A stretch of 64,000 nucleotides of DNA from Pristiophorus japonicus (taxonomy: Eukaryota), in NCBI RefSeq assembly GCF_044704955.1, contig NC_091984.1:146320001-146384000 (forward strand). The letters run 5' to 3'. A program made the translations under genes and the position numbers. This document shows positions 1-64,000 of the stretch, piece after piece. The notes beneath the pieces were generated by a model. The model was not told where the DNA came from, made no database searches, and worked only from the letters and a program-made list of their open reading frames with translations. Each line of letters opens with the position of its first letter. The first letter of the stretch is position 1.

Positions 1-115
1 AAGAAAGCAGGAATGGGGTACTGAAGTTGCATGTTCAGCCATGAACTCATTGAATGGTGGTGCAGGCTAGAAGGGCCGAATGGCCTACTCCTGCACCTAT
101 TTTCTATGTTTCTAT

Positions 116-1635
116 GTTTCTAGAAATCCATCGATCTGCCTCTTAAATATATTCAGTGACTTGGCCTCCACAGCCTTCTGTGGTAGAGAATTCCACAGGT
201 TCACCACCCTCTGAGTGAAAACATTTCTCCTCATCTCGGTCCTAAATTTCCTGCCTCGTATCCTGAGATTGTGACCACTTATTCTAAACTTCCCAGCCCG
301 GGAAAACATCCTCCCCAGATCCAGTCTATCCAACCCAGTCAGAATTTTTTACGTTTCACTGAGATCCCCTCATTCTTCTAAACTCCAGTGACTGCAGGCC
401 CAGTCGACCCAATCTCTCCTTATACGACTGTCCTGCCATCCCAGGAATCAGTCTGGTGAACCTTCGCTGCACTCCCTCTATGGCAAGGATATCCTTTCTT
501 AGTTAAGGAGACCAAAGCTGCACATAATACTCCAGGTGCGGTCTCACCAAGGCCCTGTAGTAAGACCTCGTTGCTCAAATCTTCTTCCAATGAAGGCCAA
601 CGTACCATTTGCTTTCCTAACTGCTTGCTGCACCTGTATGTTTGCTTTCACTGACTGGTGTACAAGGACACCCAGGTCCCTCTGTACATTGACACTTCAC
701 AAACCATCACCATTTAAATAATACTTTGTCCTTATGTTTTTCCTACCAAAGTGAGTAATTTCACATTTATCCACAATATGTTACATCTGTCATGTGTTTG
801 CTCACTCACTCAACCTATCTAAGTTTCATTGCATCCTCCTCACAACTCATAATCCCATCTAATTTTGTGCTGTCAGCAAACTTGGAAATATTACATTTGG
901 TTCCTTAATTCAAATCATTTATTTATACATTGTGAATATCTGGGGCCCAAGCACTGATCCCTGTGGTACCCCACTCGTCACTGCCCGCCACCCTGAAACA
1001 CACCCATTTATTCCGACTGTTTCCTGTCAGTTAACCAATTTTCAATCCATGCCAATACATTACCCACAATCCTATGTGCTTTAATTTTGCACACTAACTT
1101 CTTATGTGGGATTTTTATCGAAAGCCTTCTGAAAATCCAAATATGCAACATCCACTGTGTTCTCCATTATCTATTCTATCAGTTAGATCCTCAAAAAACT
1201 CCAGTAGGTTCCTTTCATAAATCCACGTGACTGTCTTTAACCCCGTTGATGTTATCTAAGTGCGCCGTTATCACATCCTTTATAATAGACTCTAGCATTT
1301 TCCCTATTAATGACCGGTCTGTAGTTCCCCGTTCTCTCTCCCTCCTTTTTTAAATAGTGGGGTTACATTTGCCACCCTCCAATCTGCAGGAACTGTTCCA
1401 TAATCTATAGAATTTTGGAAGATGACAATCAATGTATCTACTATTTCCATGGCTACCTCTTTTAATACTCTGGGATGCAGATCATCAGACCCTGGGGATT
1501 TATCGGCCTTCAGGCCCATTAGTTTCTCCAGCACTATTTTCTTACTAATAATCATTTCCTTTAATTCCTCTTGTTCACTGGACCCATGGTTCACGAGCAT
1601 TTCTGGGAAGTTATTTGTATCCTCCTCCGTGAAGA
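116..1635 (-). mobile_element. Degenerate CR1-clade LINE ORF2 (RT to 3' end) fragment; a separate + strand CR1 3' tail occupies 1-115
   Basis: ORF pieces LKADKSPGSDDLHPRVLKE, WRVANVTPLFKKG, FTQRVVNLWNSLP; TTTCTATG tail repeat at about 101-120. Confidence 0.85.
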
Positions 1636-2603
1636 GATCATTTACCTCAGTGCTGTGTGTGGGAGCTTGCTGTGCACAAATTGGCTCCCGTGTTGGCCAC
1701 ATTACAACAGTGACTACACTTCAAAATGTACTTCATTGGCTGTGAAGCACTTTGGAACATCCTGAGGTGTGAAAGGTGCTATATAAATGCAGGTCTTTCT
1801 TTAATTTCTCTTTTCTTTTTGTTAACTGGGACTCACACAATTCCCCTGCTGATTAAACTTGGACCCAGCAGAAAATCCCCAGATCACGGACTAACATTCC
1901 ATAAGAACATGGGAATTAGGAGCAGGAGGAGGCCATTTGGCCCCTCGAGCCTGCTCCACCATTCAATGAGATCATGGCTGATCTTCTACCTCAACTCCAC
2001 TTTCCTGCACTGTCCCCATATCCATCGATCCCTTAATATCCAAAAATCTATCGATCTCCGGAATATACTCAAGGACTGAGCCTCCACAGCCCTCTGGGGT
2101 AGAGAATTCCACAGATTCATCACACTCTGAGTGAAGAGGTTTCTCCTCATCTCAGTCCTAAATGGCCGACCCCTTATTCTGAGACTGTGACCCCTGGTTC
2201 TAGACTTCCCAGCCAGAGGAAACATCCTCCCTGCATCTACCCTGTCAAGCCCTGTCAGAATATTGTATGTTTCAATGAGATCCCCTCTCATTCTTCGAAA
2301 CACAAGAGAATATAAGCCTAATATACTCGATCTCTCCATAGGACAATCCCCCCATCCCAGATGTCCGTCTGACGTGTCTGCGTGTTTGTCACACGTGACG
2401 GAGCAGATGTTCCACCAGCAACACAGGACGTTACCTCAGTGCCCGGCCCACTTTCCCCATCCACTTACCACATTCTTACAGGTAAACGGGCTCAGCACCT
2501 GCCCTCGGCCGGTGAAATGTCTCCCCTCTACACCACAGGCTGCCCATCATCTGCTCCCCATCTCACTCCTGAAGGCACTACCTCTGGCTGGGGCTCAGCT
2601 CCT

Positions 2604-3053
2604 CTCCCCAAGTGGGCTCACTGTCCCAGTGTGAGCCCAGAGACTGAGCTCCCCAAGTGGGCTCACTGTCCCAGTGTGAGCCCAGAGACTGAGCTCCCCA
2701 AGTGGGCTCACTGTCCCAGTGTGAGCCCAGAGACGGAGCTCCCCAAGTGGGCTCACTGTCCCAGTGTGAGCCCAGAGACTGAGCTCCCCAAGTGGGCTCA
2801 TTGTCCCAGTGTGAGCCCAGAGACTGAGCTCCCCAAGTGGGCTCATTGTCCCAGTGTGAGCCCAGAGACTGAGCTCCCCAAGTGGGCTCACTGTCCCAGT
2901 GTGAGCCCAGAGACGGAGCTCCCCAAGTGGGCTCACTGTCCCAGTGTGAGCCCAGAGACTGAGCTCCCCAAGTGGCCTCATTGTCCCAGTGTGAGCCCAG
3001 AGACTGAGCTCCCCAAGTGGGCTCATTGTCCCAGTGTGAGTCCAGAGAGTGAG
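2604..3053. repeat. 45-bp minisatellite, 10 copies (CTCCCCAAGTGGGCTCACTGTCCCAGTGTGAGCCCAGAGACTGAG)
   Basis: Read directly; LPKWAHCPSVSPETE x10 in ORF 2382-3143; each unit has the inverted repeat TGGGCTCAC...GTGAGCCCA. Confidence 0.97.
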
Positions 3054-3700
3054 CGTGTCAGGCTAATCGACCGTGAGGTGTCAGCCGTGGCTCAGTCGCT
3101 AGCATGCTCGGCTCTGAGAAAAGGAAAATTTGCATTTATATAGCGCCTTTCACGACCACCAGACATCCCAAAGTGCTTTACAGCCAATGAAGTACTTTTT
3201 GAAGTGTACTCACTGTTGTAATGTGGGAAACTCAGCAGCCAATTTGTGCACAGCAAGCTCCCACAAACAGCAATGTGCTGATGACCAAATAACCTGTTTT
3301 TGTTATGTTGATTGTGGGATAAATATTGGCCAGGACACCGGAGTTTGATTTGAACCCACAATCTCTGACTCAGAAGCGAGGGTGGTTCCAACTGAGCCAC
3401 TGGCTGATACCATTCGGCCCATCGTGTCCGTGCCAGCCGACAAAGATCTATCCAGCCTAATCCCACTTTCCAGCTCTGGGTCCGTAGCTCTGTAGGTTAC
3501 GGCACTTCAAGTGCACATCCAAGTACTTCTTAAATGTGGTGAGGGTTTCTGCCTCTACCACCCTTTCAGGTAGTGAGTTCCAGACCCTCACCACCCTCTG
3601 GGTGAAAAGGATTCTCCTCAACTACCATCTAATCGTTCTATCAATTACTTTAAATCTGTGACACCTGGTTAGTGACCCTACTGCAGAGGGAAATAGGTCT

Positions 3701-5650
3701 TGTCCGCGTCCTCCGCCAGGATCAACTGGGAAATGTTCCGCACTCCTGGTGGGTCAGTGGCAGGTGGACTCCCTGCCGGAGGAGCTCAGGCCTTTTGCCG
3801 AGAGCACGACCCATCTCCTCTATCTGGGAGTCTACCTTAGCCCTGACGAGGAAGGCTGGCCGGCGAACTGCCAGGAGCTGGAGGCCAAAGTCGCCGCTCA
3901 CCTAGGGCGCTGGACAGGACTGCTCCGAGTGCTGTCCTACAGGGGTCCAGTGCGAGTCATAAACCAGCTGGTGGCTGCTATGCTGTGGTACTGGCTGGTC
4001 ACTTTGACCCCTCCCCCTGCGTTTGTCGCCAAGATACAGAAGAAGCTGGTGGACTTCTTCTGGAACAACAGGAAACATTGGGTCTTTACTGCGGTTTTAA
4101 GTCTCCCGCTTAGGGAGGGCGGTCAGGCGTTGGTGTGCATCAGTACCCAGCATGCGACTTTCCATCTTCAGACCCTACAGAGATACCTGTACGTCGAGCC
4201 CCCTCCTACGTGGCGTGCGTTGGGGACGTATTTCTTCTGCCAGCAGTACTGCCACAATTATGACACGCAGCTCCTGTTTCTGAGCCTGGGGGGCATCAGG
4301 ACCCCCATACGGGGGCTTCCTGTCTTTTACCAGGAATTCATCAGAGTCTGGAACAGTGTCGCCACCAAGCGCAGGTCTCCCCCATCTGGAGTGGCAGCTG
4401 TCCTGCAGGAGCCGCTGCTCAGGAATCTGTACCTCCATGACCGCGGTTTTAGGTGGCAGGCAGACGAGAGTGCTGTGGCTGGCGAGGTGACCAGGGTCAG
4501 GGATCTGCTCGATGACGGAGCAGCGGGCTGGATGGTGCCAGACATGGTAGGACGTTGCCTAAACTGGGCTGACGTCCAGCGCGCGGCCAATGTCATCGAG
4601 TCGCTAAAAACAGCACTGGTCCCTGACTCCGTTAGGTGTGCCGAGGAGGCTCAAGCACGTGGGTTGATCCCCTCCGAACTGACCCCCGTCCAGACAGAAT
4701 TCCTCATCGCACCAAGCCCCGAAACCTCCTTTGGGAGCCGGCGCCTCCCAGCTTGAGCCTCCATCTGGGAAATCCCCTCCGTGCCTTTCAGTTCTGCGCG
4801 GAGGGGTTTCCTGTTCGGGCTGCTCCTGCACACTATCCACCTTTCCACCCTCGTCTGCCATCCAGACACACCATGGCATACCATCTTGTCATCCGGAGGA
4901 GGCGGGGGTCCCCAGTGGAGTACACTCTACGCGGGAGTCCTCCCTCTATTTATTGGGGACTTGGCCTGGAGGGTGTTACACGGAGCAGTGCCGTGCAATA
5001 AGTTTTTAAGTCGGTTCACGGGGTCCCAGGCCGCCTAAAATTTCTGCTGTCTGGAAGAGTCCGTGTTCCTTGTTTTTATTGGAGTGTGTGAGGTTGCAGT
5101 CCCTCTTCTGTTATTTGAAGGGGCTGCTCCTCAAATCCTGGTTGCACTTCAGTCCCATACTCCTGATCTTTGGGCACCCTGTGCGGAGAGGAGCGGGCAG
5201 GTCAGAAGGCCTCCCCGTAGGACTGCTCCTGGGCATGGCCAAGGGGGCCATCAGCCGGTCCAGGCAGCGGGCGGTCGAAGGGGTCGTTCATCCTGACTGC
5301 CTGCCTCTCTTCCGCGGTTACATCCGAGCCAGGGTATCCCTGGAGCTGGAGCACGTGGTGTCCACCGGTACGCTCGCGGCCTTCCACGAGAGGTGGGCAC
5401 CGGAGGGACTGGAGTGCATCATCACCCCCGGCAACCAAATTTTAATTTGATCATTTAATTTTATAGTTTAATTTGTTTAATTTGCCAGTTTTAGTGCCCC
5501 CCCTTTTTGGCCCAGGGGACACTTGTATAATTTGTGTGTTGGTGCCCTCAAAAAAAAAAAGGGCACTGGAAAAATGTATCTTGGTGTGTGACCCTCCCCC
5601 CGCCTCCCTTCAGGGGGCATTTGTTTAAAGTGCACAAATAAAATAGTTGT
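3701..5650 (+). mobile_element. 5'-truncated Tx1-clade LINE (ORF2 C-terminal half plus 3' UTR) inserted into a CR1 fragment
   Basis: YLGVYL, RVLSYRG..VINQLVA..LWY, GGQALV, DLAWRVLHGAVPCN motifs; frameshifted; GGGAAATAG on both flanks (TSD-like). Confidence 0.85.
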
Positions 5651-7872
5651 GGGAAATAGATCCTTCCTAACCACTCTATCTCGGCCCCTCATAATTTTAT
5701 ACACCTCAATTAAATCTCCCCTCAGCCTCCTCTGCTCCAAAGAAAATAACCCAGCCTATCCAATCTTTCATCATAACTAAAATTTTCCAGTCCTGGTAAC
5801 ATCCTTGTAAATCTCCTTTGTACTCTAGCTGTGGCCGAACTAGTATTTTAAACAGTTATAGCATAACCTCCCTGCTCTTATATTTAATGCCACGACTAAT
5901 AAAGGCAAGTGTTCCATATGCCTTCTTAGCCACCTTATCTACCTGGCCTGTTACCTTCAGGGATCTGTGGTCCTGCACTCCAAGGTCCCTTTGTTCCTCT
6001 ACACTTCTCAGGGTCCTACCATTTAATGTGTCTTCCCTTGCCTTGTTAGCCTTCCCCAAATGCATTACCTCACAGTTCTCTGGATTGAAATCCATTTGCC
6101 ACTGTTCTGCCCACCTGACCAGTCCATTGATACCTTCCTGCAGTCTACAGCTTTCTTCCTCACTATCATCTGCAAACTTCTTAATCATGTTCCCGACATT
6201 GAAGTCTAAATCATTGGTGTATATTACAAAGAGTAAGGGACTTAGTACTGAGCCCTGCGGAACCCCACTCGAAACAGCCTTCCAGTCACAAAAACACCCG
6301 TTGACCATTACACTTGGCTTCCTGCCACTGAGCCAATTTTGGATCCAACTTGCTACTTTCCCTTGGATCCCATGGGCTTTTACTTTTCTGCCACATGAGA
6401 CTTTGCCAAATGCCTTGCAAAAATCCATGTAGACTACATCAAAGGTGCAACACTCATCGACCCTCCTTGTTATCTCCGCAAAAAATTAACTCAAGTTAGT
6501 CAGGCACGACCTTCCCTTAACAATTCCATGCTGACTGTCCTTGATTAATCTGTCGCTTTCTATATGACAATTTATCCTCTCCCTCAGAATTGTTTCCAAT
6601 ATTTTTCCCACCACCGAGGTTATGCTGACTGGCCTGTAATTACTCGGTCTATCCCTTTCTCACTTTTTAAACAAAGGTACACGTTAGCAGTTCTCCAGTC
6701 CTCCGACACCACACCTGGAGCCAGAGAGGATTGGAAAATGATGGTCAGAGCCTCTGCTATTTCCTCCCTTGCTTTTCTTAACAACCTGGGATACATTTGA
6801 TCTGGGCCTGGTGATTTATCCACTTTCAAAGCTGCTAAGCCCCTCAATACTTCCTCTCTCACTATGTTTATCTTATCTCATATTTCACACTTCTCCTCCT
6901 GAATTACAATGTCTGCATCGTCCCTCTCTTCTGTGAAGACAGATGCAAAGTATTCACGAAGAACCATACCCACATCTTCCGTCTCCACACACAGGTTATC
7001 TTTTTGGTCTCCAATAGGCCCCACTCTTGCCTTGCTCTTTATGTATTTATAAAACATCTTTGGGTTTTCCTTGATATTACTTGCCAATATGTTTTCATGC
7101 CCTCTCTTTGCATTCCTAATTTCCTTTTTAATTTCACCCCTGCACTTTCTAAACTTCTCTGGGCTTTCTGCAGTATTTAGCACTGGGTATTTGACATAAA
7201 CTTCCCTTTTTTGCCTTATCCTACCCTGTATGACCTGTGCCATCCAGGGGGCTCTCGATTTGGGAGTGCCACCCTTTTCCTTTGTGGGAACATACTTGCT
7301 CTGAACCCTCACTATCTCCCCCCACTGCTCTGACACTGATTTACCTTCAAGTAGCTGTTTCCAGCCCACTTTTGCTAAATCACCTCTCAGCTTAGTAAAA
7401 TGGGCCTTTCCCCAATTGAGAACCTTTATTCCTGCTCTATCTTTGTCCTTTTCCATAACTACGCTAAATCTAACTGAATTATAATCACTAGCACCAAAAT
7501 GCTCTCCCACTGATACCCCTTCCACCTGCCCAGCTTCATTCCCTAAAACTAAGTCCAGAACCGACCCCTCCCTTGTTGGGCTTGCTATGTACTGGCTATA
7601 AAAGTTCTCCTGAATGCATTTGAAGAATTCTGCGACCTCTATACCTTTGACACTGATTCCATCCCAGTTAATGTGAGGGGAGTTGAAATCCCCGACTATT
7701 GCTGCCCGATTGTTTTTGACCTTCTCAGCAATTTGCCGACATATTTTCTCTTCTATCTCCCTCTGACTGTTTAGGGGTCTATAGTACACTCCCAGCAGTG
7801 TGATCGCCTCTTTTATGTTCATCATTTTAACCCATATGGACTCATTTGATGATCCTTCGAACATATCCTCCC
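5651..7872 (-). mobile_element. CR1 (HER1-like) LINE ORF2 endonuclease plus RT, degenerate
   Basis: ORFs 6878-7864 (GVYYRP, VGDFN, LDLVLGNE), 6620-6862 and 5856-6428 ([13 protein letters not shown]). Confidence 0.9.
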
Positions 7873-9089
7873 TCTGTCAGAGGTGCTGTCTTTCAGATGA
7901 GACGTTAAACTGAAGTCCCGTCTGCCCTCTCAGGTGGACATGAAAGATCCCATAATTACGACTGGAAGGGCAAGGGGATTCTTCCCAGTGTCCTGGCCAA
8001 TATTTATCCCACAACAAACATCGTTAAAACTGATGATCTGGTCATGATCTCATTGCAGTCTGGGAGCTTCATAGAATCAGAGAAATTTACAGCATGAAAG
8101 GAGGCCATTCAGCCCATCGTGTCCGCACCGGTCGACAAACATCTATGCAGCCTAATCCCAGCTCTTGGTCCGTAGCCCTGTGGGTTACGGCATTTCAAGT
8201 GTACATCCAAGTACTTCTTAAATGTGCTAAGGGTTTCTGCCTCTACCATCCTTTCAGGCAGTGAGTTCCAGACCCCCACCACCCTCTGGGTGATGACATT
8301 TCCCCTCAAATCCCCTCTAAATCTCCGACCAATCACTTGAGATCTATGCCCTGGTTATTGAGCCCTATGCTAAGTGAAATAGGTCTGTCTTATCCATGTT
8401 ATCTCGGGCCCTCATAATTTTATACACCTCAATAAGTTCTCCCCTCAGCCTCCTCTATTCCAAAGAAAACAACCCCAACCTATCCAATCTTTCCTCATAG
8501 CTAAAATTTTGCAGTCCAGGCAACATCCTCGTAAACCTTCCTGTGTGCAATTGGTTGTGAAGCAACTTCGAAGTCCTGAGGTTGTGAAAGGCGCTATATA
8601 AATTCAAGGCTTTCTTTCATTGAAGTGGGTGGGCCCTGATCCTGACCCTCAGCCATTGTCCGCGCACTCTGACCTTCCAGGAGGTCACGGGATCATTGGG
8701 AGCAGTGACCCTGCCTGACCCCGGTACACTGACGCTAATTGTAGCCTCACCATTGACCTCACCCCGGTGCTGGGCAGCAAGCTTTTAAATGCAATCTAGA
8801 AGCTTCGAAACCGACACCCAACATGAAGCCTTGCTGAAGTGTGTTTATACAAGTGTGCCGCAATGTTCCCGGATAAAGTTCTCCCGATCTGTGTGTGATC
8901 TGAGCTTTCTCACTGCTGAGCCTGTTTCCCCTGTATCCACCCATCTACAGTTCGAGCTTCCTGCCAGTGAACAGTGTCTTAACGGGACACTCAGTCTTTA
9001 CCGACTCTTACTGTGAACCATTTCAGTGCTGAATGTGTGCCAACCCTGCACTGCAGATGTTTATACAACGGTCCAATATGATTTTGCGT

Positions 9090-9560
9090 ATCAGCTGTGG
9101 CTCACTGCGTTGCACTCTTGCCTCGGAGTCAGAAGGTTGTGCGATCAAGTCCCACTCTACGGACTTGAGCACAAAAATCGAGGCTGACACTCCAGTGCAG
9201 TGCTGAGGGAGCGTCGCACTGTCGGAGGCGCCGTCTTTCGGATGAGATGTAAAACCGAGACCCCGTCTGCCCTCTCAGGTGGATGGAAAAGATCCCATAC
9301 CTCTATTTTGAAGAAGAGCAGGGGAGATCTCCCCGGTGTCCTGGCCAATATTTATCCCTCAACCAACATGACAAAAGAACAGATTATCAGGTCGTTACCA
9401 CATCACTGTTTGTGGGAGCTTGCTGTGCACAGATTGGCTGCTGTGTTTCCCACATTGCAACAGTGACTACACTCCAAAAGTACTTCATTGGCTGTAAAAC
9501 GCTTTGAGATGTCCGGTGGTTGTGAAAGTTGCAATATAAATGCAATATTTCCTTTTTTTT
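9090..9560 (+). mobile_element. HE1-type tRNA-derived SINE (other copies or fragments at about 1650-1800, 3115-3340, 7875-8070, 14530-14750, 19590-19890, 25245-26165, 27515-27710)
   Basis: TGGCTCA A-box-like and TCAAGTCCC B-box-like head; shared body GTCCTGGCCAATATTTATCCCTCAAC...GGGAGCTTGCTGTGC; tail ATATAAATGCAA. Confidence 0.8.
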
Positions 9561-9780
9561 TAATCACCTTAACATCAAACGCATTTATATTTAGATCAAA
9601 CTGATCAAGTGAGGCAAAGAAGATTAAGAATTAGTGTTGCTCACCTCTAATGGTTAATCACCAGCCAGGAGTTCATTAACCCAGCTCTCTGTTATCAGAT
9701 GTGAATTATCCCCACAGTGACACACACACACACACACACACTAATATACACCTATTAAACATCCTTCTCCTCCCTTTCAG

Positions 9781-10109
9781 GCCGAGGGAAGACACCACCC
9801 ACGCTGACCCTGCTGCCCCCCTCCCCGGAGGAGGTCACGACCAAGGGCACTGCCACCCTGGTGTGCCTCGCCGATCACTTCTACCCCGATGCGGTGGAGG
9901 TGGAGTGGAAGAAGGACGGGGCGACCATTTCGGCCGGGGTCCAGACCAGTGACTACCTGCGAGCTTCGGACAACACCTACAGTGTCAGCAGCCTGCTGAC
10001 CCTCTCTGGCTCCGACTGGGAGTCCAACGCCAGCTTCTCCTGCAGCCTCACCCACGAGAGCCTCTCCTCTCCCCTCAGCAAGGGCATCAGGAGAGCAGAA
10101 TGTGCGTAG
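9781..10109 (+). CDS. IGKC: Immunoglobulin light chain constant exon, kappa / type III (NS4-like), intact
   Basis: Polypyrimidine acceptor ...CTCCCTTTCAG ends at 9780, phase 1; (x)RGKTPPTLTLLPPSPEEVTTKGTATLVCLADHFYPDAVEVEWKKDG...TYSVSSLLTLSGSDWESNASFSCSLTHESLSSPLSKGIRRAECA*; C1-set Cys/Trp/Cys and penultimate interchain Cys. Confidence 0.95.
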
Positions 10110-10267
10110 TATGTCAGGGACAGTCCGCGGGGGAAACACAACTTTAAATAGAACAGGGGGTGAGCCGGGAGGGCAAAGGTCATTGTCAGCACTGCATTTC
10201 TACTCTCTTCCTTCTCGGGACTGGGTCAGGGAAAGCATCTGAGTGTCAGGGGGTAAGGCACGTTATT

Positions 10268-10411
10268 GGGGCAGTGTTGAGGGAGCTTTACTCTGTCTCT
10301 AACCCGTCCTGAACATGCCCTGGGAGTGTTTGATGGGACAGTGTAGAGGGAGCTTTACTCTGTATCTAACCCGTGCTGTACCTGCCCTGGAAGTGTTTGA
10401 TGGGACAGTGT
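10268..10411. repeat. 67-bp tandem repeat (about 2.1 copies) within the probable C-exon 3' UTR
   Basis: Units start at 10268, 10335 and 10402 (GGGACAGTGTAGAGGGAGCTTTACTCTGTATCTAACCCGTG...). Confidence 0.9.
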
Positions 10412-10606
10412 TGACTCGTGCTGCCAAGTAAAACCTCTCGAAGATGCTGAAGACTGTCAGCAGAGTAAAACTAATGTTAAACTGCAAAGTGCCGCTTCAG
10501 TTAGCAGATCTTCTCCCTGCTCACCCTGATGTTGCAATTCAAGGTTTAGTCCCCGTTTAAAGGGACAGGATTCTCACGGTGTGGAGAAAATCCCCACAAC
10601 TGTTTT

Positions 10607-10707
10607 AATAAAGCTGCATTCTCCCTGTGAATGTCTCCAGCTCGCTCTCGCTGGGCTGTTTATTCAATTCTTGTTTCTCTAAATGTGAATCTGTGAAAGG
10701 CAATAAA
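10607..10707 (+). terminator. Candidate polyadenylation signals for the light-chain transcript
   Basis: AATAAA at 10607-10612 and 10702-10707, followed by T/GT-rich sequence. Confidence 0.65.
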
Positions 10708-11769
10708 CGTGAAGAATATTCAGTCTGTGTCTGGCGAGTGCTTTGGAAATGCCCCTCCTCCCCCTCAGCTGGATTGGCTGCATTTCAGTAAGTGTCTGTC
10801 CTGATTGGCTGGGTGGGCTGTCAATCAATGGCACGTCAGCAGGAGATTTGTTTTAAAGCCAATTATCAATCATTTTAAAATGATCAATTTGACCTCGAAC
10901 CCCTGGAGTGCACAAGATTAAACACAGAGACAGTAAAAGCTGCTGGGATTAAACCCTCCCAGTCTGAGCATTGGCTCTCACTCTGCACACTGGGGGTGTT
11001 GGGGCAGCCCCGATAGTGGGATCGCACTGTGCACTTCTGCTGACTGCTGGGAGCAATCTGGGGGCAGGAGGCCAAGGTCACAACGTTGCATTCTCTCTCC
11101 TTAACGTGTGGCTCATTGCAGCAGCACAAAACTGTACCGAGTGAGGCCTCAGCTTCGGGAGAGGAGCAGTCAGTGTATCACCGTGTACATGTCCCTGAAT
11201 GTTAGTGTGGCTTACCTAGCACCGCCTGTAGGTGTGTGTGTGTGTGTGTGTGACTGTTACCCAGCACTGTTATGTCGGCCTGAGGAGTGCTCCGCGGTGA
11301 TGCGGTCTTTAAGGGACTGTGGGGGAGGAGGGGAGTGGAGGGGTGACCTGGTCGGATGATCAGGGGCTGACCTTGTGTGGAATGGTGGGGACCAGGGCGA
11401 TTGGGGGGGTGTTCTCAGGGAGTCTCACCAATACCCTGTACAGATGTAGCAGGACTTCTCTGCTTTTATACTCCATCCCCCTTACAATAAAGGGCAACAT
11501 TCCATTGGCTTTCCTGATCACTTGCTGTACCTGCATACTAACTTTTTGTGTTTCATGCACCAGGTCCCCCAGGTCCCTCTGTACTGCAGCAGTTTGCAAG
11601 TTTTCTCCTTTTAAAAAATAAATTGCTTTCCTATTCTTTCTGCCAAATGGATAGCCTCACATTTTCCCACATTATACTCCATCTGCCAACGTTTTGCCCA
11701 CTCACTGAGCCTGTCTATATCCCTTTGCTGATTTTTAGTGTCCTCCTCACAATGTGTTTTCCCAGCCAC

Positions 11770-12455
11770 CATCATAGGCAGTCCCTCGGAATCGGGGAAG
11801 ACTTGCTTCCAATCTTAAAATGAGTCGTTAGGTGACTGAACAGTCCAATACGAGAACCACAGTCCCTGCCACAGGTGGGACAGACAATCATTGAGGGTAA
11901 GGGTGGGTGGGACAGGTTTGCTGCATGTTCCTTCCGCTGCCTGCACTTGATTTCTGCATGCACCACGGCGATGAGATGCGAAGTGCTCAGCACCATCCCA
12001 GATACATTTCCTCCACTTCGGGAAGTGTTTGGCCAGGGTCTCCCAGGTGTCAGTGGGGATTTTGCACTTCATCAGGGAGGCTTTGAGGGTGTCCTTGTAA
12101 CGTTCCTCTGCCCACCTTTGGCTCGTTTGCCGTGAAAGAGTTCCGAGTAGAGCGAGTATTCAATAAGGAGTTAGATGTAGTCCTTACTACTAGGGGGATC
12201 AAGGGGTATGGCGAGAAAGCAGGAATGGGGTACTGAAGTTGCATGTTCAGCCATGAACTCATTGAATGACGGTGCAGGCTCGAAGGGCCGAATGGCCTAC
12301 TCCTGCACCTAGTTTCTATGTTTCTATGTTTGGGTGTCTTGTATCTGGCATGTGGACAATGTGGCCTGCCCATGGAGCTGATCAAGTGTGGTCAGTGCTT
12401 CAATGCTGGGGATGTTGGCCTGGTCGAGGACACTAATGTTGGTGCGTCTGTCCTC
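11770..12455 (-). mobile_element. RTE-clade LINE 3' fragment interrupted by a CR1 tail (about 12155-12330)
   Basis: CPTCGRDCGSRIGLFSH zinc motif, WETLA...KWRK; tail GAGGGACTGCCTATGATG. Confidence 0.75.
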
Positions 12456-13039
12456 CCAGCAAATTTTGCTACTTTACACTCAGTTCCTTCGTCATTAATA
12501 GAGATTGGAAATAATTGAGGCCCCAGCACCGATCCCTGTGGCACCTCACTAGTTACTGTTTGCCAAAGGGAAAATGACCCATTTATCCTGATTCTCTGTT
12601 TTCTGTTAGTTAGCCAATCTTCTATCCATGCTAATATATTACCCCCAACCCCGTGAACTTTTATCTTGTGTCTTTTATGTGGCACCTTATCGAATGCCTT
12701 CTGGAAATCCAAATACACCACATCCATTGGTTCCCCTTTATCCACCCTGCTCGTTACATCCTCAAAGAGTTCCAGCAAATTTGTCAAACATGATTTCCCT
12801 TTCATAAAACCATGCTGACTCTGCTTGATTGAACTACGCTTTTCCAAATGTCCTGCTACTGCTTCCTTAATAATGGACTCCAGCATTTTCCCAACGACAG
12901 ATGTTAGGCTAACTGGTCTATAGTTTCCTGCTTTCTGTCTGCCTCCTTTTTTAAATAGGGACGTTACATTTGCTGTGCGTGCTTTGGAGAGGGCGTTAAA
13001 AGGAGCGGCGACATCCAGAATACCAGATTTTGCCTCAAT

Positions 13040-13460
13040 TCAACAACAACAACCTGTATTTATATAGCACCTTTAACGTAGTGAAACGTCCCAAGGCACT
13101 TCCCAGGAGTAATATGAGATACAAAATTTGACACCGAGTCACATAAGAAATTAGTGTAGGTGGCCAAAGAGGTATGTTTTAAGGATCGTCTTGAAGGAGG
13201 AAAGAGAGGTAGAGAGGCGGAGAGGTTTAGGGAGAGAGTTCCAGAGCTTGGGGTCTCGGCAACAGAAGGCACGGCCACCAATGGTTGAGCGATTATAATC
13301 AGGGATGCTCAGGAGGGAAGAATTGGAGGAGCACAGACATCTCGGGGGGTTGTGGGGCTGGAGGAGATTACAGAGATAGGGAGGGGCGAGGCCATGGAGG
13401 GATTTGAAAACATTGATGAGAATTTAAAAAATCGAGGTATTGCTTAACCGGAAGCTGATG
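13040..13460 (-). mobile_element. L2-like LINE 3' end with (TTG)n tail; longer copy at about 28105-28830
   Basis: TIGGRAFC..PKLWNSLP..L.LSTSLSSFKT.LKT motif in the 28230-28415 copy; CAACAACAAC tail. Confidence 0.7.
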
Positions 13461-15504
13461 ACGGTCTCTACCCTCCCCTTTCCCCCGCCCCCCCGAGCTG
13501 CTCCCAAGCCTCGCTCCCTCCCCTCCCTCACTCCTGCCCTCCTCACACTCCATCCCTCCTTCTCCCTCCACCCAATCCCAACCCTCCCATCCATCACCCT
13601 GCACTCCCTCCCCACCTCCGTGCCCCCCTACCTCACATGCCCCTCCTCCCCCCCCCATCCCCCCGTCCCTCCCAAACTGGAGTAGCCCATTCAGCCCCTC
13701 GAGCCTGCTCCACCATTCAATGAGATCATGGCTGATCATTTATCACAACTCCACTTTCCTGCACTGTCCCCATATCCCTCGATTCCCTTAATATCCAAAA
13801 ATCTATCGATCTCCGTCTTAAATATACTCAACGACTGAGCCTCCACAGCCCTCCGGGGTAAGGAATTCCAACGATTCACTACATTTTCTGAGTGAAGAGG
13901 TTTCTCCTCATCTCAGTCCTAAATGGAGGACCCCTTATTCTGAGACTGTGACCCCTGGTTCTAGACTCCCCAGCCAGAGGAAACATCCTCCCTGCATCTA
14001 CCCTGTCAAGCCCTGTCAGAATTCTGTATGTTTCAATGAGATCCCCTCTCATTCTTCGAAACACTAGAGAGTATAGGTCTAGTCTACTCAATCTCTCCAA
14101 AGGACAATCCCCTATCCCAGATGTCCGTCTGATGTGTCAGCGTGTTTGTCACACGTGACGGAGCAGACAGCAGGAGTTCCACCAGCAACACAGGACGTTA
14201 CCTCAGTGCCCGACCCACTTTCCCCATCCACTTACCACATTCTTACAGGTAAACGGGCTCAGCACCTGCCCTCGGCCGGTGAAATGTCTCCCCTCTACAC
14301 CACAGGCTGCCCGTCATCTTTTCCCCATCTCACTACTGAAGGCACTACCTCTGGCTGGGGCACAGCTCCCCTCCCCAAGTGGGCTCACTGTCCCAGTGTG
14401 AGCCGAGAGACTGAGCTCCCAAGTGGGCTCACTGTCCCAGTGTGAGCCCAGATACTGAGCGTGTCAGGCTAATCGACCATGAGGTTTCAGCCGTGGCTCA
14501 GTCACTAGCACGCTCGTCTCTGAGAAAAGGAAGAAAGACTAGCATTTATATAGCGACTTTCACAACCGCCAGACATCCCAAAATGCTTTACAGCCAATGA
14601 AGTAATTTTTGAAGTGTACTCACTGTCGTAATGTCGGATATGCAGGAGCCAATTTGTGCACAGCAAGCTCCCACAAACTGCAATGTGATGATGACCAAAT
14701 AACCTGTTTTTGTCATGTTGATTGAGGAATAAATATTGGCCAGGACACCGCAGTGGGATTTGAACCCTCAAATTCTGACTCAGAGACTAGGGTGCTACCA
14801 ACCGAGCCACTGGCTGACTCCATTCGGCCCATCTTGTCCGCGCTGGCCGTCAAAGAGCTATCCAGCCTAATCCCACTTTCCAGTTCTAGGTCCGTAGCCC
14901 TGTAGGTTACGGCACTTCAAGTGTCTATCCAAGTACTTCTTAAACCACCCCCACCATCCTCTGGGTCAAGGCATTTCATTGGAACATAACAACATAAGAA
15001 TTAGGAACAGGAGTAGGCCATCTAGCCCCTCGAGCCTGCTCCACCATTCAACAAGATCATGGCTGATCTGGCCGTAGACTCAGCTCCACTTACCCGTCCG
15101 CTTCCCAGAACCCTTAATTGCCTTATTGGTTAAAAATCTATCTATCTGTGATTTGAATACATTCAATGAGCTCGCCTCAACTGTTTCCTTGGGCAGAGAA
15201 TTCCACAGATTCACAACCCTCTGGGAGAAGAAATTCCTTCTCAACTTGGTTTTAAATTGGCTCCCCCATATTTTGAGGCTGTGCCCCCTAGTTCTCGTCT
15301 CCCCGACCAGTGGAAACAACCTCTCTGCCTCTATCTTGTCTATCCCTTTCATTATTTTAAATGTTTCTACAATATCACCCCTCATCCTTCTGAACTCCAA
15401 CGAGTAAAGACCCAGTCTACTCAGTCTATCATCATAAGGTAACCCCCTCATCTCTGGAATCAGCTGAGTGAATCGTCTCTGTACCCCCTCCAAAGCTAGT
15501 ATAT

Positions 15505-16950
15505 ACTTTTTAAAAAAGGAGGGAGAGAGAAAACAGGGAATTATAGACCGGTCAGCCTGACCTCAGTCGTGGGTAAAATGATGGAATCAATTATTAAGGA
15601 TGTCATAGCAGCGCATTTGGAAAATGGTGACATGATAGGTCCAAGTCAGCATGGATTTGTGAAAGGGTAATCATGCTTGACAAATCTTCTGGAATTTTTT
15701 GAGGATGTTTCCAGTAAAGTGGACAAAGGAGAACCAGTTGATGTGGTATATTTGGACTTTCAGAAGGCTTTCGACAAGGTCCCACACAAGAGATTAATGT
15801 GCAAAGTTAAAGCACATGGGATTGGGCGTAGTGTGCTGACGTGGATTGAGAACTGGTTGTCAGACAGGAATCAAAGAGTAGGAGTAAACAGGTACTTTTC
15901 AGAATGGCAGGCAGTGACTAGTGGGGTGCCGCAAGGTTCTGTGCTGGGGCCCCAGCTGTTTACATTGTACATTAATGATTTAGACGAGGGGATTAAATGC
16001 AGTATCTCCAAATTTGCGGATGACACTAAGTTGGGTGGCAGTGTGAGCTGCGAGGAGGATGCTATTAGGCTGCGGAGTGACTTGGATAGGTTAGGTGAGT
16101 GGGCAAATGCATGGCAGATGAAGTATAATGTGGATAAATGTGAGGTTATCCACTTTGGTGGTAAAAACAGAGAGACAGACTATTATCTGAACGGTGACAT
16201 ATTAGGAAAAGGGAAGGTGCAACGAGACCTGGGTGTCATGGTACATCAGTCATTGAAGGTTGGCATGCAGGTACAGCAGGCGGTTCAGAAAGCAAATGGC
16301 ATGTTGGCCTTCATAGCGAGGGGATTTGAGTACAGGGGCAGGGAGGTGTTGCTACAGTTGTACAGGGCCTTGGTGAGGCCACACCTGGAGTATTGTGTAC
16401 AGTTTCGGTCTCCTAACTTGAGGAAGGACATTCTTGCTATTGAGGGAGTGCAGCGAAGATTCACCAGACTGATTCCTGGGATGGTGGGACTGACCTATCA
16501 AGAAAGACTAGATCAACTGGGCTTGTATTCACTGGAGTTCAGAAGAATGAGAGGGGACCTCATGGAAACGTTTAAAATTCTGACGGGTTTAGACAGGTTA
16601 GATGCAGGAAGAATGTTCCCAATGTTGGGGAAGTCCAGAACCAGGGGTCACAGTCTGAGGATAAGGGGTAAGCCATTTAGGACCAAGATGAGGAGAAACT
16701 TTTTCACCTAGAGAGTGGTGAACCTGTGGAATTCTCTACCACAGAAAGTAGTTGAGGCCAATTCATTAAATATATTCAAAAGGGAGTTAGATCAAGTCCT
16801 TACTACTCGGGGGATCAAGGGTTATGGCGAGAAAACAGGAAGGGGGTACTGAAGTTTCATGTTCAGCCATGAACTCATTGAATGGCGGTGCAGGCTAGAA
16901 GGGCTGAATGGCCTGCTCCTGCACCTATTTTCTATGTTTCTATGTTTCTA
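15505..16950 (+). mobile_element. Relatively young CR1 LINE 3' portion with a 344-codon uninterrupted RT reading frame
   Basis: ORF 15677-16711: [31 protein letters not shown]; TTTCTATG tail. Confidence 0.92.
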
Positions 16951-18800
16951 TACTTCCTTAAATAAGGTGACCAAAACTGCACGCAGTACTCCAGATGCGG
17001 CCTCACCAATACCCTGTACATTTGCAGCAGGACCTCCCTGCTTTTGTACTCCATCCCTCTCGCAATGAAGGCCAACATTCCATTCGCCTTCCTGATTACC
17101 TGCTGCACCTGCAAACTAACTTTTTGGGATTCATGTACAAGGACCCCCAGGTCCCTCTGCACCGCAGCATGTTGTAATTTCTCCCCATTCAAATAATATT
17201 TCCTTTTAGTGTTTTTTTTTTCCAAGGTGATGACATCATATTTTCTGACATTGTATTCCATCTGCCAAACCTTAGCCCATTCGCTTAATCTATCTAAATC
17301 TCTTTGCAGCCTCTCTGTGTCCTCTACACAACCCGCTTTCCCACTAATCTTTGTGTCATCTGCAAATTTTGTTACGTTACACTCTGTCCCCTCTTCCAGG
17401 TCATCTATGTACATTGTAAACAGTTGTGGTCCCAGCACCGATCCCTGTGGCACACCACTAACCACTGATTACAACCCAAAAAGAATCCATTTATCCCAAA
17501 TTTCTGCTTTCTGTTAGCCAGCCAATTCTCTATTCATGCTAATACATTTCCTCTGACCCCGCGTACCTTTATCTTCTGCAGTAACCTTTTGTGTGGCACC
17601 TTATTGAATGCCTTTTGGAAATCTAAATACACCACATCCATCGGTACACCTCTATCCACCATGCTCGTTATATCCTCAAAGAATTCCAGTAAATTAGTTA
17701 ACATGATTTCCCCTTCATGAATCCATGTTGCGTCTGCTTGATTGCACTATTCCTATGTAGATGACCCGCTATTTCTTCCTTAATGATAGCTTCAAGCATT
17801 TTCCCACTACAGATGTTAAACTAACCGGCCTATAGTTACCTGCATTTTGTCTGCCCCCTTTTTAAAACAGAGGCGTCACATTAGCTGCTTTCCAATCCGC
17901 TGGTACCTCCCCAGAGTCCAGAGAATTTTGGTAGAGTATAACGAATGCATCTGCTATAACTTCCGCATCTCTTTTAATACCCTGGGATGCATTTCATCAG
18001 GACCAGGGGACTTGTCTACCTTGAGTCCCATTAGCCTGTCTAGCACTACCCCTCTAGTGATAGTGATTGTCTCAAGGTCCTCCGTTCCCACATTCCCATG
18101 ACCAGCAAATTTTGGCATGGTTTTTGTGTCTTCCACTGTGAAGACCGAAGCAAAATAATTGTTTAAGGTCTCAGCCATTTCCACATTTCCCATTATTAAA
18201 TCCCCCTTCTCATCTTCTAAGGGACCAACATTTACTTTAGTCACTCCTTTCCGTTTTATATATCGGTAAAATTTTTTACTATCTGTTTTTATGTTTTGCG
18301 CACGTTTACTTTCGTAATCTATCTTTCCTTTCTTTATTGCTTTCTTAGTCATTCTTTGCTGTCGTTTAAAATGTTCCCAATCTTCTAGTTTCCCACTAAC
18401 CTTGGCCATCTTATACCCATTGGTTTTTAATTTGATACTCTCCTTTATTCCTTGGTTATCCACGGCTGGTTATCCCTTCTCTTCCCGCCCTTCTTTTCAC
18501 TGGAATATATTTTTGTTGAGCACTATGAAAGAGCTCCGTCCAGTCCTCCACTGTTCCTCAATTGTGCCACCGTTTAGTCTGTATTTCCAGTCTACTTTAG
18601 CCAACTCTGCCCTCATCCCACTGTAGTCCCCTTTGTTGAAGCATAGTACGCTCGTTTGAGACACTACTTCCTCACCCTCAATCTATATTACAAAATCAAC
18701 CATACTATGATCACTCATTTCGAGAGGATCTTTTACTTGGAGATCGTTTATTATTCCTGTCTCATTACACAGGACCAGATCTAAGATAGCTTGCTCCCTG
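16951..18800 (-). mobile_element. CR1 LINE ORF2 fragment (its 3' end lies at about 14985-15505)
   Basis: ORFs 16932-17465, 17954-18463 and 15080-15493. Confidence 0.85.
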
Positions 18801-21254
18801 CTCCCTTCCCCTCACACACCCTCGAAACCTCCGACCAATTACTTTAAATCTATGCCCCCTGGTTGTTGACCCCTCTGCTAAGGGAAATAGATACTTCCTA
18901 TCCACTCTATTTCAGCCCCTCATAAGTTTATACACCTCAATAAGGTCTCCCCTCAGCCTCCTCTGTTCCACGGAAAACACCCCCAGCCTATCCAATCTTT
19001 CCTCATGGCTAAAATTTTCCAGTCCAGGCAACATCCTCGTAAATCTGCCGATGTGCAATTGGTTGTAAAGCACCTTGGGATGTCCTGAGGTGGTGAAAGG
19101 CGCTATACAAATTCAAGGCTTTCTTTCATTGAAGTGGGAGGGCCCTGATCCTGACCCTCACCCATTGTCCGCGCACTCTGACCTTCCAGGAGGTCACGGG
19201 ATCATTGGGAGCAGTGACCCTGTCTGACCTCGGTATTTTGAGGCTAATTGTTGCCTCACCCTTGACCTCACCCCGGTGCTGGGCAGCAAGCTTTTAAATA
19301 CAATCTAGAAGCTTCTACACCGTCACCCAACATGAAGCCTTGCTGAAGTGTGTTTATACAAGTGTGCCGCAATATTCCCGGATAAAGTTCTCCCGATCTG
19401 TGTGTGATCTGAGCTTTCTCACTGCTGAGCCTGTTTCCCCTGTATCCACCCATCAACAGTTCGAGCTTCCTGCCAGTGAACAGCGTCTTAACGGGACACT
19501 CAGTCTTTACCGACTCTTACTGTTAACCATTTCAGTGCTGAATGTGTGCCAACCATGCACTGCAGATGTTTATACAATAGGATTTTGAGTATCAGCCATG
19601 GCTCAGTGTGTTGCACTCTTGCCTCTGAGTCAGAAGGTTGTGGGTTCAAGTCCCACTCCAGGGACTTGAGCACAAAAATCTAGGCTGACACTGCAGTGCA
19701 GTGCTGAGGGAGAGCTGCACTGTTGGAGGGGCCGTCTTTTGCATGAGACGTTAAACCGAGGCCCAGTCTGCCCTCTCAGGTGAATGTAAAAGATCCCAGC
19801 GCACGATTTCGAAGAAGAGCAGGGGAGTTCCCCCTGGTGTCCTGGTCAATATTTATCCGTCAAGCAACATGACAGAAGAACACATTATCACCACCCTCTG
19901 AGTGAAGATGTTTATCCTCATCTCAGTTCTAAATGGCTGACCTCTTATTTGGAGACTGTGACCCCTGGTTCTAGACTCCCCAGCCAGACGAAACATCCTC
20001 CCTGTAAAGCCCTGTCAGAATTGTATATGTTTCAATGGGATCCCTTCTCATTCTTCGAAACTCTAGAGAGTATAGGCCTTGGAACTTGCGGAACCAGGCG
20101 GGTAGATGGAGTTCAGATACAGATGAGCAATGATCTGATTGAATGGGGGAACAGGCTCAAGGGGCTGATTGGCCTCCTCCTGTTCATTGTGTCCAGCAGC
20201 AGCTGTGTACCTCTCCGCAACCTCATCTTGACTTTTATCAGTCGCATCAGAGCCTTGATTCCCTCACCAGGGTGCTGGTGTTTCAAGATCAATGTCCAGC
20301 TGATCGATGCCATGAGTCAGACTCAGTGAGCGCTGTCAGAGGATGGAAAGGCTGCTCTAACTGCAGCCTTGTTCTAATGCATTTGGGGCGGGGCAACAAG
20401 GCAAGGGAATATACAATAAATGGGATGGTACTGACAGGGGTGGAGGAACGGAGGGACCTTGGAGTGCATGTCCACAGATCCCTGAAGGTAGCAGGCCAGG
20501 TCGATAAGATGGTTAAAAAGGCATACGGAATACTTGCCTTTATTAGCTGAGGCATTGAATACAAGAGCAGGGAGGTTATGCTTGAACTGTATAAAACACT
20601 AGTTAGGCCACAGCTAGAGTACTGCGTGCAGTCCTGGTCACCACATTACAGGAAAGATGTGATTACAGAGGAGATTCACGAGGATGTTGCCAGAACTGGA
20701 GAATTTTAGCTCTGGGGAAAGATTGGATCTGCTGGGGGTGTTTTCTTTGGAACAGAGGAGGCTGAGGGGAGACCTTATTGAGGTGTGTAAAATGATGAGG
20801 GGCCTAGATAGAGTGGATAGAATGGACCCATTTCCCTTAGCAGAGGGGTCAACAACCAGGGGGCATAGATTTAAAGTAATTGGTGGAAGGTTTAGAGGGG
20901 AGATGAGGAAACAATTCTTCACCCAGAGGGTGGTGGGGGTCTGGAACTCACTGCCTGAAAGGGTGGTAGAGGCAAAAACTCTCACCACATTTAAAAAGTA
21001 CTTGGATGTGCACTTAAAGTGCCGTAACCCACAGGGCTTCGGACCCAGAGCTGGAAAGTGGGATTAGGCTGGGTAGCTCTTTGTTGACCGGCGCGGACAT
21101 GATGGGCCGAAATGGCCTCCTTCCGTCCTGTAATTTTCTGTGATTCTATGATCGTGCTGGTGGTGTTGACCACTTTAAAAGACGCAGCATACATTTTATT
21201 GAAACTATTTCCGTTCCCGGTTTCCCCACTGCCAATAATTGGATCAATTGATGC

Positions 21255-21273
21255 TGCAGCGCCCCCTTGTGGT
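21255..21273 (-). promoter_or_regulatory. Candidate CTCF-binding motif
   Basis: Minus strand ACCACAAGGGGGCGCTGCA, one mismatch to core CCASYAGRKGGCRS, in non-LINE sequence. Confidence 0.5.
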
Positions 21274-21574
21274 ACATCTATCTGTGCTCCACCCAAACCC
21301 CTGCTTGCAACCCATCAACTCACATTGCCTCCGCTTGCTGGAGCCCCGCTCCTTTATCACAGCATCTCACAGCACAGAGGGAGGTCATTCGGCCCATCAA
21401 ACCAGTGCTGGCTCTTTGAAAGAGCTGTGGACTACTATGGCCTGGACTAATGATCCAGAGACACGAGTTCAAATCCCAGCACGGCAGCTGGGGAATTTAA
21501 ATTCAGTTGATTTGGAATAAAAAGCGAGTGTCAGTAATGGTGACCATGAAACTGCCGGATTGTCGCAAAAACCC

Positions 21575-24500
21575 ACCTACCTGGCCTGCTACCTTCAGGG
21601 ATCTGTGGACATGCAAACCAAGGTCCCTTTGTTCCTCTACACCTTTCAGTGTCCTACCATTTAATGTATATTCCCTTGCCTTGATAGACCTCCCCAAATG
21701 CATGACCTCACACTTCTTCGGATTAAATTCCATTTGCCACTGTTCTGCCCACCTGACCATTTCATTGATATCTTTCTGCAATCTGCAGCTCTTTTCTTCA
21801 TTATCAACCACACGACCGATTTTAGTGTCATCTTCAAACTTCTGAATCCTACATTCAAGTCCAAATCATTGATATATACCACAAAAAGTTAGGGACCTAG
21901 TACTGACCTCTGCAGAACCCCACTGGAAACAGCCTTCCAGTCACAAAAACACCCATCAACCATTACCCTTTGCTTCCTGCCTCTGAGCCAATTTTGGATC
22001 CCACTTGCAACTTTGCCCTGGATCTCATGGGCTTTTACCTTCGTGACCAGTCTGCAATGTGGCACCTTATCAAAAGTCTTGCTAAAATCCATATACACTA
22101 CATCAAATGCACTGCCCTCATCGACCCTCCTTATTACTTCTTCGGTGAATTCAATTAAGTTCGTCAGACACGATCTTCCCTGAACAAATCCATCCTGACT
22201 GTCCTTGATTAATCCCTCTATCTTAATGAAGATTTAACCTGTCTCTCAGGAGTTTTTTCCAATAATTTTCCCACCACTGAGGTTAGGCTGACTGGCCTGT
22301 AATTACTCGGTCTATCCCTTTCTCCCTTTTTAAACAAAGATACAATGTTAGCAGTCCTCCAGTCCTCCTGCACCACACCTGTAGCCAGAGAGGATTGGAA
22401 AATGATGGTCAAAGCCTCTGCTATTTCCTCTTTTGATTCTCTTAATAGCCTGGGATACATTTCATCCGGGCCAGGGGATTTATCCACTCTCAAAGCTGCT
22501 AAGCTCCTTAATATTCCTCTCTCACTATGTTTCTTTCATCTCATATTTCCCACTCCTCCTCCCTGATTGCAATGTCTGCATCGCCCCTCTCTTTTGTGAA
22601 AACAGACGCAAAGTGTTCATTAAGAACCAGACCCACGTTTTACGCCTCCACACACAGATTATCTTTATGGTCTCTAATAGGCCCAACTCTTTCTTTAATT
22701 ATCCTCCTGCTCGTAATGTATTTATAAAACATCTTTGGGTTTTCCTTGATTTTACTTGCCAAAATGTTTTCATGCTCTCTCTTTGCTTTCCTAATTTCCT
22801 TTTTAATTGCACCCCTGCACTTTCTATACTCCTCTAAAGTTCCTGCAGTATTGAGCCCTCGATATCTGTCATAAGCCTCCCTTTTTTACTTTATCCTACA
22901 CTGTATTTCCCTTGACATCCAGAGGCCTCTAGATTTGTTAGCCCCACCCTTTTTCTTTAAGGGAACAGACTTACTCTGAAACCACAGGATTTCCTCCTTG
23001 AATGCCTCCCACTGCTCTGACACTGATTTACCTTCAAGTAGCCGTTTCCAGTCCACTTTGGCCAAATCTCATCTCAGCTCAGCAAAATTGGCTTTTCCCC
23101 AACTGAGAACTTTTATTCCTGGTCTCTATCTTTGTCCTTTTCCATAACTACCCTCAATCTAACTGAATTATGATCACTGGCACCAAAATGCTCTCCCACT
23201 GATACCCCTTCCATCTGCCCCTCTTCATCCCCCCAAACCAAGTCCAGAACCATCCCCTCCCTTGTTGGGCTTGTTACAAACTGGCTAAAAAAGTTCTCCT
23301 GAAGGCATTTTAGGAATTCCGCACCCTGTATACCTTTCACACTAATTTTATCCCAGTTAACATTAGGGTAGTTGAAATCCCCTGCTATAACTGCCCTATA
23401 GTTTTTGCACTTGTCAGAAATGGGCCCACATATTTGCTCTTCTCTCTCCCTCTGACTGTTTGGGGGTCTATAGTACACTCCCAGCAGTGTGATTACCCCT
23501 TTTTCGTTCTTCAATTCGACCTATATGGCCTCATTTGATGATCCTTCCGACATATCATCCCTCCTCACAGCTGTAATTGTTTCTTTCAATTGTTTCACAA
23601 CTGCGACCCCCTCCTTTTTTATCCCCCTCTCTATCCCGTCTGAAATCCTGTAACCAGGAATGTTGAGCTGCCATACCTGCCCTTCTTTCAGCCATGTCTC
23701 AGTAATAGCTATAATATCGTACCCCCAAGTGTCTATCTGTGCTCTCAGCTCATCTGCCTTATTCCCTATACTCCATGCATTGAAGTATATACCATTTAGC
23801 ACTGCCAAACTGCCTTGTTGTCTATTTTCTAGGCTTTGTTTCCTCTGTCTTCCAAAATCACTTTCTATTTTTCTGCTTTCCAATTCCAGCTTTGCTTCTC
23901 TTCCCACTGAATCCATTCTCAGGTTCCCATCCCCTGGCAAGCAAGTTTAAACCCTCCCCAAAGGCAATAGCAAATCCCCCCACAACGATATTCGTCCCGG
24001 CTCTGTTGAGGTGCAACCCATCCGGCTTGTACAGGTCCCACCTGCCCCAGAAATGGTCCCAATGCCTCAGGAAACTAAAGCCCTCCCTCCTGCAACATCT
24101 CTCTAGCCATGTAGTCATCTGCTCTACCCTCCTATTTCTGTAGTCACAATTGTGAACTCAAAATAAAGTGTGACGTTAGTCTTTTTTGCAGGCCTGCAGA
24201 GTGCCCCCGCATCCTGTGAAGCCTCCTTAAATACCTGTACTCCCAAGGGATTATGGGATTCCTTGGGACTCCAGGGGATGAGCCCTTTGGTGGCTGTCCA
24301 TAGTAAATACAAGTCCACATATATAACAACTAGCACGTGGCACTGGCAGTAATACGGAGATTCCTACCTTTTGATGTCTTGCTTTTTTATCTCTCTCCTT
24401 GCTCCCCACTCTCCCCCTGTAGGATCTCATCCCTCTTTCTACCTGTGTCGTTGGTACAGATGTGGACCACAACCTCTGGCTGTTCACCCTCCCATCTCAG

Positions 24501-25100
24501 AATGTACTGCAGCCTCTCAGTGACATCCTTGACCCTGGCACCAGTCAGGCAACATATCATCCTGGAGTCACGTCTGCGGCCGCAGAAATGCCTGTCTGTT
24601 CCCCTAACTATCGAATCCCCTACCACTATTGCTCTTCCACTCTTCTTCCTCCCCCCTGTGCAGCTGAGCCACCCGTGGTGCCGTGGACTTGGCTCTGGCT
24701 GCACTTCCTAGAGGAACCATCGCCCCCATCAGTACTCAGAACACAATATTGGTTGGAGAGCGAGATGGACTCGGGGGACTCCTGCACTACCTGCCTGGAC
24801 CTCCTCTTCTGTCTGGTGGTCACCCATTCCCTCTCTGCCTGCACACTCTTAAGCTGCGTGGTGGCCATCTCTAGAAACGTGCTATACATAAAGTTCTCAG
24901 CCTCGCGGATGCACCGCAGTGAATCCAGCCACCACTCAATCTCCAACACGCGGAGCTCGAGTTGCTGTAACTGGTGACACTTCCTGCACATGTGGTCGTC
25001 CAGGCCACGAGAAGCATCCAGGACTTCCCACATGGCACAGGATGTGCTCTCCACGGGACAGAACTGCCCTGCCATGCCTCTATTTAATAGACTGAGAAAT
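21575..25100 (-). mobile_element. Long degenerate CR1 LINE including ORF1 (zinc finger/coiled coil plus SGNH esterase-like) and ORF2 EN/RT
   Basis: CAMWEV...CRKCHQLQQLELRV; AIVVGDSIVRGTDR; DGLHLNRAG; YDIIAITETWL; GVYYRPPN. Confidence 0.88.
24139..24328 (-). mobile_element. Short solo LTR (probably Gypsy-type) inserted in CR1 ORF1
   Basis: Minus strand TGTTATATATG...GACTACA termini; internal TATTTAA; CR1 sequence resumes on both sides. Confidence 0.6.
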
Positions 25101-28100
25101 GACTGAGCAGAAATAAACTTAAAACTATTAAAAAAACAAATAATAGCCTGGCCTACATCAGTTAGGCCATAATTTGTGGATTCGTTCACCCCACTGAGGG
25201 CGAACACCGTCGATGGGCCATTAATGGTCTTAAGTTTTCAGCTCAGTCAGCTGTGGCTCAATGGGCAGCACACTCACCTCTGAGTCCAAAAGTTGTAGGT
25301 TCAAGTCCCACTCCAGAGACTAAGCTCCGAAATCTAGACTGACAGTCCCAGTGCAGTACTGAGGTAGTGACGCACTGTTGGAGGAGCTGTCTTTCAGGTG
25401 AGAGATTAAACCGAGGCCTCGCCTGCCCTCTCAGGTGGGTGTTAATGATCCCATGCCACTACTTTGAAGAAGGGTCGGGGAGTTCTGCCTGGTGTCCTGG
25501 CCAATATTTATCCCTCAATCAACATCACAAAATCAGACTGGGGATGAAATTGCCCCGCTGTGCACCTACCATTAGTGCCTCCAGGGGCCACTAAGGAGAT
25601 GTGACAGTGTTTTCCCCGGGGAGGTGGGGACAGCTACCAGCTCCCGTGGGATTTTGCAGAAACACGCAACGGAGAACGTCCCATGAGCCGTGTCTGTGCC
25701 AGTCCTGAGGGTCACGAACCGGTCCGCACTTCGCTGGCGAGGTGAAGCTTACTGCGATGTGCGCGTCGCCATTTGATTTTGCCGAATTACCGGTCGGGCC
25801 TTTCTGTGCCAATGTGGCGGGGTCGGTGCTGCGATGGTGCAGCCCAACACTCGCCCCCTCGAGCCCACTCCCAGGGGAAGTGCAGTGCACCACATTGCGC
25901 TCCACTTCCTGTCAGGGGCCGTGACCTCAATTTCGCTTCCGGGGCAGGACTTCAGCGTGGGAAAAGTTACTGCACCATCCGGGGCAATATGCAATTTGGG
26001 CACATTATTTGGTCATAGTCACATGTGGGAGCTTGCTATGCACAAACTGTCTGTCGTGTCTCCTCCATTACCGCAGTGACTACACTTCAAAAATACTTCA
26101 TTGGCTGTAAAGCGCTTTGGGACGTCCTGAGGTGGTGAAAGGCGCTATTTAAATGCAAGTCTTTCTTACCAATTCAGCTCAACATCTTTGAAACCCAAAC
26201 CCGCGGACAGTGACGGACAGGTAAAGACCCTGTGGTCCATCCAGCCCGTCCCACACAATTGTGATACCTTGAGTATCACAGTATAGACTCTCCACCCCAC
26301 CCAAAACTACCTGATCTCCTGGGAGAGGCGAAAAACCAGGGAAAAAACCCATTGGGGGAAATAAATCTGGGAAACTCCTCTCCGACCCCCGCCCCCGCCA
26401 CCAGGCGATGGAAACTAGTCCAGGAGGTCACTGTGGCCCTGAATTCCCTGCAGTAACTACCTTCTGTAAGTGGTGATCTACGCACCGGCCACAAACAGGT
26501 CCTGCTCTCGCTTATGTACACCTCATGGATTTAAAATTACAAGCTTTCCCCACAGTGTCAAGTGCTGCAAATACTGTGTTACATTATCAGGGTTATATTC
26601 TCACTGTCTGTCTTTGTAACAACACTCGCTATATAAATGCAAGTTGTTGTTGTGTTCAGGGGCCGCTGTATCTGGCTCAGGCTTCTTATCCATCCCCCCT
26701 TCCCTTCCCCTCCATTGGGGGCCGTGCCTTCAGCTGCCTGGGCCCTAACTCCCTGCTCCCTAAACCTCTCTGCCACTCCACCCCTCTCCTCTTTTAAGAT
26801 CTCCCTTCAAACCCAATCTGTGACTCTCCCTCCCAGCCCCTCCCCCTTTGGCTCAGCACCGCTTTGACCAGATTACGCCTCTGTCAGCTGCCTCGGGATG
26901 TTGTTCTAATGCTCCAGTTGTACAGCAAATCAGGTTGTTGCTGCTGAACCTGGTGGCAGAGCGTCTCTGTGTAGATATACCCCGTGCACCGAGCTCCGCG
27001 GTGAGGCCTCCCACAGTGGAATGGCCTGCCGATGCTCGCTGCAGTGCGGAGTGGCTACTGACCTGCCAATCGGTCTGAGACACCGCCTCACGAGCGGACA
27101 AGGAGATACACGCTGAAATCCATCATCAAATGACACGTGGGGAACTGGAAATTATTCTGCAAACCTGACTGGAGGTTTTGTACAAACAGGTTTTACAAAC
27201 CAATCAATTGAGTGACACAGAAATTGTCCATAAATTTGGTCTTTTCAGAATCAACATCGCCCCCTTTTGGTATGAAGACAGCACTGACAATTTCCCTCAC
27301 AATTTGACTGAGCTGCAATTTTCAATGTCTCCTTACGTGGCTCGCTGTCAATCTTTATTCTATAACGCTCCTGTGAAGTGCTCGGGGAGTTTTCCTGTGT
27401 TAAAGGTGCTGTATAAAAATTGCTGTTGTTGTTTGTTCTAAGTTAGCTGTTCCAACTGAGGTCGGGATATGACTCACAGCTCAGACTGTGCGGCATCCAG
27501 TGATGCAATGTTGTATCGTGGGTTCAAGCCCCACTCCAGGGACCTGAGCGTAAAATAAAGACATATACCACTGTGCAGTCCTGAGGGAGTGCTGCACTGT
27601 CAGAGGGGCAGTACTGAGGGAGTGCCGCACTGTCAGAGGGGCAGTACTGAGGGAGTGCCGCACTGTCGGAGGGGTGGTACTGAGGGCGTGCCGCACTGTC
27701 GGAGGGTGTGCGTGTGTGCATTGGGAAATTTCAGTCCTAGTCACACAGCAATTGTTGGCAACGGTCTCTGATGAAGTCCATGTAGCCCCTGTTGGGTTCC
27801 CCTGGATTATTCTCAGTTACTGAGGAAGTCTCGGCAGATCCAATATATGGGAATACCGATCGCAGTGTTGACCGACTGGACCTGGTGACCTGCAGCAACA
27901 CCTGGACCCTCCGATTCCCCCCTTGGCCAAGTTTCCCAGCACACTGAGCGCTTCAGTCCTCACTTTATCTCACGGCATCTCAGAGCGGTTGAATCGTTGC
28001 ATGGGATTTGTCTGCAAACAGTTGGATGGTGTCTGCTCTCAACTGGATTATGTTCTTACAGAGGCTCGACAGCGCCTCCTTCTGGTTCTCCTTGTTCCCC

Positions 28101-31100
28101 CACAACAACAACAAAAACAACAACAACAACTTGTATTTATATAGCGCCTTTAATGGAGTGAAACATCCCAAGGTGCTTCACAGGAGTACTATGGGATACA
28201 AATTTGACACCTAGCCGCATAAGTAGAAATTAGTGCTGGTCAAACAGGTCGGTTTTAAGGGGCGTCTTGAAGGAGGAAAGAGAGGTAGAGAGGCAGAGAG
28301 GTTTAGGGAGGGAGTTCCAGAGCTTGGGGCTCAAGCAACAGAAGGCACGGCCACCAATGGTTGAGCGATTATAATCAGGGATGCTCAGGAGGGCAGAATT
28401 AGAGGAGGCAGACATCTTGGTTGGTTGTGGGGCTGGAGGAGATTACAGAGATAGGGAGGGGTGAGGCCATGGAGGGATTTGAAAATAAGGATGAGAATTT
28501 TGAAATCAAAGGCGTTGCTTAACCGGGAGCCAATGTAGGTCAGCGAGCACAGGGGTGATGGGTGAACAGGACTTGGTGCGAGTTAGGACACAGGCAGCTG
28601 AGTTTTGGATCACCTCTAGTTTACGTAGAGTAGAATGTGGGAGACCAGCCAGGATTGCATTGGAATAGTCGAATCTAGAGGTAACAAAGCATGGATGAGG
28701 GTTTCAGCAGCGGATGAGCTGAGGCAAATGCGGGGACACGTGATGTTGTGGAGATGGAAATAGATGGTCTTAGTTATGCTGCGGATGTGTGGTCGAAAGC
28801 TCAGACTAATCAACGTGACCGTCACTTTATGAGACCAGTAATGGGCTCCAATTGTAATGTTGCCCAGGCCCATGACACACAGAAACTGGACAAGTGTAGA
28901 GCAAACACCCCAACAATCTGCTCACCAGCGTGTCTGTGAGCTGCAGCTGTGAAACCCGTGGAGATTTGAACAGCTCTCCGAAGGAGGAAGCCACGGTGAT
29001 TGGCTGACAGTCTGGGACGGTAAGGATCGGAGCTGCCTGCCCTTCCACAATGCCCGGCAGGCTGAGGCCAGTGTATTTCACCATTGCTCTGACCGGCAGG
29101 ACAGCCTCCTTGTCGGACTTGCCCAGGTCCATCATCTGGTCCCATCCCCCACTTTTCACCGTGTCCTTACCGACTGTTTTATTATTGGTCGGAGCCAGTG
29201 GGTCCTTTAGTGCCCCACACAGTCCATGCCCATCTCTGCTTCTCCATGTTTCACACCCAGCTGAGAAATCTCTCTGGTTGGATTTGCTGTGGGGAGCAGT
29301 ACCATTGAGCAGAGAAACATTAACACAGGGGTTGAGATGAATGAGCAGGGCGCAGAATAACACAGGAATAATGTAGTCACTGCCTCTGCCAACTCGGGCT
29401 TAGTGTTCAGACAGCAGCCAGGGATCGAAGGGTTAAATAGATCGAAGCTCTCTCCTCGTTGCTCTCTCAGGCACAAATGCACAGTCGTAGCACTTTGCTG
29501 TGATTGGTCCACCCCTGCGGTTTCTGTGTTGCCATGGTTTCCATTGTGAGGCCAGGGGACATGTGCCCTCAGTGGTGATGTGTCCCGCGGGGGTCATGTG
29601 CCCATATAAGTCCTGCCCGCTGTGTGTATCAGTTTAAGGTGAGTGTTGGGGATGAATGCCCAGACCTGAGATACAGGCGAGACGGACAAGGCAACATTCA
29701 CATCCCTGGGCAGCCATGTTGGATTGAGCAGCTGTTTCTTCCTAATAGACAACCCTCCACACCACAGACTCTCAAAGTCCTTGTGGCAAAAGGTGTAGAA
29801 ATGGGAGTGTCCCACAGACATTTCCAACAGCATTGACCCAAATTGGGATTTTCATGTGTCGGGGATTGAAACTGTTTAATGACGTCATGAGGAAGTGGTT
29901 GTGACATCAGAGCATTTTGTTGTGACATCAGAGCGGGCCATTGTGACATGTGTTCCAGTCTTCACCCCTTAAAATGGCCATCTATTGCCGACCAGCCCAG
30001 GTTTCTCCCCCACATATCCTCCCTGCTTTCCTCCTTCGGCCTCGAGAGAGAAAGCTCAGATCACACACAGATCGGGAGAACTTTATCCAGGAACATTGCG
30101 GCACACTTGTATAAACACACTTCAGCAAGGCTTCATGTTGGGTGTCGGTGTAGAAGCTTCTAGATTGCATTTAAAAGCTTGCTGCTCAGCACGGGGGTGA
30201 GGTCAAGGGTGAGGCTACAATTAGCCTCAGTGTACCGGGGTCAGGCAGGGTCACTGCTCCCAATGATCCCGTGACCTCCTGGAAGGTCAGAGTGCGTGGA
30301 CAATGGGCGAGGGTCAGGATCAGGGACCTCTCACTTCAATGAAAGAAAGCCTTGAATTTATATAGCGCCTTTCACAACCTCAGGACATCCCAAGGTGCTT
30401 TACAACCAATTGCACACAGGAAGGTTTACGAGGATGTTGCGAAGACTGGAAAATTTTAGCTATGAGGAAAGATTGGATAGGCTGGGTTTGTTTTCTTTGG
30501 CACAGAGGAGGCTGAGGGGAGATTTAATTGAGGTGTATAAAATTATAAAGGGCCTAGATAGAGTGGATTGGATGGACCTATTTTCCTCAGCAGACTGGTC
30601 AACAACCAGGGCATAGATTTAAAGTAATTGGTGGGAGGTTTGGAGGGGATTTGAGGGGAAATGTCTTCACCCAGAGGGTGGTGGGGGTCTGGAACTCACT
30701 GCCTAAAAGGGTGGTAGAGGCAGAAACCCTTAGCACATTTAAGAAGTACTTGGATGTACACTTGAAATGCCGTAACCCACAGGGCTACGGACCCAGAGCT
30801 GGAAAGTGGGATTAGGCTGGATAGATCTTTGTCCGCCGGCGTGGACACGATGGGACAAATGGCCTCCTTTCATGCTGTAAATTTCTCTGATTCTACGAAG
30901 CTCCAGACTGCAATGAGATCATGACCAGATCATCGGTTTTAACTATGTTAGTTGTGGGATAAATATTGGCCAGGACACTGGAAAGAATCCCCTTGTCCTT
31001 CCAATCATGATTATATGAGCTTTCATGCCCACCTGAGTTAAATTTAGCGTAGTTATGTAAAAGGACAAAGATAGAGCAGGAATAAAGGTTCTCAATTGCA

Positions 31101-33269
31101 GAAAGGCCCATTTTACTAAACTGAGAGGTGATTTAGCAAAAGTGGGCTGGAAACAGCTACTTGAAGGTAAATCAGTGTCAGAGCAGTGGGAGGTATTCAA
31201 GGGGGAGATAGTTAGGGTTCAGAGCAAGTATGTTCCCACAAAGGAAAAGGGTGGCACTCCCAAATCTAGAGCCCCCTGGATGGCAAAGGGCATACAGGGT
31301 AGGATAAGGCAAAAAAGGGAAGCTTGTGTCAGATACCCAGAGCTAAATACTGCAGAAAGCCCAGAGGCATATAGGAAGTGCAGGGGTGAAATTAAAAAGG
31401 AAACTAGGAATACAAAGAAAGGGCATGAAAAAATATTGGCAAGTAAAATCAAGGAAAACCCAAAGATGCTTTGTAAATACATAAAGAGCAAGAGGATAAC
31501 TAAGGAAAGAGTTGGGCCGATTGGAGACCAAAAAGGTAACCTGTGTGTGGAGGTGGAAGATGTGGGTATGGTTGTAAGTGAATACTTTGCATCTGTCTTC
31601 ACAGAACAGAGGCACGATGCAAGCATTGTAATTAAGGAGAAGTATGAAATATTAGATGTGATAAACATAGTGAGAGAGGAAGCATTAAGGGATTTAGCTT
31701 CTTGGAAAGTGGATAAATCTCCAGGCCCAGTTGAAATATATCCCAAGCTTTTAAGAGAAGCAAGGGAGGAAATAGCGGAGGTTCTGACCATCATTTTCCA
31801 ATCATCCCCGGCTACAGGTGTAGTGTTGGAGGACTGGAGGACTGCTAACGTGTACCTTTGTTTAAAAAGTGAGAAAGGGATAGACCGAGTAATTACAGGC
31901 CAGTCAGCCTAACCTCAGTGGTGGGAAAATTATTGGAAACAAATCTGAGGGAGAGGATAAATTGTCATATAGAAAGGGACGGATTAATCAAGGACAGTCA
32001 GCATGGATTTGTTAGTGGAAGGTTGCGCCTGACTAACTTGATGAATTTTTTGCGGAGATAACAAGGAGGGTCGATGAATGTTGCACCTTTGATGTTGTCT
32101 ACATGGATTTTTGCAAGGCATTTGGTAAAGTCTCACATGGCAGAAAAGTTAAAAGCCCAGGGATCCAAGGGAAAGTGGCAAGTGGGATCCAAAATTGGCT
32201 GAGTGGCAGTCTCCCACTCTGTCTCCGTCTCTCGCTCTCCCTTCCCCACAGACTCCCAGGTGTAGCACACTGAAATGCAGAGTAAACCTCCCTGTGCCCT
32301 GCCCCACCAATGGATGTTAATCCTTGACCCCAGAGCATGCCTTCTCCTGGAGTAAGGCCCCATTCCCACAGTGGCCATCCCTTTGCCTCTCTCAATACAC
32401 TGGCTGTTTATTGCCCAATTAAGGGCCGTTCTGTGCTGTGGGCCTATTCTCAGTGGGGACCGGTTTGGACAGAAAGCTCATTTCATGAAGGCTCAACAGA
32501 GGGAGGAGATCCTCACCCCATCAGTGTGAGCTGGAGTGACAGGACAGGGTCTGACCCACTGCCCCATCCTGTCTGCTCAGAACATCTTCGAATCCCTTCC
32601 CCTCTCCTTCCCCTTCCATGGCCCGGCTCCAGGTCAGGGTGTGCCAATGATCCAAAATTTGCACCAGGAAGGGTCCGCACTCCACGTCGACCATGGACTC
32701 CATATCCCACTGGTCCTCCAATCGAGCCCAGACAACATATTTCCTTCCTATTGGTTCGCCAGTAGGGACCAGGAAACATGGCTCCTTCCTATTGGTCCCG
32801 CAATAGGGACCAGGCAACATTGCTCCTTCCTATTGGACCACACTGACCTACTGCCCCTGACATCCCTGCCCTCAGAGTCTGTGCTGAGGGTGAGGTGCCC
32901 TGCGGTCAGTTATCCTGTTGGCAAGCATCTTGAGAATGTTGGCACGTTAAAGGCACCAGATCAATGCAGACTGTGTGTGGATTTCGGGTGTTGATAGTGC
33001 TGGACACAGTGGTGAGGCAGTCGGATATCCTGCTGAGAGAGTCCAGGCTTACACACGTGGAATGGGGAAGTGGGTGAGGTTGGAACGTGCTGTCAGGGCC
33101 CATGGAACTGGACCCCAGCATGAAGCCTTCCTCAGGAGAGGAGAGGGAATGTTCAGAGTCCTGGGCTCCATGTTCCACACCAGGCATTTCCTGTCCCAGT
33201 GAATGAATGAGATGCCAATTTTGTGCCCAGGTTAGGGGCAGTCTAGTGCTGTGGAAAACTAGATTTAAG

Positions 33270-35640
33270 TAATGCCCCTCTTTAGAAAAGGAGGCAGTCA
33301 AAAAGCAGGAAACTCTAGACCAGTTAGGCTAACATCTGTAGTTGGGAAAATGTTGGAGTCCATTGTTAAAGAAGCAGTGGCAGGAGATTTGGGAAAGCAT
33401 AATTCAGTCAGGCAGAGTCAGCATGGATTTATGAAGGGGAAGTCATGCTTGACAAATTTGTTGGAATTCTTTGAGGTTGTAAAGAACAGGGTGGATAAAG
33501 GGGAACCAGTGGGTGTGGTGTATTTGGACTTCCAGAAGGCATTTGACAAGGTGCCACATAAAAGGTTACTGCGCAACATAAAAGTTCATGGGATTGGGGG
33601 TAATATATTAGTATGGTTAGAGGATTGGCTAACTAACAGAAAACAGAGAGTCGGGATAAATGGTTCATTCTCAGGTTGGCAATCAGGAACTAGTGAGGTG
33701 CCATAGGGATCAGTGCTGGGACCTCAATATTTACAATCTATATTAACGACTTGGATGAAGGGACTGAGTGTAATGTTGCCAAATTTGCTGATGATACAAA
33801 GATGGGAGGAAAAGCAATGTGTGAGGAGCACACACAAAATCTGCAAAAAGACATCGACAAGCTAAGTGAGTGGGCAAATATTTGGTAGGTGGTGTATAAT
33901 GTTGGAAAGTGTGAGGTTATGCCCTTTGCCACAAATAATCATTGAGCAAGTTATTATTTAAATGGAAACAAATTACCAAGTGCTTCAGTACAGCAGGACC
34001 TGGGGGTCCTGGTGCATGAAGAACAACAGGATAGTATGCAGATACAGCAATTGATCAGGAAAACAAATTGAATCTTGGCCTTTATTGCAAAGGGGATGGA
34101 GTATAAAAGCAGGGAAGTCTTGATACAATTATACAGGGTATTGGTGAGGCCACACCTGGAAAACTGCATACAGTTATGCTTTCCATATTTACGAAAGGAT
34201 AAACTTTCAAGCAGTTCAGAGAAGGTTCATAGAAACATACAAACAAAGAAAATAGGTGCTGGAGTAGGCCATTTGGCCCTTCGAGCCTGCACCACCATTC
34301 AATATGATCATGGCTGATCATGCAACTTCAGTACCCCATTCCTGCTTTCTCTCTATACCCCTTGACCCTTGATCCCTTTAGCCATAAGGGCCATATCTAA
34401 CTCCCTTTTGAATATATCTAACAAAGTAGCCTCAACAACTTTCTGTGGCAGAAAATTCCACATGCTCACAACTCTCTGACTGAAGAATTTTCTCCTCAAC
34501 TCGGTTCTAAATGGCTTACCCCTTATCCTCAGACTGTGATCCCTGGTCTGGACTTCCCCAACATCGCAAACATTCTTCCTGCATCTAATCTGTCCAATCC
34601 CGGCAGAATTTTACATGCTTCGATGAGATCCCCACTCATTCTCCTAAATTTAATTGAATATAAGCCTAGTCGATCCAGTCTTTCTTCATTTGTCATTCCT
34701 GTCATCCCGGGAATCAGTCTGGTGAACCTTCGCTGCACTCACTCAATAGCAAGAACGTCCTTTAGGAGACCAAAACTGTACACAATATTCAAGGTGTGGC
34801 CTCATCAAGGCCCTGTACAACTGTAGTAAGACTTCCCTGCTCCTATACTCAAATCCTCTCGCTATGAAGGCCAACATGCCATTTGCCTTCTTCACCACCT
34901 GCTGTACCAGATGTGTCATTGAGCAAGAGGCGCTTCAGGTGCCTGGACAGGTATGGAGGCGCACTTCACCACTCACCAGCGAGGATGTACAGGATAATCG
35001 TGGTGTGCTGCATTGTGAAAAACATAGCACAGCAATGAGGACTATTTGTGCAGGAGGAACCAGTAGCTCAGCACTCCTCATCTGATCTGCATTCCAATGA
35101 AGTGGAGGAGGACAAGGAGCAGGAAGAGAAAGAAGAAGCCACCAAAGTCACCACTGGGGTGATTCCGGGGATGAGGGGATTGACTTTTGAGGAAGGTTGA
35201 GTCAGTTGTGCCCTTGCTCATTGGAATTTAGAAGAATGAGAGGTGATCTTATCGCAACGTATAAGGTTATGAGGGGGCTCGACAAGGTGGTTGCAGAGAG
35301 GATGTTTCCACTGATAGGAGAGACTAGAACGAGGGGGCATGATCTTAGAATAAGGGACCACTCATTTAAAACTGAGATGAGGAGGAATTTTTCCTCTCAG
35401 AGGGTTGTGAATCTGTGGAATTCGCTGCCTCAGAGACCTGTGGAAGCTGGGTCATTGAATAAATTTAAGACAGCGAGCGACAGTTTCTTAACCGATAAGG
35501 GAATAAGGGGTTATGGGGAGCGGGCACGGAAGTGGAGCTGAGTCCATGATCGGATCACCCATGATCTCATTAAATGGTAGAGCAGGCTCGAGGGGCCATA
35601 TGGTCTCCTCCTGCTCCTATTTCTTATGTTCAATATGTTC
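33270..35640 (+). mobile_element. CR1 LINE ORF2 fragment with nested minus-strand CR1 (about 34230-34905)
   Basis: ORFs 33272-33706, 34075-34317, 35197-35541; 34529-34738 on minus strand. Confidence 0.85.
34905..35140 (+). mobile_element. PIF/Harbinger (HARBI1-like) transposase C-terminal fragment
   Basis: TRCVIEQ / [34 protein letters not shown] followed by an acidic tract; matches the Harbinger RFRCLD..GG.L..SP....I...C..L.N motif. Confidence 0.7.
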
Positions 35641-37245
35641 TTAAAGTGAGGAGGAGTGGGACTAAATGGGTAATTCTTTCAAAGAGCCGGCACAGGCATG
35701 ATGGGCCGAATGGCCTCCTTCTGTGTTGTAAGATTCTAGGCTGTGAACGCGGTTCACAGTTTTCTCCCGTGTCATTAACAAACGTACAGCTGTGACAACC
35801 TCCCTCTTTCACTTCCTCTGTGGGTGAAGTTTCATTCTTCCGATCTGACAGTCTCTTCAGTTATTTTTTGCACGGGGGATTTCTGCTGCGGTCTGAGTCT
35901 CTAATAATAACCGTCCAATCAGGCAGAATAACAGCAGCTCGGACCGGCTCGGACAGCGGACCCAGGCTCAGTACTGACCCTGCAACGTCCTCCTCACCAA
36001 CATCTGGGGACTTGTGTCAAAAGTGGGAGAGCTGCCCCACAGACTAGTCAAGCACCAGCCTGACATTGTCCTACTCACAGAATCAGATCTTTCAGCCAAT
36101 GTCCCACAGCCCACCCCTCACACCGCACCCCCCCACCCCCCGAATCCCGTGAAAAATAAACAGGAACTCTTTTGAAGAAGAGTCTGTTCTGAGATTCTGG
36201 GTGTGAGAGATTCTGTGCTGAGAAAACAATCACTATCACTACAGAAAAAGTACTTGGTAAAATGATGGAACTAAAGGTGGACAAATCCCCTGGACCTGAT
36301 GGCCTGCATCGTATGGTCTTAAATGAAGTTGCTGCAGAGATAGTGGATGCATTGGTTGCAATCTACCAAAGTTCCCTGGATTCTGGAAAGGTCCTAGCGG
36401 ATTGGAAAACTGCAAATATAACGCCCCTATTTAAAAAAGGAGGGAGACAGAAAGCAGCAAACTATAGACCAGTTAGCCCAACATCTGTGGTTGGGAAAAT
36501 GCTGGAGTCCATTATTAAGGAAGCAGTAGCAGGACATTTGGAAAAGCATCATTCAATCAAGCAGAGTTAGCATGGTTTTATGAAGGGAAAGTCATGTTTG
36601 ACCAATTTGCTGGAGTTCTTTAAGGATGTAACGAGCAGGGTGGAAAAGGGGGAACCAATGGTTGTGATGCATTTGGATTTCCAGAAAGCATTCAATAAGC
36701 TAACACAAAAGATTACTGCGCAAGATAAGTTGGCCCCTCGAGCCTGCTCCGCCATTAAATAAGATCATGACTGATCTGATCATGGAGTCAGCTCTACTTC
36801 CCTGCCCGCTCTCCATAACCCTATATTCCCTTATCGCTCAAAAATCTGTCGATCTCCGCCTTAAATATATTCAATGACCCAGCCTTCACAGCTCCCTGGG
36901 GCAGAGAATTCCATAGATTTACAACCATCTGAGAGAAGAAATTCCTCCTCATCTCAGTTTTAAATGGGCGGCCCCTTATTCTGAGACTATGCCCCCTAGT
37001 TTTAGTTTCCCCTATGAGTGGAAATATTCTCTCTGCATCCACCTTGCCGAGCCCCCTCATTATCTTGTATCTTTCAATAAGATCACCTTTCATTCTTCTG
37101 AACTCCAATGAGTATAGGCCCAACCTACTCAACCTATCTTCATACGTCAACTTCTCATCCCTAATTGCCCTTGAGAAGATGATGGCGAGCCGCCTTCTTG
37201 ATCCGCTGCAGTCCCAAAGTGCTGTTATTGAGGGGTATCACTCAA

Positions 37246-37604
37246 GTGTGTGGGTTTATCACTCCATTGGAGGCACTGAGGCTGATGAACACCGTAAACC
37301 AGAGGCAATCGTATTGGAGGGCAACTATTAGAAAAGGAAGATTGAGGTTGTAATTAAAGAATATCATAAATGGAGGAACTATTTTAAAAAGAGATCACAC
37401 AAGAATAGAGATGATGATTTGTCCAGCCTGGAAAACGAGGATATCATTGCAAAGAGTGTGGAAAAATGGTCAAGTCAAATATAACAAGATTCAGTCCCCA
37501 TGGAGGAGGGGGACACAATTCTCTGCGACTTAGAATACCTTCTCTCCGATATCTCGGATACGCCGTTCATCATGACGCAGCAGACAAAGCCATGGCCAAA
37601 TGCA
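37246..37604 (+). pseudogene. MLXIPL: Processed pseudogene fragment of ChREBP (Mondo family), N-terminal glucose-sensing region
   Basis: VCGFITPL/fs/GTEADEHRKPEAIVLEGNY*KRKIEVVIKEYHKWRNYFKKR...LLSDISDTPFIMTQ; one frameshift, two stops, no introns. Confidence 0.88.
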
Positions 37605-37689
37605 GGCTGGGGCCATTAGAGGGAGCAGCACCTGCTGATGCACTGTGGGCAGGTACAGCAGGAATGGCAATGTCAGGACGAAGGAGCGG

Positions 37690-38040
37690 CAATAGTTTGT
37701 AGAATGATGTGATCGGTGCCCAGGAGAGGCGAGGGCCCGGGGACAGCACGGGCCAGCCCACATTGTTATATGTGTGCGCACTAGGTCCATGCAGCAGAGC
37801 TGGTCTCTGGTCGTCTTGGTTAATCCTTGCCACTAGACCAAGACCTAGCTCTTTCAAGCCCGTGTAGTGGCTGATGTGCAACGGCCACCACACGTTAAAA
37901 AAAGTCCCTGCACAGACATCTTCCACCCTTCAGGATGTAGTTTGGGATCCGGAATAGCAATGAAATACCTGTGAACTCATCCCTTTTCGGCGTGGAAGCA
38001 AGTCATCCTCATTTCGAGGGACTGCCTATGATGATGATGA
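37690..38040 (+). mobile_element. RTE-tailed non-autonomous retroposon (second, longer copy at about 58480-59150)
   Basis: Shared CAGCACGGGCCAGCCCACA...GGAAGCAAGTCATCCTC...(ATG)n tail like the RTE 3' end. Confidence 0.65.
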
Positions 38041-39817
38041 CATTGAGGAAGTTCCATGATTTTGACCTCCTGACGATGAAGGAACAGAATATACGTTTCC
38101 AAGTCTGGATGGTGTGTGACTTGGAGGGGAACTTGGAGGTGATGGTGTTCCCATGCGCCGGCAGCACTTGTCATTCTAAGTGGTAGAGATCGTGGGTTTG
38201 GGAGGTGCTGCCGAAGAAGCCTTGGCAAGATGCTGCAGTGCATCTTGTACATAGTACACACTGCAGCCACGGTTCGCCGGTGGTGGAGGGAGTGAATGTT
38301 TAAGGTGGTGGTGCCAATCAAGCGGGCTCCTTTGTCCTGGATGGTGTCGAGTATCTTGAGAATTGTTGGAGCTGCCCTCAGCCAGGCAAGTGGAGAGGTT
38401 CCATTGCACTCCTGACTTGTGCCTTGTAGATGGTGGAAAGGCTTTGGGGAGTCAGGAGGTGAGACACTCGCCACAGAATACCCAGCCTCTGACCTGCTCT
38501 TGTTGCCACAGTATTTATGTTAAGTTTCTGGTCAATGGTGACCCCCAGGATGTAGGTGGTGGGAGGTTTGGCGATGGTAATGCCGTTGAATGTCAAGGGG
38601 CAGTGGTTAGATTCTCTTGTTGGGAGAATGCTCATTGCCTGACACTTGTTTGGTGTGAATGTGACTTGCCACTTATCAGCCCAAGCCTGAATGTCGTCCA
38701 GGTTTTGCTGCATGTGGGCATGTGCCAGTTCATTGGATATATTCAAGAGGGAGTTAGATATGGCCCTTACGGCTAAGGGGATCAAGGGATATGGAGAGAA
38801 AGCAGGAAAGGGGTACTGAGGGAATGATCAGCCATGATCTTATTGAATGGTGGTGCAGGCTTGAAGGGCCAAATGGCCTACTCCTTCACCTATTTTCTAT
38901 GTTTCTATGCTTCATTATCTGAGGAATATTAATTAAGGAAAACCAACATAGATTTGTTGAAGGCAAATTGTGTTTAGCCAATTTGATTGAGTTTTTTGAT
39001 GAGGTAACAGAGAGGGTTGATGAGGATAATGCAGTTGACGTATTCCAAAAGACATTTGATAAATTGCCACATAATAGGCTTGCCAGCAAATTTGGAGCCC
39101 ATGGAATGGGGAATGGTAGCATAGTGGTAATGCTACTAAACTCGTAATCCAGAGACCTCAACCAATGATCCACAGACATGAGTTCAAATCCCATCACAGC
39201 AGCTGGGAAATTTAGATTTAGTTAATTAAATAAATCTGGAATAAAAAAGCTAGTGTTAGTAATGGTGACCATAGAAACATAGAAAATAGGTGCAGGAGTC
39301 GGCCATTCAGCCCTTTGAGCCTGCACCGCCATTCAATAAGATCATGGCTGATCATTCCTTCAGTTCCCCTTTCCTGCTTTCTCTCCATACCCCTTTAGCC
39401 GTAAGGGCCATATCTAACTCCCTCTTGAATATATCCATGAACTGACATCAACAACTCTCTGCGGCAGGGAATTCTACAGGTTAACAACTCTGAGTGAAGA
39501 AGTTTCTCGTCATCTCCATGCAAAATGGCTTATCTCTTATCGTCAGACTATGTCCCCTGGTTTTGGACTTCCCCAACATCGGGAACATTCTTCCCACATC
39601 TAGCCTGTCCAGTCCCGTCCCGTCAGAATCTTATCTGTTTCTATGAGATCCTCTCTCATCCTTCTAAACTCCAGTGAATAAAGGCCCGGTTGATCCAGTC
39701 TCTCCTCATATGAGAGCCCAGCCATCCCTGGAATCAGTCTGGTGAACCTTCGCTGCACTCCCTCAATAGCAAGAACGTCCTTCTTCAGACTAGATGACCA
39801 AAAATGAACACAATATT

Positions 39818-40178
39818 TGATAGATAATTCAAACTGGTTGCATTCAGACAGGCTGTGAAAATTCACAGACACCAAGTCAGAGCTGCTATGTGAGTGGGAG
39901 CATGTTGCATTAAGTCATCAATCAACTTGACATTTTAGGACTTTGGGTAGCGAGCCAATTAAAAGGTTAAAAGACGATTAATTAAGCCAATAAGGTCAAA
40001 GAAGGCGAGTTCTTTTCTGTAAATTGATCCAGGTATAAGTACAGCCATTTTGACTATGTGATATCAGAAGGACAAAGACCTGGCTTAAAGCCAAGAGCTT
40101 CTTACTGCTGCCAAAAATAAAGTGACATTAAAACTACAATCGGAGTTCGTATTTCATTGGAAATTAAGAGATCTAACA
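39818..40178 (+). repeat. ERV 5' LTR (361 bp)
   Basis: TGATAGAT...ATCTAACA terminal inverted repeat; two CCAAT boxes, TATAAG, AATAAA at 40116. Confidence 0.95.
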
Positions 40179-40182
40179 ATTT

Positions 40183-40200
40183 TGGTGTCACGAACAAGAT
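40183..40200 (+). other. Primer-binding site, tRNA-Ser(CGA)-like
   Basis: TGGTGTCACGAACAAGAT versus recalled tRNA-Ser(CGA) complement TGGCGTCACGAACAGGAT (2 mismatches). Confidence 0.7.
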
Positions 40201-40467
40201 CGCTGAGGGAAGAAACTGAATTTTGGACATCGGACCTACATACTGGGGTAAGGGCTCCTCTTTATAAAAGTCCTCAGTCAAAAGTCTAAATTCGCCTCTC
40301 CTTCTTCGTGATTCCAAAAGCCTCCGGTTTGCGAACCCTCCAGTTGGTAGTCGGTTCGAGGTCCCATAGACGTCTAAACTTCGGCGTTGTGTTAGTTAAT
40401 TAATCACCGACCTATTGATCGGCTAGAAAGCCTATGACTCGAGACTCCAGTAAAAAAAATCAGTATT

Positions 40468-42029
40468 ATGGCAGCAGGAGATAAGAGCAAAGAATTGCCT
40501 ACAACTGTTAAAGATGGGCAAGCACCACCTGAGGTTTCGCTAGATGAAATTCTCGAACAGTTGAAAGAATACATGGAGCAACAATTCAATTTATCTAAAA
40601 CCTATATTAAGATCGAACAAAAGTACGGAACCTCCAAAGGACAATGGTCCTTGGACGAGATTAAAAGGGTCTGGGGAAAAACGATCCGTATGAAAAATAA
40701 AGAGCGAACTAGATGGTCCCTAGCCGTTATGGGAACGATCCGAAACTGGAATGAAATTATAATGCGTTCCCAACCTGATCGAGAACTGACCAGTACAAAG
40801 GATCAATTGCAAGCTGTTTGTGCACAGCTGCGACAGAAAAAGCTTGAACTTGAAAAGCTGGAAGCGGAAGTTAAAGATCTTAAAGGTGAAATTAAAGAAT
40901 GGAAAAAATCATTAGGTCAAGAGACAGTAATAGGAAAAGGAAAATGTATCGGTCAATTCCCAGGGTACCCATGTTTGGATAAATTAAAAGCGCAAACCCC
41001 AAGACACGACCGAGGAATCGATACGAATTCTGAATCCTCCGACGATACAGGGTCGGAGGATGAAGAATTAGGGGTGCGCTTTGCCCCATTTAAAAAAAGA
41101 CGAGTTGTAGTCAAATCAGAAGAGACTGCGGATGAGGGCGGAACCAAAAAAACGAGGAAAAGGATGTACGAAAAATACTTGGTTCATGATCCGGCAGACC
41201 CAGAGAAAATTGATAAATGGTCCAAGGAATTGGCCAATCCAAAGAAAGGGGGAGTGAAAACGTGGGACCAATTGGACCGCTTAAGAAATATATATCAACT
41301 TCATCCCTGGGACGGAGTACAAATTTTGACCATAATGGTGCCAAAAACACAGGGAAGAAAATTGCACGACAAGGTAGAAGAAGCTTTGGGGCAGGATAAG
41401 CAAGAATTAGACACAGGGTGGGAGGTGATTAAACACTGGCTGCAAGCCTTCAGTCCAGCTAAGACAGACTGGGGAAAAATTGCAGCCTGCCAACAGAAAG
41501 GAACAGAGGAGGTCCTGGAGTATGACGAGCGGTTTAGATGCACGTGGCTGGAACATTCAGGTATGAATAATACGGATGAGGAAATGGATGAACAAGTGTT
41601 TGGACCCCTGAAAGCAGCTTTCGTGGCAGGTCTAAAGCCAGAACTGTCCAAAATGCTTAACGTAGTGTTACCGGACTGGGAAGGTCGAGGAACTACCTTT
41701 GCAGCATTGGTGGATCGATGTAACCAATTAGATCGGTATATGGGAGCTAAAGTCCGAGCTGTACAGAATATGGGATAGAAATCCCAGGATTCCGATAAAC
41801 AGTTAATGGGAAAATGACCCGGAAAATGTCATTATTGTGGGAAAGAAGGTCACTGAGCCAAGAAGTGCAGGGCAAAACAGAAAGGTCGTGGCTGGGGAAG
41901 AGGACGCAGCCAGGGATACATTCAGCCAACAAACCAGGCTTGTCACAAGCTAACGACCTCATAGAAGTGTTTAAGCGACTGACAATACAACAACAGAAGG
42001 AGTTACTTGGGATAGCAAAAAACAATTAG
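40468..42029 (+). pseudogene. gag: ERV gag: 436-codon open part, then in-frame stops and a single CCHC zinc knuckle
   Basis: MHR-like CQQKGTEEVLEYDERF, AFVAGLKPEL; CHYCGKEGH*AKKC at 41827-41868 in the same frame. Confidence 0.9.
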
Positions 42030-45000
42030 AGCCCACCCTGGCCTCCCTCCTTGCACTAATGCAACAGAGGGGAGATGGGCTATATATAACTGTGAGGGTG
42101 GGCGATAAGGATGTGGGCTATCTTTTAGACACAGGGGCGGAATTAACATGCTTACCCCTACAATATGGAGACTTTTTGCCGTTGGATGGTAGGGCACGTA
42201 CAGCCTATGGAGTTGGGGGCCATAAAATGGAAATTAAAAGGACAACACCGGTACTTATAGGGCTGTGTCCATATGAACTAGCCACGCTGGTCTGGATAGG
42301 CCCAGTAGATCAACCTCTTTTGGGAATGGACGTTCTAATCCAAATAGATTCATCGTTGCATTTCGAGGATGGTCGGGTGACATGGTCAATTGGAACTTTG
42401 AAGAAAGAAGAATTGAAGGAACACCAAATATGGGCTAAAGATAAGAACGATTGTGGCCTACGCCAGATGGAGCCTGCGTTATTTACCGGGACCAAGCCTC
42501 CATGCACTAAACAGTATCCCATCAGTCCAACTGCCATCGCGGGAATCTTACCGGTTATTCAGCAACTGGAGAAACAAGGGGTGCTTATTAAAATGCATTG
42601 CTCCTCCAATAGCCCCGTGTGGCCGATACAGAAATCTAATGAGACTTGGCGTTTGACTGTCGATTATAGGAAAGCTAACCAGTGTATTGATCAAAAAGCT
42701 CCTTTGGTCGCAGATCCCTCCACCATTTATAATGCCCTCAAACCGGAACATAAATATTTCTCGGTTATAGATATGGCCAACGGATTTTGGTCGGTGCCTC
42801 TGGCACCGGAGGTTCGACAGTGGTTTGCTTTCACGGTCCAAGGACAACAGTATACTTGGACCCGGTTACCGCAGGGTTTCCACAACAGCCCTACGGTATT
42901 CCACATGGCTTTACAAAGCCATTTGCGAGAATTACCTCCCCTGTCATCCACAGTCATCCAATATGTAGATGATATCCTGCTAGCTTCAAACACGGAAGAC
43001 CAGCATGAACAAGATTTACGAGCTTTGCTGGACCACCTTCGGCTGAAAGGACATAAAGCCAGCATCGACAAAGCACAAATATCCCAAGAAGAGGTTGTAT
43101 ACCTGGGACAAAAGATTTCACAAGGAAAGAGAGAACTTACCCAGGATAGAACTGCAGCCATTCGGGCTGCTAAAAAACCCACCACTATTCAGCAACTAAG
43201 GTCTTTTTTGGGATTGTGTAACTTTAACAGAAATTGGATTGACTCCTTCACACAGCTTGTTCAGTCACTGAATGATATTTTAAATGGGAAACGTGCCTCT
43301 AAAGAAGCCATCACCCTCACTAAGGAACAACAAGAGGCCTTCCTGAGTTTGAAAAAGGCTTTGTGTTCGGCACCGGCTCTGGGAATCCCCGACAGTGGTA
43401 AGCCATTTATCCTGTTTGTCCATGAGAAAGAAGGATATATGACAGCTATACTGACACAAGACCATGGGGATCGGCAAAGACCTATTGGCTATTATTCGGC
43501 AAAACTGGATGCGGTAGCCCTTGGATGGGGAAGTTGCCTAAGGGCCATGGAAGCTACATGTCGAGCGGTAATGATCACTGCGGGTTTAGTCCTCGACCAA
43601 AAGCTGATTGTCAAGTGTCCCCACACCGTACATGCTTTGCTGTCTATGAATAGAATGTCTCAGGTGACGGCAGCTAGATGGACCCGCTGGACAGCAGTTT
43701 TGGAAGCTCCAAATCTCCATATCGTCCGGGCCAGCCCGGTTAATCCCGCAACTATGCTCCCGATGTCAGAATCGAGGGAACAAGACGGGGGAGAATGTGA
43801 AGAGCATGACTGCGTGGAGATTTTAAAAGAAACAGAAGAAGCAGCCTTAGCAGCAGAGAAGTCTCTACACAACCCAGATCTCATCCTGTTTACAGATGGT
43901 TCCTCCTTTGTTGACAATGGTACCAGAAAAGCAGGATGGGCAGTTACAACCTTATATGAGGTAGCGGCAAAAGGATGTTTACCCTCAGGAACGTCAGCAC
44001 AACAGGCCGAGTTACGGGCCCTGTCAGAAGCATGTCGAATAGCAGAAGGACAGACAGCTAATGTCTACACAGATTCACGTTATGCTTTTGGAGTCGTTCA
44101 CGACTTTGGTCTGTTATGGCAGAAAAGAGGATTCCTCACTGCTGCTGGTACACCTATCCGAAATGGAAAAGAAGTCCGAGACTTACTGGAGGCCATACAA
44201 TTACCTCAGGAAGTGTCCATCCTGAAGTGTAAGGCCCATACAAAGGAAAATACCACAGAAGCTCAGGGAAATGCCCTAGCAGACCAGGCAGCTAAAGATG
44301 CCGCCTCACAGGGCGTTCCTCCAGAAGAACCAACACAGATGTGCAGATTGAAAGCACTCAGGACTCTGACACGAGACCTTCAAACAATGCAAGGCGAGTG
44401 CTCCCGAGAGGAAAAATGGACATGGATTGAGGCAGGAATTAAGCTATGTGAAGATGGTGTCTGAAGACAAAGAGTTACCGACAAGCCAGTCGCGCCACAA
44501 GCGCTTATGCCTTTTTTAGCCCAACAGATCCACTCGTGGGGACACTTGGCCTCACAACAGATGATGGTGCGGTTCCAGAAAAGCTGGTGGGGTTGGAGAT
44601 TTAAAAAACATTCCCAGCTGGTAACAGACCGCTGTATGGTCTGCCAGAAAAATAATTCTGGACCCATCACGGTAATGCCCCAACTGAGGCTCCCTGCCCC
44701 TGTCGGACCATTCCAGCATCTGCAGGTTGATTATATATCTCTTCCTTCATGCCAAGGATACACTAACATTCTAGTCATGGTCGACAGATTCTCTAGATGG
44801 GTAGAAGCTGTCCCAACTAAAAGAGCCACAGCCAATCAAACTGCAAAGGTCTTGTGTAAGGATTACATTCCCCGATGGGGAGTCCCGAGTAGCATTGACT
44901 CAGATCAGGGAACACACTTCACAGGTGCTGTCTGCCAAGAAGTCTGTAGGTTACTGAACATTACGTAGGATTTACACTGTCCTTATCATTCACAATCATC

Positions 45001-45465
45001 AGGACAAGTAGAACGAATGAATCGAACTCTGAAACAACAGCTTGCCAAATATCACCAAGAAGGAACATCATGGCCCCTGGCACTACCAATAGTGTTATGT
45101 AGCATTCGGGCAACCCCGAACAGAACTACAGGTCTAAGCCCATTTGAAATTATAACAGGAAGACCCATGTCGCTGCCAGGAACTATCGATTTACGGAAAG
45201 CTGATGTTCACTTAATGAGTGACACTTTGTTATCATACTGTCAGAACTTAACCAATGCTATTAGTTCTGTTTCCCGACAGGTATTGGCAGCTTGGGAGTC
45301 TGGGTGTATGTGAAAAAATTGCATAAAGAACCTTTGGGTGCCAAGTGGGAGGGACCTTATCAAGTGTTATTGACCACTCAGGCAGCTGTTAAAGTCCAAG
45401 GAAAGAAAGCCTGGATCCACGCTTCACACGTTAAACGAGCACCCATAACTGAAGCTGAAATCTAA
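42020..45465 (+). pseudogene. pol: ERV pro-pol (protease, RT, RNase H, integrase); two in-frame stops and one frameshift
   Basis: LLDTGA; LPQGFHNSP; QYVDDILL; FTDGSS; YTDSRY; H-x3-H...C-x2-C; SDQGTHF; GQVERMNRTLK; WEGPYQV; stops at 44462 and 44966. Confidence 0.95.
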
Positions 45466-45489
45466 TAAGGACAATTACTTTTTGCCAAA

Positions 45490-46841
45490 ATATATAAATT
45501 TACTGTATTACTGATTGTAGGTATTCTAGGCATAGGCCTACTTCTTACTAGCCGACCCTCTGCACCAAAGGGAAATAGTAGTGTAGCAAGGGAATTACAT
45601 GTAAATACCTTTTTATATATGTCATACATTTATGGCAAACAAGGTAACATTTCTAGTTGTTGGGTGTGTGCGCATATTCCTATTCACTCAAAGGAAGGGA
45701 TTCCCTTGAGGCCAGTTCCTTGAATATCTCGGAAATGGCTGAGTGGATAATTAATCAAAACAAAACAGGCAATGCGTTTCAGGATCAGGAAAACTGGGCA
45801 CGTAAATGAAAGTCAGCAGGTTACAATCTGACTACCTTTGAAGGGGGATACCAACCGTGCTATAATAATTCCAAACGGCCCCCATTTTTTGTTGTCACTA
45901 ATACAACGGGAATAGGAAGACCCGGGGAATTGGTCTGTCTGATTATAAACATGAAAGGAGGCCAAAATATGGGGTATAGTAACTGCTCCCGGAATTATAA
46001 CATAATCAAGCCACGGAAGCGTCCAAGCTGGGCCGATGTGGGAATTCTTAACGTAATGGGGATTCTGAATAAAACAGATGGAAAAGCCTGGACAGGCCCC
46101 GGAGTGTTGCTGACAAAGAAACAGCTGACAGTCATTGCCTATAATGGCACCTATTGGGTCTGTGGCCACAAGGCCTACCCTTGGCTGCCCCAGAATTGGA
46201 CAGGATCCTGCTATTTAGCCTACATTGTGCCTTATATGTATCATATAAAGTCACTGTCGGAACATTTACACCGTCCTAAGAGAGCTTTCACAGAAACAGA
46301 GAGGTTCTTTGCCATTCTGATCCCCAATTATGGGATCGCCACACTGGCAAGGGAATCCATTAACATGGCATCGGTTGTGGAACGGGTAGCCAATGATACC
46401 TCAGAGGCCCGAGTTAAAATCAATGCAGAAATGGTAGCAATCAGCACAGTAGCCCTACAGAATAGACTGGCACTTGATTACATCCTGGCTGAAAAGGGAG
46501 GTACTTGCGCCCTACTCGGAACTGAGTGTTGCACATATATCCCAGATAGCTCCGAACAAATTACCCACTTAACGGAGCATATACAAAAGGAGGTAGAAAA
46601 ACTTAAGCAACCCCCATCATTCACTTTGTGGAGTGGAGCTACTGAATGGCTAGGTTCAATAGGAACTTCATTGGTAGAAGGTTTAATTATATTTGTTGTA
46701 ATTATTTTACTTTTATATTGTTTGCTTATGTTGATTAAATGTTGTTGTGACCAGGCGACTTTAGCTTCAGTCCCGCAGGTGAGACACCTTGCAGGTCCCA
46801 GCAGACCATCTGTACATGGCACAGAGGTATGTTATGCTTAA
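45490..46841 (+). pseudogene. env: ERV env, gamma-type; 5' part disrupted, 3' 303 codons open
   Basis: Hydrophobic signal, CWVC (45658-45669), furin site RPKR, ISD LQNRLALDYILAEKGG, CX6CC (CALLGTECC), TM helix. Confidence 0.93.
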
Positions 46842-47104
46842 GGGAAAGTTGTTTACTGGTTGAATTAAGATATTGATTTGGATTAAATTGGAATAAGGTT
46901 AATTAACCTACTAAAACCAGACTTCCATTGTGGCCACGATGGAATTCGGGTTGGTGTAAATTTGTGTCGAAGCTACTAGTGGCGAAACACATCAACAAAT
47001 TTTAGAAGGAGACACTATTAAAATCTATGAAATTATTTTGTAGAATGTTTAACCAGTGATAGCTGATGTTTTATGATTCAGTTTGTGAAATAATCAAAGG
47101 GGTG

Positions 47105-47456
47105 AATTCAAACAGGCTGCATTCAGACAGGCTGTGAAAATTCACAGACACCAAGTCAGAGATGCGACGTGAGTGGGAGCATGTTGCATTAAGTCATCAA
47201 TCAACTTGACATTTTAGGACTTTGTGTTGCGAGCCAATTGAAAGGTTAAAAGACTATTAATTGAGCCAATAAGGTCAAAGAAGCGAGTTCGTTTCTGTAA
47301 ATTGATCCAGGTATAAGTACAGCCATTTTGACCATGTGATATCAGAAGGACAAAGATTTGGCTTAAAGCCAAGAGCTTCTTACTGCTGCCAAAAATAAAG
47401 TGACATTAAAACTACAATCGGAGTTCGTATTTCATTAGAAATTAAGAGATCTAACA
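47105..47456 (+). repeat. ERV 3' LTR (first few bases deleted), preceded by polypurine tract AAAGGGG
   Basis: Aligns to the 5' LTR with about 15 substitutions plus 1 indel by manual count. Confidence 0.95.
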
Positions 47457-48186
47457 ATATTCCAGGTGAGGCTTCACTAAGGCCCTGTACAGCTGCAGGA
47501 AGACCTCCCTGCTCCTATACTCAAATCCCCTAGCTATGAAGGCCAACATACCATTTGCCTTCTTTACTACCTGTATGCCCACTTTCAGTAACTAATGAAC
47601 CATGGCACCCAGGTCTCATTGCACCTCCCCTTTTTCTAGTTTGCTGCCATTCAGATAATATTCTGCCTTCGTGTTTTTGCCCCCAAAATGGATAACCTCA
47701 CATTTATCCACATTATACTGCATCTACCATGCATTTGCCCACTCACCTAACCTGTCCAAGTCACCCTGCAGCCTCTTAGAGTCCTCCTCACAGCTCACAC
47801 CGTCACCCAGCTTAGTGTCATCCGCAAACTTGGACATATTACACTCAATTCCTTCATCTAAATCATTAATGTACATTGTAAAGAGCTGGAGTCCCAGCAC
47901 TGAGCCCTGCGGCACTCCACTAGTCACTGCCTGCCATTCTGAAAAGGACCCGTTTATCCCGACTCTCTGCTTTCTGTCCGCCAACTAGTTCCCTATCCAC
48001 ATCAGTATATTACCCCCAATACCATGTGCTTTGATTTTGCACACCAATCTCTTGTGCAGGACCTTGTCAAAAGACTTTTGAAAGTCCAAATACACCACAT
48101 CCACTGGTTCTCCCTTCTCCACTCTGCTAGTTACATCCTCAAGTGGTTGACATTTAACTGCCCTGTGAAATGGCCCAGTGAGTCAC

Positions 48187-48947
48187 TGCAAGATGTGTGA
48201 ATTTACCTCTCACCCATCCAACAGTTTATAGAGTTCGGACCCATGGAACAGACAGCTCAAGACAAAGATTTCTGGAATAAGTTCTCTTTACTTAAGATCA
48301 ACAAGAGGTTACAAGTAAGCCTCTAATAGTACTGTTACACACAGTAATCTTGGATTATAAATAAGCCTCTAATAGCACTGTTACAAACTTTCGCAGCTTT
48401 TTTTATACCCCAAAACTGGGCAGTCCCTCAGTGTGTCCGTGTCCCATTCGATGGGAGTAATGGGCAGTCCCTCAGTGTGTCCGTGTCCCATTCGATGGGA
48501 GTAATGGGCCGTCCCTCAGTATGTGCATGTCCCATTCGATGGGAGTAATGGGCAGTCCCTCAGTGTGTCCGTGTCCCATTCGCTGGGAGTAATGGGCAGT
48601 CCCTCAGTGTGTCCGTGTCCCATTCGATGGGAGTAATGGCCGTAGATGTTCTTCTCCTCTCCTGATCAACCAACTAGACAGTTAATCAGTGGGCCTCAAA
48701 ACTGGAGACTTCATGTGTGCTGATGTTCCTGTTTCTGGGTCTGTTCTCGCAAAGCTCTCATGGTTTGAAGGCCACTATTTCCCTTACCTGTGAAACACAG
48801 CTTTCGAAGTAGCTCAACCACAGGACAGTTTGCAGCGTTCAGCAGCTTTAATGGACATTTGTGCAGCAGAAAGTCCTGTTGGCCTCGCGAGGCATGCTGG
48901 TACATAAAATCTGGTCAAGTTACAGCAAACTTGTACAAAATCTTTCC
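48187..48947 (-). mobile_element. Probable solo LTR of a second ERV family
   Basis: TGCAAGAT...ATCTTTCC termini, flanks TCAC/CCAC; minus-strand TATAAAAAA at about 48400 and AGTAAA at about 48287; splits a LINE 3' UTR. Confidence 0.6.
48417..48636. repeat. 44-bp tandem repeat, 5 copies, with TCCCAT-tcg-ATGGGA hairpin
   Basis: TGGGCAGTCCCTCAGTGTGTCCGTGTCCCATTCGATGGGAGTAA read directly. Confidence 0.95.
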
Positions 48948-49291
48948 CCACTCAGTTGTACAAACCACTATTAATAAAAGGAACAGTGGTTCTTCTCAAG
49001 GGCAATTAGGGATGGGCAATAAATGCTGGCCTTACTGGCGATGCCCACATCCCAGGAACAAATAAAACAAATAAAAGGGACAGTGGCAGCATGGATACGA
49101 AATTGGCTAAGGGACAGGAAACGGAGAGTAGTGGTGAACGGTTGTTTTTCGGACTGGAGGAAGGTATACAGTGGTGTTCCCCAGGGGTCGGTACTGGGAC
49201 CACTGCTTTTCTTGGTGAATATCAATGATTTGGATGTGAGTACACAGGACACAATTTTAAAATTTGCAGATGAAACAAAACTTGGAAAGTA

Positions 49292-49617
49292 CAGGTTGTA
49301 CCTCCCTTATCCAGAATTCCCTTATCCGGAATCACTCCTCGACCAGAACCATTCCCGGCCACTCCGACATGAACAAATTGAAGAAATTGAAGTCCTTCCT
49401 CACTGCCAACTCTCACAATCGCTGGCCTGACCCCGTGATCCACTGCCTCTCCTAATGATCTCTCTGCCACACTCTCAGCCCCAAGCCAGCCAGCCCCGAT
49501 AACCCCTTGCTCAGTACCTGTACCATCCAATTTAACATGACCATCCTTCGTCTGGAAAAATCCCTTATCCAGAACAGGCCAGGTCCCGAGGGTTCCGGAT
49601 AAGGGAGGTTTAATCTG
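49292..49617. mobile_element. Tc1/mariner-type (Tigger-like) MITE inserted in a CR1
   Basis: TA TSD on both sides; about 25-bp TIRs CAGGTTGTACCTCCCTTATCCAGAA / TTCCGGATAAGGGAGGTTTAATCTG. Confidence 0.8.
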
Positions 49618-50489
49618 TACAGTGATCAATGAGGAGGATGCTGATAGGCTTCAAAACATAGACAGGCTGGTGGAATGGGCGTAGACGTGGCAGATGAAAT
49701 TTAACGCAAAAAAGTGTAAAGTGATACATTTCGGCAGAAAGAATGATGAGAGGAAATATAAACTAAAGATTACAATCATAAAGGGGGTAGCATGAACATA
49801 GAGACCTGGGGGTATATGTGCACAAATCGTTGTAGGTGGCAGGGCAGGTTGACAAAACGATTTCAAGAAAGCATACGGGATCCTGAGCTTCATAAATAGA
49901 GGCATAGAGTACAAAAGCGTGGAAATTATGATGAACCTGTATAAAACACTGGTTTGGCCTCAACTGGAGTATTGTGTCCAAGGAGGTGAAAGCCTTGGAG
50001 AGGGTGCAGAGGGGATTTACAGGAATGGTTCCAGGGATGAGGGACTTCAGTTACGTGGATAGACTGGGGAAGCTGGGGTTGTTCTCCTTGGAGCAGAGAA
50101 CGTTGAGAGGAGATTTGACCAAGGTGTTCAAAATCATGAGGGGTCTGGACAGAGTAGATAGATAGAAACTGTTCCCATTGGCTGAAGGGTCGAGAACCAG
50201 AGGACACAGATTTAAGGTGATTGGCAGAAGAACTAAAGGCGACATGAGGGAAAACTTTTTTACACAGCGAGTGGTTAGGATCTGGAATGCGCTGCCTGAA
50301 AGCCTAGTGGAGACAAACTCAATCGTGGCTTTCAAAAGGGAATTGGATAAGTCCCTGAAAGTAAACAATTTGCAGGGCTACGGGGAAGGGGGATTGGGAC
50401 TTGCTGAAGTGCTCTTGCAGAGAGCTGGCACATGCTTGATGGGCCGAATGGCCTCCTCCTGTGCTGCAACCATTCTATGATTCAGTGAG

Positions 50490-51310
50490 ATGCGAATGGA
50501 ACTGAACACTGTGCAGTTATCAGTGAACATCCCCACTTCTGACCTTATGGTGGAGGGAAGGTCATTGGTGAAGCAGCTGAAGATGGTTGGGCCTAGGACA
50601 CTGCCCTGAGGAACTCCTGCAGCGATGTCCTGGGGCTAAGATGATTGACCTCCAACAACTACCACCATCTTCCTTTGTGCTCGGTATGACTCCAGCCAGT
50701 GAAGAGTTTTCCCCCTGATTCCCATTGACTTCAGGTTTAATGGGCTCCTTGATGCCACACTCGGTCAAATGCTGGCTTGATGTCAAGGGCAGTCACTCTC
50801 ACCTCACCTCTGGAATTCAGCTCTTTTGTCCATGCTTAGACCAATGCTGTAATGAGTTCTGGGGCCAAGTGGTCATCGCAGAACCCAAACTGAGCATCTG
50901 TGAGCAGGTTATTGGTGAGTAAGTGCCGTTTGATAGCACTGTTGATGACAACTTCCAGCACTTTGCTGATGATTGGGAGTAGACTGATGGGGCGGTAATT
51001 GGCCGGATTGGATTTGTCCTGCTTTTTGTGGACAGGACATACCTGGGCAGTTTTACACATTGTCGGATAGATGTCAGTGTTGTAGCTGTACTGGAACAGC
51101 TTGGCTAGAGGCGCGGATAGTTCTGGAGCACAAGATTTTAGCATGACAGCCAGGATGTTGCCGGGGCCCATAGCCTTTGCTGTATCCAGTGTGCTCAACC
51201 ATTTCTTGATATCACGTGGAGTGAATTGTATTGGCTGAAGACTGGCTTCTGAGATGGTGGGAACATCAGGAGGAGACCAATATGGATCATCCACTCGGCA
51301 CTTCTGGCTG
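50490..51310 (-). mobile_element. LINE RT fragment of a distinct CR1/L2-group family (related pieces at about 38040-38720 and 54720-55170)
   Basis: KQDKSNPANYRPISLLPIISKVLE, DAQFGF. Confidence 0.75.
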
Positions 51311-54300
51311 AATGCGAGGAGAGAGATTAAAAAGCAGCACCTCAAAGGTAGTAATCCCCGGATTACTCCTGGAGGCACCTGCTAGTGAATACAGAAACAG
51401 GAGGATAGAGAAGGTGAATGTGTGTCTGGAGAGATGGTGCAGGAGGAAGGGCTTTAGATTCCTGATGCATTGGGACCATTTCTGTTGGACATGTACAAAC
51501 TGGACGGGTTGCACCTCAATAGAGCCGGGACCAATATCCTCATGGGGGGGGATTTGCTCGTGCAGTTGGGGAGGGTTTAAACTAGCTTGGAAGGGGGATG
51601 GGAACCGGAGAATAGATTCAGTGGGGAGAGAAGTAAAGCTGAAATTGGGCAGCAGAGAAGTAGAAAGTGTATTTGCAAGACAGAGTAAGCAAGGGCTGGA
51701 AAATAGACAACAAGGCAGTTTGGCAGTGCGAAATGGTATATACTTCAATGCAAGGAGTATAGGGAATAAGGCAGATGAGCTGAGAGCATAGATAGACACT
51801 TGAGAGTACGATATTATAGCTATTACTGAGACATGGCTGAAAGAAGGGCAGGTATGGCAGCTCAACATTCCTGGTTACAGGGTTTTCAGACGGGATAGAG
51901 AGGGGGATAAAAAAGGAGGGGATCGCAGTATTAATTAAAGAAACAATTGCAGCTGTGAGAAGGGATGATATGTGAGAGGGGTCATCAAACGAGGCCATAT
52001 GGGTTGAATAGAAGAACAAAAAAGGGGCGATCACACTACTGGGACTGTACTATAGACCCCCAAACAATCGGAGGGAGATAGAAGAACAAATATTTGGGCA
52101 AATTGCTGCGAAGTGCAAAAACTATAGAGCTGTAATAGTGGGGAATTTCAACTACCCGAATATTAACTGGGAAAAAAGTAGTGTGAATGGTGCAGAAATT
52201 GTTAAAATGCATTCAGGAGAACTTCTTTAGCCAGTATGTAACAAGTGTACCAGATGGCGGGCGGTCGAGGGGATCGTTCAGCCCGAATGCCTGCCTCTTT
52301 TCTGCGGGTACATTCGAGCCACGGTGTCCCTGGAGATGGAGCACGCGGTGTCCAGCGGTACGCTCGCGGCCTTCCGCGAAACGTGGGCACCGGAGGGACT
52401 GGAGTGTGTCATCACCCCCGGCAACCAAATTTTAATTTGATCCTTTAAGTGTCAAAAGTTTAATTTGTTTAATGTGTCGGTTTTAGTGCACCTTTAAGAA
52501 TGGGACACTTTATTCATCGTTTCATCAAAATAGTTGTAACAAGTCCAACAAGGGATGGGGCAGTTCTGGACTTGGTTTTGGGGAGTGAAGAGGGGCAGGT
52601 GGAAAGGGTATCAGTGGGAGAGCAATTTGGTGTTCGTGATCATAATTCAGTTAGATTTAGGGAAGTTATGGAAAAGGACAAAGGTGGACCTGGAATTAAA
52701 GTTTTCAATTGGGGAAAAGCCAATTTTGCTGAGCTGAGATGGGATTTGGCCAAAGTGGACTGGAAACGGCTACTTGAAGGTAAATCAGTGTCAGAGCAGT
52801 GGGAGGCGTTCGCGGAGGATACCTCTACCACCCTTTCAGGCAGTAAGTTCCAGACCCCCACCATCTTCTGGGTGAAGTAATTTCCCCTCAAATCTCCTCT
52901 ATACCTCCCCACAATTACTTTAAATCTATGCCCCCTGGTTTTTGACCCCTCTGCCAAGGAAACCAGGTCCGTCCTATCCACTCTATCCAAGCCCCTCATA
53001 ATTTTATATACCTCAAGCAGATCTCCCCTCAGCTTCCTCTGTACCAAAGAAAACAACCCCAGCCTATCCAATCTTTCCTCATAGTTAAAATTCTCCAGTC
53101 CATGCAACATCCTCGTAAATCTCCTCTGTACCCTCGGTTTAATGTCTCATCCGAAGAAATCGTACTGTTAATGAAACACTGAAGGCAAGAACTTTGAAGT
53201 GGTGGGAATACTCAATGTATCAAGACAGGAACATTGTCAACATTGATTGTGACATCATGCACTCACAACCTCCCCATAGTATGCACAATGTGAGCACCAG
53301 ACCCGAGGACAGAACCCAAGGAGATGTGCCCAGCACCAATCCAAGACAATGATCAATGTAAAGCCAAAGTTGAATGTTATCAGGGCTGCTTTGCCGATTA
53401 TTGCCCTGTGATCGCGGGCACCAGCAGCACACGCACCTCTTGTGGGTACAGTCGTGTTGTGGTTATGTTGCTGCAGAGCACTCCACAGGCCTGCACTAAT
53501 AATCCCCACAATCTCACCATGGCCCTTTGACTATTTCAATTCAGCTCTTTTTTAAATTGTAGAAATAAAAAGCTGGTCTCAGTAAAAGTGACCACAAAGC
53601 TGTCAAATTGTCACAAAAGCCCAATTGGTTCAGTGACGTCCTTTAGGGAAGGAAACCTGCCGTCCTTGCCACATAAAAGGTTACTGCCCAAGATAAGAGC
53701 TCACGGGATTGTGGGTAATATATTAGCATGGATAGAGGATTGGCTAACTAACAGCAAACAGAGAGTCGGGATAAATGGGTCATTTTCAGGTTGGCAAACT
53801 GTAATTAGTGGGGTGCCACAGGGATCAGTGCTGGGGCCTCAACTATTTACAATCTATATAAATTACTTGGATGAAGGGACCGAGTGTAATGTAACCAAAT
53901 TTGCTGATGTACAAAGATAGGTTGGAAAGCAAGTTGTGAAGAGGACGCAACGATTCTGCAAATTGATACAGACAGGTGAAATAAAAGGGCAAAGATTTGT
54001 CAGATGGAGTATAATGTGGGAAAATTTGAGGTTATCCACTTTGGTAGGAAAAACAAAAAAGCAGATTATTATTTAAATGGGGAGAGATTACAAAATGCTG
54101 CGATACAGTCATTGATATCTTCCTGCAGTCTACAGCTTTCTTCTTCATTATCAACCACACGGCCGGTTTTAGTATCATCTGCAATCTTCTGAATCATACT
54201 CACGACATTGAAGTCTAAATCACTGATATGTACCACAAAAAGCAAGGGACCCAACACTGAGCCCTGCAGAACCCCACTGGAAACTGCCTTCCAATCACAA

Positions 54301-56009
54301 AAACACACATCAACCATTACCCTCTGCTTCCTGCCTCTGAACCAATTTTGGATCCAACTTGTCACTTTGCCCTGGATCCCATGGGCTTTTACTTTCATGA
54401 TAAGTCTGACATGTGGGAGCTTATCAAAAGCCTTGTTAAAATCCATACACACGACATGATATGCACTGCCCTCATCGATCCTCCTGGCTACCTCCGCAAA
54501 AAATTCAATCAAGTTATTCAGACATGACCTTCCCTTAACAAATCCATGCTGACTGTCCTTGATTAATCCGTGTTTTGTTCAATGAAGATTCTTCCTATCC
54601 CGCCCCCAAGGTTAGGCTGACTGACCTTTAGTGACTTGAACTATCCCTTTCTCCCTTTTTAAACAAAGGTACCACGTTTGCAGTCCTCCAGTCCTCCGGT
54701 ACCTGGGATTGCAATGTCAGCATCGCCGCTCTCGGACAGCTCGGTCAGTAATGGTGCTACCGAGACACTCTTGGTGATGAACAGTGAAGTCCCCCACCCA
54801 GAGAACACTCTGTGCCCTTGCTACTCTCAGTGCTTCTTCCAAGTGGTGTTCAACATGGAGGAGTACTGATTCATCAGCTGAGGGAGGGCGGGAGGTGGTA
54901 ATCAGCAGGAGATTTCATTGCCCGTGTTTGACCTGATGCCATCAGACTTCATGGGGTCCGGAGTCAATGTTGAGGACTCCCAGGGCCACTCCCTCCCGAC
55001 TGTATACCACTGAGCCACCACCTCGGGTGATGGAGGAGTCTGGGACATTGGCTGAAAGGTCTGATTCTGTGAGTAGGACGATGTCAGGCTGGTGCTTGAC
55101 TCGTCTGTGGGGCAGCTCTCCCACTTTTGACACAAGTCCCCAGATGTTGGTGAGGAGGACGTTGCAGGGTCAGCACTGAGCCTGGGTCCGCTGTCCGAGC
55201 CGGTCTGAGCTGCTGTTATTCTGCCTGATTGGATGGTTATTATTAGAGACTCAGACCACAGCAGAAATCCCCCGTGCAAAAAATAACTGAAGAGACTGTC
55301 AGATCGGAAGAATGAAACTTCACCCACAGAAGAAGTGAAAGAGGGAGGTTGTCACAGCTGTACGTTTGTTAATGGCACGGGAGAAAACTGTGAACCGCGC
55401 TCACAGCCTCGAATCTTACAGCACAGAAGGAGGCCATTCGGCCCATCGTGCCTGTGCCGGCTGTTTGAAAGAATTACCCAATTAGTCCCACCCCCCCTCT
55501 CTTTCCCCGTAACCCAGCAAATTGTTCCTTTTCAAGTATATATCCAATTCCATCAGCATTAGACTGCCCCTAGCCTGGGCACAACATTGGCATCTCATTC
55601 ATTCACTGGGACAGGAAATGGCTGCTGTGGAAAATGGAGCCCAGGGCTCTGAACATTCCCCCTCCTCTCCGGAGGAAGGCTTCATGCTGGGGTCCAGTTC
55701 CATGGGCCCCGACAGCAAGTTCCGACCTCATCCACTTCCCCATTCCACATGTGTAAGCCTGGACCCTCTCAGCACGATATCCGACTGCAGGAGGCCTCAC
55801 CACTGTGTCCAGCACTGTCCTCACCTGAAAACCCACATACAGCTTGCATTGATCTGAGGCCTTTAACATGCCAAAGGTCTCAAGACACTTCACATCGCTG
55901 CTGTCAGAGCGGGGAGAGTGGGGGTTCAGGGGGCTTTAGGAAGGATGATTGAAGGCCTGGGTGAAAGGATGGTGTTTGATGAAGGAGAGAGAGCTGGAGA
56001 GGGGGAGGG

Positions 56010-58480
56010 ATTAGAACATAAGGAATAAGAGCAGGAGTAGGCCATACGGCCCCTCGAGCCTGCTCCGCCATTTAATATGATCATGGCTGATCCGATAATG
56101 GACTCAATTTCACTTCCCTGCCCGCTCCCCATTACCCCTTATTCCCTTATCGGTTAAGAAACTGTCTATTTCTGTCTTAAATTTATTCAATGACCCAGCT
56201 TCCACAGCTCTCTGAGGCAACGAATTCCACAAATTTATAACCCTCTGAGAGAAAAAATTCCACCTCATCTCAGTTTTAAATGGGCGGCCCCTTATTCTAA
56301 GATTATGCCCTCTCGTTCTAGTCTCCCCTATCATTAATAACATCCTCTCTGTATCCACCTTGTCAAACCCCCTCATAATCTTATATGTTTTGATAAGATC
56401 ACCTCTCATTCTTCTGATTTCCAATGAGTAGAGGCCCAACCTACTCAACCTTTCCTCATAAGTCAACCCCCTTACCCCTGGAATCGACCGAGTGAACCTT
56501 CTCTGAACTGCCTCCAAAGCAAGTATGTCCTTTCTTAAATATGGAAACCAAAACTTTATGCAGTGTTCCAGTTGTGGCTTCACCAATACCCGGTATAACT
56601 GTAGCAAACACTTCCTTGCATTTATACTCCATCCCCTTTGCAATAAAGGCCAAGATTCCATTGGCCTTCCTGATCACTTGCTATACCTGCACACTAACCT
56701 TTTATGTTTCATGTACCAGGACCCCCAGGTCCCACTGTACTGCAACACTTTGTTATTTTTCTCCACATAAATAATAACTTGCTCTTCGATTTTTTTCTGC
56801 CAAAGTGTATAACCTCACACTTTCCAACATTATACTCAATCTGCCAAATGTTTGCCCACTCACTTAGCCTGTCTATGTCCTTTTGCAGCACTTTTGTGTT
56901 CTCCTCATACCTTGTTTTTACTCCTATCTTTGTAGCATCAGCAAACTTGGCTACATTACACTCGGTCCCATCTTCCAAGTTGTTAATATAGATTGTAAAT
57001 AATTGGGGTCGCAGCACTGATCCCTGTAGCACCCCACTAGTTACTGATTGCCAACCCAAGAATGAACCATTTATCCCAACTCTGATTTCTGTGAGTTAGC
57101 CAATCCTCTCTCCAAGCTGATATATTTCCCCCAACCTCATTAACTTCTATCTTGTGCCTTTTATGTGGCACCTTATCGAGTGCCTTCTGGAAATCCAAAT
57201 ACACCACATCCACTGGTTCCCCTTTATCCACCCTGCTCGTTAAATCCTCAAAGAATTCCAGAAAATTTGTCAAACATGACTTCCCCTTCATAAATCCATT
57301 CTGACTCTACCTGACTGAATTATGTTTTTCCAAATGGCCTGCTACTGTTTCTTTAATAATGAACTGCAACATTTTCCCAACCACAGATATTAGGCTAACT
57401 GATCTATAATTTTCTGCTTTTTGTCTGCATCCTTTTTTTAATAGGGCATTACTTTACAGTTTTCCAATCTGCTGGGATCTCCCCAGAATCCAGGGAATTT
57501 TGGTAAATTACAATCAATGCATCCACTATCCCTGTCGTTACTTCTCTTAAGACCCCAGGATGTAAGCCATCAGGTCCAGTGGATTTATCCGCCTTTAGTC
57601 CCATTATCTTACTGAGTACCACCTCCTTAGTGATTGTGATTGTGTTAAGTTCCTCCCCACACTATAAACCCCTGACTATGCACTATTGGGATATTTTTAG
57701 TGTCTTCTACCGTAAAGACTGCTTCAAAATATTTGTTCAGAGTTTCTGTCATCTCTATGTTCCCCATCACTAATTCTCCGGTCTCGACCTCGAAGGGACC
57801 AACATTGACTTTAGCCACTCTTTTCTTTTAGTTTACCTGTAGAAACTCTTGCTATCTGTTTTTATATTTTGTGCTAGTTTACTTTCATCTTCCCTTTCTT
57901 AATCATTTTTTTAGTCATTCTTTGCTGGATTTTAAAAGCTTCCCAATCTTCTGCCCTCCCACTAGTTTTGGCCACATTGTATGCCCTTTTTAAAAAAAAT
58001 TGGATACCCTCCTTTATTTCTTTAGTTAGCCATGGATGGCTATCTTTTCTTTTACACCCTTTTCTCCTCACTGGAATATATTTTTCTTGAGAGTTATTAA
58101 ATATCTCCTTAAATATATGCCACTGTTCATTAACCGTCCTACATTTTAATCTATTTTCCCAGTCCACTTTAGCCAACTCTGCCCTCATACTTTGTAGTCT
58201 CCTTTATTTAAGCTAGGTACGCTTTCTCACCCTCCATCTGAATTTGAAATTCAACCATGCTATGATCACTCATTGCAAGGGGATCGTTGACTGGGAGATT
58301 GTTTATTAATCCTGTCTCATTACACAGGACCAGATCTAAGATAGCCTGTCCCCTGGTTGGTTCTGTTACATACTGCTCAAGGAACCCATCCCTTATGCAC
58401 TCTATGAACTCTTCTTCAATGCTATCCTGACCAATTTGATTTATCCCATCAATATGGAGGTTAAAATCACCCATTACAAG
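56010..58480 (-). mobile_element. CR1 LINE ORF2 fragment
   Basis: ORFs 58208-58474 (MGDFN, LDLVLCNE), 57037-57291, 56709-57059, 56110-56661. Confidence 0.88.
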
Positions 58481-59150
58481 TCATACCACGACAACTTCCA
58501 GCGCGAGCTGCTCCACGTGAGCAACGGCTTCGAGGTGGGCGATTGGGTGACGTCATCAGAACCCAGGTCGCCATTTGGAGCGTGAGCAGGAGCATCAGCT
58601 GGGCCCAGGTAAAGCAGAGAAGCTGGAAGGTCGCGGCGGAGGTGTGGTGAGTGATCGAGGTGGAGGAGCGATGAGGGATCGTGGCTGAGATTCGGTGTGT
58701 GATCGTAGCAGAGTTCCGGCAAATGTTTAGTGCGGAGGTGCAGCGGGAGATTGTGGCAGAGGTCAGGCGAATGTTTAGTGCAAAGGAGCGGCGAGAGATC
58801 GTGGCAGAGGTGTGACTAATGAGGGTTCGGAGCCCAAAAGAGCCGAGGGCCCAGGGACAGCACGGGCCAGCCCACACTGTGATATGTGTGCGCACTAGGT
58901 CCGTGCAGCAGAGCAGGTCTCCAGTCGTCCTGGTTTACCCTTGCCACTGGATAAAGGCCTAGCTCTTTCAAGCCCGTGTGGTGGCTGATGTGCAACAGTC
59001 ACCACATGTTAAAAAAAATCTACACACAGGCATCTTCCACCCCCTCAATTGGCGTTCAGGTCTAGAATATCGGGTTCTTCATTGAGACATCTCTGAACTC
59101 ATTTGGAAGCAAGTCATCCTCGTTCGAGGGATCACCGAAGATGATGATGA

Positions 59151-59288
59151 GTAGGTCAGTGAGGTCAGGGGCAGTATGTCAGTGAGGTCAGGGGCAGTAG
59201 GTCAGTGAGGTCAGGGGCAGTAGGTCAGTGAGCTCAGGGGCAATAGGTCAGTGAGGTCAGGGGCAACAGGTCAGTGAGGTCTGGGGCC
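59151..59288. repeat. 23-bp tandem repeat, 6 copies (GTAGGTCAGTGAGGTCAGGGGCA)
   Basis: Read directly. Confidence 0.95.
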
Positions 59289-59490
59289 AATACGTGAGTG
59301 AGGGGGGGGGGAGAGAGGAGGGGAAGTGAGGGGGAGGGGGGGAGAGAGGAGGGGGAGTGAGGGGGAGGGGGGTGAGAGAGGAGGGGGGGGAGGAGATGGG
59401 GGAGAGACGAGGGGGAGAGAGGCGGGGGAGGGAGGGAAGGGAGGGAGTGGAGGGGGGAGGGGAAGGGGGAAAGGGGAGGAGGAGGGGGGA

Positions 59491-59664
59491 NNNNNNNNNN
59501 NNNNNNNNNNNNNNNNNNNNNNNNNNNNNNNNNNNNNNNNNNNNNNNNNNNNNNNNNNNNNNNNNNNNNNNNNNNNNNNNNNNNNNNNNNNNNNNNNNNN
59601 NNNNNNNNNNNNNNNNNNNNNNNNNNNNNNNNNNNNNNNNNNNNNNNNNNNNNNNNNNNNNNNN
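59491..59664. other. Assembly gap (N run) inside a G/A-rich polypurine tract (about 59300-59790)
   Basis: 174 N bases. Confidence 0.99.
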
Positions 59665-60099
59665 GGGGAGAGGGAGAGGGGGGGAGAGGGAGAGGGAGGG
59701 GGGAGAGCGGGGGGGAGAGGGTGGGCCGAGCGTCGGCGGAGGGAGGGAGGGTGGCATGATCGTCTCCGGGGGGGAGGGAGGGTAGGAGGGCCGAGCGTCG
59801 GCGGGGGTAGGGAGGCACGAACGTCACCGGGAGGAAGCCTGTACGTGAGGGCGAGGCGTGAAGTTCGGGCCCAAACCTGTGGATGGAGGGGGTTGAGGCT
59901 CACAGCCGTTGAGATCACCGGGGATTGTTCGGAGAAGCTGAGTCGGCCAATGGGGAGTGAGAAATGAGAAGCGTGGGTCCAGCTGGATGGACATGGCAGC
60001 AGGCAGGTCGACCTGGAAGGTAGGCTGAGTATGGGGGATGGACAGTGGGACCTTGTGCACGGGATTTTAGGGCTTTAGGGGTAGGTAAAATACTTTCAC

Positions 60100-61410
60100 C
60101 GCAGTCAAGTCCACCAAAGGCCCAAGGCCCCACCCCACTGCTGGCCAAGAACAGGGAGACACTCACCAAGGACACCAAGGCAGTCAGGACTCACTGGAAG
60201 GAGCACTTTGAAGATCTCCTTAATTGAGACTCAGCCTTAGACACGAGTGTCCTCGGCTCCATTCGCAGCATGCTACCCGCGACCTTCCCAGTGAAATCCC
60301 AGCCCTGCACGAGGTTGAAACATAGAAACATTGAAAATAGGTGCAGGAGTAGGCAATTTGGCCCTTTGAGCCTGCACCACCATTCAATAAGATCATGGCT
60401 GATCATTCACCTCAGTACCCCTTTCCTGCTTTCTCTCCATACCCATTGATCCCTTTGGCTGTAAGGGCCATATCTAACACCCTCTTGAATATATCCAATG
60501 AACTGGTATCAACAACTCTCTGCGGCAGGGAATTCGACAGGTTAACAACTCTCTGAGTGAAGAAGTTTCTCCTCATCTCAGCCCGAAATGGCCTACCCCC
60601 TATCCTGACTGTGTCCCCTGGTTCTGGACTTCCCTAACATTGGGAACATTCTTCCCTGTCCCGTCCCGTCAGAATCTTAAATGTTTCTATGAGATCCCCT
60701 CTCATCCTTCTAAACTCCAGTGTATAAAGTCCCAGTTGATCCAGTCTCCCCTCATATGTCATTTGTCAGCTCAAGAACAACAATGCATCGGGAGCAGATG
60801 GAATCGCTGCTGAGGCATTAAAGTATGGCAGAGAGGCACTATTGGCACAAATGCATAACCTCACCTCTCTCATCTGGAGGGAGGAGAGCATGCCGGGAGA
60901 TATCCGAGATGCAGTAATCCTGATCCATCTTTGAAAAAGGGGACAAGTCCGACTGCGGCAACCGCAGAGGAATCTCCCTGTTATCAGCCACTGGGAAAGT
61001 CATCGCGAGAATCCTCCTCAACCGTCTTCTCCCTGTGGTTGAGGAGCTCCTGTCGGAGTCACAATGCGGATTCCGTCCACTACGGGATACAACGGACATG
61101 ATATTTACGACGCGACAACTGCAAGAGAAAAGCAGGGAACAGCACCAACCTTGTCCATGGCCTTCTTTGACCTTATAATGGCCTTTGACACTGTTAACCA
61201 CAAGGGTCTGTGGAGCGTCGTCCTCCGTTTCGGCTGCCCCCAAAAGTTTGTCGCCATTCTCAGTCTGCTCCACGATGACATGCAGGCTGTGATCCTGACC
61301 AATGGATCCATCATAGACCCAATCCACGTCCGGATCTGGATCAAGCATGGCTGCGTCATCGCGCAAACTCTCTTCTCGATTTTCCTCACTGCAATGCTCC
61401 ACCTCACACT
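60100..61410 (+). mobile_element. RTE-clade LINE RT fragment with nested CR1 (about 60318-60760)
   Basis: HWKEHFEDLLN, GISLLSATGKV, ESQCGFRP, AFDTVN, FGCPQKFV, KHGCVIAQTLF. Confidence 0.85.
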
Positions 61411-61592
61411 ATTGGGGGACCAATAGGAAGGGGCCATGTTTCGTGGTCCCTACAGGAAGGCCAATACAGGAATGAGCCATGTTTCTTGGTCCATATTGGG
61501 GAACCAATAGGAAGGATCTATGTTTCCTGGTCCCTATTGGGGGACCAATCGGAAGGAGCCATTTTTCCTGGTCCCTATTGGAGGACCAGTGG
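61411..61592. repeat. Degenerate ~41-bp tandem repeat (about 4.5 copies) containing CCAAT and GGAAG
   Basis: GGGGACCAATAGGAAGGAGCCATGTTTCCTGGTCCCTATT-like units; inverted paralog at about 32710-32840. Confidence 0.8.
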
Positions 61593-62229
61593 GACATGGA
61601 GTCCATGGTTGACGTTGAGTGCGACCCTTCCTGTTGTAAATGTGGGATCGTTGGCACATGATCCCAGTAAAAACACCCTGACCCGTAGCGGGGCCATGGA
61701 AGGAGAAGCAGAGGGGAAGGGATTCGAAGATGTTCTGAGCGGAGAGGTTGGGGCAGTGGATCAGACCCTGTCCAGTCGCTTCAGCTCACACTGATGGGGT
61801 GAGGATCTCCTTGCTCTGCTGGGCCTTCATGAAATGTGCTTTCTGTCCAAACCGGTCCCCACTGAGAAGAGGCCCACAGCACAGAACGGCTCTTAATTGG
61901 GCAATAAGCAGCCAGTGTAATGAGAGAGGCCAAGGGATGGCCATTGTGGAGAATAGGCCCTGACTCCAGGAGAAGGCATGGTCTGGGGTCAAGGGTTAAT
62001 TGCTGGGGCAGGGCACAGGGAGGTTTACTCTGCAGTTCAGTGTGCTGCACCTGGGAGTCTGTGGGGGAGGGACAGGGAGCGAGAGAGAGGCTGTGAATCA
62101 GAGTCAGAGAGGTGTAGAGGGAAGCTGTGAGACAGAGGGCGATGAAGGCTGAGACAGACAGACAGACAGAGAGACAGAGACAGGGAGATGGAGTGCGGGA
62201 GGGAGAGAAGAGGAGGAAGTGAAATGTGC

Positions 62230-62309
62230 TGACGTTGCTTTCTCTGGGTGAAGATATTTACATACTGAGGGATGGGCAGTGAGGCTCTCACAGGCTGCAG
62301 GTTTATAAA
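62230..62309 (+). promoter_or_regulatory. Ig V promoter: CRE half-site, octamer variant, TATA box
   Basis: TGACGT 62230-62235; ATTTACAT 62256-62263 (octamer ATTTGCAT, 1 mismatch); TATAAA 62304-62309, 60 bp before the ATG. Confidence 0.75.
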
Positions 62310-62368
62310 GCAGAGCCCAGTGAAGGGCAGTTTATCAGTAAGCAGGCACAGGGACAGGAGCAGAGACT

Positions 62369-62417
62369 ATGATTTCACCCATCCAGCTGATCTGGCCTCT
62401 GGCATTCTGCGTCGCAG
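62369..62417 (+). CDS. IGKV: Ig light chain V leader exon (L-part1)
   Basis: MISPIQLIWPLAFCVA-G then GT donor at 62418; phase-1 180-bp intron. Confidence 0.93.
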
Positions 62418-62597
62418 GTACCAATCTCTCTCCTTCCATGTTTAATATCTCCCTGCTGTCGATTCTTTCCAACTCTACTGACCAGTGATTGAAGGGCAAA
62501 TGCTGACACTAGAGGAGAGCTCAGTGTCTCGAGCAATCTCTCATTTTACAGCGTCTTTCTGTGACAGTGCTTACTTCAATTTTTTTCCCCATTTCAG

Positions 62598-62895
62598 GTA
62601 TCAGTGGGGACATCATCATGACCCAGTCTCCCCCGGTGCTGTCAGTGAGTGAGGGACAGACTGCAAAGATCACCTGTACTGCCAGTGCATACATTGGTGT
62701 TGCCCTTGCTTGGTACCAGCAGAAAGCCGGGCAGAAACCCTCTCTGCTGATCTATGCGGCAACATCTCGTTTCACTGGAACCTCCAATCGCTTTACCGGC
62801 AGTTACCAGTCCAACACGTTCACCCTGAGCATCAGCAACGTGCAGAGCGAGGATGTCGCAAACTATTACTGTCAGCAAGGGGAAAGCTCCCTCTA
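62598..62895 (+). CDS. IGKV: Ig kappa-type V exon, germline (unrearranged), open frame
   Basis: TTTCAG acceptor; (G)ISG-DIIMTQSPPVLSVSEGQTAKITC...WYQQKAGQKPSLLIY...EDVANYYCQQGESSL. Confidence 0.96.
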
Positions 62896-62923
62896 CACTG
62901 TGATACACAGCCGGACAAAAACC
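62896..62923 (+). promoter_or_regulatory. 12-spacer recombination signal sequence
   Basis: CACTGTG - ATACACAGCCGG (12 nt) - ACAAAAACC. Confidence 0.95.
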
Positions 62924-63284
62924 TCAATATACACAGGCCCACCTCCTGTATTGACTCACCCCACAGTTATATATAATATATAATAATGGACACACAGCCC
63001 CACCTCCTGTCTGGTTTTACACATGACTGACGCAGCTCGATGGGAGTGATGGCAGGAATATTCAGCTGGAAGCTGCAGTGAATTGGGAAAGGATGGAGTG
63101 GGTCAGAGAGGAGTTGGGGCTGTGTCTTCATCACTGACAATCTCACAGCTCTACTCTGTACATTCAGACAGCACGGAGACACTGGGTGGTCCTGTGTGCT
63201 CAATCCAAATAATCTCACAAACCTCCCACTATTGAGAGGGCCACAACTTATAAAACCCAAAGCATAAACATGAAAGGAAAGTGA

Positions 63285-63630
63285 ACAAGTGAAATGTTCG
63301 TGCTCTTTCCCTGCCCACCCCACACTCCAGGCCCTGCGGTGCCCAGCCGTCGCAGAGGCCTCAGGCCTGTCCCCATGGCCAGCTGGATGTGGACAAAGCA
63401 TCTGAAGGGAGGGAGACAGGCAGACAGTGCAATCACCCCATGGGCCCTGTGGATGGCCACCTTGGCCCGATCCAGGAGCAGGCCCACGGGGAGGCCCTTC
63501 GACCTGTCCGATTCCCCTACACCGCGTGACCAGGCCCAGGAGCGTGGGACTGAAGTGGAGCCAGAAATCGAGGAGCAGCCCCTTCAAATAGTGGAAGAGG
63601 GGCTGCATCCTCTCACACTCCACGTACACA
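63285..63630 (-). mobile_element. Old Tx1 LINE 3' fragment in the presumed V-J interval (another Tx1 3' piece at about 52255-52530, + strand)
   Basis: VYVECERMQPLFHYLKGLLLDFWLHFSPTLL, homologous to ORF 5070-5450. Confidence 0.75.
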
Positions 63631-64000
63631 CGGGTCACGGACTGAGGAAACAGGTTTCTAAAGCCCCTGAAACTCGTTATTTTATAATGATCCCGAGGAA
63701 GGCCTGTGTCAGCAACACAAACATCTCGCTTGCAGACGGAGCCCGTTGTTCAAGGGGCACAAAGAGGTGAGCCCTATGTGATGGGGACTTTCATTCTCCA
63801 GCAATTCCGTGGCCCCAGGGTTACCGTCTGATAGGGCGGGAAGGGCAGCTGGGAGATTTCTCCCAAACACGTCGGATCCCCAACTCTCCCGGGCACTGCC
63901 ACAGGAAACTCGTCACAGAGAGAGAGGGAGGGAGTGAGTGAGGGACAGGGAAAGAGAGTGAGTGAGGGACGGAGTGAGGCAGAGTGAGTGAGTGAGTGAG

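Follow-up and report, generated by a model that had tools for sequence, protein, structure and literature searches.

An exonless relic of a kappa-type immunoglobulin cluster, probably carried as a passenger in a repeated block of a shark genome

Described light chain clusters and the locus studied here

The closest described systems to the relic reported here are the kappa (NS4, type III) V-J-C clusters of cartilaginous fish, which we regard as its source (PMC2193156; PMC5192425). In the nurse shark there are about 50–60 kappa genes, a few of them joined in the germline (PMC5192425; PMC2193156), compared with 61 J matches genome-wide in the species studied here, Pristiophorus japonicus. Germline V-J joining has been described for nurse shark NS4 (PMC2193156). 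The joined genes lose only the spacer between V and J, at the recombination signal sequences (RSSs), and keep their exons (PMC2193156). Our relic resembles them in that it records a heritable deletion inside an Ig cluster, and two such V-J joins are found in this locus. Unlike them, it has both breakpoints away from an RSS and has lost its exons. A germline-joined V-J gene was therefore rejected as a description of the relic: its join is not at the V and J RSSs and exons are not kept.

A second likeness is to the mammalian kappa-deleting element (RS), a conserved heptamer-23-nonamer that is used somatically (PMC2188845; PMC6186787). The second junction of the relic also deletes C: it links an intron site between J and C that starts with CAC to a position far beyond the 3' end of a C exon. 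In contrast to the kappa-deleting element, it has no good nonamer, it is fixed in the assembly, and its far site lies in the inverted flank of another cluster. Finally, Ig loci that evolve by birth and death contain truncated pseudogenes and relics carried in segmental duplications, and such relics are usually recognised by a decayed exon. A single origin, neutral-looking decay and a copy number that stems from block duplication are features our relic has in common with these, but it contains no exon at all and can be traced only by its flanks and by LINE lesions. Among the entries listed in our literature searches, none describes a shark Ig cluster relic without exons; supplements of genome papers may contain such relics, and passages of PMC12227049 contain nothing relevant.

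The window, which is the whole stretch of 64,000 nucleotides analysed here, covers positions 146320001-146384000 of contig NC_091984.1 (C8 below) in a genome of 5.9 Gb. Besides the J matches, pattern searches counted 69 V and 98 C genome-wide. On C8 there are 46 J, 54 V and 76 C, nearly all at 143.3–148.9 Mb, and the kappa locus spans 5.5 Mb. V carries a 12 spacer and J a 23 spacer, with J 1.6–2.2 kb after V in most clusters. The C exon of the window is 77–86% identical to proteins named shark kappa-like, which make up most of its named relatives; its three closest relatives (97–100%) carry an automatic 'lambda-1-like' label. We take the parent clusters to be of the kappa type, judging by the names of the C matches and the split V12/J23 spacers rather than by an isotype tree.

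Two intact neighbours reach into the window. The tail-to-tail partner contributes an intact kappa-type C exon (9781..10109, plus strand), its V and J lying 1.4–3.5 kb before the window start. The head-to-head neighbour contributes an intact leader, V and 12-spacer RSS (62370..62923, plus strand), its own J lying just past the window end. Between the relic and this V sits an endogenous retrovirus-like insertion (39826-47461) with interrupted frames and two LTRs that are about 95% alike.

Parts and origin of the relic

By order and sequence comparison, positions 30048..36106 on the minus strand are an exonless relic of a kappa-type V-J-C cluster, which we call a ghost. Its homology to clusters that lack V and J extends to about 36729. 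Read along the minus strand, it begins with a locus-specific upstream block that is well kept among clusters and is a candidate enhancer (35643..36106). This is followed by LINE (reverse transcriptase) fragments, a generic repeat (33256..35631), with a second LINE fragment nested at 34232-34908. Two blocks of V flank come next: block B (32928..33256) and block C (32210..32838), whose last part is a GA-rich tract lying about 210 bp ahead of the TATA position. The remainder is J-C intron, first a LINE copy with a locus-private lesion (31036..32209) and then repeat fragments together with the 5' portion (30048-30345) of an intron element that is conserved and specific to the locus (30048..31037), all on the minus strand. 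Beyond the relic, 29093..30045 (to which no strand is assigned) is the distal 3' flank of the plus-strand cluster and partly a low-copy dispersed repeat.

Identity to the upstream flank of the intact V is 96% for 35643-36106, 88% for 32928-33256 and 85% for 32228-32836. The intron pieces 32209-31036 and 31037-30045 match J-C intron positions 6322-7475 and 7929-8914 at 90–91%. Much of this had been described correctly in an initial annotation, made from the letters of the window. It had placed a jump from V flank to intron at about 32208, roughly 200 bp short of the TATA position; indeed the flank ends at 32210, which puts the break about 210 bp ahead of where the intact V has its TATA box, and the intron LINE starts at 32209, equivalent to 6322. 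It had also placed the end of the relic at 30048, about 870 bp before C. The intron does stop there, at the equivalent of 8911 with the C exon at 9781, but the same position is a second junction that the annotation missed. The claimed loss of promoter, leader, V, J and C holds: BLAST on window positions 10201-55000 gave only chance matches of 12–41 nt, and tblastn gave none. With no exon, promoter or RSS among its pieces, the ghost can neither rearrange nor encode a chain. A 283-aa open frame (31061-31909) belongs to the LINE copy and has no Pfam match under 0.001; an Rfam scan of window positions 28000-38000 returned 0 matches.

The annotation had further read 36106-32208 as following the upstream region of the neighbouring V (55041-62090). 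Only about 1.4 kb of these 3.9 kb (35643-36106, 32928-33256 and 32228-32836) has locus-specific homology, whereas the 2.4 kb in between are LINE sequence that is 84–87% identical and stands in another order relative to 55548-55885. The collinear templates are instead clusters of other types. One of them is compact and intact (C8:148.785-148.804 Mb), and in it the pieces occur in the same order as in the ghost. This agreement in order bears out the idea that V-flank and C-intron pieces belong to one cluster unit. Orthologous flanks and intron in cluster order identify the exonless stretch as derived from a kappa cluster. The proposed head-to-head inverted duplication survives as a statement about orientation, but not with the neighbouring V as template. 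In the block B comparison, the copy at 55548 differs from the ghosts by 10.3%, more than any other of the 11 non-ghost copies, and it is not among the nearest in the segment trees, so the head-to-head neighbour was not the template. A fold-back copy from the adjacent plus-strand cluster was likewise considered and rejected: the LINE tree leans that way (7.3–7.8% versus 9–10%), but the other segments do not.

One could also argue that the stretch is a chance string of dispersed repeats, as the initial annotation had itself proposed as grounds for dismissing it, or an artefact of assembly. About 60% of the relic is LINE or other repeat. Moreover, contigs of four DNA runs on 29700-33300 are swamped by LINE, with no piece bridging a junction among the matches listed. 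These four runs of one sample contain 53–56% of the sampled words and may be the source sample, in which case they are not independent. Runs from other organisms contain about a tenth of the sampled words and are uninformative on the presence of the junctions, and there is no RNA run among the matches listed for these words. The patterns, however, are confined to the locus. For a 24-mer taken from the upstream block there are 111 matches in the genome, and of the 100 among the matches listed, 98 lie in the locus or on its unplaced contigs; for an intron 24-mer with 109 matches, the figure is 100 of 100 among those listed. The private LINE lesions named in the annotation behave in the same way, with 47 matches to a 9-nt lesion pattern, 37 of them at the C8 locus and the remaining 10 on unplaced contigs; the intron LINE is thus the orthologous copy. 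The 11 diverged copies, which have their own flanks and give concordant trees, also speak against an assembly artefact. Hence, we regard chance or artefact as vanishingly improbable.

How the exons may have been lost

The ghost is the remnant of one kappa cluster. Its exons were likely removed in two deletions of the ordinary end-joining kind, and the shell was then likely copied, as a passenger without function, in a block of about 110 kb. It would have started as an old minus-strand cluster standing tail-to-tail with a plus-strand cluster. A deletion at junction 1 would have removed everything from the promoter to the intron, and a deletion at junction 2 everything from the intron to the opposite flank. 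A four-part block, composed of a C without V and J, an intact cluster, the ghost and a further cluster, would have been multiplied by unequal crossing-over and was presumably retained for its intact clusters.

Junction 1 (32209..32210, minus strand) connects the GA-rich tract of the V flank to the middle of the intron LINE. It is blunt, without microhomology or heptamer. The initial annotation was right that this junction is not at an RSS, and we see no sign of RAG there. Lost at this point are the promoter, the leader, V, both RSSs and J, along with the start of the intron. Aligning the junction to complete clusters, a check that the annotation had suggested, sizes the deletion at about 6 kb against the compact cluster at C8:148.79 Mb and about 10 kb against the cluster upstream of the window. 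Within the intron piece there is another deletion of 454 bp at 31036, between the two junctions, with 2 nt of microhomology. Junctions in the relic and elsewhere in the locus mostly show 0–5 nt of microhomology or short inserts.

Junction 2 (30045..30048, minus strand) connects the intron, across 2 extra letters, with the distal 3' flank, in inverted orientation, of the cluster on the plus strand that has its C at 9781. It removed the C exon and cuts the conserved intron element. The deleted ends begin with CACTGCT on the intron side and CACTCAG on the flank side (in four of five unbroken copies). For one junction, CAC at both deleted ends has a chance of about 0.001, a coincidence noticed after the fact. 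The retained ends are untrimmed, with 2–3 extra letters. An independent break (L143, C8:146893643) falls within a few letters of the intron side of junction 2 but keeps the other side, and this may be a fragile spot.

The CAC starts, the untrimmed retained ends and the extra letters are what weakly hints at a RAG origin of junction 2, that is, a germline deletion between cryptic heptamers comparable to the removal of C from an intron heptamer by the mammalian kappa-deleting element. Of 36 unbroken copies seen, 35 preserve the intron site, and two out-of-frame V-J joins in the assembly indicate that RAG was probably active in this germ line. Nevertheless, the likeness to an RSS is ordinary. The two sites agree at 8/16 and 9/16 positions, which is reached by 58% and 33% of regional CAC sites, and the intron site has 5/7 heptamer letters. 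The heptamer-23-nonamer of the kappa-deleting type is not found downstream, where 4/7 and 5/9 letters agree, as they do at 33% of CAC sites. CAC occurs at both ends in none of 68 other automatically called junctions and at one end in 7 and 7 of the 68, compared with 6.2 expected; this set is noisy and partly redundant, and in one genuine V-J join it failed to register the V end, which is trimmed. Across the genome there is no signal joint, the extra letters are compatible with TC slippage, junction 1 has no CAC, and the far site belongs, as stated above, to another cluster. RAG inversion was rejected as well, with the reciprocal joint being absent. A RAG deletion at junction 2 is thus very unlikely in our view, and plain end joining is the likelier cause of the deletions. 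If junction 2 were nevertheless made by RAG, germline RAG action would extend beyond V-J joins, with a hint of C-deleting editing in sharks. We have similarly little belief in a bolder version, a kappa-deleting-type pathway in which RAG cuts at the conserved J-C intron CAC, junction 2 is a germline fossil, and an enhancer-only shell was amplified elevenfold among active clusters.

The copies bear on the number of steps. Junction 1 occurs exactly 13 times genome-wide, 11 times on C8, always on the minus strand, and twice on the unplaced contig C1231, and junction 2 is found at the same 13 places. Counting exonless relics genome-wide, as the annotation had proposed, therefore shows that the relic is not a one-off. 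No copy has one junction alone, which weakens the case for two separate events. In a single complex repair, a V-only relic, made up of V flank, V and then the opposite flank, would have had a stretch copied from a J-C intron put in place of its promoter and V, giving both junctions at once. Apart from the joint occurrence of the junctions, this would suit the observation that the flank past junction 2 is unbroken only in five V-only units, with an opposite V flank at the same place. The mapped V-only units, however, lack upstream blocks A and B, which the ghost contains; the ghost intron is a deep lineage nested in no sampled donor; and order and orientation in the ghost are those of an intact cluster. 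We consider a single repair unlikely and continue with the two end-joining deletions.

Copies, neighbours and the question of function

Our segment trees drew on about 1.7 Mb of the 5.5-Mb locus and the flanks of search matches, with sequences included per segment at 75–80% coverage and 80–85% identity. In four of six trees the ghosts are monophyletic (support 0.95–1.0), and two short conserved blocks are unresolved. Ghost copies are about 3% apart and differ by 6–10% from all other clusters sampled; for the resolved segments, mean divergence is 2.4–3.5% among ghosts and 8–9% from ghosts to others. The ghosts on C8 all lie on the same chromosome arm, and the pair on C1231 is nearly identical to two of them, probably representing the other haplotype.

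The neighbourhood is repeated as well. All 11 C8 ghosts have a plus-strand C 18.5–24.3 kb before them, a plus-strand V 22.5–47 kb after them, and a minus-strand C without J 36–40 kb before the plus-strand C. In order, the module of about 110 kb comprises the minus C without J, the intact cluster on the plus strand, the ghost and the plus V. These comparisons show that the ghost arose once and was then copied within a larger module to 11 places on C8. Two related modules have no ghost, and in these the next cluster is missing too. A 3.6-kb LINE insertion at the window equivalent of 31963, common to three related ghosts (C8:147486069-147489660, 143.55 and 145.36 Mb), marks the order of duplication.

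Among non-ghost clusters, divergence is 3.7% in the upstream block and 5.2% in the intron-unique block, compared with 7.5–8.4% in neighbouring blocks. These two non-coding blocks, whose conservation between clusters exceeds that of the sequence around them, lie in the window at 35643-36106, 55041-55504 and 8610-9090. The upstream and intron blocks are candidate shark kappa enhancers, to which the relic draws attention. The upstream block contains a motif (35807..35818, minus strand) that we take to be PU.1/IRF-composite-like and, at 35787-35792, what is presumably an E-box. In the copy at 55330 the PU.1/IRF-like motif has a change that is common to its cluster type.

Could the ghost have been kept as a promoterless enhancer module for the flanking intact clusters? 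It retains the block whose conservation between clusters is strongest, along with a portion of the conserved intron element. All 12 ghost copies that keep the block have an undamaged PU.1/IRF-like motif, and in each of the 11 cases an intact V stands opposite the ghost. Variation between copies tells against it. Among the 11 C8 ghosts, 33/362 sites vary in the upstream block, 28/298 in the intron-unique block and 405/4219 in pooled LINE sequence (Fisher p 0.85 and 1.0). Without CpG sites the conserved blocks vary at 5.7% and 5.6% compared with 8.0% for LINE (p about 0.16), in a test of low power. A 200-bp scan across ghost copies gave no conserved peak. Since copying, the locus-specific parts of the ghosts have varied as fast as neighbouring LINE sequence. 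In addition, the ghost at 144.80 Mb has lost the upstream block, junction 2 cuts the intron element, and every mapped neighbouring cluster has its own copy of the block, itself a putative enhancer. We consider a retained enhancer module quite unlikely. Rates like those of LINE, a lost upstream block in one copy and modules without a ghost fit a passenger, within the limited power of the comparison.

The ghost is real but ordinary: a relic of an Ig pseudogene that has been truncated and is carried along as its block is duplicated. Read as a neutral relic, it marks lineages and shows that the 5.5-Mb kappa locus grew by the copying of blocks of about 110 kb, each with several clusters as well as relics and with both orientations represented, instead of cluster by cluster. 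Exon-based annotation undercounts the births and deaths of such clusters.

It is also one of several kinds of truncated cluster in the locus. On C8, up to 31 of 76 C have no upstream J match and up to 10 of 54 V have no J match; both are upper bounds, and one J missed by the pattern was recovered. A second relic in the window, composed only of J-C intron pieces (13679..19890, plus strand), is present in the ghost modules mapped. The V-J joined kappa genes L201 (C8:148180049-148180464) and L202 (C8:146963971-146964386), both out of frame, are probably germline-joined pseudogenes; V-J spacing of about 264 is also seen on contigs C53 and C1231. C clusters without V and J, at C8:146087929-146094519, 146579619-146587272 and similar places, have upstream flank LINE joined to intron LINE at breaks equivalent to window 6005 or 6261, less than 320 bp from the ghost break at 6322. 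V-only relics with intact RSS and open frame (C8:146563373, 147156763, 145964750 and 159520302) are joined, through several different junctions, to an opposite cluster's 3' flank in inverted orientation, and by their sequence they could serve as inverted extra V donors. Chimeric clusters at C8:146176308-146194704 and 146382599-146400699 have a 16-kb J-C interval with 3'-flank segments. Outside the locus, the 24-mer of the upstream block has single distant matches at C8:114855515 and C10:160542050, which may be orphan pieces.
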